DNA from: a virus
Length of the DNA: 64,000 nt
Reading direction: 5' to 3' (one strand)
IMG/VR virus record: IMGVR_UViG_3300042868_011620
Location: 68,552 to 132,551 of that record
The notes under the pieces were generated by a model. It saw only the letters and a program-made list of their open reading frames with translations. It made no database searches and had not been told where the DNA came from. How positions within the stretch are numbered: the stretch's first letter is position 1; the number at the start of each line of letters is the position of its first letter. A program made the translations under genes and the position numbers. Below are positions 1 to 64,000 of this stretch, in pieces.

Positions 1-249
1 ACTGACAAATATCATCAAGCAATCGTCAAGCGCGATGAAGCTTGGCAAACGTGGAATGAATTTCATGCAGCTTGCCGCGAAGCTTACGTTGCCGCCACTA
101 ACGCACCTGATTTCACTTACGGTGAAACCCTGTGCTGGGAAAAATACGAGGCAACTTGTAAAAAGCGCGAGGACGCTTATGTTGAAGCGGTTGATGCTGA
201 TGAAGATGTTTGGAGAGCAAAAAACTGGGCAAACAATTACGGCGCATAA
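1..249 (+). CDS. hypothetical protein, 5'-truncated by window edge
   Basis: Frame 1 is open from base 1 (TDKYHQAIVKRDEAW...NNYGA) to TAA at 247-249, followed at once by the cassette terminator. Confidence 0.7.
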   Translation, partial: TDKYHQAIVKRDEAWQTWNEFHAACREAYVAATNAPDFTYGETLCWEKYEATCKKREDAYVEAVDADEDVWRAKNWANNYGA

Positions 250-261
250 CACTAGCAAGAC

Positions 262-288
262 AGCCCACCCTTCGGGGTGGGCTTTTTT
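262..288 (+). terminator. intrinsic terminator (cassette type)
   Basis: AGCCCACCC-TTCG-GGGTGGGC hairpin followed by T6. Confidence 0.9.
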
Positions 289-325
289 GTGCCTTGAAAA
301 AGTTCTCAAAAGAAGAAAAAAAAAC

Positions 326-353
326 TTGCGCTCTCTCCTTCCTCATGTATACT
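326..353 (+). promoter_or_regulatory. sigma70-like early promoter
   Basis: TTGCGC-N16-TATACT with A-rich upstream tract; ATG 8 nt downstream. Confidence 0.75.
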
Positions 354-361
354 AGGGAATC

Positions 362-565
362 ATGAACAAACCACTTAAAGCTAGTGACGCCGAGGACTAT
401 CGCCGTATAATCGAAGTGCTAAAAAAACTTGTAGCTTTCGATGATCTTATGAATGACCCCACATGGGAGGATTCAGGAACTTACATGGGCGCTTATCATG
501 CCTACTATAAGGGGAATTTTGAAGTATGGAAAGAAGCTAGATCATTTCTACCCCAAGAAGCCTAG
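362..565 (+). CDS. hypothetical early protein
   Basis: 67-aa ORF between promoter and terminator. Confidence 0.8.
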   Translation: MNKPLKASDAEDYRRIIEVLKKLVAFDDLMNDPTWEDSGTYMGAYHAYYKGNFEVWKEARSFLPQEA

Positions 566-570
566 CAATT

Positions 571-597
571 AGCCCACCCTTCGGGGTGGGCTTTTTT
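571..597 (+). terminator. intrinsic terminator (cassette type)
   Basis: Same hairpin plus T6 as 262-288. Confidence 0.9.
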
Positions 598-616
598 GTG
601 TTAGAGAAAGGGGAGT

Positions 617-693
617 CATAAGTCGTTGACTGTCAACGACTTACGAGGCTGCGCCCCGCGTTTGCGTAACTCGTTGATTTTCAACGTGCTATC
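617..693. repeat. twin-palindrome element copy 1
   Basis: 29-bp dyad (consensus CGTAACTCGTTGA-N3-TCAACGAGTTACG), 19-bp GC-rich linker, second dyad. Confidence 0.9.
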
Positions 694-783
694 AATTCAC
701 CCCTCTCTATAACAACTCTCTGTCTCGCGATTGTCAAGCGAGAATTTCAGAAAAAGAAAATACCTAAAAACTCAAAAAACATC

Positions 784-811
784 TTGCGTTCATCTCATCA
801 TGAGGTATACT
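784..811 (+). promoter_or_regulatory. sigma70-like early promoter
   Basis: TTGCGT-N16-TATACT; ATG 8 nt downstream. Confidence 0.75.
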
Positions 812-819
812 AAGGAACA

Positions 820-975
820 ATGAAGCAAGCTTCCTCCCACGTTACTCTCCAGATTCACTTCGACTCTCTTGTTGTCAAGGTCAAGGTCAAGCGCAACGAT
901 GCCGCTATCAATTCCGCCGTTCACAAGGAAACTGTCAAGCGCAAAAATCTTCCAAACTTCTACACCTTTGCTTGA
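820..975 (+). CDS. small basic hypothetical protein (51 aa, not in ORF track)
   Basis: MKQASSHVTLQIHFDSLVVKVKVKRND...NFYTFA*; starts at the promoter-predicted position. Confidence 0.7.
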   Translation: MKQASSHVTLQIHFDSLVVKVKVKRNDAAINSAVHKETVKRKNLPNFYTFA

Positions 976-996
976 ATTTAAAGTCTTAAAAAACAC

Positions 997-1024
997 TTGC
1001 ATCTCTCCCATCACCTGCTACACT
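997..1024 (+). promoter_or_regulatory. sigma70-like early promoter
   Basis: TTGCAT-N16-TACACT; ATG 9 nt downstream. Confidence 0.7.
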
Positions 1025-1033
1025 AAAAACATC

Positions 1034-1456
1034 ATGAAACTGATCCTTCCTCTTTGCTCCTTCCTCGCCGTTGCCGCTTGCGTCTACACCCTGGACTTTC
1101 CCGCTACTAGCATCTTTTACGCTTTGTTAGTTCTCTGGGCAGTGACTGGCATTGCCCTGTCCATCATGATTCTAAACGCTCGCCTTCGCCGCAAGGCTAA
1201 GCAAGCAAAAATGTATGCCCACCTTGAAAAGCTGATTGTTGCTAGCAAAGGCAAATTCTTCTCTCTGAGCTTCACCTTGCCCAACGGCAAAAAACAAGTT
1301 ATCAATGGCAAAAATTTCTACTACTCTCTGCTGCGCCTCAACGAGCCTGTGCGCTACAAATTTGTTGATAGGAACCGCAAAGCTTTCACGCAGCTTAAAA
1401 GAGCCTCAAACGTTCGGTTCATCTGCGGCAAAGTGAACACTATGGTCGGCCACTAA
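1034..1456 (+). CDS. membrane-anchored paralog of 5654..5929 (KGKFFS-x-F...INGKN domain)
   Basis: Start moved to ATG 1034 after the promoter; two hydrophobic segments then KGKFFSLSFTLPNGKKQVINGKN...FICGK. Confidence 0.75.
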   Translation: MKLILPLCSFLAVAACVYTLDFPATSIFYALLVLWAVTGIALSIMILNARLRRKAKQAKMYAHLEKLIVASKGKFFSLSFTLPNGKKQVINGKNFYYSLLRLNEPVRYKFVDRNRKAFTQLKRASNVRFICGKVNTMVGH

Positions 1457-1469
1457 CACTAGCAAGACT

Positions 1470-1496
1470 AGCCCACCCTTCGGGGTGGGCTTTTTT
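1470..1496 (+). terminator. intrinsic terminator (cassette type)
   Basis: Same hairpin plus T6. Confidence 0.9.
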
Positions 1497-1515
1497 GTGT
1501 TAGCAAAGCGGGAGT

Positions 1516-1592
1516 CATAAGTCGTTGATTATCAACGAGTTACGAAGTTGCACCGCGCAGCCGCGTAAGTCGTTGATAATCAACGTGCTATC
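1516..1592. repeat. twin-palindrome element copy 2
   Basis: Dyads start at 1516 and 1564. Confidence 0.9.
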
Positions 1593-1635
1593 AATCTTTA
1601 AAAAGCATTTTAATTCTAAAAGAGTGAAAAAAAAC

Positions 1636-1663
1636 TTGCACTCTGCCGCTTCTGCTGTATAGT
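1636..1663 (+). promoter_or_regulatory. sigma70-like early promoter
   Basis: TTGCAC-N16-TATAGT; ATG 8 nt downstream. Confidence 0.8.
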
Positions 1664-1671
1664 GGTGGATC

Positions 1672-1908
1672 ATGAAGTCCTCCCATTCTTCCCCTCCCGT
1701 CTATCGTCAACTCGTTCGCTTTGCGCAGCACTTCTACTGTAGCAGCGATAAAACTGAAGTGTCCTCTTATCGGCAATATAGCAATGGTGATGTTGAACTC
1801 GAAGTTGTCCATTGTTCTGGCAGGCTATCACTCTACGATTCGGTTGCTTGGACTAATGACATCCTTGGGGTACTGGATGAACATGGCGAATCAGCACTCT
1901 GCTGGTAG
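1672..1908 (+). CDS. hypothetical early protein
   Basis: 78-aa ORF between promoter and terminator. Confidence 0.75.
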   Translation: MKSSHSSPPVYRQLVRFAQHFYCSSDKTEVSSYRQYSNGDVELEVVHCSGRLSLYDSVAWTNDILGVLDEHGESALCW

Positions 1909-1924
1909 CTAACACTAGCAAGAT

Positions 1925-1951
1925 AGCCCACCCTTTGGGGTGGGCTTTTTT
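1925..1951 (+). terminator. intrinsic terminator (cassette type)
   Basis: AGCCCACCC-TTTG-GGGTGGGC plus T6. Confidence 0.9.
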
Positions 1952-1970
1952 GTGGTCGTGAATAGACTTG

Positions 1971-2047
1971 CGTAACTCGTTGAGTATCAACGAGTTACGA
2001 GGTTGCACCGCGCAGCCGCGTAAGTCGTTGATAATCAACGTGCTATC
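1971..2047. repeat. twin-palindrome element copy 3
   Basis: Dyads start at 1971 and 2019. Confidence 0.9.
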
Positions 2048-2090
2048 AATCTTTAAAAAGCATTTTAATTCCAAAAGAGTAAAAAAAAAC

Positions 2091-2118
2091 TTGCACTCTG
2101 CCGCTTCTGACGTATAGT
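2091..2118 (+). promoter_or_regulatory. sigma70-like early promoter
   Basis: TTGCAC-N16-TATAGT; near-identical to 1636-1663. Confidence 0.8.
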
Positions 2119-2126
2119 AATGGATC

Positions 2127-2411
2127 ATGAAGTCTCTCTCTTCTCTCTCTCCTACTCAAGCCATTATCATCCGCTTTCTCTGCAATCTGTGGAAGCGTAA
2201 TCACGCTCAAGTCAAACTTGCCAGAATCAACTCAGTCAAGGCCCATTCTGGTCTTGCCACAAATCGCCTCTTAGATATGTTAGACGCTGAACTGACAGCG
2301 GCAGAAACTCGCCGCAACATTGCCTTTCATGAATTGATGAATTTTGTCGATGAAATCGGATTGGACGATTCGGAAGTTGTTGACTTGTTAGACCCTAAAC
2401 TGAGTCGCTAA
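2127..2411 (+). CDS. hypothetical early protein
   Basis: 94-aa ORF between promoter and terminator. Confidence 0.8.
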   Translation: MKSLSSLSPTQAIIIRFLCNLWKRNHAQVKLARINSVKAHSGLATNRLLDMLDAELTAAETRRNIAFHELMNFVDEIGLDDSEVVDLLDPKLSR

Positions 2412-2417
2412 CAACTT

Positions 2418-2444
2418 AGCTCACTCGAAAGAGTGGGCTTTTTT
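2418..2444 (+). terminator. intrinsic terminator
   Basis: AGCTCACTC-GAAA-GAGTGGGC plus T6. Confidence 0.85.
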
Positions 2445-2463
2445 GTGGTCGCGAATAGACATG

Positions 2464-2540
2464 CGTAACTCGTTGATTATCAACAGGTTACGAGGTTGCA
2501 CCGCGCAGCGCCGTAACTCGTTGATTATCAACAACTTATG
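2464..2540. repeat. twin-palindrome element copy 4
   Basis: Dyads start at 2464 and 2512. Confidence 0.9.
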
Positions 2541-2589
2541 AACGCCCTCTTCTCATCCATCGATCCCAGACTCTCTATTTAGCACTTTG

Positions 2590-2648
2590 CTATTTGCAAC
2601 TCTCCTATTTGCAACTCTCCTATTTGCAACTCTTTCACTTGCAACTCC
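2590..2648 (+). repeat. 15-bp tandem repeat CTATTTGCAACTCTC (about 3-4 copies)
   Basis: Seen directly; the same TTTGCAA(C/G)T core recurs at 8211-8325. Confidence 0.8.
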
Positions 2649-2650
2649 TC

Positions 2651-2679
2651 TTGACAAGAGAAAAATTCTCGCGTAAGAT
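2651..2679 (+). promoter_or_regulatory. sigma70-like promoter
   Basis: TTGACA-N17-TAAGAT; ATG 8 nt downstream. Confidence 0.75.
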
Positions 2680-2687
2680 GAAGTCCT

Positions 2688-2885
2688 ATGAACCAAATAG
2701 AACAAGCCCTCTTTTATCGCGACGGACTGTCTGTAGCCGAAGCGGAATTCTTTGTTAGAGAAGCTCGCGCCCGCGTATGGGATGGCGAAAGTCCTGAAAA
2801 AATTCTACAAGACGAATTCTTTCTTGAACCAGAATATGCTATCGACTTGATCGGCTCCCAATCTTTTACCGCAATTGATGAATAA
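2688..2885 (+). CDS. hypothetical protein
   Basis: 65-aa acidic ORF after the promoter. Confidence 0.75.
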   Translation: MNQIEQALFYRDGLSVAEAEFFVREARARVWDGESPEKILQDEFFLEPEYAIDLIGSQSFTAIDE

Positions 2886-2935
2886 TCTCTTGACTCTCGC
2901 CCAAAATAATGTATTTTAAATCTCCACTACACCTT

Positions 2936-3112
2936 ATGAAAAAACTCCTCTTCCTTCTCAACAAAACCTTTTTCCCCGCATCTAAAGAAATCGAAGAATG
3001 GTTTCGCGCTGGGGATCAACCAGTCTATGGCGCGAAAGTCTTTTCTCAAAAATCTTGGATGGAAAAACAAATCGAAGAATCGATGCGCAAAAAATCCCTT
3101 GGACTTCACTAA
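2936..3112 (+). CDS. hypothetical protein
   Basis: MKKLLFLLNK...; start placed downstream of a TTGACT-N16-TATTTT motif. Confidence 0.6.
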   Translation: MKKLLFLLNKTFFPASKEIEEWFRAGDQPVYGAKVFSQKSWMEKQIEESMRKKSLGLH

Positions 3113-3138
3113 TCTCACCTTTGAACAATACAAATCAA

Positions 3139-3327
3139 ATGGACAAACCTTCAAACGAAATCATGGCAATCATTTGTAGCTTAGCCGCCAATGCTTTGCA
3201 GCAAAACAAAAATTGGGAAGATGCGATTGAAACGCACGGCTACATGGCAGAAATGGAATACTGCAACAAAGAAAAGGAGAGCCTCAAGCTTCTTGACGAA
3301 TGGATCGACCAAGTCGAAGCTGAATAA
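3139..3327 (+). CDS. hypothetical protein
   Basis: MDKPSNEIMA...QVEAE; ends just before the terminator. Confidence 0.65.
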   Translation: MDKPSNEIMAIICSLAANALQQNKNWEDAIETHGYMAEMEYCNKEKESLKLLDEWIDQVEAE

Positions 3328-3342
3328 GATCCTAACGCTACT

Positions 3343-3368
3343 AGCCCACTCTTCGGAGTGGGCTTTTT
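3343..3368 (+). terminator. intrinsic terminator
   Basis: AGCCCACTC-TTCG-GAGTGGGC plus T5 (compensatory change relative to the other copies). Confidence 0.9.
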
Positions 3369-3378
3369 ACTGCTCATC

Positions 3379-3455
3379 GCTAAACTGTTGATTATCAAGG
3401 ACTTACAGCGCTGCGTGGCCCGCCCGCGTAACTCGTTGATAATCAACGAGTTATC
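3379..3455. repeat. twin-palindrome element copy 5 (first dyad degenerate)
   Basis: Dyads start at 3379 and 3427. Confidence 0.85.
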
Positions 3456-3546
3456 AATTCACACCATCTTATAACAATTGTTGCGCCCGCCATTGTCAAC
3501 CGCGAATTCAAGAAAAAAAATAATCACATCAAATTCAAAATAAAAG

Positions 3547-3574
3547 TTGCGTTCTCCAGTTCCTCGCCTATAGT
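3547..3574 (+). promoter_or_regulatory. sigma70-like early promoter
   Basis: TTGCGT-N16-TATAGT. Confidence 0.75.
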
Positions 3575-3619
3575 CTTTTTAGCTGCACGTTGCAGTTCTT
3601 CACACTAACTAACTACACT

Positions 3620-4378
3620 ATGTCCCTCCTCCTTGCCAAAAACGTCGTTTCCCGCGAAGCTCTGTCCCGCGTCCCCACTCCTGATGCGGTGGATCGTTTT
3701 CATCCCATTGCCCATGGTGAACTTGCTGATGCAACTCGCCTTGCCATTTCCAACGCTGGTTTGGAAATCCTCGAAGAGGAACACGCTCTTGCTCGCGGCG
3801 GCTTGCGCTACTTTGGCGGGTTCGCTTTGCGCGGTGCTGGAATTGATAGCGCTGACCGCAACATCGTGCTGGGCCTCCGCAACGCTCACGATAAAACGTT
3901 TGCCGCCAGCATCTGCGTTGGCAACCGCATGATCGTTTGTGACAACCTGTGCTTTGCTAGCGACATCAAGCTGGCCCGCCGTCACACCACCAACATCATG
4001 AACGACATTCCTCGCGTTCTTGCTAGTGCAGTGTCCCGCGTGGTGAGTCACTGGAACGACATGGGCAAGCGCATCAAAGCCTATCAAGAAACCGTGATCG
4101 GTGACGCCACCGCTTCGGACCTGCTGGTGAAGCTGGTGGATAGCAAAGCCTTCCCCGCCCGCGACATTTACAACGCGATTCTGGAGTTCCGCGCTCCCCG
4201 CCATCCTGAGTTTGCTGGCAACTCTCTGTGGAGCCTTTACAACTCTGTGACCGAGAATCTCAAGAACGGAGACTTGACCAAGCTCCCCGCCCGCACCATG
4301 GTGATGCAAAGCGTGTTTGACCGCGTGGCGCATCATGAAAGCATCATCGAAATCGATGCTGAAATCCTCGTCGCCTAA
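3620..4378 (+). CDS. DUF932-like phage protein
   Basis: LGLRNAHDK...VGNRMIVCDNL...RRHT and SLWSLYNSVTE motifs typical of the DUF932 family. Confidence 0.75.
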   Translation: MSLLLAKNVVSREALSRVPTPDAVDRFHPIAHGELADATRLAISNAGLEILEEEHALARGGLRYFGGFALRGAGIDSADRNIVLGLRNAHDKTFAASICVGNRMIVCDNLCFASDIKLARRHTTNIMNDIPRVLASAVSRVVSHWNDMGKRIKAYQETVIGDATASDLLVKLVDSKAFPARDIYNAILEFRAPRHPEFAGNSLWSLYNSVTENLKNGDLTKLPARTMVMQSVFDRVAHHESIIEIDAEILVA

Positions 4379-4389
4379 CCGCTAGCGCA

Positions 4390-4423
4390 AGCCCCGCAAT
4401 CCTAACCGATTGCGGGGTTTTTT
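4390..4423 (+). terminator. intrinsic terminator
   Basis: GCCCCGCAATC...GATTGCGGGGT plus T-tract. Confidence 0.85.
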
Positions 4424-4442
4424 GCGTCTACTCTCAGAGCTT

Positions 4443-4519
4443 CATAACTCGTTGAGTATCAACGAGTTACGGGGCTGCGCCCCGCGTTCGCGTAACTCGT
4501 TGATTATCAACGACTTACG
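4443..4519. repeat. twin-palindrome element copy 6
   Basis: Dyads start at 4443 and 4491. Confidence 0.9.
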
Positions 4520-4609
4520 ACTGCGCCTCTCTTTATAACAACAACTCGTTCCGCCTTTGTCAACCGCGTTTTTCAAGAAAAATAAAATGCTTTAAAATGA
4601 TTTAAAATG

Positions 4610-4637
4610 TTGCAATCCTTTTTCCCCGTGCTATAGT
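4610..4637 (+). promoter_or_regulatory. sigma70-like early promoter
   Basis: TTGCAA-N16-TATAGT; ATG 6 nt downstream. Confidence 0.8.
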
Positions 4638-4643
4638 TTGGCC

Positions 4644-5330
4644 ATGCAGCTACTCTCTAAAAACAATACGAAGATCATCAAGGGGCAAAAACTCAAGGTG
4701 ATGACATGGGGACTCTCTCTGGTCCCTAACACAATGAACGGCAAGATCAACCTTTGCCCCTTTGCTAGTGATGGGTGCATTTTTGGTTGCTTGGAAACCG
4801 CTGGTCGCGGCGTCTTTGAAAACGTAAGGGCAGCGCGAATGAAACGCACAATGCTGTTTGTTGACCACCAAAAAACTTTCTTGATTCAATTGGAGTCGGA
4901 AATTAATGCTGCGCAGAAAAGCGCCAAGCGGGCAGGAATGAAGTGTGCCATTCGGCTGAATGTGCTTTCCGATGTGGGATGGCACAAATTGCTAGACTTT
5001 TCCAAGTGGCCCGACATCCAGTTCTACGACTACACCCCTAACACTAACAGAATGGTGCAGTACCTCCAAGGCAAACTCCCTAGCAATTACCACCTCACCT
5101 TCAGCCGCAAGGAAAACAACCAGACTGCTGTGGAGTTGATCGCGGCCATGGGCGGCAACATCGCCGTCGTGTTCGATGAACTCCCTAACACTTACCTTGG
5201 CAAAACTGTTGTCAACGGTGATGACACCGACGTTCGCTTTCTGGACGGTCAAAACGTTATCGTGGGACTGAAAGCCAAGGGTCGCGCCAGAAAAGATTCC
5301 TCTGGGTTTGTGGTCAAAGCACTAGCATAA
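4644..5330 (+). CDS. Gp88-family phage protein (Cys-cluster protein)
   Basis: NLCPFASDGCIFGCL, RLNVLSDV, FYDYT, YHLTFS, GDDTDVRFLD and GLKAKG motifs. Confidence 0.75.
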   Translation: MQLLSKNNTKIIKGQKLKVMTWGLSLVPNTMNGKINLCPFASDGCIFGCLETAGRGVFENVRAARMKRTMLFVDHQKTFLIQLESEINAAQKSAKRAGMKCAIRLNVLSDVGWHKLLDFSKWPDIQFYDYTPNTNRMVQYLQGKLPSNYHLTFSRKENNQTAVELIAAMGGNIAVVFDELPNTYLGKTVVNGDDTDVRFLDGQNVIVGLKAKGRARKDSSGFVVKALA

Positions 5331-5405
5331 ATTATGATCACCACCCTTTCCATCATGCTGATCCTCACCTTAATATCCCTAACCAAAAAGAAAGCCTAGC
5401 AAACT

Positions 5406-5432
5406 AGCCCACCCTTCGGGGTGGGCCTTTTT
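5406..5432 (+). terminator. intrinsic terminator (cassette type)
   Basis: Same hairpin plus T-tract. Confidence 0.9.
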
Positions 5433-5451
5433 GTGTTAGCGAAGGGGGAGT

Positions 5452-5528
5452 CATAAGTCGTTGAGTATCAACGAGTTACGCGGCTGCGCCCCGCGCCCGC
5501 GTAACCCCTTGAAAATCAACGAGTTACG
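5452..5528. repeat. twin-palindrome element copy 7
   Basis: Dyads start at 5452 and 5500. Confidence 0.9.
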
Positions 5529-5617
5529 AGGTTCCATGCGCCTATAACAATTTCTTTTCCTACGCTTGTCAACCGAGAATGTGGAGGAAAATAATTGCTT
5601 TAAAATCAAAAGAAATG

Positions 5618-5645
5618 TTGCACTCTGCCAAGGATGGGCTACTAT
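5618..5645 (+). promoter_or_regulatory. sigma70-like early promoter
   Basis: TTGCAC-N16-TACTAT; ATG 8 nt downstream. Confidence 0.75.
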
Positions 5646-5653
5646 AGTGAACT

Positions 5654-5929
5654 ATGAACAACCAACTTGACGATCTCATTGCTGCCACTAAAGGCAAGTT
5701 CTTCAGTATCACCTTCACTAAGAAGGACGGCACCTCCCGCACCATCAATGGCAAGAACCGATATGATCGGTTAGTGAAGGGCGTTGGCTCTCCCGCAACC
5801 GTCGCTTTGAAAGAAGGCGGTTACACTAGCTTTGTGAACCGTAACCGTGATGGCTGGGTTTCTGCACACAAGGAAAACGTGCTGACTTTCAAGTGTGGCA
5901 AGATTCGAGAAACTTTCGTGATGATCTGA
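5654..5929 (+). CDS. small phage protein, possible SH3/Sm-like fold
   Basis: FFSITFTKKDGTSRTINGK motif; paralog of the C-terminal part of 1034..1456. Confidence 0.7.
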   Translation: MNNQLDDLIAATKGKFFSITFTKKDGTSRTINGKNRYDRLVKGVGSPATVALKEGGYTSFVNRNRDGWVSAHKENVLTFKCGKIRETFVMI

Positions 5930-5961
5930 GACAGTCTCTTTAACCCATACCTCATAACAAT

Positions 5962-6165
5962 ATGACCGTTTATCAAATGTTGATTCGCAAAGCTCATCTT
6001 TCAGATGGATACAGGGCCGCTGCTGCCTTGAATAAAGAATCTTACAGGCGTCTTCGCGAAGCAAAGCTTCTTTATGGCCACAACACTCTCAAAAGCCATA
6101 AGCACTTTGAGAAAGTCAAGATGCAAATGGCAAGAGAAGCTACAGCAGTTATTCGCTCCCTTTAA
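5962..6165 (+). CDS. hypothetical protein, paralog of 6184..6450
   Basis: Shared MTxYQxLIxKAHLxD N-terminus and REAxxxIRxL C-terminus. Confidence 0.75.
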   Translation: MTVYQMLIRKAHLSDGYRAAAALNKESYRRLREAKLLYGHNTLKSHKHFEKVKMQMAREATAVIRSL

Positions 6166-6183
6166 CCCACAACCAACAACAAC

Positions 6184-6450
6184 ATGACCACCTATCAATT
6201 CCTGATTAAAAAAGCTCACCTCAACGATTGTGAGGAAGACTCTAATTCCATCGTGGCAGAAAAACATTGGGATATCGCGACAGATGAGCGCAACCATCGC
6301 ATTCAAACTGGTATGGCAATTTTCTGCTATCTTTCTCATGGTGGCAGTGAAATGTTGCAATCGCCTGCTGCTATCAACTTCAAGCGGAAAATCGAACGCG
6401 ACCTGAACAGGGAAGCTGCCGAAGCGATTCGCGCTCTGTATCAAGAATAA
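6184..6450 (+). CDS. hypothetical protein, paralog of 5962..6165
   Basis: As above; ends before the terminator. Confidence 0.75.
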   Translation: MTTYQFLIKKAHLNDCEEDSNSIVAEKHWDIATDERNHRIQTGMAIFCYLSHGGSEMLQSPAAINFKRKIERDLNREAAEAIRALYQE

Positions 6451-6456
6451 CTAATC

Positions 6457-6483
6457 AGCCCACCCTTCGGGGTGGGCTTTTTT
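6457..6483 (+). terminator. intrinsic terminator (cassette type)
   Basis: Same hairpin plus T6. Confidence 0.9.
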
Positions 6484-6502
6484 GTGTTAGCGAAGAGGGA
6501 GT

Positions 6503-6579
6503 TGTAACTCGTTGAGTTTCAACGACTTATGGCGCTGCACGGCGCAGCCGCGTAACCACTTGATAATCAACGTGCTATC
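6503..6579. repeat. twin-palindrome element copy 8
   Basis: Dyads start at 6503 and 6551. Confidence 0.85.
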
Positions 6580-6614
6580 AATGTTTAAAAAAGCATTTTA
6601 ATTGAAAAAAAGTG

Positions 6615-6642
6615 TTGCACATCCTCCGTTCTACTGTATAAT
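6615..6642 (+). promoter_or_regulatory. sigma70-like early promoter
   Basis: TTGCAC-N16-TATAAT; ATG 6 nt downstream. Confidence 0.8.
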
Positions 6643-6648
6643 ATTCCC

Positions 6649-6996
6649 ATGGACACTCGCTGTTACTTCAACCTACATAAGAGAAAGATTTCTGTTCAGA
6701 AAAAAATCAATGGAGTTTGGAAGGTGGTTCGCCATGCTGACTCTGTCGCTTTGGACAACGCTACCTTTCAAGTGTCCCAAGCTGGACGGGAGCGCGTCTT
6801 GCAACAGAAGCGCAAAAATGTTCATGCTTACATCTGTGGCACTGAATCAGGAAGTTTCGACTACTACAAGAAGCTCCGACAAGTCAACTACAATCCCTAT
6901 CTCTTCGGTTACTTTTTCGAGAAGGAGTCTGGAGATCCAGTGTACAAAGCCCCCTCTGTTTTAATCTGCGGAAAAAAAATCATCATCACCCACTAA
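6649..6996 (+). CDS. conserved phage hypothetical protein
   Basis: YFNLHK...FQVSQAGRERVL...RKNVHAY...YNPY pattern recalled from phage proteins. Confidence 0.75.
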   Translation: MDTRCYFNLHKRKISVQKKINGVWKVVRHADSVALDNATFQVSQAGRERVLQQKRKNVHAYICGTESGSFDYYKKLRQVNYNPYLFGYFFEKESGDPVYKAPSVLICGKKIIITH

Positions 6997-7112
6997 TATG
7001 TCAGCCAAAAAAAACAAAATGCCCAACCCGTTCATCTTTCTGCTGGTATACACTTTGTCAGTGGGCAGCATCCTGATGATTCTTATGAAACTCTTTCCTC
7101 GCGGCCTTTAAT

Positions 7113-7346
7113 ATGACTAGTTCCAACATCATCGTCACTGCTTTAAATACCACTGTCGATCCCATTCTTGACAAGATCATCATGGACGCGGCAGATTTAG
7201 AGAATAGTTTTAATTCTTATCAACAAGCTGTAGAGTTTTCCTCTACAAGATGCACATACGAGCAAGCAATGATTCTTTCCATCGCTTATAAAAGGCTCGC
7301 CCAAACCATGGAAGACATTGCCTCACACATCAAACCAAAAATATGA
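7113..7346 (+). CDS. hypothetical protein
   Basis: 77-aa ORF with ATGA overlap to the next gene. Confidence 0.7.
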   Translation: MTSSNIIVTALNTTVDPILDKIIMDAADLENSFNSYQQAVEFSSTRCTYEQAMILSIAYKRLAQTMEDIASHIKPKI

Positions 7347-7642
7347 GTCTCGACAAAGCAATCCAATACGGCAAAGAAAAGCGCGTACAGTATCGCCGCA
7401 GCTTAGCCTTTGACCGCAGTTGCCGCAACCATGGCAACTGCGGTTACTGTGAGAGTAACCGAACGATTCAATCTCAGAAAGAATTGCGTCGAATCGAATC
7501 ACAAGAGCATGACCTTGATGATCCATGCTATCTTGATGATTTAATCAATGGGGAAATCACTGTTGAAGAATGGAATAAAAGAGTTGACGCTCACGATGAT
7601 TTACACCATGACTGGAGCGCTTATGTGCAATACATTAGGTAA
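7343..7642 (+). CDS. conserved phage hypothetical protein (CRNHGxCxxC)
   Basis: GKEKR...DRSCRNHGNCGYCESNR, possible Zn-binding motif. Confidence 0.75.
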   Translation: MSLDKAIQYGKEKRVQYRRSLAFDRSCRNHGNCGYCESNRTIQSQKELRRIESQEHDLDDPCYLDDLINGEITVEEWNKRVDAHDDLHHDWSAYVQYIR

Positions 7643-7714
7643 CTCGTTGAATATCAACGAGTTACGAGGCTGCGCCCCGCGTTCGCGTAAGTCGTTGAAT
7701 ATCAACAGGTTACG
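7638..7714. repeat. twin-palindrome element copy 9
   Basis: Dyads start at 7638 and 7686; supplies the TAA stop of the upstream ORF. Confidence 0.9.
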
Positions 7715-7749
7715 AGGATTTAAAAAAGAATTTAAATTCAAAAAAACTC

Positions 7750-7777
7750 TTGCATCTTGCTCGCCCTGCACTATAGT
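7750..7777 (+). promoter_or_regulatory. sigma70-like early promoter
   Basis: TTGCAT-N16-TATAGT; ATG 8 nt downstream. Confidence 0.8.
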
Positions 7778-7785
7778 CTTTTATT

Positions 7786-8067
7786 ATGATTAAACTTGCT
7801 GTACACGATGGAACCCTGCATCTCTATTCTGAAGACTTCAATGGCGACGACCTTGGCGACTTTTTTGGAACTGAAGAATTTGTGGAGCTACTTACTAACG
7901 ATACCTGCGCCAGTGTCACGTATGACAAAGGAGTGTTTGATAAACAGATGTTAGCAGGCATCCTTTACGATTACATCGAATGTGGTTGGATGAAAAATGT
8001 TAGGGAGGTGGAGCTGCCAGATGGTCGCACGTTCCATATTGAATTCAACCTTGAATTCTCTGCGTAA
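7786..8067 (+). CDS. hypothetical acidic protein
   Basis: 93-aa ORF after the promoter. Confidence 0.75.
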   Translation: MIKLAVHDGTLHLYSEDFNGDDLGDFFGTEEFVELLTNDTCASVTYDKGVFDKQMLAGILYDYIECGWMKNVREVELPDGRTFHIEFNLEFSA

Positions 8068-8080
8068 CAAGAGACGCCCT

Positions 8081-8157
8081 TGTAACCCGTTGAATATCAA
8101 CGAGTTACGAGAGCGGGGGGCGCAGCCGCGTAACCCCTTGATTATCAACGAGTTACG
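8081..8157. repeat. twin-palindrome element copy 10
   Basis: Dyads start at 8081 and 8129. Confidence 0.9.
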
Positions 8158-8204
8158 ACTGGCACTGTGCTGGATTTTATGTTAGCATCACTCTTATTAA
8201 GGGG

Positions 8205-8325
8205 TCGCTTATTTGCAACTTTCTCGTTTGCAAGTCTTTATTAAGAGTTCCCTTATTTGCAAGTTTCTCGTTTGCAAGCTCTTATTTGTGTTAGTCTTAT
8301 TTGCAAGTTTCTCGATTGTAAGTGT
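8205..8325 (+). repeat. cluster of TTTGCAA(C/G)T direct repeats
   Basis: About 5-6 copies at the point where gene orientation switches. Confidence 0.7.
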
Positions 8326-8452
8326 CCGATTGATGGCTTTGAACCACCTTCTCCAAAATTACTTGCTCCCTCTAGTTATTCACATTGCGCGTCCGCACGA
8401 AGGGTAATTGTGGCGCTTTAGACCAAAAATAAGCTAATCGGAAATTGTTTTG

Positions 8453-9046
8453 TTAATCATCCCAAGGGCAGATCTGCCATCCTTCCAGTTTGAAGGAGGT
8501 TCCAGTCGGTGGGCTGGAGCGCACCCACTCTTCCATTTTTTCCTTAACATGTTCTGGGATAGAGTCGCAGTCTCCTTGGAAACCCCATTCATCGTAGTTG
8601 TCTCCAGGGGGATGGTCGCTCCATCCTGCCTCATCTTGAATGTAAGTTTCTACCCATGCTCCTTGTTCGTTGCGGATGAGAAAGCCGCGATACTCACGGT
8701 TGTTTTTTTGATCTTCGCGAGCCAAGTCTGCCGCATTGTCCAGAGTGTTTTGAATGTTAATCAAAGTCTCCTCGTCCGTTTCTCCACGACGCGCTAACAA
8801 CTCTGTGGTGCCAGGAGTATCAAAGTCATCAGTGACTGAAACTGCACACACAAACGACTGTCCAGTGCAAATGATGCGCGAAGTGAGAAGTTCTTTCTTG
8901 CAAGCTCCCCAGTCAGTATCAAAAGGCAGTCCAGAAGCGATTGCCTGCATAATTTCCTCGCGTTTATCGTCATAAAAATCGGATGCGCCCCACTTGGTCA
9001 TGTCGCCCTTGTTGAACTGACTAGAGAATTCAAAATCTTCGTTCAT
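8453..9046 (-). CDS. hypothetical acidic protein
   Basis: 197-aa ORF downstream of the SprT-like gene. Confidence 0.75.
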   Translation of the reverse strand: MNEDFEFSSQFNKGDMTKWGASDFYDDKREEIMQAIASGLPFDTDWGACKKELLTSRIICTGQSFVCAVSVTDDFDTPGTTELLARRGETDEETLINIQNTLDNAADLAREDQKNNREYRGFLIRNEQGAWVETYIQDEAGWSDHPPGDNYDEWGFQGDCDSIPEHVKEKMEEWVRSSPPTGTSFKLEGWQICPWDD

Positions 9047-9081
9047 AGCTTTATTGGTGTTGGTGTTTTGTTTTAATGAGA

Positions 9082-9549
9082 TTATGCAGGAATGATCTGG
9101 AGTTTGCCAAGAGTCTCTTTACGCTTGCCAGTAACAAAGCGCAAGCCAACTTCTCTGTGCCACTTGGGCAAGCGGTGATAAGAGCCAAGCTTTTCTCCAC
9201 TCTCAGAGTTGATCATGTAATACTTGGGCTTGACGCGCACTGCCTCGCTAGTCATGTACTGCTTAGGCTCAGCACCAATCTGCACACAGATGTCTCTCCA
9301 GATTTTGCCGTGACCAACCTCGCCATGTTTGAGGTAAGCAAGAGCGTGAGCAATCTCATGCAGGATGGTATCGTGAACTTGAGCAACGCTGTTGCACTCG
9401 GTCAAGACAGAGGAGAGGTGAATTTCTTTGAGCTTGAAATAACAAGTTCCGAACACGCGCTTTTTACGAGTGAACTGGAAAGTCCAATCGGACAAACCAT
9501 AGTGGTTCATGAGATACAAGGCGTGATTTTTGGCAAGTGCTGCGTTCAT
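9082..9549 (-). CDS. SprT-like zinc metalloprotease
   Basis: HDTILHEIAHAL...HGKIW motif; upstream TTGACA-N16-TACTGT promoter. Confidence 0.85.
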   Translation of the reverse strand: MNAALAKNHALYLMNHYGLSDWTFQFTRKKRVFGTCYFKLKEIHLSSVLTECNSVAQVHDTILHEIAHALAYLKHGEVGHGKIWRDICVQIGAEPKQYMTSEAVRVKPKYYMINSESGEKLGSYHRLPKWHREVGLRFVTGKRKETLGKLQIIPA

Positions 9550-9601
9550 GTAGGTACAGTAGCAGAGGAGTTGAGGATGTCAAATAAAAATGACTAAAAA
9601 T

Positions 9602-9676
9602 TGGTGGATCTACTTGGAATCGAACCAAGATTAAAAGCTTAGAAGGCTCTTGTCTTATCCATTAGACGATAGATCC
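9602..9676 (-). tRNA. trnR: tRNA-Arg(UCU)
   Basis: Cloverleaf GGATCTA...CT-TCT-AA...GGTTCGATTCC...ACCA. Confidence 0.9.
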
Positions 9677-9831
9677 AAAGGTTTATTTGCGTTTAAATAC
9701 AGATGGTCTCTGCATAGCAATGATAGTCAAGATGAGAAGATTTACAAGCAGAATATAAGGTTGGTCCATATTATTTTTTGGTTTGGGGCAGAGAGCCACT
9801 ACACTCCCTGCCCCGTTATGTACCACTACTC

Positions 9832-10737
9832 CTACAGACTAGCAAGCACATTCAAGCCCTTGCTAGTAATTTTTCTAGTCACATCAATTCTAATGAAGTT
9901 TTTCTTCAGCAAGAAACTTTCAACATCGCGTTGCAAAGTACTGCGACTCAAACCAGTAACTGCACTAAGCATAGTCAAGGTGCAATCGCCTCTTTCTTTC
10001 AAGATGTTTAACACTTCGATTTCAGAATTGCTCAAACCATTCTTTTCAATGTTCACCAAGCTGCAAAGATCTTCCCAAGAACTAGAGTCAAAGAAACTCT
10101 GATTGTTTTTATTACAGTACCGCAAGATTTCATTTGCTCTGAGAACTGCACTGCGAGCATTGCCCCGAACGCTATCAGCAATGGTTTCGAGAACATCATC
10201 GCGAAACTCTACCCAGGAAGTTGCCACTTTGATGATCTGCGCCATCTCCCCACTACTGTATGGTTTAAAATCAATGATTGTGAATCGATCCTTCAATGGG
10301 GCGAACACTTTCTCTTGATCAGTAGTAGCAAACAAATAAGTTTGTTTGTCAAAGTTGAACTCTGCAATCTCATCATTAAAGCTGAACTCTCTCACTGCTG
10401 GGCCTTGAGTGTTAAACACAGTGAGGAAAGTCATCATTAAACTTTTGGGCAAAGCATGACACTCATCAAACAAAACTGTAACAGCTTTATTCATAATGTG
10501 CGGCACAAAGATTTGCTCGAAGAACTGATTAGAGTCTTTGATGGTGGAACAGTTAATTTCCATCATTGGTTTCTTCAGCGCCTTGGCAAAGCCTCGGCAG
10601 AATTCAGTCTTGCCCGAACCCTTCGCGCCATTCATCATGATGAAAGGAATGCGAGTGTTGGAGGTTTGACTGTCCAGATAAAAACCAAGTTGTCGTTTAA
10701 TGTGATCCTGCCCAATGAGAGAAGAGAAGTTTTCCAT
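9832..10737 (-). CDS. ruvB: RuvB-like AAA+ ATPase
   Basis: LIGQDHIK, Walker A GAKGSGKT, Walker B LFDECH, ATTD, PLKDRF, RGNAR and C-terminal winged-helix-like VESFLL. Confidence 0.75.
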   Translation of the reverse strand: MENFSSLIGQDHIKRQLGFYLDSQTSNTRIPFIMMNGAKGSGKTEFCRGFAKALKKPMMEINCSTIKDSNQFFEQIFVPHIMNKAVTVLFDECHALPKSLMMTFLTVFNTQGPAVREFSFNDEIAEFNFDKQTYLFATTDQEKVFAPLKDRFTIIDFKPYSSGEMAQIIKVATSWVEFRDDVLETIADSVRGNARSAVLRANEILRYCNKNNQSFFDSSSWEDLCSLVNIEKNGLSNSEIEVLNILKERGDCTLTMLSAVTGLSRSTLQRDVESFLLKKNFIRIDVTRKITSKGLNVLASL

Positions 10738-10787
10738 TGTAGTGTAGTGTATAGTGGAAAGGAAGGTAGCCGCACTGCGGAGGGTTG

Positions 10788-11048
10788 TCAAGCGTTTTCT
10801 AGTGGCGCATACTCATCAAAGTTTGTCACGCTAAAAGAAATCTTGCTTTCTGGTTCTTCAGACTCAACAACAGTTTTAACGAGGTTTACTTTTTGTTCAA
10901 TGCTGATGTGATTTTCGCGCAACCACATGGTAGAAACTTTCACCACTGCATTCTCTCCAACCATAGAGATTAAGTCTTGCAGTTTAATTTTGGCAAAGCT
11001 GTTGCTACCAGGAGGACGACCACGACGTTTAGGGGATTCAGTGTTCAT
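10788..11048 (-). CDS. AT-hook-containing small protein
   Basis: PKRRGRPPGS motif near the N-terminus. Confidence 0.7.
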   Translation of the reverse strand: MNTESPKRRGRPPGSNSFAKIKLQDLISMVGENAVVKVSTMWLRENHISIEQKVNLVKTVVESEEPESKISFSVTNFDEYAPLENA

Positions 11049-11227
11049 AGAGTATATATAGTATAGTAGTTTGATGTTTGTCAAGAACAGAGTGTTCGAG
11101 AAGGGAAAGTACAGCATACATGCCGCGAGTCAAGGATTTTTTTCACATTTAAATCTTTTTTTAAAAGCAAGGAGTTTTTTAGTGTAAACTCTTTTTCGGC
11201 GCGAAAAGCTGTGGGTTTGCAGACTTC

Positions 11228-11292
11228 TTTTATTTGACAAAAAGTCGTTCGTAATTAGACCCTGTTTATTTGGCAAAAAGTCGTTCGTAATT
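11228..11292 (+). repeat. direct repeat TTTATTTG(A/G)CAAAAAGTCGTTCGTAATT x2
   Basis: Two near-identical 28-mers; degenerate third copy at about 11414-11441. Confidence 0.75.
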
Positions 11293-11368
11293 TGGTACAT
11301 CATGTCGGACTCGAACCGACACTAGACAGATTTTAAGTCTGTTGCCTCTGCCATTGGGCTAATGATGC
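11293..11368 (-). tRNA. trnL: tRNA-Leu(UAA), short variable loop
   Basis: ACAGA-CT-TAA-AA-TCTGT anticodon arm, GGTTCGAGTCC T-arm, CCA end. Confidence 0.85.
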
Positions 11369-11441
11369 ATAGTGTATACTAAAGAGAGTTCAGCTCTTGT
11401 CAATGGGATTTTGTTTATTTGTCCCACTCTCTTTCGTAATT

Positions 11442-11517
11442 TGGTGGACGCACAGGGGCTCGAACCCTGGACCAAGAAATTATGAGTTTCACGCTCTAAC
11501 CGCTGAGCTATACGTCC
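11442..11517 (-). tRNA. tRNA-CAU (Ile2 or elongator Met)
   Basis: CT-CAT-AA loop, G1-C72 pair (not initiator), CCA end. Confidence 0.85.
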
Positions 11518-11659
11518 AAAGTGCTTAAAAAAGTTCTTGTTCTCTATCCTGCAAGTATTGTGTAGCGTTGAGGACTTGGTTAGTGTTAAAAAATGTTTGG
11601 ATCTTCTTTAGAAGTTTTGCCATACACTATTTTACACTGGGTGGGAGAGTTGTCCACCT

Positions 11660-11866
11660 TTACCATGTGTCATTTTTGACACACTCTATTGCGCCAAACG
11701 TTTCTGGCTCAGTTATTTTTAATTCATAAATTAAATTCTCCATCATTTTAAACGTTTCCATTCTAGTCTCGGCGCATCCTGAAAGCAAGTGCTCATCAAG
11801 CAACTCAAAAATGCGGTGAGTAAAGTTTTTTCCGCCAATTGCGCTGTAGATGTTGTGCTTTTTCAT
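11660..11866 (-). CDS. hypothetical protein
   Basis: 68-aa ORF with upstream TTGACG-N16-TATAGT. Confidence 0.65.
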   Translation of the reverse strand: MKKHNIYSAIGGKNFTHRIFELLDEHLLSGCAETRMETFKMMENLIYELKITEPETFGAIECVKNDTW

Positions 11867-11929
11867 GAGCTTATAATACTATATAGTATATATTACAAGC
11901 GTCAAGGAGTTTTGTGATGTTTTTTCAGG

Positions 11930-12180
11930 TATAGTTGTATTTAGCCTAGAGAAAAAAAACACTTTTGGCTATAAAGTTGTATTTTAGGGGGGTAAAAAGC
12001 ATACAAAACGTACTTTATGGTTCCAAACTGGTACTTTAAAGGCGAAAAGTATATGTTAGAAGCGCTAAGTCTGGCGTGAGATGGGACGAATGTCAGATTA
12101 GTATTAGTTTTTCTTATTTTAGGGGGGTAAAAACAATACTAAACCATTAAAAGTTGTATTTTAGGGGGTAAAAAGTATAC
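11930..12180 (+). repeat. AAAGTTGTATTTTAGGGGG(G)TAAAAAG direct repeats
   Basis: Full copies at about 11972 and 12149, partial copies at about 11933 and 12115, in non-coding DNA. Confidence 0.75.
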
Positions 12181-12181
12181 C

Positions 12182-12406
12182 TTAATTGTTTTTGGCCTTT
12201 TTTTCTAGTTCTTTTACATACTTTTCCCACACACCTAACTCCTCTTCTGGCTCTTTTGCCGCTGGCTTTTTGGTCAACGCCTCTACCGTTCCATTGACGA
12301 AACCCACTATGCTCATGAAAAATGTTATCGTTGCTATACCCAAAGCTACTAGGGGAGAGATAATAATGGCGATTGTTAGCGTTAAGAATTTAAAAAAGAT
12401 GTTCAT
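12182..12406 (-). CDS. small membrane protein
   Basis: Long hydrophobic N-terminal stretch and charged C-terminal tail. Confidence 0.7.
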   Translation of the reverse strand: MNIFFKFLTLTIAIIISPLVALGIATITFFMSIVGFVNGTVEALTKKPAAKEPEEELGVWEKYVKELEKKAKNN

Positions 12407-12948
12407 AAAGTATAAAAGTGCGACAAAATGTCCCAAAGTGTTGCAAAATGCGAGAAAAAGTGCTCAAAAAGGCTCATCCTAACAAGAAATGGGTTAAAAA
12501 GAGTTTTAATTCGCAGACTTCTCCTTCTCCCCTTAATATATCACCTTTTCCTCACCTCCTCAACTCTTTTCTCTTCTCTCTTTCTCCTATATTATACTAT
12601 AAGAAAGGATTGTTTCTTCTTATAAAAGAGAGGTTTTTGTTTTGTTCTTGTAGTAGGGGGTAGTTCTAAGGGAGAGGGGGATATTTTGGGGGGTTAAATT
12701 AGGGGAGAAAAGGGGTTGAGAAAGATAACGTGAGACGCCATAAAATCATCCATAAAATTGAGCATTGAAGCAATAGTTTTAGAGGCGAATTTTTAGTATA
12801 AAAAAGAGTAGTTTTGAGGCTGAGAATTGCTCTCTAGTAATAATTGTATAATAATCACTGTTTAAGCTCTAGGAATCTTTCTTGAGTACTTGCAAAAAGC
12901 TATTAATATAATTAAAAACAACTCTCTTGCCCCGAAAACTATTTGTAA

Positions 12949-13185
12949 TTACACTTTTGCTTCTTTTTCGCTATTAGTAATTTCAAAATCGTTGAAAATG
13001 TAGTCAAACAAGAATCCTTGATCTTTGTCCACCACCAAGCTAGTATTTTGAAAGCCTAATTGTTTTTCTATTAGCTCTTTGTACAGATGGTCTTGCATTT
13101 CGCTTAATTTGTAAATGATTTTTTTGCAATCATTGATTTGCATCATTTCTTCGTCAGAGTATTTGCGGTTACCAATTTGTTTCAT
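12949..13185 (-). CDS. hypothetical protein
   Basis: 78-aa ORF adjacent to the upstream gene. Confidence 0.7.
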   Translation of the reverse strand: MKQIGNRKYSDEEMMQINDCKKIIYKLSEMQDHLYKELIEKQLGFQNTSLVVDKDQGFLFDYIFNDFEITNSEKEAKV

Positions 13186-13188
13186 AAG

Positions 13189-13680
13189 TTATTTATTTTT
13201 TTGTGGTTTAATGTAAAAGTTATACCCCTTACCATTGCAAGCTGAACAACAAACTTCTGGATAGTCTTCTACTCCAGATCCATCGCAAATCGGACAGAAA
13301 TTATTCATTTCCATTAGTTCCCGTTCATAAGCATCCAATTTTGATTGTTTAACTGCATCAGACAGGCACATAAAAACCTCTTCGCCGTCAACCAAAACTT
13401 CATCATAATGATCAGGCTCCCAACGTCCTCCATTGGACATTTTGATAGTAGATCGAATCCAAACTTGTTTATTAGTAGTCTTACTCAAGATGCCACGAAC
13501 AGGAACTTCCATCATGACGGAATAATAGAAAAATTCCCTATCTGTATAAACGCCTTCTTTTAATTTTAAATTCCAGTCAGAAACCTGCTGGGCGAGATTC
13601 AAGTCTGCGTCTGTAGCAGCAAGAAACTCTTCTAATTCGCAAGATAATTGGGGCGTGTCAATGGTTTTGATTTTGATCAT
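13189..13680 (-). CDS. protein with C-terminal DnaJ-type Zn-finger repeats
   Basis: CPICDGSG...CSACNGKG; upstream TTGATT-N16-TAATCT. Confidence 0.75.
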   Translation of the reverse strand: MIKIKTIDTPQLSCELEEFLAATDADLNLAQQVSDWNLKLKEGVYTDREFFYYSVMMEVPVRGILSKTTNKQVWIRSTIKMSNGGRWEPDHYDEVLVDGEEVFMCLSDAVKQSKLDAYERELMEMNNFCPICDGSGVEDYPEVCCSACNGKGYNFYIKPQKNK

Positions 13681-13831
13681 GACTTAGATTACTGCAATTT
13701 GCGCGAGAATCAAGGGATTTTTTCTATTTTTTAAAAAACTAAATATTAATCTTCTGCTATTTGATCATCTAGTTCATCATCACTATCAGTTTCATACACT
13801 TCATCTGTGTCATCTTCGATTTCGTAAGTTA

Positions 13832-14032
13832 TCAATTTGTTTTTCTAGAATTCCAAGAGTCAAGTGCAGCTTGAAGATTGTGATGCCAAGGACCATTGCA
13901 AGCGCATTCTTCACACTCTACTCTGTATCCTCCTGGATAAGTGTGAAGCGAGATGGCTGGAGTTTCCTCGTCATTGATTTTGTCTTGATCAGTTATCCCG
14001 CAGAATGGACAGTGTTGTAATTTTTGACTCAT
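13832..14032 (-). CDS. Lar-like (restriction alleviation family) Zn-ribbon protein
   Basis: LQHCPFCG...VECEECACNGP...ALDSWNSR. Confidence 0.7.
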   Translation of the reverse strand: MSQKLQHCPFCGITDQDKINDEETPAISLHTYPGGYRVECEECACNGPWHHNLQAALDSWNSRKTN

Positions 14033-14035
14033 AAA

Positions 14036-14236
14036 TTATTCATTTTGTTTAAAGTAATCTATTGTAACATCCTCTACAAAATCGGCTACAGAATAATATA
14101 CAGAATTCCTTACAGAATCATCTACAGAATCCACTACAAAACTCCATGCAGAATTCCATCCAGAAAATTTTATACAAGTATGTATACTATTTCTTAAAGA
14201 ATCCCTTAAATCGTCGATGGCAGTATCATGTATCAT
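14036..14236 (-). CDS. SVxx-repeat array protein
   Basis: Ends IDYFKQNE. Confidence 0.8.
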   Translation of the reverse strand: MIHDTAIDDLRDSLRNSIHTCIKFSGWNSAWSFVVDSVDDSVRNSVYYSVADFVEDVTIDYFKQNE

Positions 14237-14418
14237 TTTGTTTTAAAGTAATCTTTTACAGAACTCCTTACAACATCCCATACAGAATACCTTACAGAAT
14301 CCAATATAGAATCCGATACAGAAGCCTGTACGGAACATCTCACAGGCCAATTTACAGAATAATATAAAGAATTCCTTACAGAACTCAATACGGCTTTATT
14401 AATGCTGGAGTTAATCAT
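14233..14418 (-). CDS. SVxx-repeat array protein
   Basis: Ends KDYFKTK. Confidence 0.8.
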   Translation of the reverse strand: MINSSINKAVLSSVRNSLYYSVNWPVRCSVQASVSDSILDSVRYSVWDVVRSSVKDYFKTK

Positions 14419-14422
14419 TGCT

Positions 14423-14701
14423 TTATTTTATCAGAGTTCGCAATCTATGCAACAAGTATTTTATTGGTGAAATTGGTTTTGGTTCTTCGATTGCTGGACG
14501 AGCTAAGGCATAGCCGCCAATGCGTATCAGCAATAGCATATCATTGTGGTATTCCGCTGGAATGCCCGTAAAATCAAATGTTGCAGTTACTCCATAACCA
14601 TGTGCGGTCACATAGTTTTTTATTTTTAGAATTGGCGGGATGTCCACAGTGAATGATGGATTAGAGTCGTATATCGATATGTTTTCGGCAGTTTCAGTCA
14701 T
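14423..14701 (-). CDS. unrelated hypothetical protein inserted in the array
   Basis: No SVxx repeats; ATGA-coupled to the upstream array unit. Confidence 0.7.
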   Translation of the reverse strand: MTETAENISIYDSNPSFTVDIPPILKIKNYVTAHGYGVTATFDFTGIPAEYHNDMLLLIRIGGYALARPAIEEPKPISPIKYLLHRLRTLIK

Positions 14702-14886
14702 AATTTTTGTTTAAAGTAATCATTTACAGAAGCTTTTACAGAATCCGATACAGAATTCTTTACAGAATTCTTTACAGAATTATATACAAAAATCCTTACG
14801 GTCTCCCTCGCAGCTTTCATTACAGAATGCCATACAGCTTTCCTTACAGAATCCCATACAGCTTGACTAACGATAGAATCATTCAT
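14698..14886 (-). CDS. SVxx-repeat array protein
   Basis: SVKNSVKNSVSDSVKASVNDYFKQKL. Confidence 0.8.
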   Translation of the reverse strand: MNDSIVSQAVWDSVRKAVWHSVMKAARETVRIFVYNSVKNSVKNSVSDSVKASVNDYFKQKL

Positions 14887-15091
14887 TTTGTTTAAAGTAA
14901 TCTCTTATAGAGTCTCTTACAGTAGCTTTTATAAAATCGTTTACAGCGCTCTCTACAGAACGTACTACAGAATTATATACAGGACACCGTACAAACCCCT
15001 CTATATAATGCCATGCAGAGTCCCTTGCAGAATTTTCTACAGAATCCATTACAGACTCCAATGTATTTTCATAAACGATAGAATAATTCAT
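14879..15091 (-). CDS. SVxx-repeat array protein
   Basis: Ends RDYFKQNE. Confidence 0.8.
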   Translation of the reverse strand: MNYSIVYENTLESVMDSVENSARDSAWHYIEGFVRCPVYNSVVRSVESAVNDFIKATVRDSIRDYFKQNE

Positions 15092-15159
15092 CACTTTATT
15101 TTATCAGAGTTCGTTTGAAGTAATTTTTTATCATTTTTAATTACTGAGTAGGATTGTAT

Positions 15160-15414
15160 CTATAGTAGCTCAAGGTCTTGTGTTGTCAAGGAGTTTTGTT
15201 CAAAGTAATCTCTTGCAGAACCCCACACATCATGCCTTAGAGAGGTCTCTACATCTTCCTCTATACAATCCCATCCAAAGTCCCATACAGATCTGTCTAT
15301 GATCCTTGCAGAACGTACTATAGAATTATATACAGATTCTCCTATAGCATCATAGGCAAATTTCCATACGTAATCATCGATATTAAAATTTTTAGTGTTG
15401 TTTTTATTATTCAT
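15160..15414 (-). CDS. SVxx-repeat array protein
   Basis: RDYFEQN with a short C-terminal extension. Confidence 0.8.
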   Translation of the reverse strand: MNNKNNTKNFNIDDYVWKFAYDAIGESVYNSIVRSARIIDRSVWDFGWDCIEEDVETSLRHDVWGSARDYFEQNSLTTQDLELL

Positions 15415-15598
15415 TTTGTTTAAAGTGATCTACTACAAAATCATATACAGAATCTTTTATATTAGTCCAAACAGGATCTCCTACAGCACTCCTTGCATGA
15501 ATCCTCGCAGGCAGCTGTATATTCTCTTTTATACAATTCCACACAGAAGCTTCTACATGATCATTCTTTATAGAGCACCAATATCTTATACTATTCAT
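15407..15598 (-). CDS. SVxx-repeat array protein
   Basis: Ends DHFKQNE. Confidence 0.8.
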   Translation of the reverse strand: MNSIRYWCSIKNDHVEASVWNCIKENIQLPARIHARSAVGDPVWTNIKDSVYDFVVDHFKQNE

Positions 15599-15824
15599 TT
15601 TTTAAGCGTTTTTGTTTGAAGTACTCTACTGTAGTGTCTCTTACAGAACTCTCTACAGACCTTCCTATAGTTCGCCATACAGAATGCTCTACAGGATGCT
15701 CTACAGAATAGCTGACAGCATCCGCTATAGCATCCTCTACATAATCCTTTATCCCATCGTTTACAGAATTTCCTACAGAATGATATATAGAATACCACAC
15801 GGCAATGCTTGTATTATTATTCAT
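15591..15824 (-). CDS. SVxx-repeat array protein
   Basis: Ends EYFKQKRLKNE. Confidence 0.8.
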   Translation of the reverse strand: MNNNTSIAVWYSIYHSVGNSVNDGIKDYVEDAIADAVSYSVEHPVEHSVWRTIGRSVESSVRDTTVEYFKQKRLKNE

Positions 15825-16005
15825 TTTGTTTAAAGTAATCTATTGTAGAATCTATCACATAAATCTCTACCCAATTTACGACAGAAAACTTTGTAATATT
15901 CCATGCAGAAAGTACTATAGGGCCTCTTACAGAACTCCATATAGAACACCATGCAGAATCTTCTACAGAAATCCACGCAGCTTTATAAACAGAGAAGTTA
16001 TTCAT
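15817..16005 (-). CDS. SVxx-repeat array protein
   Basis: MNNFSV...IDYFKQNE. Confidence 0.8.
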   Translation of the reverse strand: MNNFSVYKAAWISVEDSAWCSIWSSVRGPIVLSAWNITKFSVVNWVEIYVIDSTIDYFKQNE

Positions 16006-16012
16006 TGCTTTA

Positions 16013-16228
16013 TTAATTTTCAAAGTAATCTCTTGCAGTACCGCTTGCAGCATCCCTTATTGAAACCTTTACGGAATTACCAATAACAATCCATATAGAC
16101 TCATGTACAGAAACTCTTGCAGGATTTGTTACAAAATCGAATACAGACCTCCATACTAATCTTCTTACAGAATATGTAATGCTATAACCTATATCATCTT
16201 TTATAATATGCATTACTTTATTGTTCAT
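16013..16228 (-). CDS. SVxx-repeat array protein
   Basis: MNNKV...RDYFEN. Confidence 0.8.
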   Translation of the reverse strand: MNNKVMHIIKDDIGYSITYSVRRLVWRSVFDFVTNPARVSVHESIWIVIGNSVKVSIRDAASGTARDYFEN

Positions 16229-16427
16229 TTTGTTTGAAGTAATCTCTCGTAGCATTTGCTATATCAAACCATACAGAAGCTCTTGCTTTAAAATCTCTTC
16301 CAGTAGTAAATCTTACAGTATAACTAGTAGAATTAAACAAAGAGTCCCACATAGAAGCTCTAAAACTATTCCATATCGAAATTTCTACAGAATCCTGTAC
16401 TTTTTTAGTGATAAAAAAATCATTCAT
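16218..16427 (-). CDS. SVxx-repeat array protein
   Basis: MNDFF...RDYFKQNEQ. Confidence 0.8.
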   Translation of the reverse strand: MNDFFITKKVQDSVEISIWNSFRASMWDSLFNSTSYTVRFTTGRDFKARASVWFDIANATRDYFKQNEQ

Positions 16428-16654
16428 TGGTTTATCCAATTTTGATTGAAGTAATTAATTGTACAGTTTGCTATAGGAATCTCTATAGACGGTTTTACCG
16501 TGTCCCACACAGCGTTCCTGATGTATTGACCAGCACCATTCCATACTCCATCTCCTACAGATTCTTCTATAGTATCCACTATAGGATATGCCAAGGAATC
16601 AGATATTAATTTTGACGGACAATATCTCACATTCTCTCTTATAGTTTTATTCAT
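16424..16654 (-). CDS. SVxx-repeat array protein
   Basis: Ends INYFNQNWINQ. Confidence 0.8.
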   Translation of the reverse strand: MNKTIRENVRYCPSKLISDSLAYPIVDTIEESVGDGVWNGAGQYIRNAVWDTVKPSIEIPIANCTINYFNQNWINQ

Positions 16655-16844
16655 TTTTAAAGTAATCTTTAGTAGCCTCTCTTGTAAAATCCTGCATAAG
16701 AGAACCTATAGGGTCTTCCGAACCGTGTCCAATAGGATAAATTACAGTGAGCAACACACATACATGTACAACCTCTTCTACAGCGTGCCACACTTTAACT
16801 CTTAAACTTCGTTCTACAGTTTCGCTAATGGTAGAATCATTCAT
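16647..16844 (-). CDS. SVxx-repeat array protein
   Basis: Ends KDYFKNE. Confidence 0.8.
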   Translation of the reverse strand: MNDSTISETVERSLRVKVWHAVEEVVHVCVLLTVIYPIGHGSEDPIGSLMQDFTREATKDYFKNE

Positions 16845-17049
16845 TTTGTTTAAAGCAATCTCTTGCAGAGTCTCTTACAGCCTTAAATACAGAATTAATT
16901 ATTACGCTTCTTGTGCAATTATATACAGGCTTGTTTACAGAAACTCCTACAGCCCTCCATATAGGATTTTGTATAGAACTTCTTATAGAACTCTCTACAG
17001 GAACTCTACAGAGATCATTCACAGCTTTATAAATAGTAGAATGATTCAT
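16837..17049 (-). CDS. SVxx-repeat array protein
   Basis: Ends RDCFKQNE. Confidence 0.8.
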   Translation of the reverse strand: MNHSTIYKAVNDLCRVPVESSIRSSIQNPIWRAVGVSVNKPVYNCTRSVIINSVFKAVRDSARDCFKQNE

Positions 17050-17249
17050 TGTTTAAAGTAATTTTTTGCAGAACGATGTATAAAAATTGTAAAATGCTCT
17101 GTACAATTCTGCGTAAAACTACGCCACGCTGATTGTACAGCATCATTTCGCACAGAAGTAAACAAACAATGTCTCAGTGGTTTCCATATGTCGCTAATTA
17201 CAGCTTGCTGCACAGAATCTCTTACAGAGGCTTTGATATTAGTATTCAT
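17046..17249 (-). CDS. SVxx-repeat array protein
   Basis: MNTNIK...KNYFKQ. Confidence 0.8.
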   Translation of the reverse strand: MNTNIKASVRDSVQQAVISDIWKPLRHCLFTSVRNDAVQSAWRSFTQNCTEHFTIFIHRSAKNYFKQ

Positions 17250-17451
17250 TTTTAAAGTAATCACTGGCGGCATCCTCCACTGCAAAACCGATTGAACTCC
17301 ATGAAACATACCTCATGGATTCTCTCACCACAGCTCTAACATCTCCCCATACTTGATTCCATATAGAATATGTTATAAAATTTCTTGCAACCTCGCCCGT
17401 GCATTCTCGCACATTTTTTTGAACAGCTTGGTTAATAGTGGATTTGTTCAT
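17239..17451 (-). CDS. SVxx-repeat array protein
   Basis: Ends SDYFKNEY. Confidence 0.8.
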   Translation of the reverse strand: MNKSTINQAVQKNVRECTGEVARNFITYSIWNQVWGDVRAVVRESMRYVSWSSIGFAVEDAASDYFKNEY

Positions 17452-17672
17452 TTTTGTTTAAAGTAATCTAGCGCAGCATCATCTATATCAGACCATACAT
17501 CATCTATTACTAAACTCCTTACACGATCTATTGTCCAATCTCTTAGATTGCCCCGCACAGAAGTTCTAATGTATCTCCATGTAGGTTGTCTTAGTTCCCC
17601 TAGCTTATATCCAGAATTTAATATTGAATTTGCAACATAAATAGTTTTAGGTTCACTTATTCTATTATTCAT
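17448..17672 (-). CDS. SVxx-repeat array protein
   Basis: Ends LDYFKQK. Confidence 0.8.
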   Translation of the reverse strand: MNNRISEPKTIYVANSILNSGYKLGELRQPTWRYIRTSVRGNLRDWTIDRVRSLVIDDVWSDIDDAALDYFKQK

Positions 17673-17890
17673 TTTTGTTTAAAGTAATTAAAAAGAGAAT
17701 CCTCTATAAAATTCTCTATCTCCATTAGCGTAACAACTGTGGGAGAGGCCACTATAAGTACTCTACAAGATTCTGCAACAGAATTCTTTACAAAACGATG
17801 AACAATATCCTCTATGGAACCCCACATTAAACTTCCCGCAGCAATTCTTGTGGAGTATTTAATGCTGCCTGATGATATTTTATTTTTCAT
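17669..17890 (-). CDS. SVxx-repeat array protein
   Basis: Ends FNYFKQK. Confidence 0.8.
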   Translation of the reverse strand: MKNKISSGSIKYSTRIAAGSLMWGSIEDIVHRFVKNSVAESCRVLIVASPTVVTLMEIENFIEDSLFNYFKQK

Positions 17891-18098
17891 TTTTAAAAAA
17901 ATCTTCTACAGAGTATTCTATCGAAAGATTTGCATAAGTTCCTATAGTAGTCCATACAGGGAACCTTACAGAATTCCATACAGATTCTCTTAGAGTAAAA
18001 TGTGTACACTCTACTACAGAGCTATATACAGCATAACCTACGCGCCTTGTAACTATACCAGCAGTAGAGTGCTGCGTTGCAATAATAATATCACTCAT
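17880..18098 (-). CDS. SVxx-repeat array protein
   Basis: Ends EDFFKNEK. Confidence 0.8.
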   Translation of the reverse strand: MSDIIIATQHSTAGIVTRRVGYAVYSSVVECTHFTLRESVWNSVRFPVWTTIGTYANLSIEYSVEDFFKNEK

Positions 18099-18355
18099 TT
18101 TTTTGTTTTAAAATAATTAATTGATGCGCTCTCTATAATTGTTTGAATGGGGCGATTCAAGCCATCATCTATTAAACCACGAACTGATGAATGCCACACA
18201 TTATACTTAACAGAATCGTGAACAATGTCCTCTACGGGACGCAATGTACAACGATGAACACAAAAGTAAACAGAAAAATAAACACAATTCCAAACAGATT
18301 TTCTAGTCGATTTATTAGTGGGAACGTTTAGGGATTTTAATGATTTTTTATTCAT
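18095..18355 (-). CDS. SVxx-repeat array protein
   Basis: Ends INYFKTKK. Confidence 0.8.
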   Translation of the reverse strand: MNKKSLKSLNVPTNKSTRKSVWNCVYFSVYFCVHRCTLRPVEDIVHDSVKYNVWHSSVRGLIDDGLNRPIQTIIESASINYFKTKK

Positions 18356-18579
18356 TGTTTAAAATAATTATGAATTTCCTCGCTTACACAATTACTTGTG
18401 GAATCTCTTACAGAGCGCCCTATAGAATAAAAAACATTAATCCTTAAAAAATCCCTCATAAAACTTGATGAAACTTCCAATACCAGTTCATCCACAGTCT
18501 TCTCTACATTATCCCATACAGCATAATATGCTGAATCTACTGCGCGAATCACTACATCTTCATCGGTTTTATCGTTCAT
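18352..18579 (-). CDS. SVxx-repeat array protein
   Basis: Ends HNYFKQ. Confidence 0.8.
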   Translation of the reverse strand: MNDKTDEDVVIRAVDSAYYAVWDNVEKTVDELVLEVSSSFMRDFLRINVFYSIGRSVRDSTSNCVSEEIHNYFKQ

Positions 18580-18811
18580 TTTGTTTAAAGTAATCTTTTA
18601 CATGAGGATTGATGGGAAGCTCTATAGAACTCCATACAGAATCCCAATAAGATTTTCTTTCGGAAATTCTTATAGAATCGAGTATAGATTCCCTTAGAGA
18701 GTAACCCGCAGAGTTGCATACAGAATGGTAAACAACTCTTTGAGCAGAATTCCACATAGCGTGCTCTACACAATCCCACACAATTCCAGCAATAGCAGAG
18801 TCGTCTTTCAT
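18569..18811 (-). CDS. SVxx-repeat array protein
   Basis: Ends KDYFKQNER. Confidence 0.8.
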   Translation of the reverse strand: MKDDSAIAGIVWDCVEHAMWNSAQRVVYHSVCNSAGYSLRESILDSIRISERKSYWDSVWSSIELPINPHVKDYFKQNER

Positions 18812-19005
18812 TTTGTTTTAAAGTAATCCTCTACAGATCGCTATACAGGAATATATACAGAAATATTTACAGAAATCTTTACAGAACCTAATATAGAACC
18901 TAATACAGAACCCCTTACAGAACTCCATATCGAATCCCATACAGGACTCCTTAAAGAATCAAATACAGACTTCGTCACATATTCATAAAGGGTAGAGTCA
19001 TTCAT
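18808..19005 (-). pseudogene. SVxx-repeat array unit with in-frame TAG
   Basis: MNDSTLYEY...SVYIPV*RSVEDYFKTK*; TAG at 18841-18843. Confidence 0.75.
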
Positions 19006-19204
19006 TTTGTTTAAAGTAATCGTAAGAGGCTTGACTAATGCAATTTTTTATAATTTGTTCTGAATGCCAAGTGCTGTCCCATACTGGATGCCATACAGAA
19101 GTTGATACTCTATTAACAACACATTTCCATACAGGATTATCTACTGATTTTGTCATAGACATTTGTATAGAAAAAGTAGTCGTGTCACTTAATTTATCAA
19201 TCAT
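18998..19204 (-). CDS. SVxx-repeat array protein
   Basis: Ends YDYFKQNE. Confidence 0.8.
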   Translation of the reverse strand: MIDKLSDTTTFSIQMSMTKSVDNPVWKCVVNRVSTSVWHPVWDSTWHSEQIIKNCISQASYDYFKQNE

Positions 19205-19394
19205 TTTGTTTAAAGTAATCTTGTGTACACTGCATCGCAGTATTTCGCGCAGAATGAATCGTGCGATTCTGTATGTAATGCCCGACAGTATTCCATAGAT
19301 GAATCTTTATAGAACGCCAAACAATTCTTTGAACAGGATTTTGCGAAGAACCCCATAAAATATTTCGTGTAGTTTTGTTTATTTCGTCAGTCAT
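19197..19394 (-). CDS. SVxx-repeat array protein
   Basis: MTDEINK...QDYFKQND. Confidence 0.8.
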   Translation of the reverse strand: MTDEINKTTRNILWGSSQNPVQRIVWRSIKIHLWNTVGHYIQNRTIHSARNTAMQCTQDYFKQND

Positions 19395-19845
19395 TTTTAA
19401 AGTAATCAATTACAGAATCATTTACAGGCCGCTTTATACGAGTCTGCACATAAAACACCACAGGATTTTCTACACCGTTCCATACTTCAAACCTTACAGA
19501 AAAATCCATAGAATCCCAGAAAGAATAATCTATCAATGTCTTTAGACAATCCACTGTCTTTATAGAATCCACCGTTGACTGGTTCATTCCATATTTTATT
19601 TTATTTGTTTTTATTTTATTTGTTTCAAAGTAATCTTCTATAGAAGCTTTTATAGGTATCCATGGTATACCTCTTATATCGTAAAGAGAACAAATGGACC
19701 CATACGCAGGATCTCCCACTGCATCTTCATTTTCCACATATTCTGTTATAATATCCTCGACAGAGTTCCATACGCAATCTCTTGCGAAAGCACATGAATA
19801 GTTTTCGATAGAAAATTCTATAAGTTTATTTAATTTATCGTTCAT
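19387..19845 (-). CDS. in-frame fusion of two SVxx-repeat array units
   Basis: MNDKL...EDYFET-NKIKTNKIKYG-MNQST...IDYFKND. Confidence 0.75.
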   Translation of the reverse strand: MNDKLNKLIEFSIENYSCAFARDCVWNSVEDIITEYVENEDAVGDPAYGSICSLYDIRGIPWIPIKASIEDYFETNKIKTNKIKYGMNQSTVDSIKTVDCLKTLIDYSFWDSMDFSVRFEVWNGVENPVVFYVQTRIKRPVNDSVIDYFKND

Positions 19846-20053
19846 TTTTTTGTTCAAAGTAATCAACAACAGCATCTCCCGCACTATACAACACTTTAAG
19901 ACTTGCGGATTCTCCTGCGTAAAAATCCCATACAAAATTTCTCGCAGAATATGCTACAGACTGAGTGATGGCTTTCCAAGCGGGATAATCTCTACCAGCA
20001 TCTGTTACTGAATACCAAACGTCACGGTCTACGTATTTATTAATTGTATTCAT
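19835..20053 (-). CDS. SVxx-repeat array protein
   Basis: Ends VDYFEQKNER. Confidence 0.8.
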   Translation of the reverse strand: MNTINKYVDRDVWYSVTDAGRDYPAWKAITQSVAYSARNFVWDFYAGESASLKVLYSAGDAVVDYFEQKNER

Positions 20054-20232
20054 TTTTGTTTGAAGTAGTCAACGACAGAAGCTTGTACAGGATTACTCAC
20101 AGTGCGACTGATGGATATGGAAATATCATCCCATGTAGCATAATCTACATACTTCCATATGATATAACCTACATTCTTCCAAACAGTAAACTTCGCAGAA
20201 TTTAAAATTTTTCTCACATCGCCGATATTCAT
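20050..20232 (-). CDS. SVxx-repeat array protein (first unit)
   Basis: Ends VDYFKQK. Confidence 0.8.
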   Translation of the reverse strand: MNIGDVRKILNSAKFTVWKNVGYIIWKYVDYATWDDISISISRTVSNPVQASVVDYFKQK

Positions 20233-20242
20233 TTTATATAAT

Positions 20243-20280
20243 AAAAAAGGCCCCCTGAAGTTTGATGTCTTCAGAGGGCC
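20243..20280 (-). terminator. intrinsic terminator between the DUF6745-like pair and the array
   Basis: Minus strand GGCCCTCTGAAG-loop-CTTCAGGGGGCC followed by T6. Confidence 0.8.
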
Positions 20281-20293
20281 ACTGTTTTAGCGA

Positions 20294-20632
20294 TTAATCT
20301 GCCACGTTGCGTTTGGCTTGAGCAATGTAATCGTATTCTTGTTGAATGCCAATTACATAAGTGCCAGGCACAATGTCAATGGTAGTGTGACGCTCCGACA
20401 TGACGCAGCTAATGTCAGTTGCTACAGTGCTGTTCATGTAGCGCTTGCCAGTCTTCTTAGAGTTCCAGAAGGTGACTCCAGGCTTATTAGCAATAACGTG
20501 ATGGTTGCCAGTAACTTCGCTGTTGGCGACAATCACTACTTTACTAGTGTGATTCTCAGCAATAGCGTCATCAGGCAAGCCTGCGCACTGAGCCACAATG
20601 CATTCGCCGTGAAGGATGATTTTCTTTTTCAT
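20294..20632 (-). CDS. conserved partner of DUF6745-like proteins (His-rich beta protein)
   Basis: HGE...SEVTGNHH...ERH...IVPGTY...QQEYD...RNVAD pattern. Confidence 0.7.
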   Translation of the reverse strand: MKKKIILHGECIVAQCAGLPDDAIAENHTSKVVIVANSEVTGNHHVIANKPGVTFWNSKKTGKRYMNSTVATDISCVMSERHTTIDIVPGTYVIGIQQEYDYIAQAKRNVAD

Positions 20633-20654
20633 ATGTTTATTTATTGTTTAATTA

Positions 20655-21614
20655 TTAAGCGATACCAACGATTTCATGATCCGAGAGATCAATGTCTCCG
20701 AGACGCTCAGCAATTGCTTGCTGAAGGTTCTTACACTCTGGAGAGACACTTTCGACATGCCACACTCCAACAGTTTGATTGAGCATCTTCAGGTGAGGAG
20801 CATAATCAATGCCTGGGTACAAAGCGGCCATGTCCCAGAGTTCATACTCACTCTTAGTCCACCACTCTTCAGTAGGATAGTTTTCGTAAGAGTCAATCTT
20901 CTTGCCGAAAGAAAGCATTCTTTCAACTCCGAATTTGCGAACAAACTCCATTTTGTGGTCTGCATTGTCCAGAGTATTGTACTGATCAAGAGTGAGTTCA
21001 TTGCTTGGAGTAACTGCCAACCACTCAGGAACTCTCGTTCCGTTGAGGATGAAGATGCTGTTCAATCCGTAACCATTGTAAGCAATGGCTGGACCACCGT
21101 CACAGTGAGTCACATTGTCTTCGTTGAGGTGAATCACAGTAGGCTTTTGACTCACTACCACAGCAGTGGGCATAGGATAAATCTGTCCCAGTTTGTGAGT
21201 AGCGTGCCAAATCTCGTAGCACTCATTAGCCTCTTTGAAGTCGATGCCGACTTCGTCGCGGAAGAAGTCGTAGAAGCTCCAGACATTCGCATCGAACGAT
21301 CCGTTGAGGTAGGGAGTGGTGTAAGTTTCGATTGCCATTTTAACACCTTGAACAAAGTATTCTTCAAGCTTTGATGGAATGTCTGCTGCTTCTACTCCAG
21401 CTTTCAAGTAGTGACAAGCTACCCATGCTTCCACAGGATTGTTCACAATGATTACTGGAGTAGGCTCAACCTTGAGCAAGTGAGTTTGCACTTTGTGAAT
21501 GATGCTCACAGTCTCATCATAGTCGAGACGATCAGTATTAATGCCAATCTTCAGCCACTTCTCAGTGTACTCAGACATTTTGGCAGTTTGTTCGGGAGTG
21601 AGGGATTCGATCAT
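20655..21614 (-). CDS. DUF6745-like protein
   Basis: MIESLTPEQ...EKWLKIG N-terminus, WSFYDFF, HCDGGPAIAY...NGTRVP...NADHK. Confidence 0.7.
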   Translation of the reverse strand: MIESLTPEQTAKMSEYTEKWLKIGINTDRLDYDETVSIIHKVQTHLLKVEPTPVIIVNNPVEAWVACHYLKAGVEAADIPSKLEEYFVQGVKMAIETYTTPYLNGSFDANVWSFYDFFRDEVGIDFKEANECYEIWHATHKLGQIYPMPTAVVVSQKPTVIHLNEDNVTHCDGGPAIAYNGYGLNSIFILNGTRVPEWLAVTPSNELTLDQYNTLDNADHKMEFVRKFGVERMLSFGKKIDSYENYPTEEWWTKSEYELWDMAALYPGIDYAPHLKMLNQTVGVWHVESVSPECKNLQQAIAERLGDIDLSDHEIVGIA

Positions 21615-21624
21615 TTTATTTAGT

Positions 21625-21915
21625 TTATTTTAGGTTGTTGTTGGTGGATTCTTGAAACAGTTCAGTCATTTGTTTGAGCCTACTGTTTGCACTCTCAAGC
21701 TCTTTGTCAATGACAAAATCAGGTCGAACAGTAAATATTTTATCACATTCAAGCATTTCAATTTCAAGCTTGATTTTCTCAATCTCGTAATAATGTTGAG
21801 TGAGAGCGCCTCCTGCTACGGGAGGCTTATCTGCTGTAACAGTAGAAGCATTGTTTCTTACGATAATTAATGTAAGTACTGTTACTACAGAGGTGGCGAG
21901 GAGAATTGCTTTCAT
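21625..21915 (-). CDS. hypothetical protein with N-terminal signal/TM segment
   Basis: MKAILLATSVVTVLTLIIV... Confidence 0.6.
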   Translation of the reverse strand: MKAILLATSVVTVLTLIIVRNNASTVTADKPPVAGGALTQHYYEIEKIKLEIEMLECDKIFTVRPDFVIDKELESANSRLKQMTELFQESTNNNLK

Positions 21916-21959
21916 TTTGGAGAATACTCTAGATTTTTCGATTGTCAAAGTTTTTTTCT

Positions 21960-22385
21960 CTAAAAATAAGATTCGCCAAGGGGAGCTTTATCGCACATCA
22001 AAGATTCAATGATTTTTGCAGCGTTGTCATGAAAGCTGGGATATTGAAGATGAGAGAATTCTTGTCCATGTTTAGCGATCAAAGCATTCCAGTCAGCTAA
22101 CGCTTCTGGAGAAATTTCCACTTTTACTGGTCGAGCCTCACTAGCTTCTCTGATAATTTGAATCAAAGATTCACTCTTGTCGCGAGCAGCAGCAGCAATT
22201 TCGGCGCGGCGAGGATAAATAGTACTACGCATGGAAATTCCTCCTTTGTCAGACACTTTTACCAACCACCAACCAGCAGAGAGTCCTTGATATGCCCAAG
22301 GATCATTGATTGGCACATATTTTTTCCCCTGCTTTTTGTAAACAATCTCTTCAGATCGATCTTGAATGTTTGAGTAAGCTGTCAT
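21960..22385 (-). CDS. hypothetical phage protein
   Basis: 141 aa; upstream TTGACG-N16-TAAGAT, 6 nt before ATG. Confidence 0.75.
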   Translation of the reverse strand: MTAYSNIQDRSEEIVYKKQGKKYVPINDPWAYQGLSAGWWLVKVSDKGGISMRSTIYPRRAEIAAAARDKSESLIQIIREASEARPVKVEISPEALADWNALIAKHGQEFSHLQYPSFHDNAAKIIESLMCDKAPLGESYF

Positions 22386-22430
22386 GAGAGTATCTTACCA
22401 CTCATTTAGACTGCGTCAAGCATTTTTCGA

Positions 22431-22844
22431 CTAATTTTTGGGAATTTTTCCAGCAGACTCTAATTTTTTCCGATTAGCTTGGTGCAAGTCTTTAATATTA
22501 TTTTTATTTTCACCATTATATGGTACAGCATAGCCATCTCGAATGAGACAAGTTGACACAGACTCTTGGTTCACTATAAAATCTCCTAAAATGCGACCGT
22601 ATTTGTCATTTATAGTTGTTTGAACAACTTGAATGGATGAAATTGGCAAGAGTTCTGCTAGTCTTTTCTTGCTTAAAACGCCAAAAGATTTTTCAACGGG
22701 ATCAGAGGTGCGACTCTCTGGAGAGTCGATGCCCAGCAGTCGAATCACCACGTTGTTCATCCAAATATTAAACCCAACATCAACATCCACTTTCACAGTA
22801 TCGCCATCAATGATTTCAATTATTTTGCATTTGTACTGATACAT
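22431..22844 (-). CDS. thermonuclease (SNase-like) family protein
   Basis: IIDGDTV...IRLLGIDSPESRT...DKYGRILG...GYAVPY. Confidence 0.9.
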   Translation of the reverse strand: MYQYKCKIIEIIDGDTVKVDVDVGFNIWMNNVVIRLLGIDSPESRTSDPVEKSFGVLSKKRLAELLPISSIQVVQTTINDKYGRILGDFIVNQESVSTCLIRDGYAVPYNGENKNNIKDLHQANRKKLESAGKIPKN

Positions 22845-22845
22845 T

Positions 22846-23163
22846 TTACTTTTTTAAGAATTTTAATGGATCAGCCGCGAATTTTATTCCAATTTTAACA
22901 ATGCCATTAATGATTTCGGGAGATATCACTCCAATAATGCCATAAGTAACAGCTTTATAAAGACTAGAAATGTCTGTTTGCTCTAAAACAAACCACGCAA
23001 CACCACTGCTTATAGCAGCAGTGATGATGCGTTTGATTTGATTGAGTACTGTTAAATTAGAGTCAGATGACAATAATCTTGCTAACATTGCGCCCGCCCC
23101 TATCAAAGGAACAATCCATCCTCCGTTCACGAATTCCTTTAATAATGACTTTTCTGTTTCCAT
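22846..23163 (-). CDS. multi-TM membrane protein, holin-like
   Basis: Three hydrophobic segments and a basic C-terminus. Confidence 0.6.
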   Translation of the reverse strand: METEKSLLKEFVNGGWIVPLIGAGAMLARLLSSDSNLTVLNQIKRIITAAISSGVAWFVLEQTDISSLYKAVTYGIIGVISPEIINGIVKIGIKFAADPLKFLKK

Positions 23164-23228
23164 ATATACCTTTACAGTATATAACAAAAAATGAGGTTAA
23201 ATACTAGCATTTTGTTCGTGATATTGCA

Positions 23229-23936
23229 TTAATATTCTACAATATTTATCTTTTCAACTTGAGTTTCGCCCCACGCTTCTAAAGTGTGTTTAAAGGGAGA
23301 ACCTTCAATGTTTTTAACCAGTTCGAGCATTTCTTGCGCTAATTCTCTGATTTCTAATTGAGCGTGCTCACTGTTGCGCAAGTTTTGAAAATTAGCAAAA
23401 CTTCTCATGTTGAAAGCGATGTCTGCTTGAATTTGAGAATTATAAGTCTTAAAAAAGCGAGCGCTTTCTTTAGCTCTTTTTCTGCCCAAGGTTGGTTCGA
23501 GGTCTTTAACACACTGATGATAAAGAGAGTTGCCCATTTTAGTATACTCTTCTAACAGACTTAACCATGAATTTTTAGTAAAACCGTAGGTATCATCTTG
23601 AGGGCCAATATCTTGGGATGGATACAACCCTTCCCAATCTTCAGGAAGATAAAATTTGTCCTCTTTTAATTCTTTATATCTCGCCGATTCTGCATTCATT
23701 GATGAAATTCTGTGTTTAAGCAGATGGCAATGCGAAGCAATTTCGGTATCTACTAAAAAATGCACCATGCCTTTTTCCCAAGGAGTGTGATGACCTTCTC
23801 GCCATAGTCTCTGAATCATTCTAGGAATGCGATTTCTTTTCTCTTCGCTTAAATCTCTAGAAGTTGAGGTCCACGCTGAGCAAGCAATGATTTCATCTGA
23901 TCCGTAATATCCAATGAGTGATACTTTATTTTTCAT
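23229..23936 (-). CDS. thyX: flavin-dependent thymidylate synthase
   Basis: HHTPWE, LLKHR...AESARY, ESAR, NMRS...LRNSEHAQLEIR. Confidence 0.9.
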   Translation of the reverse strand: MKNKVSLIGYYGSDEIIACSAWTSTSRDLSEEKRNRIPRMIQRLWREGHHTPWEKGMVHFLVDTEIASHCHLLKHRISSMNAESARYKELKEDKFYLPEDWEGLYPSQDIGPQDDTYGFTKNSWLSLLEEYTKMGNSLYHQCVKDLEPTLGRKRAKESARFFKTYNSQIQADIAFNMRSFANFQNLRNSEHAQLEIRELAQEMLELVKNIEGSPFKHTLEAWGETQVEKINIVEY

Positions 23937-24600
23937 AGTTTAGTTTATAGAGTTCAAGTTCAGCGCAAATGCGGCTTTTGCAACCGTTATTTTCTGCACG
24001 ACAAACAGAGTGAAAGTGACCGCAAAAATGATATTTAGGCTGGCAAAGCTCAATTAGTGAAGAAACTCCTTTTCTCTCTTCGCAGCACTCTACCCAAAGA
24101 GTTGCATCGTCAACTTCCCAGCTACGAATTGGACCTTTAGTGGTTGGACCGTTCCAAATTGGAGCGGAATGAGTGATGAGGATATCGCACTTTTGAGCTT
24201 TTTCAGGAATTAAAACGAATTTTTCTCCTCGCCACCAAGATACTCCTTCTTGTCTAGCTTGTCGGTCAATGGATATTGCTCCACCCACAAAGAAGAATTT
24301 AATTCCTTCGATTTCTCGAAACGAATAATCTTCCAAAAGCTCGAAATTAGAGAATTTAAAATTGCCATGAAAAAAATCTGGATTGCTATGATTGCCGCGA
24401 ATGCTCAAGTATTGAATATTCCTGTTTAAGAATACACTATTTAAACGATCATATAAATCAAAAGATTCATACTGATCATGAAATCCTTCTCCACCATCAC
24501 CAACGTGAAGAATGTAAGAGTCTCGCAAGTTAAATTTACTAATAATGCTTAATAATTTAGTATACTGACCATGATTGTCGCCAAGAATATAAATGTCCAT
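23926..24600 (-). CDS. calcineurin-like metallophosphoesterase
   Basis: GDNHG, VGDGG, RGNH, ITHSAP and CGHFH motifs. Confidence 0.9.
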   Translation of the reverse strand: MDIYILGDNHGQYTKLLSIISKFNLRDSYILHVGDGGEGFHDQYESFDLYDRLNSVFLNRNIQYLSIRGNHSNPDFFHGNFKFSNFELLEDYSFREIEGIKFFFVGGAISIDRQARQEGVSWWRGEKFVLIPEKAQKCDILITHSAPIWNGPTTKGPIRSWEVDDATLWVECCEERKGVSSLIELCQPKYHFCGHFHSVCRAENNGCKSRICAELELYKLNYEK

Positions 24601-24607
24601 AGTGTTT

Positions 24608-24820
24608 TTATTCGTCAAAGTTAAAATTGTACTGTCTAGAATCATCAGACTGAGCAATGATGTTTTTAATATTAACCACTTCTTGGATTAAAACAACGTC
24701 TTTGGGAAAAGCTTCGCGTATTGTTGCGTAACTCTCAAAAGCTTGCGTGCGACTTGCGGTGGACAAACTACTGATTGTATTGCCGCTGTGAATGATTTCG
24801 TATCTGGTTTGAGTGGTCAT
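24608..24820 (-). CDS. hypothetical protein
   Basis: 70-aa ORF in operon. Confidence 0.65.
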   Translation of the reverse strand: MTTQTRYEIIHSGNTISSLSTASRTQAFESYATIREAFPKDVVLIQEVVNIKNIIAQSDDSRQYNFNFDE

Positions 24821-24826
24821 AAATGG

Positions 24827-24851
24827 AAAAGCAGCCCCAAACGGGGCTGCT
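24827..24851 (-). terminator. intrinsic terminator
   Basis: Minus strand AGCAGCCCC-GTTT-GGGGCTGCT followed by T-tract. Confidence 0.7.
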
Positions 24852-24897
24852 AGATGGTTTGGTTTGGCAAGTATAGAGAGAATTTCTCAGTTGTCAA

Positions 24898-25107
24898 TTA
24901 TTTTTTCAAGAGCGGATTGGAAACGCCAGTTTGTTTGGCTTTACCAATGTTGAGCGCTGCGAAATCAATAATTTTATATAATTTAGACCAGCGTGATCCT
25001 GGCGTAGGAGTTGGAGTGATTGCTGCAATTGCAGATGCAGTTGTAACGATACTTGCCACTACTGGAAACCATGGCTGGGCTTTGAAGATTTGAATAAGAA
25101 TGTCCAT
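24898..25107 (-). CDS. small membrane protein, holin-like
   Basis: Hydrophobic core, ASAIAAITPTP...LYKIIDFAALNIGKAK; next to the endolysin. Confidence 0.65.
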   Translation of the reverse strand: MDILIQIFKAQPWFPVVASIVTTASAIAAITPTPTPGSRWSKLYKIIDFAALNIGKAKQTGVSNPLLKK

Positions 25108-25130
25108 AGTACTATATATTACACTAGAAT

Positions 25131-25760
25131 TTATTCAAAAGTGCGAATTCTGCTGCGAATTTGTGAAATGTGACGTTTCTTTTGCAAAACAGAACCTCCT
25201 TCTCGACTGCCTGCACCGTCAGTATTACCCTCTATTGTTTGAATGTAACCAGCAGAATCAATGCCTGAAATTGCTAATCCAATGTGCGAAAAAGTAAAGA
25301 CTACAATGTCGCCAGGTTGAATGTCATTGTTGGGTGGTTTTTGCAGTTTGATAGAATCATTCTCTCCTCGCGCCCAATCTTCAAAACCCCATGCGCTAGC
25401 AGTTGTGGGTCTAGAAAAAGAGTGTTTAGAGTTTCTCATGCCCTCTTTGAATAACCAACAAATAAATGCAGCGCACCAAGGCCAGCTAGAGCGGGAATTT
25501 AAAGTTGTTGATGATTTGTATTCATTAACTCTAGGTCCGCAATTTGTTCCATTAATTTCTTCAACTCCAATTTCTTCCTTTGCTAATTCTACTAGTTTTT
25601 TTGCCAAAGAACCTGTTTTAGAGACTAAGATGCTTGGAGATTCTTTGGGCAGGGGAGCTAGTTCATCAACAATAGCTTTCCAAGTGGCTGGGCCAGCAAC
25701 GCCATCCACTTCTAAGTTCAAAGAGGTTTGAATTCTTTTGATTAAAAATTGAATGTCCAT
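25131..25760 (-). CDS. endolysin: peptidoglycan-binding domain plus CHAP amidase
   Basis: VDGVAGPATW; PWCAAF, PGDIVVF, SHIG and TIEGNT. Confidence 0.9.
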   Translation of the reverse strand: MDIQFLIKRIQTSLNLEVDGVAGPATWKAIVDELAPLPKESPSILVSKTGSLAKKLVELAKEEIGVEEINGTNCGPRVNEYKSSTTLNSRSSWPWCAAFICWLFKEGMRNSKHSFSRPTTASAWGFEDWARGENDSIKLQKPPNNDIQPGDIVVFTFSHIGLAISGIDSAGYIQTIEGNTDGAGSREGGSVLQKKRHISQIRSRIRTFE

Positions 25761-25761
25761 G

Positions 25762-26214
25762 TTAAACTACTTCTAATGGCACTTCTGGGACGGTTTCCTC
25801 TGAGACAGTTTCCTCTGGAACGGTTTCCTCTGGAAGAACTTCTGCTGGAACTTCTTCAGGAAGCTCTTCTGGAAGCACTTCTGGAACCACTTCAATGACT
25901 GGAGGTGGTTGAGGAGCGTTTTGAGCAGCGATCCACTCTCTCAATGGAACGATGGCGTCAATGATTGCTTGATAAGCAATGCCCACTTCTGGAACGTCGT
26001 AAGCTGCTTGAAACAATTGATCTGTAGAAATGACTTCCAACCCTGACGATGGTCCAATTTCTTGAACATCTGGATTGTATGGAAGCGCCTCAATATAAAT
26101 TCGCCCAGAATTAACTGCTGGAGAATGAATATTAATGTTATAAAGCCACAGATCAGAGAATGATTTTTCTGGAACTGCGGGAACGGTGGTTGGGTTTTGT
26201 GCTGGGATTGCCAT
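25762..26214 (-). CDS. tail-associated hypothetical protein with acidic EETVP repeats
   Basis: C-terminal E/V/P low-complexity tail. Confidence 0.7.
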   Translation of the reverse strand: MAIPAQNPTTVPAVPEKSFSDLWLYNINIHSPAVNSGRIYIEALPYNPDVQEIGPSSGLEVISTDQLFQAAYDVPEVGIAYQAIIDAIVPLREWIAAQNAPQPPPVIEVVPEVLPEELPEEVPAEVLPEETVPEETVSEETVPEVPLEVV

Positions 26215-26221
26215 ATTTTTA

Positions 26222-26452
26222 TTAGTTTATATTTGGTAAGATGAATGAAGGGTTTGGTTCTGATGGTTCCGAAATTGGAATGTTAAAAAAGGCTTTTGCT
26301 TCTAGTTCACTATCAAACCAACTCCATCCATCAACTGGAAGAGTGTATTGTTCATGATTTTCGGCAATTAGCTCGTAGTTAGCATTTAATACGAAATTAG
26401 GTCCGTAAAAAAGCTCGTTGTTTGTGTATTTATAGAATCCTTGCGTGTTCAT
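26222..26452 (-). CDS. hypothetical protein (possible fibre chaperone)
   Basis: GFYKY...PVDGWSWFDSE; follows the BspA-like gene. Confidence 0.65.
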   Translation of the reverse strand: MNTQGFYKYTNNELFYGPNFVLNANYELIAENHEQYTLPVDGWSWFDSELEAKAFFNIPISEPSEPNPSFILPNIN

Positions 26453-26460
26453 AAAATTGT

Positions 26461-28023
26461 TTAACCAGAAACTGTCCAAAATTTACCCGTTGCTATTGCT
26501 CTATTGCAGGTAGCAGCTCCAGGATTGCTTGCGATATTAATTGTTTGTGCGCCAGAAGCAGTTCCCAAACCTGAGAATATGTCATTAAGAGCGGCAGTTG
26601 AAAGTTTACAGTTGGCATAACTAATAGCTCTTCTTATTCCACTTGTACGACCTGAGCATAAAGAGCGACAATTATCAAACATACTACTCGTGTCTGTTAC
26701 AAGCGCAGTATTGAACTGTGGTATAGCTTGTAAAGATTGACAATTATTAAACATGCTGCTCATACTAGTTACTGCTGCTGTATTAAGAGAAGAAACGCTT
26801 TGCAAAGAATAACAATTACTAAACATGGCCCCCATAGTAGTCACTGATACGGTATTGAAAGAAGGTGAGCTTTTTAAAGAATAACAACCATTAAACGTTG
26901 CCCCCATATTTGTTACTGTCGAAATAGGAAACAACGGGACGCTCTCAAGACTGTGGCAATTATAAAACATTAAACTCATGTTTGTCAAAGCGCTTGTGAC
27001 AAATAGTGGAACACTCTGAAGACTAAAACAAAAATAAAACATCTGACTCATATTTGTTACGGCAGTTGTAATGAATAACGGAACACTCTGAAGATTATAA
27101 CATTGCGTAAACATTAAGCTCATATTAGTTACAGATGAGGTATTAAATAGCGGGACACTTTTAAGAGAATAACATTGAGTAAACATTCCATTCATAGTCG
27201 CTACATTCACAGTATTAAATGAAGGAATGCTCTGCAAAGAAAAACACTGATTAAACATAGAACTCATGCTAGTTACAGATAGAGTATTAAATAGCGGAAC
27301 ACTTTTTAAAGCGTGACAACTTTGAAACATTGCTAACATATCTGTAACATTAGAAGTATTAAATAATGATACTGTTTGCAAAGAGTAGCATTGATAAAAC
27401 ATATTGCTCGTACTAGTGAGCGATTCTGAATTAAGCAGCGATACACTTTGTAAAGAATAGCACTCACCAAATAAGAAAGATGCATCAGTTATAGAACTAT
27501 TATAAATTATAGCTTTTTGAAGCTTAGTCATTCTGATTACTGCACCTGAGAATTGCCATCCACCAAGTGATAAAGTCGTCATTGCTGAAGCATTAATAGC
27601 TATATCCAACCAATTCATGGATGAATTATTGGGAATATTAAGTGGATGTTTTACCTGAAAACTAAATGTTATAATATTTCCCCCCTGCGCTGTAACTGTG
27701 ACAACTACTGGCTTAAACTCTCCAACTACTGACGCCGCAATCGTTGCATAATTATATGTGTGATTAGCTTGAACGTTACTTGCTATGCTAGTATCAATTG
27801 TGCCATCACCCCAGTCAACTGTATACGTTCCAGCACTCGTCGCTACTAATAAAGATACAAAATTACTGTCAGAGCTATCAACGCCATACACTCCTTTAAA
27901 TGTATTATTTGTTGATGTTAAATCCCCCAAACTTGGCCATGCTGGTCTAGTCCACGAAGAGCTAGTGATAGAATCCAAGTATAAAACTGGAGCTGTTCCT
28001 ACATATACGGCTGCGCGGCTCAT
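26461..28023 (-). CDS. BspA/DUF285-like LRR surface-repeat protein
   Basis: PKD-like YTVDWGDG then 22-aa repeats CYSLQSVPLFNTxxVTNMxxMF. Confidence 0.85.
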   Translation of the reverse strand: MSRAAVYVGTAPVLYLDSITSSSWTRPAWPSLGDLTSTNNTFKGVYGVDSSDSNFVSLLVATSAGTYTVDWGDGTIDTSIASNVQANHTYNYATIAASVVGEFKPVVVTVTAQGGNIITFSFQVKHPLNIPNNSSMNWLDIAINASAMTTLSLGGWQFSGAVIRMTKLQKAIIYNSSITDASFLFGECYSLQSVSLLNSESLTSTSNMFYQCYSLQTVSLFNTSNVTDMLAMFQSCHALKSVPLFNTLSVTSMSSMFNQCFSLQSIPSFNTVNVATMNGMFTQCYSLKSVPLFNTSSVTNMSLMFTQCYNLQSVPLFITTAVTNMSQMFYFCFSLQSVPLFVTSALTNMSLMFYNCHSLESVPLFPISTVTNMGATFNGCYSLKSSPSFNTVSVTTMGAMFSNCYSLQSVSSLNTAAVTSMSSMFNNCQSLQAIPQFNTALVTDTSSMFDNCRSLCSGRTSGIRRAISYANCKLSTAALNDIFSGLGTASGAQTINIASNPGAATCNRAIATGKFWTVSG

Positions 28024-28199
28024 TCTTTTACAATGTAAACTGTGTTGTCGTTAATAATTCCAGAAGCTGCTAATGCTGCGTAATTTGCAGGCGTTAGCAT
28101 AACAAAAGTGGGAATGCTAAGAGAAGCTCTGATTCCGCTAGCTTGAACCAGAGTTGGTCCAACTCCAGAAGGTGGGGTTGCTAAGTCGATGTTTGCCAT
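28020..28199 (-). CDS. small protein, paralog of 32198..32383 (59 aa, not in ORF track)
   Basis: MANIDLATPP...GIRASLSIPTFVML...NTVYIVKE. Confidence 0.8.
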   Translation of the reverse strand: MANIDLATPPSGVGPTLVQASGIRASLSIPTFVMLTPANYAALAASGIINDNTVYIVKE

Positions 28200-28264
28200 A
28201 TATACATTTTACACACAAAACCCCCAAAGATTAGCAATTAAAATGAATAGAAAATTAAAGGAAC

Positions 28265-30202
28265 TCAACCTGCTACTGTCCACAATTTACCACTTGCAAT
28301 TGCTCTATTGCAACCACTAGTTCCAGGGTTATTAGTGATGGTGATTGTTGGAGAGGAGGCTGCGGGAACTCCTAAGCCTGAGAAAATGTCATTAAGGGCA
28401 GAGCTTGAGAGTTTGCAGTTAGTATAATTGACACTATATCTTATTCCACTTGTACGACCTGAACATAAAGATATGCAGTTAGTAAACATATTATCAGCGC
28501 CAACATTTATACCTGTTGTATTGAATTGAGGAATGCTTTGTAAGTTTATGCAATTATTAAACATTTCTGATCCAGTTTTTAATGCACTAGTATCAAATAA
28601 AGGTACAGTTTTTAAAGAGAGGCAACTGCTAAACATTGTTGCCATATTATCTACTTTACTAGTATCAAACTGAGGAACACTTTGCAAAGAATAGCAATTT
28701 TGAAACATGTTACTCATATTTGTTACTTTAATAGTATCAAATAAAGGTGCAGTTTTTAAAGAGTGGGATTGATAGAACATCTGGCTCATATTAGTTGCAT
28801 TAGATGTAACAAATTGAGGTGTACTTTGTAAAGAATAGCAATTCGCAAACATTTGACTCATATTAGTCACTGCTGATGTATTGAACAAGGGTACACTTTT
28901 TAAAGAATAGCAATTATAAAACATCTGGAACATGTTAGTTACAGTTGACGTAACGAATAAAGGTACGCTTTGCAAAGACAAGCAATTCACAAACATGCTA
29001 CTCATATTAATTACAGCCGTTGTATTAAATAGAGGTACAGTTATTAAAGAATAACATTGATTAAACATCTGAGACATGCTATTTACAGTTGACGTAACGA
29101 ATAAAGGCACGGTTTGTAAAGAACGACAAAAAGAAAACATAGAGAACATGTTTGTTACTTTACTAGTATTTAATAAAGGCACGCTTTTTAGAGAATAACA
29201 GCTATTAAACATCTGAGACATGCTGAGTACATTACCAGTATTAAATAGTGGGATACTTTCTATAGAAGCGCATTGAAGAAACATATTAGACATATCTGTT
29301 ACTCCTATAGTATTAAATAACGGTATATTTTTTAAAGAAAAGCATCCGTAAAACATTTGACTCGTATTAAGTAAACTGCTTGTAGTATTAGGTATAAATA
29401 CAGTCTGTAAAGAGTAGCAATTATAAAACATATTCGCCATAGTGGTAGCTGCGGCTCCACTAGATATAGAAGCATTTTTTAAAGCAGTACAACCATCAAA
29501 CATGCTCAACATAGTAGTTACGTTAGTAGTATTGAATTCAGGAACACTCGTTAAAGCGCTGCAACCATTAAACATATATTGCATATTATTTATAGATGCA
29601 GTATTAAATAGAGGAACACTTCGTAAAGAATAGCAATATCTAAACAGAGTAGATGCGCTAATTAAACTATGATTATAAATTTTTACTTGTTCAACATTAA
29701 CTAAGGTGGGAGATGCGCCCCCAACTGACAAACTCGTCATTGATGCGGCATTAATAGCAATATCCAGCCAATTAACTGCATTGGCAGCAGTATACGATGG
29801 ATGTTTTCTTTGTAAATTAATGCCAGTAATATTTCCTGATGCTGGAGTGATTGTAACAATTACAGGTTTAAGATCTTTTACAGGACTTGATACAATACTT
29901 GAATAAGTATACTGATGATTAGCCACCCCTCCACTTGCTATACCAGAGTCAGGTGTAGATCCATCTCCCCAATCAACTGTGTATGTACCAGCGCTTGTAG
30001 TTACTGATAGTGATAAATAATTTATATCTGACGGATCAACGCCAAATACTCCTTTAAATACATTGTTTGTTGGCGTTAAATCTCCTAAACTTGGCCAAGC
30101 TGGTCTTGTCCAAGGAGTAGATATTTCAGGATCAGCTATACCGCTACCATAATCTATAGTAAGAATTGGATTAGTGCCTTTGTATAATGTTGTATAACTC
30201 AT
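28265..30202 (-). CDS. BspA/DUF285-like LRR surface-repeat protein
   Basis: Same architecture with more repeats. Confidence 0.85.
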   Translation of the reverse strand: MSYTTLYKGTNPILTIDYGSGIADPEISTPWTRPAWPSLGDLTPTNNVFKGVFGVDPSDINYLSLSVTTSAGTYTVDWGDGSTPDSGIASGGVANHQYTYSSIVSSPVKDLKPVIVTITPASGNITGINLQRKHPSYTAANAVNWLDIAINAASMTSLSVGGASPTLVNVEQVKIYNHSLISASTLFRYCYSLRSVPLFNTASINNMQYMFNGCSALTSVPEFNTTNVTTMLSMFDGCTALKNASISSGAAATTMANMFYNCYSLQTVFIPNTTSSLLNTSQMFYGCFSLKNIPLFNTIGVTDMSNMFLQCASIESIPLFNTGNVLSMSQMFNSCYSLKSVPLLNTSKVTNMFSMFSFCRSLQTVPLFVTSTVNSMSQMFNQCYSLITVPLFNTTAVINMSSMFVNCLSLQSVPLFVTSTVTNMFQMFYNCYSLKSVPLFNTSAVTNMSQMFANCYSLQSTPQFVTSNATNMSQMFYQSHSLKTAPLFDTIKVTNMSNMFQNCYSLQSVPQFDTSKVDNMATMFSSCLSLKTVPLFDTSALKTGSEMFNNCINLQSIPQFNTTGINVGADNMFTNCISLCSGRTSGIRYSVNYTNCKLSSSALNDIFSGLGVPAASSPTITITNNPGTSGCNRAIASGKLWTVAG

Positions 30203-30233
30203 GCTTATTATTGATAAGATTATTTTTAATATT

Positions 30234-32201
30234 TTAGCCCGCCACTGTCCACGATTTACCCGATGCTATACTTCGATTACAAGTTAAAGCTCCAGGGTTA
30301 TTTGTGATTGTAATAGTTTGAAATCCCGAAGCAGTCCCTAAACCTGAAAATACGTCATTAAGAGCTGTTGCTGATAGTTTAGAGTTAGTATAATTAATAG
30401 AAACTCTTATTCCGCTTGTGCGACCTGAGTATAAAGAATAACAATTTTGAAACATATTTCCTGGGATAATATTTACAGATGAGGTATCAAACTGAGGTAC
30501 ACTGTGCAATGAAAAGCAATTTTGAAACATAGTGGTCATATCTTTCACTCCTGATGTATTAAATAAAGGAACAGTTTTTAAACTGATGCACCCACCAAAC
30601 ATATTATACATTGCTGTCGCGCTAGAGGTATCTAATGGGGGGACACTTGTTAAAGAATAGCAATTAGGAAACATCTGATCCATGCGAGTTACTCCTGATG
30701 TATTTAATAAAGGAATGCCTGTTAAAGAATGACAATTACTAAAAGTAACATATGTATTAATTACTTTAGATGTATCAAATTGAGGAATAGTTATTAACGA
30801 ACGGCAACTTTCAAACATTTGTTGCATATTAGTTAATAAAGGAGTCTGAAACTCTGGTACAATTTGTAAACGATAGCAGTTTGAAAACATACTAGACATA
30901 TCAGCTACTTTAGTAGTATTAAATAAAGGTACACTTTGCAAAGAAAAGCAATTATTAAACATGCCGCCCATATTCGTTACATTAATAGTATTAAATAAAG
31001 GTACAGTTTGTAAATTATAACATTGTAAAAACATATTCCCCATATTAGTTACCAAGCTAGTATCAAACCAAGGAACGCTTTGTAAAGAAGTGCAAGCGTA
31101 AAACATGCCATTCATATTAACTACCGCCACCGTATTAAATGCTGGAACATCTTTTAAAGAAGTGCAGGTAGAAAACATACTACCCATTGCAGTTACTTTA
31201 CTAGTATTTAATAAAGGTACACTTTGCAAAGAAGTGCAATTTTGAAACATCGTATTCATATTAGTGACTCCTGACGTATTGAATAATGGCACACTTTTTA
31301 AAGAGTAACAGGCATTAAAAGTGCTAATCATAAAAATTAAAGCACTTGTAGTATTAAGTATAGATACTCTTTGTAAAGAATAACAATTATTAAACATATA
31401 ATTCATATTAGTTACAAGTACTGCATTTGATATATAGACGCTTTTTAAAGAGGCGCAACCCGCAAACATACCTTCCATAGTAGTTACTTTATCAGTATTA
31501 AATATTGGGACACTTTGTAAAACAGTACATTCCCGAAACATATAATACATACTTACTACTTTACTAGTATCAAATAGAGGTACGCTTTGTAAAGAAGTGC
31601 AATTATTAAATAAAGAAGCTGTGCTAGTTAAACTATTATTATAAATAGTTACTTGCTCAAGTTTCCTACATACAACATCTGGATTAGGACCAACAGGATT
31701 TCCAATAACTAAACTTGTCATTGCTGAAGCATTAATAGCGATATCCAACCAATTAAGCGGAACTCCTTGGCTAAGTGGAGTTGACGCTGGTATTAGTGTA
31801 TTTCTCTGATGAACACTAAATGTTATGATATTTCCTCCTAATGTAGTAACTGTCACAACAACAGGTTTAAGATCTCGTACAGGAGTTATTGCAGTAAGGT
31901 TTGAATAACTATATGTATGATTAGCTTTGACATTACTTGCATATGTATCAAATGACGATCCATCACCCCAATCAACTGTGTATGTACCAGAGCTTGTGGT
32001 AACTAGTAATGATATGTGATTACTATCTGAAGAGTCAACGCCATATACCCCTTTAAATACATTGTTTGTTGAATCTACACCTGTTAAACTTGGCCAAGCT
32101 GGTCTTGTCCACGGTAAAGGCTCAGCATCAGCAGTTGATCTACTACCAGCAGCTACAGCCGCAATTGGCACGTTGCCCTTGTATAATGCTTTATAACTCA
32201 T
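30234..32201 (-). CDS. BspA/DUF285-like LRR surface-repeat protein
   Basis: Same architecture; WTRPAWPSL N-terminal motif and WTVAG C-terminus. Confidence 0.85.
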   Translation of the reverse strand: MSYKALYKGNVPIAAVAAGSRSTADAEPLPWTRPAWPSLTGVDSTNNVFKGVYGVDSSDSNHISLLVTTSSGTYTVDWGDGSSFDTYASNVKANHTYSYSNLTAITPVRDLKPVVVTVTTLGGNIITFSVHQRNTLIPASTPLSQGVPLNWLDIAINASAMTSLVIGNPVGPNPDVVCRKLEQVTIYNNSLTSTASLFNNCTSLQSVPLFDTSKVVSMYYMFRECTVLQSVPIFNTDKVTTMEGMFAGCASLKSVYISNAVLVTNMNYMFNNCYSLQRVSILNTTSALIFMISTFNACYSLKSVPLFNTSGVTNMNTMFQNCTSLQSVPLLNTSKVTAMGSMFSTCTSLKDVPAFNTVAVVNMNGMFYACTSLQSVPWFDTSLVTNMGNMFLQCYNLQTVPLFNTINVTNMGGMFNNCFSLQSVPLFNTTKVADMSSMFSNCYRLQIVPEFQTPLLTNMQQMFESCRSLITIPQFDTSKVINTYVTFSNCHSLTGIPLLNTSGVTRMDQMFPNCYSLTSVPPLDTSSATAMYNMFGGCISLKTVPLFNTSGVKDMTTMFQNCFSLHSVPQFDTSSVNIIPGNMFQNCYSLYSGRTSGIRVSINYTNSKLSATALNDVFSGLGTASGFQTITITNNPGALTCNRSIASGKSWTVAG

Positions 32202-32383
32202 TCTTGTACAATGTAAATTGTATTGCTATCTGTAGTTCCAGCCGCAACTAAAGCTGCATATCCTGTGGGAGCTAAAACTACAAAAGTTGGAATTCCCATT
32301 GAAACTCTCATGCCGCTAGCTTGAGTGAGGGTTGGTCCTGTTCCAGGTGTAATTGGGGGAATAGATAAATCAATATATGCCAT
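32198..32383 (-). CDS. small protein coupled to a BspA-like gene
   Basis: MAYIDLSIPP...NTIYIVQE; ATGA overlap. Confidence 0.8.
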   Translation of the reverse strand: MAYIDLSIPPITPGTGPTLTQASGMRVSMGIPTFVVLAPTGYAALVAAGTTDSNTIYIVQE

Positions 32384-32425
32384 ACAATATTATACACTCA
32401 TCATTTTAAACGTGTAAAAATATTC

Positions 32426-32746
32426 ATGCATCCTCGTTTTCTTCAGTCTACGATTCACTCTGAAAAATCTTCTATTCTCGCAGTTTGGGAAGGATATCAA
32501 ACAAATGTTATAGATGCATACACTGTTGCGCCTTTGCTAGAAGACTTGCATGATCATTTGATTAGAGAATTTAATCGTAGAGTTTATAATTTGGGATTTT
32601 ATAGTTTGTTACTTAGTCCTTATGATGGTGGCTTTAGACTTGCTGGAGTTTATGAAGCAGGAGGTGGAGGAGCGCCAGCTAACGCTCTAGTTTACAATAA
32701 TGATAATTTAGTATACAACTCTGATTATTTTGTTTATGGCGCATAA
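32426..32746 (+). CDS. hypothetical (probably virion) protein
   Basis: 106 aa; preceded by the GTGTAA motif. Confidence 0.7.
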   Translation: MHPRFLQSTIHSEKSSILAVWEGYQTNVIDAYTVAPLLEDLHDHLIREFNRRVYNLGFYSLLLSPYDGGFRLAGVYEAGGGGAPANALVYNNDNLVYNSDYFVYGA

Positions 32747-32787
32747 AAATAACTCTTTAACTCATTCAAACTTTTCCCACAACTAAT

Positions 32788-33429
32788 ATGTCAAACAATA
32801 CTCCCCCAAAAATGTCTTATGGTGCTTTACCATTTGTAATACCCGATGGCGAATTAGGCTTTCCTCTAACCTCTGCCACTAAAAAGGAAACTATTTTCCG
32901 CAATTATAAAATGGGCAGAGTTTTAGATCAGGGCGATCAAGGCATTTGTGTTGACATGTCTTTGACAGCTTTGCTCAATGCTGAACCAATAGCCCAAAAT
33001 CCCTGCGAGCCTCTTGAGATATACAAAGCTGCACGCAAGATTGGAAACACTCCTGATGATGTGGAAGGTTGTCAATTGAATCACGCTGTCAATTATCTCA
33101 TTAAGAAAAAAATAATTAAAAAAGAATATTGGACTCAAAAATCTTCAGAAGTGGCACTTTATTTAAATACAATTAGTCCGATTGTAATGAGCTTGCCTTG
33201 GTCTGAAAAAATGAATAAACCCGCAAAAGATGGCAAAATCATTCTTGGAGGCAATCAAATAGGCTATCATGCTGTGGTAGCGTTTCGCTTTGATGGATTG
33301 CGCAATCGAATCTGGCTTAGAAATTCTTGGGGATTGGGTTGGGGAACTTCTGGCAATTGTTACATTGAAATCAGCAACTTGCAAAAATTATTAACCCAAG
33401 GAGGCGTGGCTTGCGCTTTAGTAGAATAA
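32788..33429 (+). CDS. papain-like cysteine peptidase (C1 family)
   Basis: DQGDQGIC (Gln and Cys), GYHAV (His), RNSWG (Asn). Confidence 0.85.
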   Translation: MSNNTPPKMSYGALPFVIPDGELGFPLTSATKKETIFRNYKMGRVLDQGDQGICVDMSLTALLNAEPIAQNPCEPLEIYKAARKIGNTPDDVEGCQLNHAVNYLIKKKIIKKEYWTQKSSEVALYLNTISPIVMSLPWSEKMNKPAKDGKIILGGNQIGYHAVVAFRFDGLRNRIWLRNSWGLGWGTSGNCYIEISNLQKLLTQGGVACALVE

Positions 33430-33457
33430 AATAAACTTTTACGTGTAAAGATTTCCG

Positions 33458-33703
33458 ATGAGAACGATTTTATTTTTACCTTTTATTTTTATTCTTTCAT
33501 GCGCAACTCCCGCATTGCCAACAACGTCAACGTCTTCAGAGTCTGGCTTTTTAATTACTGCTTACGATCCTCGCGGAAAAATAGAAAATACTTATTTTGT
33601 TAAAGAGTATGATGTGGGCATTGATGATGTTTCTTTTGCAGTAGACAACAAAACTAAAACTGTTGGCGGCTCATTTAAAATAGAAAAAATCAGCAAAAAA
33701 TAA
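33458..33703 (+). CDS. putative lipoprotein
   Basis: MRTILFLPFIFILSC lipobox. Confidence 0.7.
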   Translation: MRTILFLPFIFILSCATPALPTTSTSSESGFLITAYDPRGKIENTYFVKEYDVGIDDVSFAVDNKTKTVGGSFKIEKISKK

Positions 33704-33715
33704 TATCTTTGCAGC

Positions 33716-33749
33716 AAAAAAAAATGCAACCCTTGCGAGTTGCATTTTT
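33716..33749. terminator. bidirectional terminator
   Basis: A-tract, TGCAAC-loop-GTTGCA, T-tract between convergent units. Confidence 0.7.
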
Positions 33750-33752
33750 AAA

Positions 33753-33840
33753 TGGCGGATGCGGAGAGATTTGAACTCTCGGTAGCTCTCGCTACGGCAG
33801 TTTTCAAGACTGCTGACATAAACCGCTCGACCACACATCC
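33753..33840 (-). tRNA. trnS: tRNA-Ser(UGA)
   Basis: GCAGT-CT-TGA-AA-ACTGC, long variable arm, GCCA end. Confidence 0.9.
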
Positions 33841-33849
33841 AAGAGAGAC

Positions 33850-33920
33850 AGCGGGCAGCGGGAATCGAACCCGCATAGCTAGTTTGGAAAACTAGGACTT
33901 TACCACTAAGCTATACCCGC
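33850..33920 (-). tRNA. trnG: tRNA-Gly(UCC)
   Basis: GCGGGTA...CTAGT-TT-TCC-AA-ACTAG; no encoded CCA. Confidence 0.9.
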
Positions 33921-33928
33921 AAAATAAA

Positions 33929-34015
33929 CGATGGAGGAGAGATTTGAACTCTCGGTAGCTTTTAAACTACGACGCTTTAGCAAAGCGTTGCCTTAAACCA
34001 CTCAGCCACTCCATC
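33929..34015 (-). tRNA. trnS: tRNA-Ser(GCU)
   Basis: ACGCT-TT-GCT-AA-AGCGT, long variable arm. Confidence 0.9.
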
Positions 34016-34021
34016 TTAATG

Positions 34022-34525
34022 TCAGAACTTGATGCCTACACCAGCAGCTACTCCCCAAGCTTTATCTTCATCTTCGCTATCAAGAGCAAAGCTGTAGGTG
34101 CTTTCAACGAACAAGTTGATTTGTTCGGAGAGAGCAAAGGTTGCACCAGCACCAGCATTAGCGCTCCAGCGTTCTTCCTCAACCTCGTAGTCAACGCCAC
34201 CAAGACCGTAGACAGCGAAACCTGCACCAATTGGCACTGTGTAGAGAACGCTTCCACCAAGAGTGAAGGTTTCATCTTCAAAGGCAACGAGAGAGCCTCT
34301 CACGCTCACATTGAGAAGACTAACAGTTTCAAGCGAAACTCCTCCCCCGTAAGTAGCATCAGCATCTTCATTCAAAAGAGAAGCTGCAAAAGCATTAGCT
34401 TTGAGATTGTACTGCTCAACAGGAGCTTCAGGAAGTGGAGCTTCGAGAAGAATTTGATCTCCAGCCTGCAAAGCAGAAACTGAGGAAACGATGGCAAAAA
34501 CGATTGCTTTAATTGTGTTTTTCAT
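34022..34525 (-). CDS. outer-membrane beta-barrel protein
   Basis: Signal peptide MKNTIKAIVFAIVSSVSALQA, alternating beta strands, C-terminal GVGIKF. Confidence 0.75.
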   Translation of the reverse strand: MKNTIKAIVFAIVSSVSALQAGDQILLEAPLPEAPVEQYNLKANAFAASLLNEDADATYGGGVSLETVSLLNVSVRGSLVAFEDETFTLGGSVLYTVPIGAGFAVYGLGGVDYEVEEERWSANAGAGATFALSEQINLFVESTYSFALDSEDEDKAWGVAAGVGIKF

Positions 34526-34587
34526 ATTGTTGTTTGTTTGGGTTTCTTGATAAGAACTACTCATTATTATCAAAAATTATTTAAAAG

Positions 34588-34782
34588 TCAAGTACAAAAT
34601 TTACTTCCTTTTCTAAAGAGTAAAGAATTCATCCAGGTTCTTTGTCCTGCTGTGAACTTATCCTGTTTCAGGATAAAGTCAAGAGTTTTTTGATCTGATT
34701 CTCCTTCAACGGAGAGATGCATCATTTTTGTAATGAGAGCTTTATCAGAGTGTAAAGAAGTGAAGTCGCTAGTGTCAATCAT
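34588..34782 (-). CDS. hypothetical protein
   Basis: 64-aa ORF. Confidence 0.55.
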   Translation of the reverse strand: MIDTSDFTSLHSDKALITKMMHLSVEGESDQKTLDFILKQDKFTAGQRTWMNSLLFRKGSKFCT

Positions 34783-34795
34783 ATTAATTATAAAG

Positions 34796-34871
34796 TGGGA
34801 TACCCAGTAGGACTCGAACCTACAACCAACAGTTTTGGAGGCTGTTGCTCTACCAATTGAGCTATGGATAC
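34796..34871 (-). tRNA. trnW: tRNA-Trp(CCA)
   Basis: CT-CCA-AA loop, GGTTCGAGTCC T-arm, CCA end. Confidence 0.85.
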
Positions 34872-34882
34872 GTATGTTAAAA

Positions 34883-34957
34883 TGGCTCCCAAAGTAGGAC
34901 TCGAACCTACAACTTATTCCTTAACAGGGAATCGCTCTGCCATTGAGCTACATGGGA
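34883..34957 (-). tRNA. trnN: tRNA-Asn(GUU)
   Basis: ATTCC-CT-GTT-AA-GGAAT, GCCA end. Confidence 0.9.
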
Positions 34958-34988
34958 GTGTTTGGTTTAAAAATTGTTTATTAGTATA

Positions 34989-35573
34989 TTACTCAATTGG
35001 ATGGCATTTTTCAAAAATTAATTCCATGATGCTCATGTCGATCTTTTTAAAAGATTTTAAAGTGGAAAGAGTTTCGGGCATTTTGTCACTGATGTCTGGA
35101 TAGTATAGCTTGAATGAAATGTCAGTATTGCTAATGAACGTGTAGCACAAGTGGTGCAAATAAGCATTAGCTCTTTGAGAGTACTTTTTGTGGCACCCTA
35201 GATTCCATTTCTTAACTAGTTGAACTGCACGAAATTCACAATCGTGTTCAATCTTTAAAATTTGCCAAAAAGAATTCCAGCTATTCATAGATACCCCTCT
35301 CTCTTTTAAATCACAATAAAAAGAATCATCATGATCCCACAAGGAACTACCATTCACTGCTTGCATCAAGTGGCAAAACTCATGAACAAAAGTATCTTCA
35401 AAAAGAGAATCTTTTCTAGCTACCACCATTGTGTTTCCATCGCAAAAGCCTAAACAATTTCCACTATTACGAACATAAAATGTTGGTCGTATATCTATTC
35501 TCTTTTTATGCTTGCGAGCATACTTGCAAGCCCAGCTATGAAAGAGTTTAAAATTAGGAGAAAATTTATTCAT
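34989..35573 (-). CDS. HExxH zinc metallopeptidase-like protein
   Basis: FVHEFCHLMQ...EHDCE. Confidence 0.7.
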   Translation of the reverse strand: MNKFSPNFKLFHSWACKYARKHKKRIDIRPTFYVRNSGNCLGFCDGNTMVVARKDSLFEDTFVHEFCHLMQAVNGSSLWDHDDSFYCDLKERGVSMNSWNSFWQILKIEHDCEFRAVQLVKKWNLGCHKKYSQRANAYLHHLCYTFISNTDISFKLYYPDISDKMPETLSTLKSFKKIDMSIMELIFEKCHPIE

Positions 35574-35652
35574 TGACTGAGAAAAATGAACAAAGCAAAA
35601 ACCCTAAGCAAAAGCACAAACTACATAAAAAAAAAGTGATCATAAAAAAGTG

Positions 35653-35724
35653 AGCCTTCGACAGGACTTGAACCCGCAATATCCTCATTACAAGTGAGGT
35701 GCTTCACCATTAAGCTACGAAGGC
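35653..35724 (-). tRNA. trnT: tRNA-Thr(UGU)
   Basis: CCTCA-CT-TGT-AA-TGAGG. Confidence 0.9.
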
Positions 35725-35732
35725 AAATAAAG

Positions 35733-35805
35733 TGGAGAAGTGGGGACTCGAACCCCAGGCAAATAGCTTGCAAAGCTACCGCTCTACCAACTGAGCTACA
35801 TCCCC
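35733..35805 (-). tRNA. trnA: tRNA-Ala(UGC)
   Basis: GTAGC-TT-TGC-AA-GCTAT; G3:U70 pair. Confidence 0.9.
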
Positions 35806-36043
35806 ATAAAGTATGATATCATAAGAGGAGAATGTTTCAAGAGAAATCTACAAGCCAATTTTCGATTCAATTCTACTGCAAAATTTATTGAGAAAATTTG
35901 GAAAAGCTTTTTTTCGCATTTGACAAAATGCGCTAATTGGCATGATTATAATAGTATAAAAAACAATATAAAGAAACATAGTCATTCGATTCATAATTTT
36001 AATTATTATATTTTACATGTAATACGAGCATTTGTTTAGATTT

Positions 36044-36739
36044 TTAATTGGAAGCGACGATTCTATTCATCCATTTTTGTACTCCACTAGTCCAATGTTT
36101 ATTAATGCCACTAGGATCATTATAGTCTTTGCTTTTTTTATTCGTGATCACGGGGCAATACTTGGCTTGAATTTTAGAGATACTAATTCTTCCGTCGTCA
36201 ATATAATTTTCTTTTAAATTGGATGCTGTTCTGGTTAAGCACTCAGTTACAGATGAGAACTTTATTGGACCCCATTTACCAGTCAATTTATTACGATACA
36301 TTTGGCCGCTCACATTATTATATTTTTTAGCATAAATGGATTCTCCATTGCCACTTTCATGACAGCAAACTGCTGCCAAAAACAATGGACAGATTTTATA
36401 CTTGTTACTAATATTAACAATCTCTTGACCTTTATTCAGCAGTTTGCCTTTTAAAGTTTTGTTTAAAAATTTAGCTGTTAATGGATAAGGTTTAGTAACG
36501 TTATAATAGGATGAAATTTTTTGTTTAGGCGCAACTTGAACAGGAGTTTTAGCTGATGATTTAATGTACGACTCTAAAACTTCATCTTGGATAGGATCGG
36601 CTGAATATGCAATAGCATCTCTCTCAGGATTCAAGTTAAATGATGGTCTAGAACTATTGAATTTAAATGATGGTTTAGAGCAAGAGCATATTCCCATCAA
36701 TGCCAAATTAGAATAAATAAATAATTTAATTAGTTTCAT
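36044..36739 (-). CDS. glucosaminidase-like (GH73-type) muramidase, possible lipoprotein
   Basis: LAAVCCHESGNG...NNVSG...FSSVTE...KYCP; N-terminal LMGICSC. Confidence 0.75.
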   Translation of the reverse strand: MKLIKLFIYSNLALMGICSCSKPSFKFNSSRPSFNLNPERDAIAYSADPIQDEVLESYIKSSAKTPVQVAPKQKISSYYNVTKPYPLTAKFLNKTLKGKLLNKGQEIVNISNKYKICPLFLAAVCCHESGNGESIYAKKYNNVSGQMYRNKLTGKWGPIKFSSVTECLTRTASNLKENYIDDGRISISKIQAKYCPVITNKKSKDYNDPSGINKHWTSGVQKWMNRIVASN

Positions 36740-36822
36740 AGCAATAGAGTTTACATTTAAAGTTTTCACCAATTATAACCTGCAACTAATATAGCAGGGT
36801 TGCATCATCATGCAAGCTGAAA

Positions 36823-37734
36823 TTACGAATTATTCGCTGCTAATTGGCGGATTTTAAAAATAGCATGACATTTGTGCTTCAACTCAACATCCCAAAATAC
36901 TGGACGATTATAATTTGGAGGATAACCTGTTGGCATGTCAGCATGTTTACGAGTCTCTTTACCCTTCTCTACTATTCCCTCTGAGTAATGAAACAATGGA
37001 GTGATGAAGTTCCAAGAGTCTGCTGCTGAATGGAAAGCGTAATCAGGAGTCCAGTCATCACTCAACAGCTTGTGATGCAATGCGTCGAATGTGATAGGAA
37101 TGTTTGGAAAGTATTGAAGAAGATTCTTGATGCTCCAAACTCCTTTAGCATTGTCATTGTTCTCAATGACGAGTCGATTGCGAATAGAGTTGGGCAAAGA
37201 GTCGTAAACTTTCATCACTCTTCTTGCAATGCCCAATGGTTCTCCATCTTGTCGAACGTGAATGTTTAATGGACTTTGATAAGTTTCTGGCAAGCCAAGC
37301 AGGTCAAAGATTTCAGCATGTTGCTTCAAGTCAAGAATACTATTCTCAATGCAATTCTCATCCAAAGAGCTTAGTGTGATGTACTCACTAGGATGAGCAG
37401 AAATGCGCAGATACTGTTTCTGCAATGTTTGCTTGATGCTTTCACACTCTTGCAAAATCAAAGGATAATTTGGCAAGTCGCTAATCTTTAAATTAACATT
37501 TTTATGAGTGAGAACTGGAGCAAGAGATGATGAGAGTCGATATCCTTGAATGTAATTGTTTTGGCAGTATTTAATTGTACGATGAGTAATTTGAAAGTTG
37601 TGCAAAATGCGAGCGCACAATTCATTCATAGATTCATCTTGAGGGTTTTTACAAAACTGAGTGTAAGTCATTGTTTTAAAACGATGACCTTCATCAGAGA
37701 GACTTTTAGAGATGCAGCAAAGGGATAAGTTCAT
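36823..37734 (-). CDS. uvsE: UV damage endonuclease UvsE/UVDE
   Basis: YRLSS, RISAHP, LNIH, RLVIENND, TFDALHH, FHYSE, HAD and ELKHK motifs. Confidence 0.9.
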   Translation of the reverse strand: MNLSLCCISKSLSDEGHRFKTMTYTQFCKNPQDESMNELCARILHNFQITHRTIKYCQNNYIQGYRLSSSLAPVLTHKNVNLKISDLPNYPLILQECESIKQTLQKQYLRISAHPSEYITLSSLDENCIENSILDLKQHAEIFDLLGLPETYQSPLNIHVRQDGEPLGIARRVMKVYDSLPNSIRNRLVIENNDNAKGVWSIKNLLQYFPNIPITFDALHHKLLSDDWTPDYAFHSAADSWNFITPLFHYSEGIVEKGKETRKHADMPTGYPPNYNRPVFWDVELKHKCHAIFKIRQLAANNS

Positions 37735-37767
37735 GCTTCAATATGCCGAGAGTTCATGCCTCGTCAA

Positions 37768-37887
37768 CTATTTTTTGGGATTTTTTGGAATTTCAACTTT
37801 ACGAAAGATTTTATCATAGTTGTCTCTGTAGGCTTTTAAGTTTGCGCCTTTGCGAAGTTTTGATCCTTTTCCAGCTTCTTTATTCAT
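37768..37887 (-). CDS. small basic phage protein (39 aa, not in ORF track)
   Basis: MNKEAGKGSKLR...YRDNYDKIFRK. Confidence 0.6.
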   Translation of the reverse strand: MNKEAGKGSKLRKGANLKAYRDNYDKIFRKVEIPKNPKK

Positions 37888-37908
37888 AATATGAGTGTAA
37901 TTTATTTT

Positions 37909-39240
37909 ATGGCGCAGACATATACTTTTCAAAATTTAAATCAACTAGCTCACTCTGCTGGGCATGTTCCTTTCATCTATGATCGACAAAATGATTATTA
38001 TAGAGCAATGGAAAATTCAGACATGGGCTTGTTGAATAGCTCAAGCTCTACAAGTTTAGATGCTTTTGGCAGATTGAGAACTTCCACGCCATTAACATTA
38101 TTCGACTCCTCTCATAGATATACTGATAATAATTTGTGGAATACTTTGAGTGGAACTGGAGGAGCTATAGCTTTTAATGCTAATCAAGGATTAATGGATT
38201 TAAGCACTACAACAGCTTCTGGCTCTGCTGTTATCAGAGAAACTACAAAAGTTTTTGCTTATCAAGCTGGCAAGTCATTACTCACCATGAATACTTTTGT
38301 CATGTCGCCAGCCAAAGCTAATTTAAGACAAAGAATCGGTTATTTCTCTGCTGAAAATGGAATGTATTTAGAATTAAATGGAACTAATTTAAGTCTTGTA
38401 AAAAGAAGTCTTGTGGGAGGTTCAGTGTCTAATACTTCAGTTCTTCAAGCATCTTGGAATGGAGATAAACTAGATGGAACTGGACCTTCTCGTTTAACCT
38501 TGGACGTTACAAAAGCTCAAATTTTGTGGATGGATTTTGAATGGTTGGGAGTTGGAACTGTTCGTACTGGTTTTATTATTAATGGACAATTTATTGTTTG
38601 CCATTCTTTTCATCATGCTAATTTAATTTCTTCTACTTATATCACAACAGCTTCTTTGCCGCTTAGATATGAATTAGTTAATACTAATACTACTGCTACT
38701 GCTAGTACTTTAAAACAAATATGCTCCACCGTTTTATCAGAAGGTGGATATGAAGTACGAGGATCTCAAAACGTAGTTTCTCTTCCTGTTGCCTCTCCTA
38801 GAACTTGTACGCTTGCTAATGTTGAATATCCAGTAATCTCTTTAAGATTAAAATCAAATAAATTAGATGCTATCGCTATACTATCAGCAGTAAGTGCTAT
38901 AGGACTTGGTAATAATGCATTATTTAATTGGACATTAGCTGCAAATGGAACTACAAGCGGAGGAAGTTGGATTACTCAAAGCGATAATGCTGCAATAGAA
39001 TATAATATAAGTGGAACTGGATTTGCTATTGGCTCTGGAAGATACATTGCTGGAGGATATTTCTCATCTGACTCTCAAGGAAGAGTGCCAATAACTCTTG
39101 CTGGAACTGATTTATTTAAATTTCAATTTGAAAGAAATTCTTTAACATCAACTCCATATGAGCTATCATTTGTTGTTTCGTCTAAAGCTGCTGGAGATTT
39201 AGCTTATGCATCTATTGACTGGGAAGAAGTGGTAAAATAA
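37909..39240 (+). CDS. virion structural protein
   Basis: LDAFGRLRTS...YQAGKS...WNGDKLDG...WLGVG...LPLRYE pattern recalled from phage structural proteins; GTGTAA upstream. Confidence 0.7.
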   Translation: MAQTYTFQNLNQLAHSAGHVPFIYDRQNDYYRAMENSDMGLLNSSSSTSLDAFGRLRTSTPLTLFDSSHRYTDNNLWNTLSGTGGAIAFNANQGLMDLSTTTASGSAVIRETTKVFAYQAGKSLLTMNTFVMSPAKANLRQRIGYFSAENGMYLELNGTNLSLVKRSLVGGSVSNTSVLQASWNGDKLDGTGPSRLTLDVTKAQILWMDFEWLGVGTVRTGFIINGQFIVCHSFHHANLISSTYITTASLPLRYELVNTNTTATASTLKQICSTVLSEGGYEVRGSQNVVSLPVASPRTCTLANVEYPVISLRLKSNKLDAIAILSAVSAIGLGNNALFNWTLAANGTTSGGSWITQSDNAAIEYNISGTGFAIGSGRYIAGGYFSSDSQGRVPITLAGTDLFKFQFERNSLTSTPYELSFVVSSKAAGDLAYASIDWEEVVK

Positions 39241-39807
39241 TTAAATCAAAAAATCTTTCCACTCTTCTCTTTGCGCATTAGCATTTAAAACAAAAGCTGG
39301 AATAGGTGGAGCATTCACTTGTTCATTTTTAATGTTAAAAAATGGGAATTGACTTCCTTTTCGATTGTTGCATTTTGTGCAAGCAAGAGTTCTATTGTGA
39401 TGATCATCTGTTCCGCCATTACTTTTTGGCAAGATGTGGTCGATTGTCAATTCGCAAAGTTTAAATTTATTTAAACAATACTGACATCTATAATTATAAA
39501 TTTTTGCTAGCTCGCCAAGAGAGAGCTTAGTCTTTTTGTATTGGCGGAAAAACTTGTGAGTAACCACAATGATTGTGGGAATGGGCCAAGACTTTTGAGA
39601 GCTTCTTAAAACTGGTTGATTTTCAAAAAACGAACCGTTTTTAATCCACTGAGAAAAAGTGGAGAATATATTTTGATTAGCATCAACAGCACCAACTCTT
39701 TCTTTTAAAATATGTAAAAAAGCTGCGCGAGCAGTGACAGCGCAAACTGGTTGCCATGCACTGTTTAAAAGTAAAGAAACTTTAGCATTTGGATCTACTG
39801 CATTCAT
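39241..39807 (-). CDS. HNH endonuclease
   Basis: CQYC...TIDHILPKSNGG...N...ACTKCNNRKG. Confidence 0.9.
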   Translation of the reverse strand: MNAVDPNAKVSLLLNSAWQPVCAVTARAAFLHILKERVGAVDANQNIFSTFSQWIKNGSFFENQPVLRSSQKSWPIPTIIVVTHKFFRQYKKTKLSLGELAKIYNYRCQYCLNKFKLCELTIDHILPKSNGGTDDHHNRTLACTKCNNRKGSQFPFFNIKNEQVNAPPIPAFVLNANAQREEWKDFLI

Positions 39808-39898
39808 ATAAACAATCAATGGTAAAGAATGCTCTCCTCACGGCATGAAGCTATGAGGAGAGCGCAAGCAACTAGCAAAAAGAGATTTTCATTTCTCT

Positions 39899-40108
39899 TT
39901 AATCATCCACGGGGGAAGAGTTTTCAGGAGTTGGACCCCAAACAAATTCAGAAGAGATTCTTTCTTTGCCTTCGGTAACAACTCTCATAATATATCCATT
40001 GCATTGACTAGCGCAACATTTAGCCCACTTGAGAGAATCTTCAAGAGCTTCATTATAAGATTGGATGAATTCTCCATTGGGAGAAAAGATGTAGTATGAA
40101 CTATTCAT
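39899..40108 (-). CDS. hypothetical protein
   Basis: 69-aa ORF in operon. Confidence 0.65.
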   Translation of the reverse strand: MNSSYYIFSPNGEFIQSYNEALEDSLKWAKCCASQCNGYIMRVVTEGKERISSEFVWGPTPENSSPVDD

Positions 40109-40350
40109 TAGTTTTTAGAGCGAGCGATTAGATGTTCGTGGATTTCGGTTCGGGCAGGTTTATCAAGAAGACGACCCTCGTCTTGTGGTAATTGATTGAT
40201 TAATTCATCTGGGCTAACGTTCAAAACGTAAGCCATGCATTTCACTTTGCGCAAAATGCCAATTTCTTTATATTTTAAAATTGCCCACAAGGCATCAAGC
40301 CCAGTAGCGTCAATTTCATCAATTAAATTTTTTAATGTGGTGGATCTCAT
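40108..40350 (-). CDS. hypothetical protein
   Basis: MRSTTLK...; coupled to its neighbours. Confidence 0.65.
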   Translation of the reverse strand: MRSTTLKNLIDEIDATGLDALWAILKYKEIGILRKVKCMAYVLNVSPDELINQLPQDEGRLLDKPARTEIHEHLIARSKN

Positions 40351-40351
40351 T

Positions 40352-40606
40352 TTAGTTGTTGGAGAGTTTGAGTTCAAAAGTTACTAGTCCTAATTCATCT
40401 TTATTAGCTAAGAAACCACTGATTAGAATAGTTTTTTCATCAATGAAAAAAGTGTTTTTAATTTCCATCGTGTATTCAACATCGTTTAGAAAAACAGTGT
40501 GAATGACATGATCGTTATTTGGCAAACAGTTTAATCGTATCTGATAAGATTGAAGTGGATCTAGTTGTATGAAGTTGAAGCTTGATTCGATGAGTTTAGC
40601 AATCAT
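40352..40606 (-). CDS. hypothetical protein
   Basis: 84-aa ORF with ATGA overlap. Confidence 0.65.
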   Translation of the reverse strand: MIAKLIESSFNFIQLDPLQSYQIRLNCLPNNDHVIHTVFLNDVEYTMEIKNTFFIDEKTILISGFLANKDELGLVTFELKLSNN

Positions 40607-41118
40607 TTTGTGAATATAATGTGTTTTATGTTGTCTATTATGTCAGTTATTTTTATGAGAGAGAGAAGGTCTTTTCGATTTTTTCGTTGGTACCCAGTAT
40701 AGAGAGGCATGTGACTATGCACATTAATCAAGGAAGTGTCAACGAGTTTTTCAGAGAGTTTTGCTAAAGACTGTCGATTCACCATGATAAAATCGCTTTC
40801 GCGTTCAAAGCAAATGAAATCAGCTTTGCCGTATAGCCATCCATTGCGACCCTGCACGTTTTTAAATTCAATCCAAATCAAATCATCGTTGACTGAACTA
40901 TCTGCACGATTGATTTTTTTTCTACTTTTAACATCAACAGAAATTTCTAATCCTTTTTCAGACTTTAGATAGAAGTCTATGTGATTCATTTCATCATTAA
41001 AGGATGCTTTTGCAACTTGAAATCCATTTTTTTGAGCACAAGAAGAGAAACAGTTCTCAGCATTCTGCCCCATCTCTAAAGCTGCACCGCTCGAATCAAA
41101 TTTGTTTTTATTCAACAT
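40603..41118 (-). CDS. PD-(D/E)xK nuclease-like protein
   Basis: GQNAE...HIDF...VDVKSRK...WIEF...GWLYGKAD. Confidence 0.7.
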   Translation of the reverse strand: MLNKNKFDSSGAALEMGQNAENCFSSCAQKNGFQVAKASFNDEMNHIDFYLKSEKGLEISVDVKSRKKINRADSSVNDDLIWIEFKNVQGRNGWLYGKADFICFERESDFIMVNRQSLAKLSEKLVDTSLINVHSHMPLYTGYQRKNRKDLLSLIKITDIIDNIKHIIFTK

Positions 41119-41578
41119 GTTGTTTATACCAATAAGCTACAATTTTGTCATTGTCAACAACTATTTTACACGATTTCATATAACGTTTAATCCAAGAAAG
41201 ATATTGTTTTAATTTAAATTTGCGAGAAACATCGCTATAAATGTATTCGCAATTTGGATTTTGGTCGAAAAGAAAAGAATTAAATTCATCTAACGCTTCA
41301 TTTATCTTGGAGTGTTGAAATGAAATGTTCATTATAAAAAGTATTTTTATATTATTGTTTATTTTTTTGAGAGAGATAAAAAGTTCCTCTCCTCTTTCAG
41401 AAACAATTAAATAATTTAATTCTTCAGTCTCTAAATATTTGATGAAATCAATAATTTTATTTTTGCGAATAGATGCTGAAGAGACTAAACAAAAGTCTAA
41501 TGGTTTAGAAGTTTTGCAAAATTCAAAAATCTTATTTGTTAAACTCGCGTCAAATGCATTTATTAATTTAAAATTCAT
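41108..41578 (-). CDS. hypothetical protein
   Basis: 156-aa ORF. Confidence 0.65.
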   Translation of the reverse strand: MNFKLINAFDASLTNKIFEFCKTSKPLDFCLVSSASIRKNKIIDFIKYLETEELNYLIVSERGEELFISLKKINNNIKILFIMNISFQHSKINEALDEFNSFLFDQNPNCEYIYSDVSRKFKLKQYLSWIKRYMKSCKIVVDNDKIVAYWYKQHVE

Positions 41579-41617
41579 AATTTATTAGTATTATAGTTAC
41601 ATAGTGTAAAGTATAAT

Positions 41618-44056
41618 ATGGGAAAAGGTCAAGATAAAATAGCTATTAGCTTAATGGATTTGCAACCCACTGCTATTGTAGAGTTTTTTTTACTGTATTT
41701 CAATACAATTGATAGAGAAGATTCTTTTATTGCTTTTCATGGTGGATCTAATTTTAACAAGGGAATAGTTTGGCAAGGAATAACTTATTTGCCAGTTCCA
41801 GTAGAAACTGAAGGCTTTGAAATTAATGCTAATAGTCAAATGCCAAGACCAAAAATTAGAATTTCTAATAAAGATTATTTTGTAACAGACATGTTGATTC
41901 GTAATAGCGATTTTCAATATTCAAAAGTTATTAGAAAGAGAACGTTTGTTAAGTATATTGATGATGTTAATTTTGATGGAGGAAATCCTTGGGGAGAAGC
42001 TGATGCTTCTGCTGAGATTAGCAATGAATCTTACATCATTAGTCAAAAAACTGCTGAAAATAAAAACTTTGTAGAGTTTGAATTAACTTCTCCATTAGAT
42101 TTAGATAATTTTGAACTTAATAATCGTTTAATTTTATCAAGATATTGTTCTTGGGTATATAGAGGACCAGGTTGTAATTACAATGGAAGTCCAATTCAAA
42201 CTGAAGATGGAGTGGACATAATTTATAAAGTTCCAGAAGGGCCTCAAACTCAAAGTCAATTATGGTCACAGGGAACTGATTATAAGATTGGAGATGCTGT
42301 TTATTTAGAAAATAAAAGAATAAAAATTGCTGCTATCGATAGCAACACTGCTATTATTCCTGCTGATCCCATTGAAGTTACTGATGCAACTGTTGCTGCG
42401 GAACAGGAGGCTGAAAAGAATGCTAGCGCTAATCGTTCAGATTATGTTAAAATTTGGTTCGTTGCCAAACAAAACCACAAATCTTCTGATGCCACAAAAC
42501 CAGATGATAATTCATCATATTGGATAAAAGATGGATGCTCTAAAAAATTGAGCGCTTGTAAGTTAAGATTTACTCAAAAATCATACTTTTTACAAAGACT
42601 AGATGATGTAAAAATTACTAATCAATACGTTGATTTTTCTTTTAAGAAAACAAATCCAACTAATAATGTTGCTTTAGATTTTGCAGGAATTACGGGAGAT
42701 GTTATTTATCTCGATAATACTGCATCATATGCAGTAGACGACAATCCTAATACTTATTGGGCTGGAGGAACTATTAACGCAAGTGGAAATATCAACCTAC
42801 CCAATCTTCCAAGCTGCAATATTAATAGAATTAACTTGTACGATTCCACAGACTCACTTATAAATTATGGAACGGGATACGCTATATTTTCTGGGACCAC
42901 TGTTACTACTGGTACTGTAGGTTTACTTCCAACAGATGGATCAATGAAGTCTACAGGTAATTTCAATTTCACCAATGTAACTGGAGTTTCAATACGATCT
43001 TCTGGTACGGCTGGAGTTGTCAGAGGGTTGTCTCAAATAGATTTAATTGATAATGGACAGGCTTATGGTTTATATAATGAAACTTTTAAAACTGATGGTG
43101 TTCATAAAGGTGAGGGATTTTTAATTGGCATGTGGGGAGAGTTTCCAAGTGGTGTTAATGATGCAGTAGCATTTAATTTATTTCATAACGTTAATACTGG
43201 ATGTCAATATAGCGGTATTAATTTATACTTATCAGGCAATCTTGTTATTTGCGATTTCGCTACTACTTCTATACGAGACGATATAGCATCTGCGCCTGGC
43301 ACCAGAGGTCCAGTTGTAATTTCTAATCAATCAATTACTGGATCTTATCCTCAAATTTTTAATCAAAGTAAGTTTTGTTTATTTTTAGAAAATTATCAAT
43401 TCAATAGCAACTCAACAGGAGAATTAAATTCTAGATTAATAATATATGATCAAAATAAAGAAATTATAGCTCAATATTCTCCATCAATAAAAAATATAGA
43501 TGAACGCTATTCTGGAGAATCATTCTTATTTAAAGATCCATTAAGGCAAAATGGAATAAATAATTTACATTTTGGAGTTAATCAGTGGCAGGATTATGTG
43601 AGAGGAATAACTTACACTTCTCCAATGCTTTTAGGATCAACTGCTATTTGGACTAGCGCTTTAACTGAAAGCGATACTCGGCAAGATCTTTTCACTGCAA
43701 ATCGTAGCGGTTCAAACAATGCATTTTCAAATTTTAACGGTTTGGGTGATCCATCCAAAGCGTTTGCGCTTAATTATAATCAACTCGAAGCAGCTTCAGT
43801 TGCAAAAAATAATCTTTATGCTTGGTGGGATATGGATCTCCCTACTATACCATCCGCAGGATATTATAAAATAAATAATAGTCACTCCACCACCCCACCA
43901 ACATCTCGCTCGTTAATTTTGACGGGAATTTATTTTAGCGGTTTAGAAAAAGTTATTCCCACAACTGTTTCGCAATATAAATTTATAGAAAATGCCACAC
44001 CAACAATTGGACTGCCATTTGGCGGTTTTCCAGCAACAGATCGTTATGGAAGATAA
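41618..44056 (+). CDS. lambda gpL-like minor tail protein with large insertion
   Basis: WQGITYLPVPVETEGFE, KVIRKRTFVKYID, FELTSPLD, CSWVYRGPGC, CSKKLSACKLRF and terminal LPFGGFP. Confidence 0.85.
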   Translation: MGKGQDKIAISLMDLQPTAIVEFFLLYFNTIDREDSFIAFHGGSNFNKGIVWQGITYLPVPVETEGFEINANSQMPRPKIRISNKDYFVTDMLIRNSDFQYSKVIRKRTFVKYIDDVNFDGGNPWGEADASAEISNESYIISQKTAENKNFVEFELTSPLDLDNFELNNRLILSRYCSWVYRGPGCNYNGSPIQTEDGVDIIYKVPEGPQTQSQLWSQGTDYKIGDAVYLENKRIKIAAIDSNTAIIPADPIEVTDATVAAEQEAEKNASANRSDYVKIWFVAKQNHKSSDATKPDDNSSYWIKDGCSKKLSACKLRFTQKSYFLQRLDDVKITNQYVDFSFKKTNPTNNVALDFAGITGDVIYLDNTASYAVDDNPNTYWAGGTINASGNINLPNLPSCNINRINLYDSTDSLINYGTGYAIFSGTTVTTGTVGLLPTDGSMKSTGNFNFTNVTGVSIRSSGTAGVVRGLSQIDLIDNGQAYGLYNETFKTDGVHKGEGFLIGMWGEFPSGVNDAVAFNLFHNVNTGCQYSGINLYLSGNLVICDFATTSIRDDIASAPGTRGPVVISNQSITGSYPQIFNQSKFCLFLENYQFNSNSTGELNSRLIIYDQNKEIIAQYSPSIKNIDERYSGESFLFKDPLRQNGINNLHFGVNQWQDYVRGITYTSPMLLGSTAIWTSALTESDTRQDLFTANRSGSNNAFSNFNGLGDPSKAFALNYNQLEAASVAKNNLYAWWDMDLPTIPSAGYYKINNSHSTTPPTSRSLILTGIYFSGLEKVIPTTVSQYKFIENATPTIGLPFGGFPATDRYGR

Positions 44057-44456
44057 CATTTTAAACTCTAGAGTTTTAGCAATCGCAGATTTCGTAGAGA
44101 ATAGCTCTTATCAGAATCAATCAGTAGAGATTTGCGGTTTTATTGGTTATTCATCATCTGCTAAAAAATATATTGCTCAATTAGAAAATAATATGTCATC
44201 TGATCCTAGAAACTTTTTTGCAATTAGTCCTTCTAGATATTTAAATTTTAAACAGAACCATGATATGATTGCAATTTTTCACAGTCACATCATGGGAGAT
44301 GAAAAACCATCCGAGTTTGATATTAAAATGTCCGAGAGTTGCTGCGTTCCTTTTTTAATCTTTTCAATTAATTCAAAGAAGTTTCATCTTTATGAGCCTC
44401 AAAACAAAGAATATGATGTAAAACTAGTATCAAGGTTTAAGGAAAAAATAAAATGA
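44046..44456 (+). CDS. lambda gpK-like JAB/MPN-domain tail assembly protein
   Basis: EICGFI...FHSH...PSEFD; lies between the L- and I-like genes. Confidence 0.8.
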   Translation: MEDNILNSRVLAIADFVENSSYQNQSVEICGFIGYSSSAKKYIAQLENNMSSDPRNFFAISPSRYLNFKQNHDMIAIFHSHIMGDEKPSEFDIKMSESCCVPFLIFSINSKKFHLYEPQNKEYDVKLVSRFKEKIK

Positions 44457-45121
44457 CTACTATAAATCTACATGGAATTTTAGCAAAAGAGTTTGGGAAG
44501 GTTTTTTCTATGGAAATTAGAAAACCAAAAGATGCCATCATGGCTATCAATGTGAACAAGCCAAATTTTATTAAAAGAATTACAGATTTATCGCAAGAAG
44601 GAATTCACTATTCTGTTCTTGTTGATGGCAAAGATGTTAAAGATTATTTAGAATTAGAAATTAAAAAAATTCCCAATGTTATTGATATCATTCCTTTAAT
44701 TTGCGGATCTGGAGTTACTATAGCTATAATTGGAGCTATTGGAATGTACGCATCTGGAGCAGCTGTAAGCGCAGGTATTATAAGTGCTGGTGTGGGTACG
44801 TTTTTAGGAAGTTTAGCCGCAGCAGTTTTAAGTTATGGAGTTCAAATGATGTTAGCTCCTGATCCTGCTAAAGCTGGTAAAGCTCCAAGCATTGAAGTTG
44901 GAGGAATGAAAGAATCTTTTATTTTTAGTAGCAAGGCTAATTTAGTTGAACAAGGCTCTCCAGTTCCTGTTGGATATGGTAGATTAAGAATTGGATCAAA
45001 TGTTATTGGAACTTCTGTTAAATCGTATCCAAATAAAAGCGAAGTTCAAAAGCACATGGATACAAGCTATTCTCCTAGTACTGAGTATGTTGCATCAAGA
45101 ATAATTAGAAAGACAAAATGA
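44453..45121 (+). CDS. lambda gpI-like tail assembly protein
   Basis: INLHGILAKEFG...IIPLICGS...QGSPVPVGYGRLRIGS. Confidence 0.85.
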   Translation: MTTINLHGILAKEFGKVFSMEIRKPKDAIMAINVNKPNFIKRITDLSQEGIHYSVLVDGKDVKDYLELEIKKIPNVIDIIPLICGSGVTIAIIGAIGMYASGAAVSAGIISAGVGTFLGSLAAAVLSYGVQMMLAPDPAKAGKAPSIEVGGMKESFIFSSKANLVEQGSPVPVGYGRLRIGSNVIGTSVKSYPNKSEVQKHMDTSYSPSTEYVASRIIRKTK

Positions 45122-48100
45122 AACATTTTATTAAAAAGAGAATTTTTGCTGGAGCTGGTGGAAAAGAAAAACCAAGGCCAAAAGCTACAGTTTTAAAACC
45201 GCCAGATCTTGGTAATTTTAGTCTTGGCACTTCTTATAGTATTGTTGATATTATTGATTTAATTTCTGATGGTCCGATTGATGGTTTAGTAAATCAAAAT
45301 GGAAAAAATGTTTCTAATGGCAGTTTATTACAAGGTGTTTATTTGGATAACACTCCTGTAGAAATTACAAATAATGCAGGAGTAGGTAGTGATGGATCTC
45401 CTGTTTCAAATGTTATTGGACTTATTGATGACGATATTTTTAATACTCGTATTAAAGCATTTTCAGATCGAGTCAAAGGAACAAAAACAAGTATATTTGG
45501 TGATAGTATAGCAAATTGCTTTTTTAATTATGAAGCTGGCGCAGCGTATAGTAAGCAAAGACGATTTGCTGGAGTCTCTTTCCCATGGCTACGAAGTAAT
45601 GGTACTGATGGTCAAATAAAACAAGTATTTGCTGATTATAGTCCTGATGGGAAATGGCAACCTGTTTTTACTGACTTTTATGGAACCCCTCCTCCGTATT
45701 ATAATGGCGGAAATGTTATTAGTAATAATTTAAAGAATGAAGACCCTTATGATGATTATTATAATCAAGATGTTCATGTTAGTCAACATGGATATTATTT
45801 TAAACTTAAAGACGCTACTAGTAATTTTTATGCTCCAGTAAGTGATGCTGGTGCTAAAGCTGGAAAATCTATTATCGAAGTGCATTACTTGCGCAAGTCT
45901 TTGAGCAAGAAACAGTCAATTCTAATGGAATTAGCTAATTATTTAGATTCTAAAGTAGCAAGCCCAACTACCTTACCACTTGAGAAAAAATTAGCTGAAA
46001 AAATGAAAGCTAAGATTCTCAATCTTTGGCATAATTATCCTTTAGGAGTTACTGAAGGAATTAATAAATTTACAACAAAAAAAGGCAGTAATACGAAGGG
46101 CGAGCCAGATCCAACAGATGGAGCAAACTTTTCAAATTCTACATTTAGCGCTGATAGACCAAGTGATAAGTTTTTTGTGATTATTAAAATTGGGCACAAC
46201 CTTTGGCAAAATGATTCTGATTTAGAAAAACTTTATGGAAGTTGGGGAGCTAATAAATCTATTTTAGCTGATGGCTCAACGGATATTATTGATGAGTTTT
46301 CTCTTAAAATATCAAAATTACCCAGTGAAATTACTGTTCATAATCTTATTATTCCAAAACTATGCGAAGGAATAGGTGCTCCTAAATATCCAGGAAAAGT
46401 AAATGAAATGAGCGGAAGATTTTACGGATGTGTAATTCTTGAAATTCCACTAACTAAATTTCATGAAGCGATCAATAGTAAAGATAAAACTGGAAAACAA
46501 GGAAAATTCGCAAAATGGAACGATAATAAAGCTAGATTTAGAAGCCATAGAATTACTCGTTGGTCTTACAGCAAAGCTATTCAAGACTTAGAAGATAATG
46601 ATCATTCTATTCAATTCATAAGAGGAAATGGAGAAGATTCTAGCAATTACACAGTTACTGATAGAAAATTCAATTATTCAAATGTTTTATGTGAATTTAA
46701 ATCTGGAACAGAATTTCAACAACCCTTAAAATATTTTAATAATCTTAACATTGATTTTGAGTATGGAGCTGCGCTATATGGAGCCACCAGAATAAATAAT
46801 AGTAAGTTTGTTAGAAGATTACAGCAAGATGAACCTATTAAAGGTAAAACAAGCACTAAAGCGGCATGGAATGAAAAGACTGCTGAACAAACTGGCGGAC
46901 CTATTAGATTAAATTCTGATCGCGGTGATAAAGAAGGTAGTTCTGATATTAGAAAAATTGATTCTGAAGATCCAAATAGAACTAGAAATTTTTCCGATTG
47001 GAATAAAGAAGATCTTTTTAGTGAAGATGCATCCCCAATAGTTCATACAATTGAAAACCCAAATGTTACCAGCGTATATTTTACACTTGGCGTTTCTAGT
47101 TTAAGCGACACTATTCATGTAGATCAAGGTGGAGACAAAGGAAAACTAAAAGCTGGAGATTCTATTCCAGCAATTTTAGCAATCGATGTAACTTGGGGAA
47201 AGATTCAAGATGGAATAGAGATAAAGTCTGGCAGTAGACAATATAACATTATAGCTCAAATCGAAAGTCAAACCTTAATTGATTTTGGACGACCAAATGT
47301 AATAAGAGCGGACGATAATGCTAAAGCTGATTATGTTACATCGGGCACTACAGGAAATGGCGCAGGAACTTTAAATACTGCGCAAAGCACAGCATTTATT
47401 TTACCACTAATTAACGAAGGTGATGACATTTCTAGAGTAAAACGATTCATTAGAATTACTAAAATTTCTGTTGAAACTAATTCTGTATTGATTAGGAGAG
47501 AGTGCTCCTTAGTTAAAGTGACTGAAATTATTGATCAAAATCTAAGATATCCGTTCTCAAGTATTTGCGGTTTAAAATTAGATTCCAGATCTTTTGCATC
47601 TGTTCCAGATCGTTCTTATGATTGCCGTTTAAAGAAAGTTAGACTTCCTTCAAATTATCAACCATTATTAAATGGTATAGATCAAAGATACATTAGCGAT
47701 GCTTCAAAATATGATGGAACAGCTCAAATTTACAATGGAGACTGGAATGGATCTTTAGAAAATATTGGATGGACTGATAATCCAGCTTGGATTCTTTACG
47801 ATCTTTTAACAAGTACTAGATATGGATTAGGCGGATACCTTGATGCGTCTCAAATTAATATTTGGGAGCTGTATAAAATTGGAAGATTTTGTGATGCCGT
47901 TGATGAAAATGGACGTTTTGTTGGAGTTTCAGATGGACTTAGAGGTTTAGAACCTAGATACTCTTGTAATATTATATTTAGAGATAATATTAAAGTTTTT
48001 GACGCTATTAACATTGTTTCTAATTTATTTAGAGGAGCAACTTTCTTTTCAAATTCTGAAATTCATTTTTTAGATGATAGACCAAGAACTCCAATAGCAT

Positions 48101-49731
48101 TCTTTTCTAATGCTAATGTTAAAGACGGTTTTTTTAATTATGCAAATAATAGAAAAGATCAGCAGTTTAATACTGTTGAAGTTGTTTATCTTGATAGATT
48201 TGATAACTTTAAAACTAAAGTGGAATTTGTTGAAGATGAAGCTAATCTTAGAAAAAGAGGAGTTTTAAAAACAACAATTAATACCAACGGAGTAACATCT
48301 AGGGCTATGGCTCGCCGAATTGGCAAGCACATCATTCATCAAACTATTAAAGAAAATCAATCTATTGAATTTAGAGCTGGATTAGAAAGTTTATTATGCA
48401 GACCTGGAGACTTAATTGTTATTGAAGATGAAATGAAAACCAGAGAAACTAATTATGGTAAAGTTTTGGATGTTAATTTAACAAATAAATCTTTATATGT
48501 TGAAAATGAATTTTCCGAAGCAAATTATTCTGGTAAACTAACAGTTTATACTCCTACTGGTTACACTACCATGGGAGAACTAAAAAATCTAGCATCAGCT
48601 ACTCGCTATAGACTCGCTTCTTTTAGTATTATTGACGATGCTCCTAGTAATGTTTATATTGCTAAAATAACTGGCTCTTACTTTTTTGATAAGTATATGG
48701 ATGGCTATATTAATGATACAGATCCAGATTATTTTGCTATGTATACTGGATTTAATCCTACAAATAGTGGAAATTTGTTTTGCTATTATAATACTGGAGC
48801 TAGCGGTTGGGTTTTTTCTACTGGAAAAGCTTTCTCAGATAATGATACTTATGATATAATAATATCAAATACTGGACTTGATAAAGTAGACGATATTATT
48901 AGATCAGAGGATCTTTTTTATTCTTCTGGATTCGTATATAATTCAGCAGCGCTAGATAAAAGAGGATCTAGTATTCCCAATCTAAGTGGGAATATGACAA
49001 ATATAGAAAAACTAGGCAATGGAATGAATGGAGGAATTTTAAATAGTGAAATTTCCACTATAAATTATCCACAAATTACCACATTTAATATTACTGGTTT
49101 TGATAATCAAGACTATGGATCTACTCTATATTTAAATACTGGAGATCCTAATATAAATTTATTACAATTTGTTAAAGCTGGAAGTCCTTATCGAACAGAA
49201 AGAACTGGCGCTTCAGATCAAATTTATAAAATTCTTTCTATTAGAGAGGAGAGTCAAAATGAATACTCTATAGCAGCATCAAAATATGATACTGGCAAAT
49301 ATGAGTTAATTGAAAAATTTACAGTTCAAGACTATTTACCAGATACTTATTATGCTGGAGCTATTAAAGTAGAGAATTATCAAGTTGATCAATTACCAAT
49401 TCCACATATTCAAAAATTTGCTACTGGTAGATCAACTTCAACCTCATTTAGCCTTAGTGGAGCTTGGGACGAGGTAAAAGCTGGTAGTGGTTATCAAGTT
49501 AGTATTTATAATTCTTTAGCTCAATTTTCAGACGCTTTTAACGTTCCATCGGACGTTGTTAGATATGAGTTTACAGGATTAACTAATTTAGGAGAATGGA
49601 CTTTGAGTATTAAATCTTTAGGAAACAATGTTAATTTAGATTCTGATTATTCTACTGCAAATGTTTTTGTTTTATACCAAGGAATAACAGTTTTTGATAG
49701 ACCAGCTGTAAGTAATTTTACTATTTTATAA
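45118..49731 (+). CDS. lambda gpJ-like tail tip / host-specificity protein
   Basis: DLISDGPIDGL, YPFSS, WTDNPAWILYDLL...RYGLG, EPRYSCN and RPGDLI motifs. Confidence 0.9.
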   Translation: MKHFIKKRIFAGAGGKEKPRPKATVLKPPDLGNFSLGTSYSIVDIIDLISDGPIDGLVNQNGKNVSNGSLLQGVYLDNTPVEITNNAGVGSDGSPVSNVIGLIDDDIFNTRIKAFSDRVKGTKTSIFGDSIANCFFNYEAGAAYSKQRRFAGVSFPWLRSNGTDGQIKQVFADYSPDGKWQPVFTDFYGTPPPYYNGGNVISNNLKNEDPYDDYYNQDVHVSQHGYYFKLKDATSNFYAPVSDAGAKAGKSIIEVHYLRKSLSKKQSILMELANYLDSKVASPTTLPLEKKLAEKMKAKILNLWHNYPLGVTEGINKFTTKKGSNTKGEPDPTDGANFSNSTFSADRPSDKFFVIIKIGHNLWQNDSDLEKLYGSWGANKSILADGSTDIIDEFSLKISKLPSEITVHNLIIPKLCEGIGAPKYPGKVNEMSGRFYGCVILEIPLTKFHEAINSKDKTGKQGKFAKWNDNKARFRSHRITRWSYSKAIQDLEDNDHSIQFIRGNGEDSSNYTVTDRKFNYSNVLCEFKSGTEFQQPLKYFNNLNIDFEYGAALYGATRINNSKFVRRLQQDEPIKGKTSTKAAWNEKTAEQTGGPIRLNSDRGDKEGSSDIRKIDSEDPNRTRNFSDWNKEDLFSEDASPIVHTIENPNVTSVYFTLGVSSLSDTIHVDQGGDKGKLKAGDSIPAILAIDVTWGKIQDGIEIKSGSRQYNIIAQIESQTLIDFGRPNVIRADDNAKADYVTSGTTGNGAGTLNTAQSTAFILPLINEGDDISRVKRFIRITKISVETNSVLIRRECSLVKVTEIIDQNLRYPFSSICGLKLDSRSFASVPDRSYDCRLKKVRLPSNYQPLLNGIDQRYISDASKYDGTAQIYNGDWNGSLENIGWTDNPAWILYDLLTSTRYGLGGYLDASQINIWELYKIGRFCDAVDENGRFVGVSDGLRGLEPRYSCNIIFRDNIKVFDAINIVSNLFRGATFFSNSEIHFLDDRPRTPIAFFSNANVKDGFFNYANNRKDQQFNTVEVVYLDRFDNFKTKVEFVEDEANLRKRGVLKTTINTNGVTSRAMARRIGKHIIHQTIKENQSIEFRAGLESLLCRPGDLIVIEDEMKTRETNYGKVLDVNLTNKSLYVENEFSEANYSGKLTVYTPTGYTTMGELKNLASATRYRLASFSIIDDAPSNVYIAKITGSYFFDKYMDGYINDTDPDYFAMYTGFNPTNSGNLFCYYNTGASGWVFSTGKAFSDNDTYDIIISNTGLDKVDDIIRSEDLFYSSGFVYNSAALDKRGSSIPNLSGNMTNIEKLGNGMNGGILNSEISTINYPQITTFNITGFDNQDYGSTLYLNTGDPNINLLQFVKAGSPYRTERTGASDQIYKILSIREESQNEYSIAASKYDTGKYELIEKFTVQDYLPDTYYAGAIKVENYQVDQLPIPHIQKFATGRSTSTSFSLSGAWDEVKAGSGYQVSIYNSLAQFSDAFNVPSDVVRYEFTGLTNLGEWTLSIKSLGNNVNLDSDYSTANVFVLYQGITVFDRPAVSNFTIL

Positions 49732-49732
49732 T

Positions 49733-50902
49733 ATGTTTGAATTTGATACCACATATACTTTAGATACTGGAGCATTAACTGATTACTATACTGGCAGTGG
49801 AGTTCATTTATATAGAGATGTTTCTTTGTTGTTTGATATTTTAGATCCAGAAGGTGCAACATTTTTAACAGATGCTCAATTAACAAATAGCGCTATAATT
49901 AAAAATATATCTTTTGATGTTTTAACAACTGGAAAAGATTTAATTTATGAAAATTATAGAACTGGAAAAACTAGATTTTTAAAAATCTCTGAGCAAGAAA
50001 ACATTAATTTATTTGGCTTTTATCAAAAAGATTTTGCTATTAGAGCTTCAATTACTAATAATATTAATAGTGAATTATTTGTAGCTGAATTTTATCTCTA
50101 TGGAAATATTCCATCTATTAATTCAATTACAGCGTATGATGGAAGTAGCGGTGCGTTTGCATCTGGATCTGGAGTTTATGATAAAATTCAATTAAATATT
50201 AGTTTTGATAATAATATTAATTATATTAAATTTAATCGTATAGATATTTATGCTAATACTAGTCCATTAAATAATGTTGGACTTCAAGCTCATGGATCTT
50301 TAGATTTAAATACCACATATAACAATCCATATTATATTTATAGCCAACCAGCATTAAGTGATTTTTATAATAATAGTTTTTCGTCTCTTATTGATGTTCC
50401 TATTTCTAGAATATCCTACGATGTTCCATATTATTTTGCAGCAATCCCCTATTCAGAATTGGGATCTGGAGAAGCTGTATATTTTGGACCACTGATTGCT
50501 AGCAGAGAAAATCAAGATGATCCAGGAGAGAGCGTTTTCGTTACAAATCAACTGCAATTAAATCATGGCACATCATTTATGCGTATGGATTACATCACTG
50601 GATACATCACAGGAGCAAGTGGCACAAATACAATATTAGATACAATACCGAAAAGCTTGTACAGTACAATAACATATACGGCACAAATTAGCGATGCTAC
50701 TTTGTCCGTATCGTCATCAGAACTGAAGTTTGTTATTACTTCAACTGGAAGTCCATCATCTGGAGTTTCATTCTCTGAATATGCTATTAGTGATAATAAC
50801 TACCCAGTATACTCTTATACAAATTCTGGAGATTATCTTTACTTGAATGTTTCAGGAGTTGCTCCAACAGGAATTTTCAAACTTTACAAATTAGCTTTAT
50901 GA
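49733..50902 (+). CDS. tail-associated protein
   Basis: 389-aa beta-rich ORF directly after the J-like gene. Confidence 0.7.
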   Translation: MFEFDTTYTLDTGALTDYYTGSGVHLYRDVSLLFDILDPEGATFLTDAQLTNSAIIKNISFDVLTTGKDLIYENYRTGKTRFLKISEQENINLFGFYQKDFAIRASITNNINSELFVAEFYLYGNIPSINSITAYDGSSGAFASGSGVYDKIQLNISFDNNINYIKFNRIDIYANTSPLNNVGLQAHGSLDLNTTYNNPYYIYSQPALSDFYNNSFSSLIDVPISRISYDVPYYFAAIPYSELGSGEAVYFGPLIASRENQDDPGESVFVTNQLQLNHGTSFMRMDYITGYITGASGTNTILDTIPKSLYSTITYTAQISDATLSVSSSELKFVITSTGSPSSGVSFSEYAISDNNYPVYSYTNSGDYLYLNVSGVAPTGIFKLYKLAL

Positions 50903-51054
50903 CTAAAAGTTTCTCTCAAGCCTTCTAAGAATAAAAGTCTAGCCTCTGAGGATAGAGACGCATATTTTTTCTTAGCTCGCCGATACGTTTTGCGAGTAAT
51001 AGGATCATTTGGATTGATGATGGATCGAAGTTCTTTTGCTTTATTAGCATTCAT
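50884..51054 (-). CDS. small basic hypothetical protein (56 aa, not in ORF track)
   Basis: MNANKAKELR...TYRRAKKKY; ATGA overlap with the GNAT gene. Confidence 0.6.
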   Translation of the reverse strand: MNANKAKELRSIINPNDPITRKTYRRAKKKYASLSSEARLLFLEGLRETFSHKANL

Positions 51055-51509
51055 AATTTAGAGATGTAAGTTTCAGAGTCTTTTGCAAATCCTAGTTTTT
51101 CATAAAAGGATTTAATTTTGTCATGTTTAGGATGCTTTACCACAGTGTTCATGGAAATGTATTTAAAATCATTTTCTTTTGCATACTTTATTGCAGTAGA
51201 TAATAATTTGTATCCCACTTTAGGATTTTTGGACAACCATAGATATTCACTAAAGATTTTTACATTGAATTTAACATTTTTATCATTGATGAAAGCTATC
51301 AACGCATCAAATTTGCGCCCATTGTAATTTGCCCAAACTAATAAGTCCCATGCTAGTATAGTTTTATAGCAGAAAGCATTTTTGATGGATTGAACATCAT
51401 GTTTTACAAATTGATGAGCACTGTCAACATCTTCCTGCTGGAACAATTCCATCAAGTCGTCCAAGACGGTTTTAAATTCTTCAGGATTAGTTATTCTTTT
51501 TATGCTCAT
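51051..51509 (-). CDS. GNAT-like acetyltransferase
   Basis: VGYKLL...KYAKE...SFYEKLGF C-terminal GNAT pattern. Confidence 0.65.
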   Translation of the reverse strand: MSIKRITNPEEFKTVLDDLMELFQQEDVDSAHQFVKHDVQSIKNAFCYKTILAWDLLVWANYNGRKFDALIAFINDKNVKFNVKIFSEYLWLSKNPKVGYKLLSTAIKYAKENDFKYISMNTVVKHPKHDKIKSFYEKLGFAKDSETYISKL

Positions 51510-52347
51510 TAGTCAGTTTGAGAAGCATTCTAGATTGTTTGGAAGGAATGTCTTTGAACACATTCCACTCTTTAGCGTCTGAGAGCAATTCAGAAAGTTC
51601 TTTCTGCTCTGTTGGGCTTGCTTTCTTCCACAGTTTACGCAGGAATGCTTTAAACTCTTCCAAGGTCTGAACATGAAGCAATTCATTTGCAGCCTTCTCT
51701 AAGGCTCCCTGTGCAGTAATTGGCACTGCATTAGAAATCATAAGCTCAGCAACGTCTGAAACTCTATTCTTAGACTTGTCAATTTCATCCGCACCCACAA
51801 TGTGAACGTTTAAAAAGTTACGAACGCAGCGAACAAAAGCTCTGTTGCAAGCAATAGTCTCCAAGAACTTCAAACAAAAAAGATCAGTGTTATCAGCAGT
51901 AGCATTAGCCACATCTTCATAAACAACAGCTTCTCCATTTTCATAATTGGGAATCCACTCAACAGAGCATTTAGCCACAACATAATTATCTCTAGGATAA
52001 TCTAATGAATATTTTACTTTGGTGAATCCGCGAAGTTTAGCAAGCTCTTTGATTCCTCCCAGCATAATGAGAAGCTGCTTGTCTGTTAAACCTTCGGAGG
52101 AAGCTGGAACAGTTTGCTTTCTGAGATCAAACCAATCTTTGTTTGGATAAAGAAATTCAGGCTTGATCATGCTGCGCCAATTAACAGATCCATCCTCATT
52201 GAATGAGTAATTAATTGAATTGATCAATCCATACGCATTGCGTTTGCAATCAATGTGACTTGGCGGCTGATTGCTCAGCGCTTTGCTACTAGGAGTTTCG
52301 CTAGTTTGGATTTCGACTTCTGAGACTTCACTATTTTGAGTAGACAT
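51487..52347 (-). CDS. hypothetical protein, possibly Rad52/Sak-like annealing fold
   Basis: VVAKCSV...ETIACNRAFVRCVR...GADEI loosely resembles single-strand annealing proteins; weak call. Confidence 0.4.
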   Translation of the reverse strand: MSTQNSEVSEVEIQTSETPSSKALSNQPPSHIDCKRNAYGLINSINYSFNEDGSVNWRSMIKPEFLYPNKDWFDLRKQTVPASSEGLTDKQLLIMLGGIKELAKLRGFTKVKYSLDYPRDNYVVAKCSVEWIPNYENGEAVVYEDVANATADNTDLFCLKFLETIACNRAFVRCVRNFLNVHIVGADEIDKSKNRVSDVAELMISNAVPITAQGALEKAANELLHVQTLEEFKAFLRKLWKKASPTEQKELSELLSDAKEWNVFKDIPSKQSRMLLKLTNEHKKNN

Positions 52348-53488
52348 AAAAATGTTTTAATTCTTCTAAGAGAACTTCATCTTCGCACATTTCAAAGTTC
52401 TTGTCAAGAAATGTTTCATCTTTTAATAAGTGATATCGACTATTGTATTTTTTATTGTTTGAGAGAATGGTTTTACTAGAATTAAAAAATGCATTTTTAA
52501 AAGAAAAGTCTTTAGGAAGAAGATCTTTAGAATCAATTCCATATTCCTGAACTGAATAATCAAAAAATTCATATCTTAAAGCTGCTAGTTGATCTGGATT
52601 TTTGACGAGAAGGTGAAATTGAATTTTTAATTTTTTCAAAAGTTCCAAGTACTCAACTGCTGGCTTGTGTTGTTCATCAACGATAAAAGACAAGATGTGA
52701 ATTTTATGTTTAATAGTATCAAGCAATTCGATTGGAATGAACTTGTCTGTGATGATAGCAAATCGATTTAAATGCTGAAACCAATGCGTCCAACCCTCAC
52801 TAGTATCTGTCCAGTCTAGTCTTAAAAAACAAAATTCTGTTGCTGCCACTGATGATGGATTGAAAAAGTTTGGAACAATTTCTACAATTTTGTTGTGATA
52901 CATTCTGCCAGTAAAAAGAGTTTTTAAAGGAACCCTGTCATCTAGTTTTAAAGATTTTAAAATAGCAGATGCGATAGTTTCTGGAAGAATTTTATTAATA
53001 GAGTCTTCTGGATCATGATTGCTCAAACAAGGTTTCACACTCCAAGGAGCTTCAATGTTAATCTTTGATTTGCACCAGTATCCATCTGTTACAGAACTAA
53101 ACACGTTGCCAAATAGTGTTACTTGAGGCACATTAACTGAATTGGCGTAATGAGATAAAGCATCGTCCACTCCAATGTGTAGTTTAGATTTTGAAACAAT
53201 GTATGCTGTGTTTTTAAATCCTAGTTTGCCATAACTAATATTAACATTTTTTAATTTAGTTTCTGGAGTAGCACCAACTTGCACAATTGAAATGCCAAGC
53301 TTTCGTAATTGGCTACTAATAAGATCAATTACAATCTCATAGTAATGATATTTTTTAGCGCTAATCTCTGGCGCTAGTTGAATGGTAATGTAATTGTCAA
53401 ACATCACGGGATAAAAGTGGCGAGAAACAATTGGTTTGGAGATTTTTACTCCTAAACTTTTAGAATATTCTTCAATGAGATGGCTCAT
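52331..53488 (-). CDS. GT9-like (heptosyltransferase-like) glycosyltransferase
   Basis: IVQVG...AYIVSKSKLHIGVDD...HYA...VPQVTLFG. Confidence 0.65.
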   Translation of the reverse strand: MSHLIEEYSKSLGVKISKPIVSRHFYPVMFDNYITIQLAPEISAKKYHYYEIVIDLISSQLRKLGISIVQVGATPETKLKNVNISYGKLGFKNTAYIVSKSKLHIGVDDALSHYANSVNVPQVTLFGNVFSSVTDGYWCKSKINIEAPWSVKPCLSNHDPEDSINKILPETIASAILKSLKLDDRVPLKTLFTGRMYHNKIVEIVPNFFNPSSVAATEFCFLRLDWTDTSEGWTHWFQHLNRFAIITDKFIPIELLDTIKHKIHILSFIVDEQHKPAVEYLELLKKLKIQFHLLVKNPDQLAALRYEFFDYSVQEYGIDSKDLLPKDFSFKNAFFNSSKTILSNNKKYNSRYHLLKDETFLDKNFEMCEDEVLLEELKHFYVYSK

Positions 53489-55377
53489 ACTAGTGGGAAT
53501 TGAATTTTATCTTTTCCATTGTGAACAAAGGAAATGATTTTTTGAGTGGTGATTGTTGGAAAGAAAGCTAGTTCAAAATATCCTTTGTGATGAGCTTGTC
53601 CCTCTAAAATTGCTGAACTATCAATGGATGGAGAGTAAGGAATACACTTGTGAATATAAACGTTATCTTCAATGTATTCAAAATTATTTGGATTAGTAAT
53701 AATATAAATGTTGTGTTTAGGATATTGCTTCTTCAAGTTTCTCATCAATCCATTCACTAGTAAAACATCACTTTCAGAATCGGGTACTACAACTGCAATT
53801 CTGCGACCCTCATCATCAGAATCTAAAATGTCGCCAAACTCTATAACTTTTGAATCTGAATTAGTTTTGAGAGCAACATCTTGAAAATGTTTTAAAATGT
53901 TCTCTTTGGGAGTGCCATTCGCCAAGACGCCCAACCAGTGCTTGAGTCCTGTAGAGTTTTTATCTACATCTTCATTTAAGATGTTCTTATAAAGATCAAT
54001 CAAAAATGTTTCATTGTCTGCGTCTAAATTTTCAGGAGAGTACGTGTGATTTTTTTCAATAGCTTTAAAATCAAAATCAAACTCTACTTCTGGCATAGCA
54101 TCAATGATGTCTTCAATTTTTTTGCCAATAACTTCTATTGAACATTCATCAACTACAAACTGTCTAGCTTTAGCTCCAAGCTCTTCTCTTTCAAAAACTG
54201 CCATGTTGTAAACTCTGTGCAGTTGATTAGAAATGCTGATTGGGCAAGTGGATGCTTTGATGAATTGAGTTCCTGGCTCTCTGTACTCAAACCAATCTAA
54301 TGGAAGACCTCCGCTATCTTCATGACAATAATCTTCTCCGCACGAATAATCAGTAGCTAATGTGATCAACTCTGTGAGCTTAGCTTCTTGAATAGGAATT
54401 TCTTGTCCACCGCTAGTGAATGGATGACAGTAAACATCCATGAGATTGTAAATTTCATTCAATTGAGATTCATTAACTCCATCTGAAATATTAGTTGTAG
54501 AGAATGACTGTTGAGTGTGGCAGTGGGGGCATGATTTTTGCTGCCCAGAAAAAGGTTGCACACTATAAGAACTGCATGACTTACAAAAATAAGTTGTTAA
54601 AATATCATTAGCATTAATACTCTTCTCTTCTAGGAGTCGTGGAATGTCCCATCCTTCTGACCAATGAGTATGAAGCAAGATTTTAGCTTTGGGAGTTGAT
54701 GCCTTGAACATCTTAAAGCCATCTAAAATATTAGGAACGCTCTTTCTCAATTGATTGCGGAATACGAAACCAATGATGAATTCATCTTGCAGGTTGTTTT
54801 TACTTCTTAAAACTGCTCTTTGAAGATTTGACATCTTGTAAAAAGAAGTTGCGTCTAAACTTCCGCGCAATGTTTTAACATGAGAGTACCCCATCTCTTG
54901 AAATGCTTTTTCAGCAAATGATGCCCAAACATAATAATTCTTGATTTTAGGAGCAGCATCAATAGCAGATTGCAAAATTGGCAAACTGTCTAGAGTGGTC
55001 CAAATCATGCAGTTGATTTTATTCCACCATGGTTTGGAATATAGGGTATCGAATGCCCAAATGTCTTCGATTCCAATGTAAACGTCTGGCTTTACTGTTT
55101 TAATAGCCTCATCAATCAATTCCGCCCCATAAGATGCTGCTCGTTGGCGAGTAGGATCAGTGATTTTATTAAACGTTTCTGGATTTGGAAGAGATCCGTA
55201 AGTTTTCCAAGGAGTACTATCTGTTTCTCTGCCCTGCCAATTGTGACCATTAGCAAATTCAACGATGTTATATTTGTTAGTATTAAACAAATATCTTAGA
55301 ATATTTTTTTTGTTTTTGCCAAATCCAGTAAAGGCTTTGCAAAAGTTACTGTGAATTAAAACTGTTTTTTTACTCAT
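53485..55377 (-). CDS. GT4-like glycosyltransferase with extra domains
   Basis: TGFG, RNQLRK, CxxC...CPHC insert, LNEIYNLMDVYCHP...GGQEIPIQEA. Confidence 0.8.
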   Translation of the reverse strand: MSKKTVLIHSNFCKAFTGFGKNKKNILRYLFNTNKYNIVEFANGHNWQGRETDSTPWKTYGSLPNPETFNKITDPTRQRAASYGAELIDEAIKTVKPDVYIGIEDIWAFDTLYSKPWWNKINCMIWTTLDSLPILQSAIDAAPKIKNYYVWASFAEKAFQEMGYSHVKTLRGSLDATSFYKMSNLQRAVLRSKNNLQDEFIIGFVFRNQLRKSVPNILDGFKMFKASTPKAKILLHTHWSEGWDIPRLLEEKSINANDILTTYFCKSCSSYSVQPFSGQQKSCPHCHTQQSFSTTNISDGVNESQLNEIYNLMDVYCHPFTSGGQEIPIQEAKLTELITLATDYSCGEDYCHEDSGGLPLDWFEYREPGTQFIKASTCPISISNQLHRVYNMAVFEREELGAKARQFVVDECSIEVIGKKIEDIIDAMPEVEFDFDFKAIEKNHTYSPENLDADNETFLIDLYKNILNEDVDKNSTGLKHWLGVLANGTPKENILKHFQDVALKTNSDSKVIEFGDILDSDDEGRRIAVVVPDSESDVLLVNGLMRNLKKQYPKHNIYIITNPNNFEYIEDNVYIHKCIPYSPSIDSSAILEGQAHHKGYFELAFFPTITTQKIISFVHNGKDKIQFPLV

Positions 55378-55852
55378 TATTTTTAACGCTTTGATTTTGC
55401 TTGTAACGGAATTCAAAAATATTGTGAAGAATGTTTTTGCAGAACTCTCTCAAAACATAAGCTTCTCCAACTTCAATACCCACTCCAAACTTGATTGTAG
55501 AGTTTTTAGTCACGCTCAAAGAGTAAGCAGCAGTGCCATCTTGCTTTGTGTAGGGCTTAAAGTTGATAACAGTCTTGTTGTCATCAAAAGTGTGAAAAGC
55601 TTTGTACTCTGCACGATTTTCAATAGCGTGAATGAGACCTCCAAGCTCAAACTCGTTCAGCTTAAATGCAATAATCTTTTCTGGATTTTTAGCGTTTTCA
55701 GAAAATGATCCATTTTTGGTAGCATCATTCCAAGAGTGTTGCTGAATGCCATTAACGTAAACGCATGGCTCATAATTTTTACCAGTGACTCCCTCTTTAA
55801 AAGCAAATGCACATCCAGTATTCTTAGAATTGGGTTTGTAGAGACTAAACAT
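55370..55852 (-). CDS. hypothetical protein (possible PC4/Whirly-like ssDNA-binding fold)
   Basis: Repeated beta-beta-helix pattern; the fold guess is weak. Confidence 0.5.
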   Translation of the reverse strand: MFSLYKPNSKNTGCAFAFKEGVTGKNYEPCVYVNGIQQHSWNDATKNGSFSENAKNPEKIIAFKLNEFELGGLIHAIENRAEYKAFHTFDDNKTVINFKPYTKQDGTAAYSLSVTKNSTIKFGVGIEVGEAYVLREFCKNILHNIFEFRYKQNQSVKNNE

Positions 55853-55909
55853 ATCATGATGTTAATAATATAAAACTGGATTTCTATTATTTTTAACTTA
55901 AAATTTAAC

Positions 55910-56542
55910 ATGGCATATTTGAATCATAACATTCCTACCATTACTTGTTTAATGAGAAATGAGTATCTTTTTAATCATGAAAAAGGGTATGGAGAATATA
56001 CTAGCTGCGATGTGCATAGTGTTGCATCGATTGAAAAAAGAGTTCCATTGTTTGAGGGATTTTTAACTAATGGAGTAAACTGGACTCGCCGCCCTATCTC
56101 AGCATTTTGCTGGAAACCTTGCTCGCCAGTAGCGTTGGAGAAAGCTATGTATTGGGACTGCTTTAGTCCTTACATTGATGTTAATGTTCGGGCAAGAATG
56201 AGAGGACTAAGAGCCAAGCTCATTTGCCCAGATGGCTCTAAAGAAGCGGGCGAATACATGATGACTTTTGATTGGAGCTGGGAAAACAAAGCAATGCTCG
56301 ACACTAACTTCTCGGAAACTCCAGAGCATAAGTGTGGTCACTTGTTTAAAATGGACAATGGCAATTTTTACTGCTATCCAAACAATAGAATCATTTGGCA
56401 CGATGATGCTTGGGTAGACGTTCCCATTCAAAAAAATCCAGGCTACAAGATTGACCTCACAACTTACAGTGTAGAAAATAAAAGAAATCAATTCACCGAC
56501 TACGGCTACATCACTGAATTCTCCAATGAACCTAAAAAATAA
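55910..56542 (+). CDS. conserved phage hypothetical protein
   Basis: MAYLNHNIP...RRPISAF...WDCFS...EHKCGH...YPNNRI. Confidence 0.75.
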   Translation: MAYLNHNIPTITCLMRNEYLFNHEKGYGEYTSCDVHSVASIEKRVPLFEGFLTNGVNWTRRPISAFCWKPCSPVALEKAMYWDCFSPYIDVNVRARMRGLRAKLICPDGSKEAGEYMMTFDWSWENKAMLDTNFSETPEHKCGHLFKMDNGNFYCYPNNRIIWHDDAWVDVPIQKNPGYKIDLTTYSVENKRNQFTDYGYITEFSNEPKK

Positions 56543-56933
56543 AATAATTCAAGACATTCACTACGCTTTAGTTTGCAAACTAGCTCCTAGCAAAATTAGT
56601 GGAGCGGGCGTGGGAGTTTTTGCAGTGAATAAAATTGAAGATGGAGAGATTGTATTTTCTACCACTAATAATCAATTTATTTTTTGGAGCGAAGTGTCTC
56701 ATGTTTCGAGTGATGTGTTAAATTACATTAAACAAATTTGCAACTCTAATGAGAGCGGATTTTACATCGACTGCAATTTAGACAAAATCTATCCAGCATA
56801 CTATGTTAATCATAGTGATTCTCCAAACTTGCATCACAATTTAGTTTTAGACTATTATACTGCGCTGAGAGAGATTTTACCTGGCGAAGAATTAACGTGT
56901 AAATACACTCTCAAAGAAATCGATTGGGTGTAA
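56526..56933 (+). CDS. SET-domain protein (lysine methyltransferase fold)
   Basis: SKISGAGVGVFA...YVNHSDSPN...ALREILPGEELTCKY. Confidence 0.85.
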   Translation: MNLKNKIIQDIHYALVCKLAPSKISGAGVGVFAVNKIEDGEIVFSTTNNQFIFWSEVSHVSSDVLNYIKQICNSNESGFYIDCNLDKIYPAYYVNHSDSPNLHHNLVLDYYTALREILPGEELTCKYTLKEIDWV

Positions 56934-56942
56934 AAAATACAA

Positions 56943-59900
56943 ATGGCTGCTGATTTTCGCATCAATAATTTAATTGCACAAGGAGGATCTTTTACACAAA
57001 TCCCAACGGTTAATGGAACTGGAGTTTTATTAGAGGGGGGTTCGACTACTGGCGCATTCTTAACGACTGGCGCTGGTGATTTACGATACGTATTAACTGG
57101 AGCTACTGGCGTATTTGTAACAACTGGAGCTACTGGCGCATTCTTGACGACTGGCGCTGCTGATTTGAGGTACGTTGAATTTATTGATCAGCCAGTTTTT
57201 CAAACAGGTAATCAAACCATCTCAGGAATTAAAACTTTTCATAGTGGATTACTAGTTCAAAATGGCAACGTTGGTATCGGCACGCTCTCGCCAACTAATA
57301 AATTAGAAGTCCTTGGAGATTCTAAAATATCTGGTAACTTAAATATAATTAACTACAATAGTGGAGTAGATGCTCTTGATAGATTTGCTATTGATGGTTT
57401 TAATGGTAGGTTATTTGGAGTGTCTGATAGTGTAACTGGCACGATATTTTCTGTGAACGATGCGGCTGGCTTGCCAGTGATTGAAGTGGAGTCTAATCTG
57501 ACAGATAAGATTACCATGGGTACTTACGGTAGTAATGCTCTGGTTGTTAATAATAATAGTGTTGGTATTGGTACTGCAACTCCTTCGGGCAAATTAGAAG
57601 TCATTGGAGACGCTAGAATATCTGGAAATTTATCTTTCCCAAACACAGGATCAGCTCAGATTGCTAGTACTGGTAGTTTGAGTATAAATGTTGGTGGATC
57701 CCAGTTATTAAACTTTACGCCTGCTGGATATATACAAGCTGGAGCATCTAAATTATATGGAAACAACTGGGGAGCAGGATATCATCCAAGTAGTCTTACA
57801 GCTAATGTTTATGAATTTTGTACTAGTGTAGATAATGTTAATGTATTTTTAACAAGTGATTCTGGAAATGTACTGGCTCAGCGCAATGGTATTAACCCAC
57901 AAGAGTCTCGTATTTATGGAACATATACTAGTGCTACTAATTTTGAAAGATTAAATCTAAAATATAATGCAACTAGCTCTTCATTCCAAATAGGAACAGA
58001 AAAAGGTAGTGCCAGTGGCCTTGCGCGAGCAATGGAGTTTCAAACAAATAATGTAAGTAGACTAATTTTAGCTTCTGGTGGAGCTAGTATAGCAACAACC
58101 TGTTTATTGCAAGTTGGTGATGGTGGAGTCAATGCAAATGGAGAAGTTCGCGCTCGCACTTTAAGACTCTCAGATGATGTTGGCAACTCTACAGCTAAAA
58201 TATATTCTACTAGTGCTTATTCAAGAGACTTGGTTCACCATGCAGCTGAACATAAATTTGGCATTGATAACATTGAATTTGTTAGATTTGCAAATAATCA
58301 GAGAGTAGGTATTGGTACGACAACTCCCACTGCTAATTTAGAAGTAGCTCAATCTACAATTGGAGGCGGAACAATATCAATTGGAGCTAGTGGTACAACA
58401 GTAACGGGCGTAGGAACGCAATTTTTAAATACTTTTAAAGCTGGCAATACAATCACCGCTTTTGGTCAGACTTTAACCATCTCAGCAGTCTCGTCAAATA
58501 CGTTAATGACAACTAGTGTTGCAGTTTCAGGAATATCTGGAGCGCCTTATACACTAGTTGGTGGCTCAAGATTTAACGTGTATGGAAATGGAGATGTTGG
58601 GGTTGGCACAACAACTCCAACTGCCAAACTATCTGTAGATGGTGGTTATAATGGAGTTGGATTATCTGTTAAGAACGGAACTTTAACATCATTTTCTATT
58701 AGTAATATTGGAGGCGGTGCAACTTCTAATGTTACCAACGGACCATTCACATTATATGGAGGAGATAATAGAATTATAGGAACAGCCAGCGGTTCTATTT
58801 CTATACCTTTCCCAGATACTTTTAGAGTTTGCCCTGTTCGTTTTAATGAAGGAGCTAAATTCCAGTTGATAACACAACATGGATCTAGTATTGCTGGAAC
58901 TAATAGTTTAGAATTTTTAAGCAATAATGGAGGAAGTTCTACCACAACTTCTGGCAGCGCTAATGCTACTATATCTAATTCTTTAGATAACGCATTAAAA
59001 TTCTCTGTTGCAGAATCAATTACATCTCAAGGATTTAGCTCTAATCTTAGAGAAGTAGCTAGATTCAATAGCTCTGGTAGTCTTGGAATTGGTACTACTT
59101 CCCCAACAGAAAAACTAGAAGTTGCTGGCAATGTTAAAGTCTCTGGAGCTTTATCGACTAATACTTTTGGCGTTAGTGGAGCAAGCGTATTTAATTCATC
59201 AGCAGCGTTTACCGTGCGACCTACAGTCAACGGAACTGGCGTTTTATTAATAGGAGAGTCGGATACGGGATCATTCCTGACAACTGGCGTTGGAGATGCG
59301 CGATACGCATTTAGCAGCGCTACGGGATCGTTCTTAACAACGGGCGCGGCTGATTTACGATACGTTGAATTTATTGATCAGCCAGTTTATCAAACTGGCA
59401 ATCAAACAATCTCTGGAATTAAAATATTTGCGACTGGCCTTAAAATAGGCGTCAGCAACTCTATAGAAACTACAAATGGCGGACAAATCACATGGGGAGC
59501 AATGGATGGAGCTGGTGGAAATACGCTAAAATTCACTGGTTTTACTGATAATATATTCTTTAATAATAATGTATCTATTGGCGCTAATCGACTTGTTGGT
59601 GGTGGCGGTTATATTCAGTCTATAGGTAGCAGCGGTCCAAATAATGTTCCTGGAATGCTTTTTTCAGCAAGTCAAGGATCAGATCCTGGAAATCCTGTAT
59701 TTAGATTTTGGGGCAATAATAATTATACAGATCACAGACTATTTTCAGTTGGAGGGGGTTCTACATACGCTGATTTCATGACGGTGAGAAGTAATGGCAA
59801 TGTAGGTATTGGAACGGCAACGCCCATTGCAAAACTTGCGATAACTGACTCCTCTTTAGCTGGATCAGCATCTTTATCGGGATCAGCGCTTAATATAGAG

Positions 59901-62900
59901 CAAACTTGGAATACATCAGGCACTCCTACATCTATTAAGTTAAATGTAACAGACACTCTTTCTAATGCTGCAAGCAAATTATTAGACTTGCAATTAACAG
60001 GATATAGCAGATTAAATCTTTCTAAAGCTGGTATTTTAACTATTTCTGATACCGACACAGCAAATCGACAAGCAGCAGTTAAAATTATTCAATCTGATAG
60101 AAGCGTCAATCTGATTCCAGGAGCATTTGGAGGAAATGCTTATGGTTTAGCTGGACCTAGTTTTTATCAAGCTGATGCGCAAAATGGATCTGTAGCATTT
60201 GTTGCTAATAATTCTAATGGTACAGTATCATTCTTTAGATTATTTAATGATAACGTTAGTGATACAGTAGCTCAGCGTAATTCTACAAGTCCTCAAGCTT
60301 ATAGACTCTATAATACTTATACAAGTGATACTAATTTTGAACGCTTAAACTTAAAATGGGATTCAACTGGCGTTAAAATCGGCACTGAAAAAGGCAGTGC
60401 TGGTGGAGCACTCCGTCCAATAGAATTCCAAATCAATGGAGATAATCGCATGATGTTAGCCACTAATGGTAACGTTGGGATTGGAACAACCACTCCAACT
60501 TATCCATTAGATGTTTCAGGAGCAATAAATTCGCGAGTAGTAGGAGCATCAGTCAATTTTGTAGCTCAAAATCCTGGCAATAGCTATCCAAGAGGGCAGA
60601 TGCTTATTGACTATAATAATAGCGCTCCTTCAAATGTTGGATTTACAGTAGCTCCTGCTTACGGCACAAACTCTGAATTCTATCCAGTATTTTTATCAGT
60701 AGATAATAATAAAGTCGCAACAAATTCAGGATATCGACAAGTATTAGTTTATCAAGGTGCAGGTTACGCATCTATAGGCGCAATAGGTGGAGCAAATGGA
60801 AACAGTGCTGGTGATCCCCTGAAGTTTTCAACACAAACTTTTCAAGGAAATAACTCTGCATTAGTAATTGGAAATGACACAAATCAAAAAGTAACAATTG
60901 GCTCAGACACTATTGGCGCATCTCAATTAAATGTAGTAGCTAGAGGTTCTCTCAATGCTGCAACATTCATGAACGGTAATGTTGGCATTGGAACAGCATC
61001 TCCAACAGAAAAACTAGATGTTTCTGGAAATGTTAAAATCTCAGCATCTCTCTCAACTAATACTCTTGGAGTTTCTGGAGCGAGTGTATTTAATTCATCC
61101 GCAGCATTTACAGTGCGACCAACGGTTAATAGCTCTGGAGTTTTATTAGAGGGAGAGTTATCTACTGGAGCATTCTTAACGACTGGCGTTGCTGATACAA
61201 GATACGTAGCAACTGGCGCTACGGGATCGTTCTTAACAACAGGTGCTGCTAATTTACAATATGTTGAATTTGCTGATCTTCCAGTTTTCCAAACTGGTAA
61301 TCAAACGATTTCGGGAGTCAAAACGTTTGCGACTGGTTTATTAGTTCAAGGAGACATACAAGCTACCTCTATTACTACGAGTTCTATTACTACAAATTCT
61401 GCTACAGCTTTAAGTTTGCAATATGCTGCGGCTGGAACTGTTGCTATACATACTAAGTTAAATATAGTTCCATCCGATGGTTCTATTTCAATAAATAACA
61501 ACACATTCCTTACTAGCCGTGGAGCTGCTAATTTTAGACTAGGAGCAGCAGATGCTGCTGCACCAGTAGCACAAACACTTTCTGTTCAATCTGTAGCTGC
61601 TGGAATGACTAATACTGCTGGAGCAAACTTGACTGTGACTAGTTCTCAGGGAACAGGAACTGGAGTTGGCGGATCTATAATCTTCCAAGTAGCTCCAGCA
61701 GGAAGCTCTGGTACTAGTCAAAATGCTTTAATACCCAGAGTAATTTTCCCAGCAACAAGTGCTGGTGGAGTGGTTATAGCATTTAATGCTTTAGACTCTT
61801 CAAACGTAGCTTTACGATCAACAGGAACAACTCTAGATATTGTTAGAGCGGATGCAAGTTCTTTTGCAAATTTAACAGCTCAGAATATTACAGCCCAGGG
61901 AACTATAACTACTAATAATTTTGCTATTATTTCTAATGTTAATGTTGCTGCAACAACTGGAGAGCAAATTGCATTCATTACAAGCACCACAAGTAATGGC
62001 ACTGCTGCTAATGGATTTGGCACACGCATAGCTTTACGCACAGAATCTAGCACAACTGCTGATAGAGATTCTGGAGCTATTGCTGCTGTTTGGAGCGATG
62101 CTACAGATGCCACAAGAACATCAGATTTATTATTTTATAATGCTCTTAACGGCACATTAACAGAGCGTTTAAGAATTTTAGGTACTAATGGTAATGTTGG
62201 CATTGGGACAGCAACTCCATCATATAAATTCACAGTAAATGGAGGAATATATATTTCCGCTGGAAATAGTCTAAATCTTGACACAGCTTCAAGTGGTGTA
62301 AAAACAATAACTGCATCAGGAAATGATATAGTAATCGGTGGCGGCGCTCATATAATATCGGGTTATGGACTCTGGGCTAGAGGAACACGGTCAACAGGTA
62401 TTGACGCTGTTGGTGCTGGAAGCGATTTACAATTAATTACTGCGGGCGCAGAGAAGGTGAGAGTTACAACAGCGGGTAAGGTTGGTATCGGTACTACTGC
62501 ACCAACATCAAATCTTACCGTCACATCTAGTGGGACTGGGTATGTAGGTACGCAAGTTAATGTGTATGGATCTGTGCAGACAGGTGGAACGTTTGTTGAT
62601 ACTGCTGGCAATACAGTAATGGCTGCAACTGTTACAATTGGAGGGAATGGTTCGGGCTTAGATCCCGCATTTAATGTTTATGCTGGAAATAATCTCAGCA
62701 GATTCTTAGTTACTGCTGGCGGTAATGTTGGTATTGGCACAACAACTCCATCTGAAAAATTAGAAGTTTCAGGCGGTAACGCTAAGATTAATGGAGTAGG
62801 TTCAGTAGGCTTAACTCTTAATAAATTAAATTCAACTTTTGACTCTTCCCTCTCATTTACAACATCAGGCTCTACTAATGCAACTATCCAACATGCTGCA

Positions 62901-64000
62901 TCAGGCAATTTTATTATACAAGGCCCTAATAGTTTTACAACTCAAGTTGTCGCAGGAAATGGTGGAACATTATCACTAGGAGCTGGTAGCAGCGGAACAA
63001 TTATATTTAGTATTAGCGGCAGCGAGGCAATAAGAATCTTAACAAATGGCAATGTTGGTATTGGAACATCCACCCCAACAGAGAAACTAGAAGTTCTTGG
63101 CAATGCTAAAGTTTCTGGAGCTTTATCAAGCAGTACTCTTACATCATCAATAGAATTCACATCTCTTGCCCCAGCTTTTGGTCAAAGAGGTAATAAAATT
63201 AGTGAATTAATAGATGTCCTTTATCAAGCTGATAAAAGATTTACAGTTACAGGTGGTGGCACATCATCATTGTTTGATGGAAGTTTTGAAAGCCCACAAG
63301 CTTTTCCCGTTAATAATACGTCTGTTATCAACATTAATGTCGCAGATCAATCGGGAGTTCCTGTAAATGGAATCACATATCCAGGAGGAGATTTATACGT
63401 TTCATTTTACTACAATAGAATTGCATACTCAAGTTTAAGTATAAGAACTAAACATAATGGAGTATGGGTGACTGCTGCTGCACCAGTAAACGTATCAAAT
63501 AATAGCAGCTATAAGGTAATGAAATTTGCCATTTCAGGCGCTAATTATTTGACTGATATTGAGCTAACAATTACAACAGATGCGGTAAATGAAGCGTGGA
63601 TATCAGCAATCACCTACTTACCAACTGCAATTACAGGAGAAACAGAATTTCCTTTCGTTTCTAAATATATAAGTTCCAATACATTATTCGGCAATTTAAA
63701 TGTAAACAATAATAATCAAACTGCTAATAACAGACTTGCTGGTAACGGCAATTCATTTTTAGCATCAACAATTGGTAATGTTGGTATCGGCACAACAGCT
63801 CCAACAGAAAAACTACATGTTGCTGGTAATACCAGAATATCAGGCTCTCTCTCAACTAATACTTTTGGCGTAAGTGGAGCGAGCGTATTTAATTCATCAG
63901 CAGCGTTTGCCGTTCGACCAACGGTCAACGGAACTGGCGTTGTCCTTTCAGGAGAGTTGGCGACTGGATCATTCTTAACGACTGGCGCTGGTGACACGCG
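56943..64000 (+). CDS. giant modular tail fibre / adhesin, >2350 aa, runs off window (not in ORF track)
   Basis: ATG at 56943; same frame confirmed at 59223, 61143 and 63963; many GNVGIGT..P..KLEV repeats and 4 copies of a PTVNxxGVLL...TGxFLTTG linker. Confidence 0.85.
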   Translation, partial: MAADFRINNLIAQGGSFTQIPTVNGTGVLLEGGSTTGAFLTTGAGDLRYVLTGATGVFVTTGATGAFLTTGAADLRYVEFIDQPVFQTGNQTISGIKTFHSGLLVQNGNVGIGTLSPTNKLEVLGDSKISGNLNIINYNSGVDALDRFAIDGFNGRLFGVSDSVTGTIFSVNDAAGLPVIEVESNLTDKITMGTYGSNALVVNNNSVGIGTATPSGKLEVIGDARISGNLSFPNTGSAQIASTGSLSINVGGSQLLNFTPAGYIQAGASKLYGNNWGAGYHPSSLTANVYEFCTSVDNVNVFLTSDSGNVLAQRNGINPQESRIYGTYTSATNFERLNLKYNATSSSFQIGTEKGSASGLARAMEFQTNNVSRLILASGGASIATTCLLQVGDGGVNANGEVRARTLRLSDDVGNSTAKIYSTSAYSRDLVHHAAEHKFGIDNIEFVRFANNQRVGIGTTTPTANLEVAQSTIGGGTISIGASGTTVTGVGTQFLNTFKAGNTITAFGQTLTISAVSSNTLMTTSVAVSGISGAPYTLVGGSRFNVYGNGDVGVGTTTPTAKLSVDGGYNGVGLSVKNGTLTSFSISNIGGGATSNVTNGPFTLYGGDNRIIGTASGSISIPFPDTFRVCPVRFNEGAKFQLITQHGSSIAGTNSLEFLSNNGGSSTTTSGSANATISNSLDNALKFSVAESITSQGFSSNLREVARFNSSGSLGIGTTSPTEKLEVAGNVKVSGALSTNTFGVSGASVFNSSAAFTVRPTVNGTGVLLIGESDTGSFLTTGVGDARYAFSSATGSFLTTGAADLRYVEFIDQPVYQTGNQTISGIKIFATGLKIGVSNSIETTNGGQITWGAMDGAGGNTLKFTGFTDNIFFNNNVSIGANRLVGGGGYIQSIGSSGPNNVPGMLFSASQGSDPGNPVFRFWGNNNYTDHRLFSVGGGSTYADFMTVRSNGNVGIGTATPIAKLAITDSSLAGSASLSGSALNIEQTWNTSGTPTSIKLNVTDTLSNAASKLLDLQLTGYSRLNLSKAGILTISDTDTANRQAAVKIIQSDRSVNLIPGAFGGNAYGLAGPSFYQADAQNGSVAFVANNSNGTVSFFRLFNDNVSDTVAQRNSTSPQAYRLYNTYTSDTNFERLNLKWDSTGVKIGTEKGSAGGALRPIEFQINGDNRMMLATNGNVGIGTTTPTYPLDVSGAINSRVVGASVNFVAQNPGNSYPRGQMLIDYNNSAPSNVGFTVAPAYGTNSEFYPVFLSVDNNKVATNSGYRQVLVYQGAGYASIGAIGGANGNSAGDPLKFSTQTFQGNNSALVIGNDTNQKVTIGSDTIGASQLNVVARGSLNAATFMNGNVGIGTASPTEKLDVSGNVKISASLSTNTLGVSGASVFNSSAAFTVRPTVNSSGVLLEGELSTGAFLTTGVADTRYVATGATGSFLTTGAANLQYVEFADLPVFQTGNQTISGVKTFATGLLVQGDIQATSITTSSITTNSATALSLQYAAAGTVAIHTKLNIVPSDGSISINNNTFLTSRGAANFRLGAADAAAPVAQTLSVQSVAAGMTNTAGANLTVTSSQGTGTGVGGSIIFQVAPAGSSGTSQNALIPRVIFPATSAGGVVIAFNALDSSNVALRSTGTTLDIVRADASSFANLTAQNITAQGTITTNNFAIISNVNVAATTGEQIAFITSTTSNGTAANGFGTRIALRTESSTTADRDSGAIAAVWSDATDATRTSDLLFYNALNGTLTERLRILGTNGNVGIGTATPSYKFTVNGGIYISAGNSLNLDTASSGVKTITASGNDIVIGGGAHIISGYGLWARGTRSTGIDAVGAGSDLQLITAGAEKVRVTTAGKVGIGTTAPTSNLTVTSSGTGYVGTQVNVYGSVQTGGTFVDTAGNTVMAATVTIGGNGSGLDPAFNVYAGNNLSRFLVTAGGNVGIGTTTPSEKLEVSGGNAKINGVGSVGLTLNKLNSTFDSSLSFTTSGSTNATIQHAASGNFIIQGPNSFTTQVVAGNGGTLSLGAGSSGTIIFSISGSEAIRILTNGNVGIGTSTPTEKLEVLGNAKVSGALSSSTLTSSIEFTSLAPAFGQRGNKISELIDVLYQADKRFTVTGGGTSSLFDGSFESPQAFPVNNTSVININVADQSGVPVNGITYPGGDLYVSFYYNRIAYSSLSIRTKHNGVWVTAAAPVNVSNNSSYKVMKFAISGANYLTDIELTITTDAVNEAWISAITYLPTAITGETEFPFVSKYISSNTLFGNLNVNNNNQTANNRLAGNGNSFLASTIGNVGIGTTAPTEKLHVAGNTRISGSLSTNTFGVSGASVFNSSAAFAVRPTVNGTGVVLSGELATGSFLTTGAGDT

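Follow-up and report, generated by a model that had tools for sequence, protein, structure and literature searches.

Organization of the Twin-Dyad Array

The window, by which we mean the whole 64-kb stretch of DNA, from an uncultured lake phage, analysed here, contains ten copies of a 77-bp element, located at each of the starts given in the original prediction (617, 1516, 1971, 2464, 3379, 4443, 5452, 6503, 7638, and 8081). Each copy consists of two 29-bp dyads, d1 and d2, joined by a GC-rich linker of 19 nt. The ten copies form a gapless 79-nt repeat alignment, with 75–100% identity to the reference copy. Scanning the window with the 29-bp dyad consensus gave 15 matches at up to 3 mismatches (0 in 100 shuffles) and 18 at up to 6; at up to 8 mismatches all 20 dyads were recovered and no match was found in the other 56 kb, outside 617–8157. 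Five dyads are degenerate: d1 of the element at 3379 has 8 mismatches to the consensus, and the right arm is replaced in d2 of the elements at 617, 1516, 1971, and 6503.

A hairpin plus T-run precedes eight of the ten elements, as had been claimed; seven were detected by a terminator scan and the one at 4391–4423 by direct reading. The promoter pattern TTGnnn-N16/17-TAnnnT follows nine elements. The elements at 7638 and 8081 have no terminator, and the latter has no promoter either. The features are listed below, with the gap from the end of d2 to the -35 box given for each element.

571–600, + strand: intrinsic-terminator-like hairpin plus T-run before element 1 (scan)
617–693, + strand: twin-dyad element 1; d1 617–645, linker 646–664, d2 665–693; gap 90 nt
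784–811, + strand: sigma-70-type promoter pattern TTGCGT-16-TATACT, 8 nt to ATG 820
1470–1499, + strand: terminator-like hairpin plus T-run before element 2 (scan)
1516–1592, + strand: twin-dyad element 2; d1 1516–1544, d2 1564–1592; gap 43 nt
1636–1663, + strand: promoter pattern TTGCAC-16-TATAGT, 8 nt to ATG 1672
1925–1954, + strand: terminator-like hairpin plus T-run before element 3 (scan)
1971–2047, + strand: twin-dyad element 3; d1 1971–1999 (exact consensus), d2 2019–2047; gap 43 nt
2091–2118, + strand: promoter pattern TTGCAC-16-TATAGT, 8 nt to ATG 2127
2418–2447, + strand: terminator-like hairpin plus T-run before element 4 (scan)
2464–2540, + strand: twin-dyad element 4; d1 2464–2492, d2 2512–2540; gap 110 nt, with TATTTGCAAC repeats between
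2651–2679, + strand: promoter pattern TTGACA-17-TAAGAT, 8 nt to ATG 2688
3343–3372, + strand: terminator-like hairpin plus T-run before element 5 (scan)
3379–3455, + strand: twin-dyad element 5; d1 3379–3407 (degenerate), d2 3427–3455; gap 91 nt
3547–3574, + strand: promoter pattern TTGCGT-16-TATAGT, 45 nt to ATG 3620 (DUF932 gene, Pfam)
4391–4423, + strand: terminator-like hairpin (10-bp stem) plus T-run before element 6 (direct reading; absent from the scan list)
4443–4519, + strand: twin-dyad element 6; d1 4443–4471, d2 4491–4519; gap 90 nt
4610–4637, + strand: promoter pattern TTGCAA-16-TATAGT, 6 nt to ATG 4644 (GP88 gene, Pfam)
5407–5435, + strand: terminator-like hairpin plus T-run before element 7 (scan)
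5452–5528, + strand: twin-dyad element 7; d1 5452–5480, d2 5500–5528; gap 89 nt
5618–5645, + strand: promoter pattern TTGCAC-16-TACTAT, 8 nt to ATG 5654
6457–6486, + strand: terminator-like hairpin plus T-run before element 8 (scan)
6503–6579, + strand: twin-dyad element 8; d1 6503–6531, d2 6551–6579 (degenerate); gap 35 nt
6615–6642, + strand: promoter pattern TTGCAC-16-TATAAT, 6 nt to ATG 6649 (L5 gp82-like gene, Pfam)
7638–7714, + strand: twin-dyad element 9; d1 7638–7666 overlapping the stop codon of ORF 7343–7642, d2 7686–7714; gap 35 nt; no upstream terminator
7750–7777, + strand: promoter pattern TTGCAT-16-TATAGT, 8 nt to ATG 7786
8081–8157, + strand: twin-dyad element 10; d1 8081–8109, d2 8129–8157; array end, no downstream promoter pattern

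Conservation of the Dyads in Other Viral Contigs

The wider family comprises at least 116 viral-contig loci with 829 dyads, 791 of which (95%) have a partner dyad 27–62 bp away. The offset between d1 and d2 is constant inside a lineage, being 48 bp in all ten window elements and in 14 of 14 elements of the relative G002, but it varies across lineages (48, 50, 51, 52, or 58 bp, with 50 the commonest). The 48-bp offset was originally described as invariant, and variable spacing at homologous loci was named as an outcome that would count against the prediction; the invariance stands for the window, while between homologous loci the offset does vary. In four related genomes the elements are restricted to one or two stretches of 3–11 kb each, with a single stray copy, in G002, as the exception.

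The sequence of 827 dyads is near-invariant, TAA-S-TC-N-TTGA-N3-TCAA-N-GA-S-TTA, and five genomes have the same consensus; their shared proteins are 28–69% identical to those of the window, the closest relative excepted. Among departures from the consensus, pairing is kept in 51 of 223 at positions 6/24 and in 35 of 204 at 9/21. As most departures destroy complementarity, the dyad fits a double-stranded site and not a selected hairpin.

Helical Phasing with the Downstream Promoter

For 257 of 367 unique elements, the pattern TTGNNN-N16-19-TANNNT-N4-12-ATG occurs on one side only, no more than 220 bp away; this one-sided arrangement was not seen in the other 110. Judged as a sequence pattern, the promoter is of the sigma-70 type and near-leaderless. 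The distances separating the end of d2 from the -35 box cluster at 14–15, 24–25, 35–36, 46–47, 67–70, 79–80, 89–91, 99–100, and 110–111 nt. Their spectral power reaches 24–34 at 10.5–10.75 bp, which was equalled in 0 of 2000 jittered nulls, and again in none when only one element per spacer-sequence cluster is kept (n = 164). Across the offset classes 48, 50, and 51, the phase measured from d2 is consistent (4.5, 5.4, and 5.6), whereas that measured from d1 is not (0.0, 2.9, and 4.1). The gaps of the nine window elements are 35, 35, 43, 43, 89, 90, 90, 91, and 110 nt, the two of 43 nt being off phase. This promoter-phased placement of twin-dyad elements is a new observation; a literature search found no published description of the family. 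Taken together, the helical phasing and the pairing-breaking variation favour a promoter-coupled site for a protein on double-stranded DNA.

Candidate Functions of the Elements

We propose, with a probability of roughly 55%, that each element is a putative cis-regulatory protein-docking module of its downstream promoter. The original prediction offered binding of two protein dimers or a cruciform. The fixed-geometry double palindrome does behave as would a site for a pair of symmetric protein units, with its conserved sequence, its pairing-breaking variation, and its phased proximal dyad; the cruciform fares worse, since most variation breaks pairing, although covariation inside dyads, linker self-complementarity, and strong single-strand folding make some hairpin or cruciform contribution conceivable.

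It is unlikely that the elements act in a folded state, whether in read-through RNA, as three hairpins or a single long one (a terminator back-up, a 3' stabiliser, or an RNase III site), or as a cruciform or single-strand DNA structure. They do fold strongly as single strands (-17.2 to -26.6 kcal/mol, z = -3.8 to -7.6), and positions within a dyad covary (odds ratio 4.8 at 9/21 and 7.0 at 59/71), with no inter-dyad coupling. The linker, though variable, is partly self-complementary, with 1381 Watson-Crick pairs in register versus 824–1035 when slid, frequent double changes (at 34/46, for example, CG 42 and GC 36), and an MFE of -7.71 versus -6.61 for shuffles (n = 381). What is more, T-runs often trail similar palindromes in Bacteroidota genomes, as in a terminator, and a separate upstream terminator is present for only 54 of 257 elements, so that many may be transcribed. 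However, dyad conservation lies at the level of sequence, beyond structure alone, and double changes at the long-hairpin pairs are no commoner than in shuffles (273 vs 263, 120/500). No T-run follows the phage dyads, eight of the ten window elements stand behind a strong terminator, outside the transcription unit, the elements match no Rfam family, and a phase relation of 10.5 bp to the -35 box is characteristic of duplex DNA. A tentative, specific form of the docking model, possible but well short of probable, takes the dyads as sites of a host IHF/HU-type architectural protein; the phage would then use a host DNA-bending protein at time zero for upstream wrapping, and the cassette promoters would be boosted or insulated. 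Every half-dyad contains TCAA-N4-TTA, which forms the core of the IHF consensus published as WATCAANNNNTTR, and 18 of the 20 window dyads match the full published 13-mer on at least one strand. The d2 loops are skewed to TAC or TAA (77 of 150), a bias that completes the consensus on the strand facing away from the promoter (125 vs 58 of 257). The recognised sequence is frozen across diverged phages, which suits a conserved host protein, and bacterial genomes also hold related palindromes. Bend-dependent activation typically shows such helical phasing, as with IHF at lambda pL and Mu Pe and with Fis at rrnB P1. The fit to IHF is nevertheless partial: among 257 elements across relatives, only 99 have the full consensus in the distal dyad and 162 in the proximal one, and G22 and A23 are 92–93% conserved despite falling in its N4. 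In a symmetric IHF site built on the H' co-crystal geometry, 1 nt would separate TTGA and TCAA, whereas the dyads have 3. The cassette promoters, moreover, look strong without any helper protein.

The repeats were also put forward as candidate recombination sites for cassette shuffling, a role for which PeSLs are a precedent (PMC2839356). Gene neighbourhoods do change more across elements: adjacency kept in other locus groups is 0.14 across element-bearing junctions (n = 172) versus 0.40 across element-free ones (n = 536; Mann-Whitney p = 2e-15), a contrast confounded by the location of most element-free junctions inside operons. The window and G002 show at least three cassette-sized differences with elements on both flanks; L019 and L097 differ by a clean 746-bp insertion or deletion, all four breakpoints lying 14 bp from an element; and lake run X22 has a replacement of the ORF between elements 9 and 10, starting 10 nt past the ATG and ending within d1 of element 10. 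Homology breakpoints (231 coordinates, 62 unique events), however, are not enriched inside elements (5.2% vs 6.4% null) and only mildly within 15 bp of them (15.2% vs 8.7% null), and ~70% are at distances above 100 bp. In the closest relative (L086), junctions range over the whole terminator-element-promoter module and fall at a stop codon or terminator block, none in dyads. The suggested search for a recombinase or ParB-like gene elsewhere found no tyrosine recombinase (PF00589), serine recombinase (PF00239), ParB, or Y1 transposase (PF01797) in the genomes of five relatives, of which two are at least 90% complete. Nor does recombination explain the helical phasing with promoters and the frozen sequence. 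A dedicated site is thus not supported as the primary function, and we doubt that the elements are primarily modules, as portable homology or recombinase sites, selected to shuffle promoter-ORF-terminator cassettes. With weak edge enrichment and no recombinase in five relatives, cassette exchange appears incidental to the repeats; these would supply ~80–230 bp of portable homology, through which cassettes could be gained, lost, and swapped at the modules as a side effect. A known host operator or REP-like repeat had been foreseen as another outcome, and a very similar palindrome is indeed dispersed at high copy number through one Microscillaceae genome (G009; 149 copies of the 25-bp core at up to 1 mismatch, ~38 of them within a repeat bearing terminal inverted repeats). 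Saprospiraceae genomes embed the core in a different repeat family of ~120–180 bp, and Fibrobacter genomes hold 3–7 copies. The phage copies, in contrast, are confined to one region, 95% paired at lineage-fixed offsets, promoter-phased, and free of flanking terminal repeats. A dyad (up to 6 mismatches) lies within ~1 kb of only 1 of 8 bacterial Y1-transposase loci, and by our estimate many single bacterial matches may be chance occurrences among generic hairpins. Selfish REP/REPIN- or MITE-like repeats, moved by a host transposase and tolerated in intergenic DNA, are therefore very improbable.

Proposed Mechanism

In the docking model, a symmetric DNA-binding protein would sit on each 29-bp dyad, as one dimer per dyad or through four heptad-type contacts (CGTAACT CGTTGAT / ATCAACG AGTTACG). 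No DNA-binding family was found by Pfam or PHROGs among the small array genes, the five relatives lack the HU/IHF, ParB, and WhiB families, and a model of DUF932 gave only noise-level fold matches. The promoter-proximal d2, centred at about -63, -74, -85, -96, -118, -129, or -139 from the start point, would hold a fixed helix face relative to the -35 box, which would leave RNA polymerase or upstream-wrapped DNA within reach of the bound protein or its bend. The distal d1, at a lineage-specific 48–52 bp, may add cooperative binding across the GC-rich, weakly self-complementary core; lineages differ in this offset by as much as 4 bp (~137 degrees of twist), which makes a rigid tetramer unlikely. 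The cassette promoters have features of intrinsic strength (an A-tract, TTG, and a near-consensus -10), and our best guess is that the module serves their timed damping or shut-off, the alternative being activation by a bending protein. Since one site is common to all cassette promoters, a single protein could switch all the small-gene units together.

Twin palindromes, terminators and promoters in the window

The original prediction described ten copies of a 77-bp twin palindrome between 617 and 8157. All ten were found at those coordinates, and they align without gaps over 79 nt. Each consists of two 29-bp dyads, d1 and d2, with d2 nearer the promoter. A scan of the window with the 29-bp consensus gave 15 matches at no more than 3 mismatches, compared with 0 in 100 shuffles; at up to 8 mismatches 20 of 20 dyads were recovered, with 0 outside 617-8157 in the 64-kb scan. 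The distance between the two dyad starts (the offset) had been held to be invariant. It is 48 bp in 10 of 10 elements of the window, with a linker of 19 nt, but other lineages have 50, 51 or 52.

A hairpin with a T-run precedes eight of the elements and a promoter pattern, TTGnnn-N16/17-TAnnnT, lies downstream of nine of the ten, in agreement, at the level of patterns, with the terminator-element-promoter layout proposed earlier. Seven of the eight terminators came from the pattern scan, while the one at 4391-4423 was identified by direct reading of the sequence. The end of the -10 box is 6-8 nt from the ATG in eight of the nine element-linked promoters and 45 nt from it for the DUF932 gene. 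Because the -10 box ends so near the ATG, the cassette units look leaderless or nearly so. The window belongs to the genome of an uncultured lake-water phage, in which tail protein L, Phage-tail_3 and a giant fibre with BppL_N represent the long-tail genes, and it contains ten tRNA genes. Further features of the sequence are as follows.

Additional features of the window
1-8000: cassette region with 43-49% G+C, compared with 30-42% in the remainder (10000-64000)
326 and 997: two element-free promoters, likewise with the -10 box ending 6-8 nt ahead of the ATG
326-7790: cassette promoters whose short gap between -10 box and ATG leaves no space for a Shine-Dalgarno sequence
694-783, 3456-3546, 4520-4609 and 5529-5617: spacers from d2 to the -35 box of the '90-nt gap' class, with conserved TATAACAA and TTGTCAA(C/G)CG motifs (family D3)
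3493 and 5566: TTGTCA, scored by the pattern scan as a possible second -35 box
1469-1697 and 1924-2152, also 6456-6684: duplicated module running from terminator, element and promoter to ATGAAGTC (family D4); the copies are 87% identical and stand ahead of unrelated ORFs
2575-2650: second repeat family (D6), (C/T)TATTTGCAA(C/G)T, in three 15-bp steps directly upstream of a TTGACA promoter at 2651
8194-8325: the same repeat family, in three 44-bp units past the last element, where the direction of transcription flips
11227-11445: three copies of a 34-nt repeat at the 3' ends of minus-strand tRNA-Leu and tRNA-Met genes

A block homologous to the D6 repeats is carried by G002, a close relative of the window phage, and the family may be a site for another regulator. 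The 34-nt repeats were considered as relatives of the dyad, with which they have AAGTCGTT in common, yet they are tRNA gene trailers.

The element in other viral contigs

An exact-pattern scan of viral contigs found the dyad at no fewer than 116 loci, which hold at least 829 dyads at up to 6 mismatches; among the matches listed, 791 of the 829 have a partner 27-62 bp away. In 986 kb of locus sequence there were 922 real dyad matches, compared with 0 in shuffled copies, again among the matches listed. The commonest nearest-neighbour offset in that set was 50 (259 cases), followed by 51 (34), 48 (23), 52 (15), 58 (11), 34 (9) and 42 (5), and the offset is constant within each genome.

Offsets in the window and in related phage records
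Window: 48 in 10 of 10 elements
G002: 48 in 14 of 14
G003: 52 in 5 of 6
G004: 50 in 7 of 7
G005: mostly 51

One dyad consensus is common to the window and G002-G005, and the proteins they share with the window are just 28-69% identical, except in G002, whose gene order is syntenic with the window. In the near-complete relatives the element sites occupy a single stretch of 3-11 kb or two such stretches. Genes for DUF932, GP88, a RuvB/clamp-loader-like AAA+ protein and an AT-hook protein are common to all five genomes, inside or beside the array. The 147.7-kb record G004 (loci L249-L256) contains two diverged copies of a block, at about 11-21 kb and 130-146 kb, with RuvB-like, AT-hook, GP88, DUF932, gp82-like and WYL-like genes, and it has two clusters of elements; the double block may come from a long terminal redundancy, or strains may have been mixed in the assembly. 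The dyad motif is missing from the nearest record, the 36-kb fragment G001. Searches of deposited phage genomes for near and distant DNA matches yielded nothing useful. The window phage itself was present in 24 DNA sequencing runs, all from lake water, and in no RNA run among those listed.

Promoter linkage and helical phase

To orient the elements we used the pattern of a promoter plus ATG, as ORF coverage did not discriminate between the sides and T/A-runs were confounded by the promoter A-tract. Among the matches listed, 367 unique twin elements had sufficient flanking sequence, and 257 of these show the pattern no more than 220 bp away on one side but not on the other, the chance expectation being about 3% per side by a hand estimate. 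In 154 of the 257 promoter-linked elements the gap between -10 box and ATG is 6 nt.

Within this same set of listed matches the distance from the end of d2 to the -35 box shows peaks between 14 and 111 nt, with a period of about 10.5-10.75 bp. The spectral power of this periodicity is 34 for all 257 elements and 24 when one element is kept per spacer-sequence cluster (n=164). When every distance was jittered by as much as 8 nt, 0 of 2000 such null sets attained the observed power. The phase agrees across the offset classes 48, 50 and 51 when it is measured from d2 and disagrees when it is measured from d1; therefore, the promoter-proximal dyad is the phased one. By arithmetic from these distances, with an assumed start point, the centre of d2 falls near -63, -74, -85, -96 and so on, which would be about the face of the helix that class I CRP sites occupy.

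A separate terminator upstream of the element was found in 54 of the 257 elements of the relatives. It accompanies 18 of 23 elements in the lineage of the window versus 27 of 178 in the offset-50 class (all among the matches listed). Since upstream terminators are common only in the window's lineage, the order terminator-element-promoter is a lineage habit, and element-promoter is the rule of the family.

Duplex site or folded structure

Computed folds of the element's single strands allow three hairpins or a single long one, and part of the evidence favours some structure in the GC-rich linker. Its sequence varies among copies, it is G-rich on the left and C-rich on the right, and it is partly self-complementary: 59.6% of it is paired, with many double changes, the pairs among the matches listed number 1381 in register versus 824-1035 when slid, and the minimum free energy is -7.71 versus -6.61 kcal/mol for shuffles. 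The dyads behave differently from a conserved stem. The logo of 827 dyads among the matches listed is near-invariant, TAA.TC.TTGA...TCAA.GA.TTA, with a variable 3-nt centre, and in this set departures from the consensus usually lose pairing. Complementarity was kept in 51 of 223 cells at positions 6/24, in 35 of 204 at 9/21 and in 13 of 127 at 12/18; in 150 promoter-oriented elements with offset 50, also among the matches listed, position 6/24 is CG in 73, GC in 20 and unpaired in 56. Coupling within a dyad is real but minor (odds ratio 4.8 at 9/21 and 7.0 at 59/71), and among the inter-dyad pairs tested no coupling was detected. We read the element as a duplex protein site, with binding predicted, to which the core may make a minor structural contribution.

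Other structural readings were considered. As an intrinsic terminator the element should present a hairpin followed by a U/T-run, and such a pattern occurs 3' of d2, the control side, in just 6 of 257 elements among the matches listed; in the window, what comes after a dyad is either the GC linker or a mixed A/T stretch, not a T-run. A 29-bp repeat with a short spacer recalls CRISPR arrays, but by eye the 'spacers' are GC-rich, self-complementary and 19-23 nt long, and the units are solitary pairs. The 3-nt loops had suggested hairpin promoters of the N4 type. Ordinary -35/-10 patterns are present, however, and the giant ORF at the end of the window has a baseplate domain and not that of a polymerase. 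An Rfam scan of window positions 1-12000, at E up to 1, matched no element and returned tRNAs and weak chance hits only. The features of an operator that the element does show are a conserved dyad-symmetric duplex sequence and helical phase relative to the promoter.

Cassette exchange at the elements

The original prediction raised a possible link between the elements and changes in gene content, and the data are in part consistent with one. Across an element the successor gene is kept in 0.14 of other locus groups, compared with 0.40 without an element (n=172 element-bearing and n=536 element-free junctions, locus groups among the matches listed), a contrast that is confounded because element-free junctions lie mostly within operons. 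Between the window and G002 at least three cassette-sized pieces differ, each with elements on both sides. Locus L086, the closest relative among the matches listed with 92-95% identity, has four events 6-55 bp or >250 bp from an element, and the junctions that were read in detail there lie at a shared stop-codon/terminator block outside the dyads.

That the element is itself a dedicated recombination site, as had also been proposed, fits these results less well. We surveyed 62 unique events with 231 coordinates in relatives of at least 88% identity among the matches listed. Breakpoints fall inside elements in 5.2% of cases versus a null of 6.4%, within 15 bp in 15.2% versus 8.7%, and within 100 bp in 27% versus 22%, and are thus weakly enriched near elements. 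The earlier statement that no recombinase is visible in the window stands, with no tyrosine recombinase among the window ORFs scanned. The search for such a gene elsewhere came back empty as well: integrase (PF00589, matched in 14 of 14 control genomes), resolvase, ParB and Y1 transposase (PF01797) were not found in the five related records G001-G005, three of which are incomplete. With weak breakpoint enrichment and no recombinase found in these five records, a dedicated site looks unlikely. In our view the repeats serve as portable homology, exchange being a consequence and not the selected function.

Individual lake metagenome runs contain variants of the cassettes. In three runs 7111-7352 is deleted, away from elements, with 19 nt replacing the ORF at 7113-7346. 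In one run 7796-8088 is replaced, from just past the ATG into the next element, so that 320 other nt take the place of the ORF at 7786-8067. Many element-to-element joints in contigs of four runs were left uncounted, as their sides span merely 24-42 nt and originate in other phages in which the element also occurs.

Bacterial copies and candidate binding proteins

The 25-bp core of the dyad is also present in bacterial genomes. By our own estimate many of the single matches, which are flanked by A/T-runs, may be chance occurrences among terminator hairpins. Fibrobacter genomes have 3-7 copies in which the outer CG pairs match too, and in Saprospiraceae genomes the core lies inside a different repeat family. 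The Microscillaceae genome G009 (loci L169, L192, L196, L233 and others) has 149 copies, 23/25 identical to the phage core, of which about 38 are inside a MITE-like unit with terminal inverted repeats and others are followed by T-runs and are terminator-like. A reading as REP/REPIN sequences would account for such dispersal, but whole-genome dispersal occurs only in G009, the phage copies being confined to stretches of 3-11 kb. A REP-RAYT link in the bacteria was not supported, with a dyad (at most 6 mismatches) within ~1 kb of 1 of 8 fetched Y1 loci. The window phage encodes, at 34022-34573 on the minus strand, an ORF with the outer-membrane beta-barrel domain OMP_b-brl (E = 4.5e-7), which hints at a diderm host.

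A search of 40 window proteins against Pfam and PHROGs detected no DNA-binding family in the array. Near it are the RuvB/clamp-loader-like AAA+ protein, which has a winged helix, and the unannotated AT-hook protein (10788-11117), for which the protein atlas yields no named relatives. The best-conserved array protein is DUF932 (3620-4378). Neither it nor GP88 has a solved relative by sequence, and a literature search found no functional study of DUF932. Its AF2 model (pLDDT 78.7) gave no Foldseek match at E up to 0.001; the best VIA-align matches were the C-terminal domain of TnsE (Z 7.7) and that of T4 MotA (Z 5.8-6.0), both rated by the tool as in the noise range. The modelled resemblance to these DNA-binding domains is at noise level and serves as a lead only. 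Two array proteins, at 1034-1456 (C-terminal part) and 5654-5929, share a KGKFFS..F....G..R.INGKN domain, which has a weak hit to WYL_2 / Sm-like SH3 (E = 0.0012, under the cut-off) and matches phrog_2267.

The half-dyad contains TCAA-N4-TTA, the core of the IHF consensus WATCAANNNNTTR. The full 13-mer is matched by 18 of 20 dyads in the window and in the relatives by 99 of 257 distal (39%) and 162 of 257 proximal (63%) dyads among the matches listed. In this set the loops of the proximal dyads are strand-biased relative to the promoter. Proteins of the HU/IHF and WhiB families were not found in G001-G005, three of which are incomplete records. A broader scenario, which we consider unlikely, would have a conserved host architectural protein, one that also recognises the related REP/MITE-like copies of Bacteroidota and Fibrobacter, read the 29-bp palindrome. 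The phages, a very abundant aquatic family with long tails, would use the phased twin site to wire every accessory promoter to that protein. A self-complementary GC core would render the unit sensitive to supercoiling, and the state of the nucleoid would be sensed at DNA entry so that the cassette genes are fired or silenced together. The unit would then be a universal adaptor that plugs new genes into ready-made regulation.

Comparison with known systems

The element lacks the defining features that we tested for attC sites, REP/RAYT systems, intrinsic terminators and Rfam families. Integron attC sites are conserved in structure rather than sequence, need an adjacent IntI and bound promoterless cassettes. 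The element resembles them as an imperfect palindrome at cassette boundaries, but its sequence is conserved, 9 of 10 cassettes have promoter patterns, and no tyrosine recombinase was found in the relatives. REP/BIME (RIP) repeats of enterobacteria, for their part, contain IHF sites. Likeness to these lies in the TCAA-N4-TTA half-dyad, in the dispersed bacterial palindromes and in the intergenic position behind terminators; compared by sequence with IHF sites, the element is a partial match to the consensus with extra conserved bases and forms a palindrome with a 3-nt centre.

Regulatory sites come closer. The dimeric p4 protein of phi29 binds paired inverted repeats upstream of A2b/A2c/A3, on the RNA-polymerase face (about -71 and -82), where it represses strong early promoters and activates a weak one via the alpha C-terminal domain; it has four sites in one control region. 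The element shares with it the paired inverted repeats upstream of promoters and differs in sequence and in number, with 10-36 sites per genome, one per gene unit. Class I CRP sites are centred at -61.5, -72.5, -82.5 and -92.5. Like these and Fis upstream sites, d2 is a symmetric site at helical-turn intervals (about -63, -74, -85, -96), whereas the element differs in motif and half-site spacing (GTTGA-N3-TCAAC in each 29-bp dyad), has a second site as a fixed part and reaches as far as about -160. Repeated actinophage operators include the conserved inverted repeats of phiC31 and the stoperators of L5, asymmetric 13-mers bound by the immunity repressor. The ESAS of Cluster K phages are described, in the available part of the article, as 17-bp imperfect inverted repeats of no known function with variable spacers of 4-13 bp, placed directly on translation-start-associated sequences (PMC3203893). 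As far as that description goes, each is a single conserved site that recurs many times between genes, in association with gene starts or promoters; the element differs in its pair of 29-bp dyads, which have an offset of 48-52 bp and lie 14-180 bp ahead of the -35 box, and in the lack of an integrase among the element-bearing relatives examined.

The closest landscape is that of the PeSL cassettes in the T4-type phages RB49 and phi1. In the available part of that study a hyperplastic region houses small non-essential genes, every one of them equipped with a stem-loop terminator and a strong promoter of sigma-70-like type, and the places where relatives differ by insertion, deletion or replacement coincide with the repeated units (Arbiol et al. 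2010, PMC2839356). Exchange between PeSL units is further marked by the formation of mini-circles. To that extent small-gene cassettes, promoter and terminator patterns, and content changes at repeated units are common to both, with eight terminator and nine promoter patterns beside the ten elements and with element-flanked insertions and deletions. PeSL units, as described there, consist of promoter and terminator only, whereas the window adds between them a conserved twin palindrome with a GC core, phased with the promoter, and the element-bearing phages are long-tailed and known here from contigs alone. We suggest that, in function, the nearest parallel to the element is an operator or upstream activating site that is repeated at each promoter of a set of genes, here in a PeSL-like landscape. 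Searches of the literature on the dyad sequence, phage intergenic palindromes and operators yielded, supplementary files aside, no description of it, and it is a real, widespread and apparently undescribed phage repeat, probably regulatory, its mechanism being what we infer here.

Implications

If this regulatory reading is right, one short DNA address controls all the fast-evolving small genes of a very widespread group of uncultured aquatic phages, the class of genes in which functions of host takeover and anti-defence are usually found. The scale is that of at least 116 viral-contig loci for the group and 24 lake metagenome runs for the window phage alone. The element would serve as an easy computational flag for cassette gene units and their promoters in metagenomes, and as bait for the regulator and perhaps thereby the host. 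For regulation that depends on helical phase it would also offer a clean and testable case, in phages not yet cultivable, and it would account for gene-content change at cassette boundaries without a dedicated recombinase.

What the first reader, a model, noticed from the sequence alone, without database searches (positions are those of the whole stretch)
14036..20232. Array of 28 diversified tetrapeptide-repeat mini-genes joined by a conserved 22-bp junction
Seen: 6.2 kb of head-to-tail 60-90-codon units on the minus strand. Each carries 4-residue S-V-(W/R/Y/E)-(N/D/S) periodicity and ends in (D/N)YFK(Q/N/T). The DNA junction GATTACTTTAAACAAAATGAAT encodes that end and contains the next ATG, so most units are translationally coupled. 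Interiors are highly divergent, yet 27 of 28 frames are intact, which suggests selection for many different proteins rather than decay. Inference: an expandable library of variant small proteins on one scaffold (decoys, anti-defence or host-interaction specificity modules), with the junction possibly seeding recombination that adds or removes units. I do not recognise this as a described system.
Basis: partly seen in the sequence, partly recalled or inferred. Interest (0 to 1): 0.9.

Follow-up and report, generated by a model that had tools for sequence, protein, structure and literature searches.

The report
Detached DUF6745 repeat mini-gene array
A large uncultured lake-water phage carries 27 tiny overlapping genes, each a separate and very different copy of a four-amino-acid repeat that related, unstudied proteins (DUF6745) carry internally; the phage's own DUF6745 protein next door lacks that repeat and is predicted to bind them.

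Summary
On the minus strand, 14036-20232 carries 27 small genes (28 repeat modules; one in-frame TAG, one two-module fusion) with V/I-x-(D/N)-S periodicity, a (D/N)YFK end and 4/8/11-nt overlaps. The sense frame has 1 stop in 1975 codons; the other five frames have 55-224.

It is not an orphan. A profile of the units best matches 400-570 aa DUF6745 (PF20530) proteins that carry the same tract between an N-terminal and a C-terminal domain. The gene just upstream (20655-21614) is a DUF6745 homologue without a tract, followed by a conserved 112-aa partner.

Related phages carry arrays of 11-32 units. The flanks are collinear; the arrays are shuffled. Matched units give dN/dS of about 0.8 against 0.02-0.15 in the flanks, yet frames stay open and Ser/Trp are conserved. 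Metagenome contigs show allelic patches confined to single units. Two near-identical relatives differ by 12- and 36-nt in-frame repeat changes.

A complex prediction places unit 1 on the core at the tract's insertion site (0.80, best control 0.00).

Best reading: detached, exchangeable tract modules that dock in trans on one core. Function is unknown; counter-defence is suggested only by analogy with Tweety gp54.

This scan found such arrays before on other phage DNA. My literature searches found no description in print.

The parts
20655..21614 (-). Tract-less DUF6745-like core protein (319 aa)
   Evidence: PF20530 E 8.4e-6, 25.7 bits against a cut-off of 27. Many of the 120 listed homologues carry precomputed PF20530. 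BLASTP to the tract-bearing P0125 gives E 5e-37 from residue 113 on. AF2 pLDDT 92.7. No PDB fold match.
20294..20632 (-). Conserved 112-aa partner gene (all-beta, invariant His/Glu/Cys residues)
   Evidence: 85 homologues, none with a Pfam family. Invariant H8 G9 E10 S38 E39 T41 G42 N43 H44 H45 C76 R81 H82 Q98 E99. AF2 pLDDT 89.6. No fold match. dN/dS 0.02-0.10.
20249..20280 (-). Terminator-like hairpin (12-bp stem, 8 G-C pairs, T run) between the partner gene and unit 1
   Evidence: A similar hairpin is present in L003; none was found in L006.
20050..20232 (-). Unit 1 (60 aa). The only unit that aligns as part of the collinear flank in relatives; it was the partner in the complex prediction.
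19835..20053 (-). Unit 2 (72 aa)
19387..19845 (-). Units 3+4 fused into one 152-aa frame (two profile domains)
19197..19394 (-). Unit 5 (65 aa)
18998..19204 (-). Unit 6 (68 aa); 87% identical counterpart in L006
18808..19005 (-). Unit 7 with an in-frame TAG 10 codons before its DYFKTK end
18569..18811 (-). Unit 8 (80 aa); carries a unit-confined allelic patch in metagenome contigs
18352..18579 (-). Unit 9 (75 aa)
18095..18355 (-). Unit 10 (86 aa)
17880..18098 (-). Unit 11 (72 aa)
17669..17890 (-). Unit 12 (73 aa)
17448..17672 (-). Unit 13 (74 aa); counterpart in L006
17239..17451 (-). Unit 14 (70 aa)
17046..17249 (-). Unit 15 (67 aa)
16837..17049 (-). Unit 16 (70 aa). 23 listed substitutions and two compensating 1-nt indels lie inside this unit in metagenome contigs.
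16647..16844 (-). Unit 17 (65 aa)
16424..16654 (-). Unit 18 (76 aa); counterpart in L006
16218..16427 (-). Unit 19 (69 aa); counterpart in L006
16013..16228 (-). Unit 20 (71 aa)
15817..16005 (-). Unit 21 (62 aa)
15591..15824 (-). Unit 22 (77 aa); counterpart in L006
15407..15598 (-). Unit 23 (63 aa; DHFK variant of the end motif)
15160..15414 (-). Unit 24 (84 aa; extended C-terminal tail); counterpart in L006
15092..15159 (-). 68-nt gap holding a 12-codon remnant that carries only the NYFK end motif
   Evidence: motif at 15125. A promoter-like TTGACA-16-TACTAT lies just upstream at 15189-15162.
14879..15091 (-). Unit 25 (70 aa); 89% identical counterpart in L006
14698..14886 (-). Unit 26 (62 aa). 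The ESM Atlas holds it; its model's nearest structures include ATP synthase subunit b and HisKA families.
14423..14701 (-). Unrelated 92-aa gene inserted in the array; overlaps unit 26 by 4 nt
   Evidence: No unit-profile hit. No hit in Pfam, PHROGs, PADLOC or NCBIfam.
14233..14418 (-). Unit 27 (61 aa)
14036..14236 (-). Unit 28 (66 aa), last of the array
13832..14032 (-). Lar-type restriction-alleviation gene directly downstream (context, not part of the repeat family)
   Evidence: PF14354, 31.4 bits against a cut-off of 28.6.

Best explanation
The array is a family of 27 free-standing genes. Each encodes a diversified copy of the central tetrapeptide-repeat tract that DUF6745 proteins normally carry in cis between their N- and C-terminal domains.

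In this phage lineage the DUF6745 core gene has lost, or never had, the tract. The tract exists instead as many separate 60-86 aa, probably helical, mini-proteins. They are translated as a chain through 4/8/11-nt stop-start overlaps.

I propose that each mini-protein docks in trans onto the one core protein, at the groove where the tract is inserted in fused relatives. It would do so mainly through its conserved C-terminal ...(P)V..SV.DYF end. The phage would then make many alternative core-plus-tract complexes from one core.

The variable helix surface would set what each complex recognises. By analogy only, with mycobacteriophage Tweety gp54, the target may be a host or prophage defence component.

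The array evolves by in-frame 12-nt slippage inside units and by replacement of single units.

Shown: the anatomy, the homology to the tract, the tract-less neighbour, conservation of the arrangement, open-frame maintenance, fast amino-acid change, and allelic patches confined to single units.

Inferred: translation, binding (in silico only) and biological role.
For: (1) Homology. The unit profile finds 1518 proteins at E<=1e-3. The top hits are 400-570 aa proteins with several tract matches. Of the 10 hits scanned, 7 carry PF20530. Of the 137 hits longer than 130 aa among the best 150, 79 carry the N- or C-domain of the window's core by local HMMs.

(2) The core lacks the tract. P0125 aligns to core residues 113-318 at E 5e-37 but carries about 200 residues of SVxx repeats before that point.

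(3) The arrangement is conserved. L003/L004, L005 and L006 (cores 88-92% identical) have core, partner, then array with 27, 12 and 32 unit ORFs. L008 (50% identical) has 11 units 3.3 kb from its core and a second cluster elsewhere in its record.

(4) Selection for open frames. There is 1 stop in 1975 sense codons against 55-224 in the other frames. Of all possible point mutations in the units, 4.5% would create a stop. The 14 matched unit pairs differ by about 570 substitutions, so about 26 stops would be expected without selection.

(5) Residue-specific constraint. In 7 window-L006 unit pairs, Ser is kept at 49 of 54 sites and Trp at 17 of 20, against 180 of 264 for other residues.

(6) Fast, cassette-like evolution. 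Pooled dN/dS for units is 0.80, against 0.02-0.15 for the flanking genes. Flanks are collinear at 78-81% identity, while array matches are patchy and out of order. In metagenome contigs, 35 of the 40 listed differences lie in two single units. L003 and L004 differ over 10 kb by 1 substitution plus 12-nt and 36-nt in-frame deletions inside units.

(7) Docking. Complex prediction of core plus unit 1 scored 0.80, with the best of 3 controls at 0.00. That mark was reached by 58 of 80 solved complexes and 2 of 110 mismatched pairs. The runs agree in at least 69% of contacts and the partner's pLDDT is at least 59. Contacts fall on core residues 60-71 and 95-118, which flank the tract insertion site, and on unit residues 36-57.

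(8) Predicted interface residues are 97% identical in the three array-bearing close relatives, against 86-90% for the rest of the protein. In L010, whose record has no unit match, they are 33% identical against 50%.
Against: No evidence of transcription or translation was obtained.

A strong terminator-like hairpin sits between the core/partner pair and unit 1, in the window and in L003. The array may therefore not be co-expressed with the core.

No Shine-Dalgarno-like sequence precedes the unit starts.

dN/dS near 1 is also what relaxed constraint would give.

The complex score used my own alignments. It may also reflect the model's knowledge of fused single-chain relatives rather than real trans binding. 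Only unit 1, the most conserved and least typical unit, was tested.

Tract-less cores exist in records with no unit match (G008 and G009, 40% and 52% complete). L008's arrays are not adjacent to its core.

The interface-conservation contrast rests on one array-less genome.

The function of DUF6745 itself is unknown. Neither the core nor the partner matches a solved fold.
Confidence: 0.5

Rival explanations
1. The mini-proteins act on their own, not with the phage's core. They would be decoys or competitive inhibitors that mimic the tract of DUF6745 proteins encoded by the host, its prophages or competing phages. A diverse set would cover many targets.
For: Tract-bearing DUF6745 proteins occur in bacterial assemblies. 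One Phycisphaerae MAG has three in tandem, and hits come from cyanobacterial and other MAGs. The terminator-like hairpin separates the array from the core operon. L008's arrays lie away from its core. A Lar-type restriction-alleviation gene follows the array.
Against: Core-partner-array adjacency holds in the four closest relatives, L003, L004, L005 and L006. The complex prediction favours docking on the phage's own core. Nothing is known of a host DUF6745 function that could be inhibited, and the host is unknown.
Confidence: 0.17
2. The array is a largely neutral by-product of slippage and tandem duplication. Frames would be kept open only because uninterrupted, coupled translation of this 6-kb stretch is needed to avoid polarity on downstream genes (Lar and others). 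The peptides themselves would have little function.
For: dN/dS is about 0.8. Population differences are 29 non-synonymous to 11 synonymous. Unit number varies widely between relatives, from 1 to 32. Overlap coupling holds at 23 of 26 junctions (coordinates). One unit carries a TAG without apparent consequence.
Against: Ser and Trp are conserved well above other residues. The V/I-x-D/N-S pattern is kept even in units that share only about 22% identity. The same tract is conserved inside thousands of proteins from distant taxa. The window's units have no close within-array duplicates: 0 of 27 have a partner at 60% identity or more, so they are old yet intact. Two junctions with gaps of 7 and 68 nt, and the TAG, show that strict coupling is not essential.
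Confidence: 0.15
3. The units are precursor peptides of a RiPP-like pathway. A conserved recognition end (DYFKQ) would be bound by the DUF6745 core, and the 112-aa His/Glu/Cys-rich partner would modify the variable repeat, for example at Ser. This would resemble multi-precursor systems such as prochlorosins (recalled, not searched).
For: There are many diversified short peptides with conserved termini next to two conserved proteins. The partner has invariant H, E, H, H, C, H residues that suggest a metal site. Ser is the best-conserved residue. The unit's conserved end is predicted to dock on the core.
Against: Neither the core nor the partner hits a known RiPP enzyme family or any Pfam enzyme family. 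Neither has a fold match. In most relatives the tract is fused inside the DUF6745 protein, which is not how RiPP precursors are usually arranged. No protease or exporter was identified among the neighbours scanned.
Confidence: 0.08
4. The array is the decayed remnant of one very long repeat protein, or of a giant DUF6745 tract, now broken into pseudo-ORFs.
For: The units are homologous to a tract that is continuous in other proteins. The frames rotate from unit to unit.
Against: Every unit has its own ATG in a conserved MN context, and 27 of the 28 modules close with their own stop after the conserved end motif (the exception is the first half of the fusion). There is only 1 internal stop in 1975 codons. 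The same gene-by-gene organisation, with a different lineage-specific end motif (MTLKDSV...KSHDT), occurs in L008. Short stand-alone homologues are called as proteins in other assemblies: 13 of the best 150 hits.
Confidence: 0.02

Closest known systems
DUF6745 (Pfam PF20530) proteins with an internal SV-x-x tetrapeptide tract
   Same: The repeat is the same: V/I, then a variable residue, then D/N, then S. The unit profile's best hits are the tracts of these proteins. The window's neighbouring gene shares their N- and C-terminal domains.
   Different: Here the tract is not inside the protein. It is split off as 27 separate genes with their own starts, stops and a lineage-specific (D/N)YFK end, while the core has no tract. 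The function of DUF6745 is unknown, and no paper in the searched library names it.
Mycobacteriophage Tweety gp54 (with Che8 gp57 and PMC gp51)
   Same: It is a non-essential phage protein with a long tetrapeptide repeat between unique N- and C-terminal regions, and repeat number differs between related phages (PMC2884959, passages). Escape mutants with more or fewer repeats overcome the Phrann gp29/gp30 defence (PMC9262239, passage). The relatives L003 and L004 likewise differ by 1 and 3 tetrapeptides.
   Different: The repeat is A-A-x-x in GC-rich DNA and lies within one gene. There is no sequence relationship: no PF20530 hit at E<=0.1, and hhalign probability against the core profile is 0.1%. 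There is no array of detached units.
Multi-precursor RiPP loci (e.g. prochlorosin-type; recalled, not searched)
   Same: Many short, diversified peptides with conserved ends are encoded near one or two conserved proteins.
   Different: No known maturase family is present. The conserved part is mostly C-terminal. The homologous tract is normally part of a large protein.
Pentapeptide-repeat proteins (Pfam PF00805; recalled)
   Same: Short-period repeat proteins, some used as mimics in defence or counter-defence.
   Different: The period here is 4, not 5. There is no Pfam hit at E<=1 for the 10 proteins scanned, 9 of them units. The Atlas model's nearest structures include helical families, not a beta-helix.

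Membership tests
DUF6745 (PF20530): core gene 20655-21614 | Match to the Pfam model at or above the gathering score | tested here: inconclusive
   25.7 bits against a cut-off of 27, E 8.4e-6. Orthologues at 95% and 88% identity (P0001, P0002) carry precomputed PF20530. The C-domain aligns to P0125 at E 5e-37, and P0125 itself scores 27.4 bits for PF20530.
DUF6745 (PF20530): core gene | Usual architecture: N-domain, SV-x-x tract, C-domain | tested here: not met
   The window protein has both domains but no tract. It is 319 aa, against 400-570 aa for the tract-bearing hits.
DUF6745 internal tract: the array units | Sequence homology of the units to the tract | tested here: met
   The profile search gives 1518 hits. 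Of the 10 hits scanned, 7 carry PF20530. Of 137 long hits, 79 carry the core's N- or C-domain.
DUF6745 internal tract: the array units | Tract lies inside a DUF6745 polypeptide | tested here: not met
   The units are separate genes with their own ATG and stop.
Tweety gp54-type tetrapeptide-repeat counter-defence protein | Sequence relationship to gp54 | tested here: not met
   No Pfam family for gp54. hhalign probability 0.1% against the core profile.
Tweety gp54-type tetrapeptide-repeat counter-defence protein | Repeat number varies between close strains, in frame | tested here: met
   L003 and L004 differ by 12-nt and 36-nt deletions inside units, with 1 substitution in 10 kb. This was seen in relatives, not in the window's own population contigs.
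Tweety gp54-type tetrapeptide-repeat counter-defence protein | Counter-defence activity tuned by the repeat | not testable with these tools
   Needs a host, a defence system and escape-mutant genetics.
RiPP precursor array | A known maturase or recognition family adjacent | tested here: not met
   Apart from the core's DUF6745 match, neither the core nor the partner has a Pfam or NCBIfam family, and neither has a PADLOC family. Neighbours are ThyX, a phosphoesterase, SNase and Lar.
Pentapeptide repeat (PF00805) | Pfam match | tested here: not met
   No hit at E<=1 for the 10 proteins scanned, 9 of them units.
Diversity-generating retroelement target | Reverse transcriptase plus template repeat nearby | not tested
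   I did not scan the window for a reverse transcriptase. The variation is not confined to adenine-coded positions.

The most novel reading that the evidence does not exclude
One invariant DUF6745 core plus partner enzyme is served by a genome-encoded library of dozens of exchangeable, rapidly diversifying helical 'insert' proteins. Each would snap into the same groove, giving the phage a combinatorial repertoire of recognition complexes: a split-protein specificity library. Its cassettes would be swapped between phages one unit at a time and resized by 12-nt slippage.
Probability: 0.3. Interest if true: 0.88.

Novelty: new variant of a known kind. Interest (0 to 1): 0.72.

Why it matters
DUF6745 proteins and their tetrapeptide tract are very common in phage and bacterial sequence data (1518 representative clusters hit by the unit profile). 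Yet no paper in the searched library names the family.

This locus separates the variable tract from the conserved domains. That makes the question 'what does the tract do, and does it act through the core?' directly testable with small, easily synthesised proteins.

If the units dock in trans, this would be a natural split-protein library. It would also be a new way for a phage to carry many specificities at low coding cost.

If the analogy with Tweety gp54 holds, the arrays would be a widespread counter-defence repertoire.

Even the conservative result is a useful case for studying how short genes evolve: 27 old, highly diverged, intact mini-genes with dN/dS near 1, and allelic patches confined to single units.

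Tried and rejected
Searches that gave no useful match:
- Pfam and PHROGs gave nothing for the units: all hits were below cut-off. PADLOC and NCBIfam gave only compositional hits to SD-repeat adhesins and similar.
- There was no match in the phage collection, either for the array DNA (megablast) or for the core protein (tblastn).
- No solved-structure relative by sequence was found for the core or the units.
- Fold searches found nothing convincing. For the core, best Foldseek E was 0.43 and best VIA Z was 4.1. For the partner, best E was 0.19 and best Z was 3.6. This shows only that no match was found.
- The genome-contig scan with the core profile returned only 4 loci, because few patterns were usable. 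It says little about distribution.
- The exact 21-mer junction occurs in only 2 viral contigs, one of which is L006's. The other, L022/G010, has no unit-profile match.

Sequencing runs:
- No RNA holder was listed, so expression could not be addressed.
- Seven joints were listed in the contig layout. All have a short side of 42 letters or fewer, and most occur in one run, so I do not count them as evidence of unit gain or loss. They include one that would skip 165 nt at unit 1 and one that would skip 1029 nt.

Ideas considered and dropped:
- Promoter-like sites are not enriched in the region: 33 found against 34.8 expected.
- I considered that the unit's DYFK end derives from the 'FYDYF' start of the C-domain or from the core's own 'EEYF'. 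In fused relatives the tract mostly ends '...SVYGQHDA.WL.FYDYF'. The idea stays unresolved.
- I considered alternative genetic codes for the single TAG. I dropped this because the large genes of the window are open under table 11.
- Supplementary tables of the Tweety paper were not available to me.

Full report
**What is there.** The window is part of a large tailed phage. It has 10 tRNA genes. It encodes tail proteins of the minor-tail and J-like families. It also encodes ThyX, a phosphoesterase, an SNase-type nuclease, a RuvB-like ATPase, UvdE and a CHAP lysin. The DNA occurs almost letter for letter in many lake-water metagenomes: 20 of the 24 listed runs hold half or more of the sampled words.

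Between 20232 and 14036 the minus strand carries 27 small genes:
- Twenty-six are 60-86 aa. One is a 152-aa fusion of two modules, so there are 28 modules.
- One unit (19005-18808) has an in-frame TAG.
- An unrelated 92-aa gene (14701-14423) sits inside the array.
- A 12-codon remnant carrying only the end motif lies in a 68-nt gap near 15125.

From the coordinates, 23 of 26 successive unit pairs overlap by 4, 8 or 11 nt. The starts sit in an A-rich context with no Shine-Dalgarno-like sequence. It is therefore the commonest junction form, not a universal one.

**More than chance.** The units share about 22% identity but keep a four-residue rhythm. V/I power at period 4 is 29.0, against 4.3 +/- 0.9 in shuffles. 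The phases are V/I, then R/W/K/E, then D/N, then S.

The sense frame has 1 stop in 1975 codons and 26 of 27 genes are open. The other five frames have 55-224 stops and at most 5 of 27 open. Repeat composition therefore lowers the stop density in one antisense frame but does not explain the sense frame. Of all possible point mutations in the units, 4.5% would create a stop.

**What it is related to.** Pfam, PHROGs, PADLOC and NCBIfam do not name the units. A profile of the 27 unit sequences, searched against 1.84 billion representative proteins, finds 1518 proteins at E<=1e-3 and 10 at E<=1e-30.

The best hits are proteins of 400-570 aa with several matched stretches. Their sequences show an N-terminal domain, a long SV(W/R/G)(D/A/N) tract and a C-terminal domain. 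Of the 10 hits scanned, 7 carry DUF6745, PF20530.

Among the best 150 hits, 13 are 130 aa or shorter, that is, stand-alone mini-proteins. Some end in DYFKQ like the window's. Of the 137 longer hits, 79 carry the N- or C-domain of the window's own neighbouring protein by local HMMs (67 C, 60 N, 48 both). This is a lower bound, because P0124 has PF20530 by Pfam but was missed locally.

That neighbouring gene (20655-21614, 319 aa) scores 25.7 bits for PF20530 against a cut-off of 27. Many of its 120 listed homologues carry PF20530. It aligns from residue 113 to its end with the tract-bearing P0125 at E 5e-37. It has no tract.

It is followed by a conserved 112-aa gene with no family. That gene has 85 homologues. 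At least nine of them share 'longest contig' lengths with core homologues, which suggests that the pair travels together. Its invariant residues are H8 G9 E10 S38 E39 T41 G42 N43 H44 H45 C76 R81 H82 Q98 E99.

Both proteins fold confidently in silico, with pLDDT 92.7 and 89.6. Neither matches a solved fold in the libraries searched.

**Relatives.** Nine viral loci encode a relative of the core. L002 is a near-identical record (98% identical core) that ends at the array's edge.
- The four other close relatives have core, partner, then array. L003 and its near-twin L004 have 27 unit ORFs, L005 has 12 and L006 has 32.
- L008 (core 50% identical) has 11 units 3.3 kb from its core and a second cluster elsewhere in its record: 22 matches in all. 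Its units start MTLKDSV and end KSHDT, so the terminal motifs are lineage-specific.
- L007 has one unit next to its core.
- The records of L009 and L010 have none, but they are only 40% and 52% complete.

Window against relatives: the flanks are collinear at 78-81% nucleotide identity, and this includes unit 1. The rest of the array matches only in patches and out of order.

In the window, no unit has a within-array relative at 60% identity or more (0 of 27), while 10 of 27 have such a counterpart in another genome. In L003 and L008, 19 of 27 and 11 of 11 units have close within-array duplicates. The window's array is therefore an old, fully diversified set rather than a recent expansion.

**Mode of evolution.** For 14 matched unit pairs (at least 55% identity over at least 45 codons), Nei-Gojobori dN/dS ranges from 0.42 to 4.1. 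Pooled, it is 0.80 (dN 0.238, dS 0.297; about 430 non-synonymous and 140 synonymous differences). For comparison, the core gives 0.07, the partner 0.02-0.10 and the downstream 163-aa gene 0.15, with dS of 0.6 to above 2.

The pairs were selected for similarity. That selection explains why their dS is lower than in the flanks.

All 7 window-L006 pairs align from near the start to the end motif, with in-frame gaps only. In them Ser is conserved at 49 of 54 sites and Trp at 17 of 20, against 62 of 91 for V/I, 57 of 83 for D/N and 180 of 264 for the rest.

In contigs of four lake-water runs the unit order is the same as in the window:
- 35 of the 40 listed differences lie inside two single units: 23 in 17049-16837 and 12 in 18811-18569. 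Another 71 differences were not shown.
- In X7, the records that flank the array had 0 or 1 other letters.
- Scored singly, the 40 differences are 29 non-synonymous and 11 synonymous.
- Two 1-nt indels 10 nt apart in the first patch compensate each other.
- A 1-nt A-run change at the 16843 junction, by my reading of the sequence, would switch the upstream unit's end from ...KQNE* with an 8-nt overlap to ...KQK* with a 4-nt overlap. Both forms are used elsewhere in the array.

L003 and L004 differ over 10 kb by one substitution and by 12-nt and 36-nt deletions inside two units.

Together these results point to in-frame slippage of whole tetrapeptides, and to allelic divergence or exchange confined to single units.

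**How it may work.** A complex prediction of the core with unit 1 scored 0.80, with the best of 3 controls at 0.00. That mark was reached by 58 of 80 solved complexes and 2 of 110 mismatched pairs. The runs agree in at least 69% of contacts and the partner's pLDDT is at least 59.

The confident contacts lie on core residues 60-71 and 95-118. These flank the place where fused relatives carry the tract. On the unit, the contacts lie on residues 36-57, the conserved ...PV..SVVDYF end.

This supports binding but does not show it. I used my own alignments, and the model may be recalling the single-chain relatives.

The predicted interface residues are 97% identical in L003, L005 and L006, against 86-90% elsewhere in the protein. 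In L010, whose record has no unit match, they are 33% identical against 50%. That contrast rests on one genome.

The ESM Atlas holds unit 14886-14698 (pLDDT 0.79). Its structural neighbours include ATP synthase subunit b, HisKA and tape-measure families, and several all-viral clusters of unnamed proteins of 65-78 aa. From the families named I read the unit as a long helix. Its feature neighbours are all-viral clusters of 58-187 members.

My best reading is that the units are detached tract modules that dock in trans on one core. The variable surface would set what each complex recognises.

Points against this reading:
- A strong terminator-like hairpin lies between the partner gene and unit 1, in the window and in L003 but not in L006.
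- There are no expression data.
- dN/dS is near 1.
- Some tract-less cores lie in records without arrays.

**Comparison with what is known.** No paper in the searched library contains 'DUF6745'. None contains four typical tract strings in a relevant context; the one hit is an unrelated tardigrade paper.

The nearest studied analogue is mycobacteriophage Tweety gp54. It is a non-essential protein with 48 A-A-x-x repeats between unique ends, and Che8 and PMC have 26 and 15 repeats (PMC2884959, passages read). Defence-escape mutants that gain or lose repeats overcome Phrann gp29/gp30 (PMC9262239, passage read). I did not read the primary 2017 paper.

I fetched gp54. It has no PF20530 hit and no profile similarity to the core (hhalign probability 0.1%). 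It is therefore an analogue, not a relative.

**Earlier notes of this scan.** Another first-stage note on this same genome gave me the DUF6745 lead, and I tested it. Follow-up reports on at least five other phage genomes describe detached DUF6745 repeat mini-gene arrays, and one points to Tweety gp54. The arrangement has therefore been seen before by this scan on other DNA, but not in print according to my searches.

**Verdict.** The thing is a new variant of a known but unstudied kind.

I put the identification as detached DUF6745 tract genes at about 0.9, trans docking on the core at about 0.5, and a counter-defence role at about 0.3.

Noticed in passing
window 13832-14032 (-): A Lar-type restriction-alleviation gene (PF14354, 31.4 bits against a cut-off of 28.6) directly follows the last unit, 3 nt after its stop.
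   Followed up: partly
window 20294-20632 (-): The 112-aa partner of the DUF6745 core has a confident all-beta model with no fold match. Its invariant H, E, H, H, C, H residues suggest a metal site, so it may be a small enzyme of a new family.
   Followed up: partly
window 26461-32201 (-): Three large tandem open frames (520, 645 and 655 aa) share phrog_22899 and phrog_3649. The two scanned with Pfam (520 and 645 aa) carry multiple DUF285 repeats. This is a second gene family expanded in tandem in the same window.
   Followed up: no
window 14423-14701 (-): An unrelated 92-aa gene with no family sits inside the array. It overlaps unit 26 by 4 nt (ATGA) and ends 4 nt before the start of unit 27.
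   Followed up: partly
window 20238 / L001, L002 (G001): The nearest held viral record (36.3 kb) ends exactly at the upstream edge of the array. Contigs in the metagenome runs also break at unit junctions, so assemblies tend to break at this array and may under-report such arrays.
   Followed up: partly
G003:C316:41740-45312 (L015, L019, L020): A Phycisphaerae MAG carries three tandem DUF6745 genes (open frames of 558, 397 and 522 aa). The family therefore also forms tandem paralogue clusters in bacterial assemblies.
   Followed up: no
window 16843 junction: A 1-nt A-run length change at a unit junction is seen in three of the four runs. By my reading it would switch the upstream unit's end between ...KQNE* (8-nt overlap) and ...KQK* (4-nt overlap), so the junction would tolerate slippage without losing the overlap.
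   Followed up: partly
window 1-12000: G+C content is higher here (0.40-0.49) than in the array (0.34). Other first-stage notes report 77-bp twin-palindrome elements in this part. I did not examine it.
   Followed up: no

Follow-up and report, generated by a model that had tools for sequence, protein, structure and literature searches.

In the genome of an uncultured lake phage, a gene resembling the DUF6745 family shares its strand with 28 small repeat units, and the locus raises the question of whether these units are detached counterparts of the tract that DUF6745 proteins carry internally and whether they serve the DUF6745-like protein as separate parts. The locus spans positions 14036–21614 of the window, the whole 64,000-nucleotide stretch of DNA that was analyzed.

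Organization of the locus

An earlier note on this DNA had described a core gene without a repeat tract, an adjacent partner gene, and 28 stand-alone units. This anatomy was confirmed, and every named ORF was found at its coordinates. The order is core, partner, terminator-like hairpin, and repeat-unit array, with the core, partner, and array all on the minus strand.

20655..21614, minus strand, core, tract-less DUF6745-superfamily gene (319 aa)
20294..20632, minus strand, partner, conserved His-rich gene (112 aa)
20249..20280, minus strand, terminator-like hairpin separating unit 1 from the partner gene (12-bp stem, 8 G-C pairs, T run)
14036..20232, minus strand, whole array (28 unit equivalents in 27 ORFs, plus one unrelated ORF)
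20050..20232, minus strand, unit 1 (unit HMM E 1.8e-15; tail DYFKQK)
19835..20053, minus strand, unit 2 (unit HMM E 9.8e-16; tail DYFEQKNER)
19387..19845, minus strand, units 3 and 4 in one fused ORF (19588-19845 and 19387-19587; E 9.4e-32; no stop between)
19197..19394, minus strand, unit 5 (unit HMM)
18998..19204, minus strand, unit 6 (unit HMM; counterpart in L006, 87% aa identity)
18808..19005, minus strand, unit 7 (in-frame TAG at 18841-18843, upstream of RSVEDYFKTK)
18569..18811, minus strand, unit 8 (unit HMM; strain variant with 6 non-synonymous and 2 synonymous codon changes)
18352..18579, minus strand, unit 9 (unit HMM)
18095..18355, minus strand, unit 10 (unit HMM)
17880..18098, minus strand, unit 11 (unit HMM; tail DFFKNEK)
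17669..17890, minus strand, unit 12 (unit HMM)
17448..17672, minus strand, unit 13 (unit HMM)
17239..17451, minus strand, unit 14 (unit HMM)
17046..17249, minus strand, unit 15 (unit HMM)
16837..17049, minus strand, unit 16 (unit HMM; tail DCFKQNE; strain variant with 13 non-synonymous and 4 synonymous codon changes)
16647..16844, minus strand, unit 17 (unit HMM)
16424..16654, minus strand, unit 18 (unit HMM)
16218..16427, minus strand, unit 19 (unit HMM)
16013..16228, minus strand, unit 20 (unit HMM)
15817..16005, minus strand, unit 21 (unit HMM)
15591..15824, minus strand, unit 22 (unit HMM)
15407..15598, minus strand, unit 23 (unit HMM; tail DHFKQNE)
15160..15414, minus strand, unit 24 (unit HMM; extended tail DYFEQNSLTTQDLELL)
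14879..15094, minus strand, unit 25 (unit HMM; counterpart in L006, 90% aa identity)
14698..14886, minus strand, unit 26, modelled alone and docked (AF2 helix; complex ipSAE 0.87)
14423..14701, minus strand, unrelated ORF in the array (92 aa; ATGA overlap coupling)
14233..14418, minus strand, unit 27 (unit HMM)
14036..14236, minus strand, unit 28, the last (unit HMM)

Each unit consists of M-N, a period-4 [S/A][V/I]xx tract, and a DYFKQ tail. The array comprises 25 single intact ORFs, one two-unit fusion ORF, and one unit interrupted by TAG. At 21 of the 26 junctions, an ORF runs 4, 8, or 11 nt into the next one, and the junction DNA is conserved. No Shine-Dalgarno sequence was found before the units, and it was equally missing at 24 of 25 other genes checked. 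The hairpin was detected by a consensus scan only, in a region whose count of terminator-like sites was not above that of shuffles. Its position, with the pair on one side and the array on the other, makes it doubtful that the pair heads a single operon with the array. For the 92-aa ORF, no family match was obtained; it is kept in the related locus L006 with 82% aa identity and a dN/dS of 0.25.

The core is related to DUF6745 proteins

The core matched the Pfam DUF6745 profile (PF20530) with 25.7 bits (E 8.4e-06; profile positions 33-129 of 206), which is below the 27-bit gathering threshold, and it also matched phrog_31813. Among its 191 homologs, P0001 (95% identity) and other close ones bear the precomputed PF20530 label. 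A profile of the core's 64-member family was aligned by hhalign with bacterial and metagenomic DUF6745 proteins, namely cyanobacterial open frames at PF20530 matches from a six-frame genome search together with P0125, P0130, P0147, P0167, and P0175, among which the Pfam scan covered P0125 alone (156.9 bits). The alignment had a probability of 100% and an E-value of 1.6e-43 over 294 columns, covering the full core length. Judged from these profiles, the core belongs among the true relatives of DUF6745, and its variable region lies at the matching site. The core lacks the tetrapeptide tract and has, where relatives carry it (NP.EAW to W..FYDYF), a linker of 40 residues without repeats; the unit HMM did not match the core. 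The AF2 model of the core had a pLDDT of 94.7, with no fold match in PDB. PADLOC-DB models of anti-phage defense and anti-defense families matched neither the core nor the partner nor the unit at E≤0.01, and a literature search retrieved no paper naming the DUF6745 family or describing a detached-unit system.

The tract-bearing DUF6745 proteins (PF20530; phrog_31813; for example, P0129, P0125, and L035) share with this locus the N-domain, including LTPEQ..Y..KW..IG..T and NP.EAW, the C-domain aligned above, the [S/Q]Vxx repeat chemistry, and an 'xYF' ending, and their phage members share the partner gene. In contrast to these members of an uncharacterized family, the core here is tract-less and the tract occurs as 28 separate genes.

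The units match the internal tracts of DUF6745 proteins

A search with a profile of the 28 units retrieved 1577 proteins at E≤1e-3, and the top matches, with E-values down to 5e-44, lay inside DUF6745 proteins. The best 150 of the 1577 comprised 70 proteins with the DUF6745 C-domain, 24 members of a second tract-bearing family, 10 stand-alone units, and 46 others. In a Pfam scan of long top matches, four of four were DUF6745 proteins (P0121, P0122, P0125, and P0129; 46–157 bits to PF20530), in which an internal SVWDSVRDSV-type tract precedes W..FYDYF, in agreement with the earlier note. In the viral relatives L034, L035, L041/42, and L043, the same site is occupied by tracts of QVxD or NLxT repeats. 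As far as sequence profiles can show, the units are homologous to DUF6745 tracts, and repeat-composition bias may contribute to the scores.

The DYF of the units had been equated with the WSFYDFF motif of the core, which proved incorrect. HMMER paired the unit tail DYFKQ with NYFET, immediately C-terminal of the P0129 tract, so that DYF corresponds to an 'xYF' segment right behind the tract. The unit tail also aligned weakly with EEYF at core residues 84-87, and hhalign of the units against the tract-less core family was insignificant (probability 1.4%, E 0.038, 16 columns).

Internal tracts and external arrays exclude each other

Arrays of at least two units were found near 26 of 48 tract-less cores (window included) and at none of 13 tract-bearing loci (Fisher p = 2.8e-4, which is only indicative because near-duplicate loci and two sampling schemes are included). 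The internal tract and the external array were thus mutually exclusive, and no arrays independent of DUF6745 loci came to light. At 26 of 43 core-first loci, the array lay within 10 kb on the core's strand, and at L087 a divergent tract-less core immediately precedes 39 units. No array was present at 22 of the 48 tract-less loci, and G005 and G006, both 100%-complete phage genomes, encode a tract-less short-linker core and no unit anywhere, so a core can lack the tract without having an array.

We consider it about an even chance that the locus is a split DUF6745 system, in which a conserved core is combined with a tract supplied as separate, exchangeable unit genes. A rather unlikely alternative is that the link is one of descent only: the units would derive from duplication of a DUF6745 tract, stay near the gene by local duplication, and act alone, making no contact with the core; they might, for example, be coiled-coil microproteins that self-associate and bind to targets in the host. 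This would agree with the hairpin between the pair and the array, with the location of some arrays 2–6 kb upstream of the core (L010, L012, and L029), and with the second tract-bearing family (about 180–290 aa; for example, P0155, P0164, and L071; ...LLKQW[DA]SV + tract + ...DLW..GLVPSFDG..WRLHSG). That family embeds the same SVWDSV-type tract, so the tract appears to be a portable module for which DUF6745 is unnecessary. It differs from the locus in having unrelated flanking domains and no partner gene nearby, is missing from 14036-21614, and had no clear Pfam family, with a weak DUF7666 match. The exclusion of tracts and arrays, on the other hand, is not expected for units that work independently of the core.

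A unit is predicted to dock on the core

Modelled alone by AF2, the unit at 14698-14886 formed a single helix (residues 2-61, pLDDT 94.4). Its model with the core reached an ipSAE of 0.87 in three runs, compared with 0.00 for the best of three controls, with contact agreement of at least 91% between runs and a partner pLDDT of at least 84. The docking was performed with one unit and unpaired alignments of our own; in the calibration of the tool, 58 of 80 solved complexes reached the mark, as did 2 of 110 mismatched pairs. These counts hold only roughly here because of our alignments, and passing the mark counts as support for binding rather than a demonstration. By repeat phase, the modelled contacts involved V in 13 of 13 repeats, S in 12 of 13, x1 in 9 of 13, and x2 in 3 of 13, and the column entropies were 1.75, 2.30, 3.09, and 3.08 bits, respectively. 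In the model, the unit touches the core with its conserved S-V stripe and leaves the hypervariable positions largely exposed. The flat geometry of the docked helix is provisional, because an exact period of 4 winds the hydrophobic stripe round a straight helix.

To this extent, the model supports docking in trans, as expected if the units are subunits or competitors of the core, the two roles named in the earlier note, and the units may bind the core. Both the score relative to the controls and the coincidence of the predicted contact face with the conserved stripe argue against a link of descent only; the core interface, no more conserved than the other residues in 1-200 (1.56 vs 1.63 bits, p = 0.66), is in line with it. 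The docking would apply equally to units acting as competitors or regulators, that is, as inhibitors or decoys in the tract-binding groove of the phage core or of tract-bearing DUF6745-like proteins from the host or a co-infecting phage. Tract-bearing DUF6745 proteins do exist in bacteria (of 201 cyanobacterial genomes, 22 encode the family, with a maximum of 5 copies per genome), and a fast turnover of units would suit an arms race. However, there is no tract in the phage's own core that could be displaced, and it is difficult to see why a single conserved groove should have 27 different inhibitors when the stripe facing it is conserved and the exposed face is variable. We regard this role as improbable for either target.

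The partner and the comparison with modified peptides

The earlier note had placed a small GEVTGHxH protein next to DUF6745 genes, and the partner indeed adjoins the core at 42 of 43 viral loci and 4 of 4 genome-collection loci. It shows the family-typical features, being core-adjacent and about 110 aa long with HGE...SE[TV]TGNHH...RH; its own pattern is HGE...SEVTGNHH...C...RH...E.D, with the motif NSEVTGNHH where the family consensus is SETTGNHH. Family invariants are H8, G9, E10, S38, E39, T41, G42, N43, H44, H45, C76, R81, H82, E99, and D101. Searches of Pfam, NCBIfam, and PDB with the partner gave no match, and phrog_27831 matched weakly (E 0.0024).

In prochlorosin-type RiPP systems, one enzyme acts beside many diverse precursor genes, and borosin systems occur in fused and split forms. 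By analogy, the units might be precursor peptides modified or processed by the core and the partner as a possible metalloenzyme. A substrate library of this kind would fit the arrangement of many small, diverse genes with constant ends next to a single conserved pair, the invariant partner residues (His, Cys, Glu, and Asp), and the fact that the family comes in fused and split forms. Nevertheless, the tract of fused relatives is enclosed by two folded domains and is not a releasable end, the units contain no Cys and no leader/core organization, and Pfam and NCBIfam searches with the core or partner revealed no known RiPP enzyme family, making this explanation highly improbable.

Selection and turnover of the units

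The core and the partner are under strong purifying selection (dN/dS 0.02–0.10) and were identical on a neighboring contig of a lake strain. The nine units with an L006 counterpart had dN/dS values of 0.41–2.80, 18 of the 27 had no L006 counterpart above 55% identity, and unit order was shuffled. Changes between lake strains clustered in single units (13 non-synonymous vs 4 synonymous codons in one, 6 vs 2 in another). These results show contrasting selection, with the core and the partner constrained and the units turning over fast; values near 1 in several units are compatible with relaxed constraint too. Open frames are maintained far above chance: 27 coding-strand, ATG-started ORFs of at least 55 aa were found in the array region, compared with a mean of 1.1 ± 1.0 and a maximum of 5 in shuffles (n = 300).

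Least probable of all is an expansion with no selected protein function, produced by slippage and unequal recombination on the conserved junction repeat: dN/dS values of about 1 or above in several units, the amber-interrupted unit, the fused pair, the foreign ORF, and the range of unit numbers, from 0 in some relatives to more than 40 in others, would fit it, but it does not account for the 27 open frames, the S-V periodicity and tail maintained while the x positions vary, the array's near constancy across many lake metagenomes (at least half of the sampled array words in 20 of 24 listed runs; run X3 identical over the compared pieces), or the recurrence of arrays in phages with cores merely 40–60% identical.

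Proposed mechanism of the split system

For the split DUF6745 system, we propose the following. Most relatives are single proteins with an N-domain, a long helical tract of [S/Q][V/L]xx repeats, each with two hypervariable positions, and a C-domain. The phage core retains both domains, with the 40-residue linker at the tract site, and the tract would be encoded as 28 separate small genes. Each unit would be a long amphipathic alpha-helix of about 60–85 residues that seats its S-V stripe and conserved DYFKQ tail in a groove of the core. This predicted groove is formed by the helix 7-24, the NPVEAW site, the loop 95-104, the FYDFF helix, and the sheet 147-194, and adjoins the point where the tract would exit and re-enter the chain in fused relatives. 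The variable positions, rich in W, R, D, N, G, and Y, would remain exposed. We infer that the units are expressed, that the partner has a role in the system, and that there is a target.

Prochlorosin arrays and Type I restriction specificity subunits similarly combine one core with tandem small diversified genes with constant ends; they have no sequence or fold relation to this locus, and the units are predicted docking helices, not leader-core peptides or DNA-recognition domains. Targets of diversity-generating retroelements, like the units, carry W/R/G/D/N/Y-rich variable positions on a conserved scaffold, whereas the units keep their diversity in the form of numerous germ-line paralogues; a reverse transcriptase was not found among the 10 window ORFs scanned with Pfam or the 10 scanned with PHROGs.

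Because the units are free-standing copies of the tract and the model docks one of them on the core, one core may use many exchangeable parts. A single conserved core, probably with its His-rich partner, could take up any one of some 27 alternative recognition helices. The array would then serve as a rapidly evolving stock of interchangeable specificity parts, with variable host targets as their most likely aim.

Organization of the array and its genomic setting

The gene for the DUF6745-like core, the gene for its conserved His-rich partner, and the array of small tetrapeptide-repeat ORFs (units) are arranged in the window as follows.

20655–21614, minus strand: core, 319 aa
20294–20632, minus strand: partner, 112 aa
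20249–20280, minus strand: terminator-like hairpin (12-bp stem, T run) between the partner gene and the array
20232 down to 14036, minus strand: array of small ORFs, 28 unit equivalents in 27 ORFs
within 14036–20232, minus strand: single intact unit ORFs (n = 25)
19387–19845, minus strand: two-unit fusion ORF
18808–19005, minus strand: amber-interrupted unit; the in-frame TAG precedes a tail, RSVEDYFKTK, that is itself intact
14423–14701, minus strand: 92-aa ORF inside the array, without a family match, coupled to the array by an ATGA overlap

Each unit consists of M-N-x-S, 10–15 repeats of [S/A][V/I]-x-x, and a D-Y-F-K-Q(-N-E) tail. At 21 of the 26 junctions, the stop codon of one unit and the ATG of the next overlapped by 4, 8, or 11 nt, and the junction DNA was nearly constant, with unit interiors about 23% identical. 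On the coding strand of this region, 27 ATG-initiated ORFs of at least 55 aa were present, compared with 1.1 ± 1.0 in 300 shuffled sequences. The array is among the larger SV-type arrays, and an exact junction-pattern scan of viral contigs matched only the contig of L006, one of the three closest array-bearing viral loci (L003, L005, and L006). No unit is preceded by a Shine-Dalgarno motif, and of 25 other genes checked, 24 lack one as well. The region had no excess of promoter-like sites over shuffled sequences (36 versus 37.4); one of these 36, TTGACA-16-TACTAT at 15162–15189 on the minus strand, is located in a gap of 65 nt that separates unit 24 from unit 25, counted from the partner-proximal end. 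Read-through of the TAG in the amber-interrupted unit was rejected: two other units also terminate in TAG, and a nonsense mutation is therefore the simpler explanation. The 92-aa ORF has 82% amino acid identity with its counterpart in L006 and a dN/dS of 0.25, indicating purifying selection.

The window derives from a large tailed phage and encodes a tail fibre J-like protein, a tape-measure-sized ORF, ThyX, and ten tRNA genes. The tRNA genes are located at 33753–35805 and 9602–11517 and include two for Ser and those for Trp, Asn, Arg, and Gly, all of them frequent residues in the units; a tRNA-unit link is speculative. Three paralogous large ORFs (520, 645, and 655 aa) at 26461–32201 on the minus strand all match phrog_22899 and phrog_3649, both of unknown function. 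The stretch occurs in lake-water metagenomes: 20 of the 24 listed runs contained half or more of the sampled words, and none of the 24 was an RNA run. Against the GenBank phage collection, megablast with 13000–24000 gave no match and tblastn with the core gave one weak match.

Core and partner proteins

The core scored 25.7 bits against Pfam DUF6745, slightly below the 27-bit cut-off, and matched phrog_31813 of the PHROGs collection; 191 relatives of 175–559 aa were retrieved by a word-indexed search. A core profile built from 64 sequences aligned with a bacterial and metagenomic DUF6745-type set, which includes P0125, a protein that passed the Pfam scan, and six cyanobacterial open frames from PF20530 genome matches, over 294 columns with a probability of 100% and an E-value of 1.6e-43. 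In the same alignment, the long insertion of the bacterial DUF6745-type set maps exactly to a 40-residue linker of the window core (linker lengths of cores were measured by hmmalign). The AF2 model of the core had a pLDDT of 94.7. Neither Foldseek (lowest E, 0.24) nor VIA-align (highest Z, 3.9) gave a convincing fold match to it, which is no proof of a new fold. Searches of PDB sequences with profiles of the core and of the partner returned chance-level rows only, PADLOC matched nothing relevant, and no reverse transcriptase was found among 20 ORFs scanned. A literature search found no paper naming DUF6745, PF20530, or the unit repeat motif.

Metagenomic phage proteins with DUF6745 number in the hundreds, and the family occurs in 22 of the 201 sampled cyanobacterial genomes. 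In some cyanobacterial members, leucine-rich repeats replace the N-terminal part, and this arrangement would fit the idea of a C-domain combined with variable recognition modules. Cyanobacterial genomes carry up to five copies, some in tandem, and the proteins of loci L056, L059, L060, and L062 (genomes G129, G072, G158, and G198) carry long leucine-rich-repeat arrays fused at their N-terminus. The cores of four other loci (L026, L027, L030, and L031) have a Lys/Glu-rich insert of 63–76 residues, probably helical, in place of a tetrapeptide tract, and a few QV-type units are located near them.

The partner gene adjoins the core gene in 42 of 43 viral loci, and its product has the invariant residues H8 G9 E10, S38 E39 T41 G42 N43 H44 H45, C76 R81 H82, and E99 D101. 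No relatives of the partner were found in Pfam, NCBIfam, or PDB, and an Atlas search gave unnamed viral clusters only. Across 185,579 species, each represented by a single genome, it occurred at just four sites. These are all short contigs of metagenome-assembled genomes with a core gene alongside; the partner therefore looks virus-borne.

Similarity between the units and DUF6745 tracts

A search of 1.84 billion representatives with the 28-unit profile yielded 1577 proteins at E ≤ 1e-3, and the top matches were proteins of 350–590 aa with several matched stretches each. Four of them (P0121, P0122, P0125, and P0129) matched Pfam DUF6745 at 46–157 bits and carried tens of SVWDSVRDSV-type repeats immediately before 'YGQHDA.WL.FYDYF'; NCBIfam gave only low-complexity noise on the tract-bearing proteins. 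Local HMMs detected the DUF6745 C-domain in 70 of the best 150 matches, and the others were 24 members of a second tract-bearing family, 10 stand-alone units (54–94 aa), and 46 other or fragmentary repeat proteins. The linker site is occupied by a tract in phage relatives of the core as well, of the QVxD type in L034, L035, and L043 and of the NLxT type in L041/L042. The earlier note had stated that DUF6745 phage proteins often carry an SVWDSVRDSV-type tract ahead of a FYDYF motif, and these matches show that the statement was correct. Its pairing of the unit tail with W..FYDYF was not borne out: HMMER placed DYFKQ on NYFET right after the P0129 tract, 13 residues before W..FYDYF, and hhalign of the units against the window core family placed the tail on core residues 76–92 (..EEYFVQGVK), not on WSFYDFF, with a probability of 1.4%, which is not significant alone.

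At L043, the QV-tract DUF6745 homolog and the partner are split over several frames, which could reflect frameshifts or sequencing errors. Members of the second family (180–290 aa; P0155, P0164, P0171, and others; loci L070, L071 with three in tandem, L077, and L092) have an SVWDSV-type tract between an N-terminal ..LLKQW[DA]SV and a C-terminal ..DLW..GLVPSFDG..WRLHSG, and the L092 protein weakly matched DUF7666. No partner gene was found near members of this family. The tract is thus a portable module, carried also by an unrelated family.

Co-occurrence of arrays and tract-less cores

By a unit HMM, small unit ORFs were detected on the strand of the core at 26 of 43 viral core-homolog loci, up- or downstream of the core and mostly within 6 kb. 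A second sampling, for which two stand-alone units served as tract-side queries, yielded arrays adjoining tract-less cores (42 units in L082 and 9 in L090), second-family members, and DUF6745 genes that bear a tract and have the partner but lack units. Arrays of at least two units were present at 26 of 48 loci with tract-less cores, the window included, and at 0 of 13 loci with tract-bearing cores (Fisher p = 2.8e-4), in a pooled table that was freed of same-contig loci, retains near-identical contigs, and mixes the two sampling schemes. The co-occurrence anticipated in the earlier note was thus observed. Cores were identified with a C-domain-only HMM, and the tracts of L041–L043 were missed by the unit HMM, so that these loci were counted as tract-less without arrays, a bias that runs against the association.

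At five array loci (L069, L076, L087, L093, and L099), the core was undetected, also in whole-record searches; all five are at the ends of records with a completeness of 20–33%, and at L087 a divergent tract-less DUF6745-like ORF, missed by the HMMs, directly precedes 39 units. Two 100%-complete phage records encode short-linker tract-less cores and no unit anywhere, which speaks against a strict dependency.

Predicted fold and docking of the units

The unit at 14698–14886 was modeled by AF2 from a 70-sequence alignment as one helix spanning residues 2–61 with a pLDDT of 94.4. The complex of the core (alignment A3) with this unit (alignment A5) had an ipSAE of 0.87 in each of three runs, compared with 0.00 for the best of three controls; at least 91% of the contacts were common to the runs, with a pLDDT of at least 84 for the binding partner. 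In calibration of the tool, 58 of 80 solved complexes reached the ipSAE mark, as did 2 of 110 mismatched pairs; these counts are only rough here because our own alignments were supplied. The model lends support to a putative binding of the unit to the core, as the earlier note had envisaged.

The unit is predicted to contact core residues 4–25, 45–48, 60–64, 95–118, 122–136, and 147–194, and its modeled C-terminal end lies beside residues 60–61 and 97–104, the two linker ends where fused relatives insert their tract. By repeat phase, V, S, x1, and x2 were in contact at 13/13, 12/13, 9/13, and 3/13 positions, and their column entropies were 1.75, 2.30, 3.09, and 3.08 bits, respectively. Since the contacts coincide with the low-entropy V and S phases, docking is predicted to occur through the conserved stripe, which would leave the hypervariable positions, x2 above all, largely free. 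Core interface residues were no more conserved than the remaining residues.

Turnover of the units

Against L003, L005, and L006, whose cores are 88–92% identical to that of the window, core and partner had dN/dS values of 0.02–0.10, with dS saturated or high. Only 9 of the 27 window units had a counterpart of more than 55% identity in L006, with dN/dS values of 0.41–2.80, and the order of shared units was shuffled between arrays. Unit tails were lineage-specific: DYFKQ in the window and NKINETIT, IKDLIKSYDT, EYEY, and KLDSYEF in other lineages. Among the lake runs, X3 was identical to the window over the pieces compared. Differences in X7 clustered in the units at 16837–17049 (13 non-synonymous and 4 synonymous codons) and 18569–18811 (6 and 2), and a 2360-base contig of the same run spanning the core, the partner, and the first units had no difference. 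Unit-unit joints in X8, at 85% likeness in a mixed metagenome, may reflect related phages or repeat assembly and were given no weight. The pattern is that of a conserved machine with small parts that are quickly exchanged or diversified.

Interpretation of the array

The best-supported explanation, to which we give about an even chance, is a split DUF6745 system, whose array would provide the core in trans with alternative helical inserts. Several other explanations are less well supported. The units may be linked to the core by descent only, an explanation against which the complex model speaks. They may, less probably, act as competitors or decoys, to which the docking evidence would equally apply. 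A substrate library is unlikely. So is non-functional expansion of the array, for which the amber-interrupted unit might speak, given a coding strand far richer in ORFs than shuffled sequences.

Within the split system, a further and rather doubtful possibility is that the array keeps some 27 interchangeable helices for recognition as a germ-line repertoire, all plugging into one conserved machine of core and His-rich partner, and serves as a combinatorial library for many variable host targets. The fused single-tract DUF6745 of other phages and bacteria would then be the one-specificity version, and the logic of the proposed binding library would be comparable to that of immune receptor diversity.

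The system is testable: the core has 319 aa and the units about 65 aa, docking is predicted with high confidence, and the stripe and the variable face suggest mutants. The split reading also explains a class of hypervariable microprotein arrays whose members are treated in gene calling and annotation as unrelated hypothetical ORFs. DUF6745 is a widespread yet unstudied family, and if the split form works as modeled, it would be a new route by which a virus diversifies one protein complex, keeping a row of dozens of small, exchangeable parts rather than mutating one gene.
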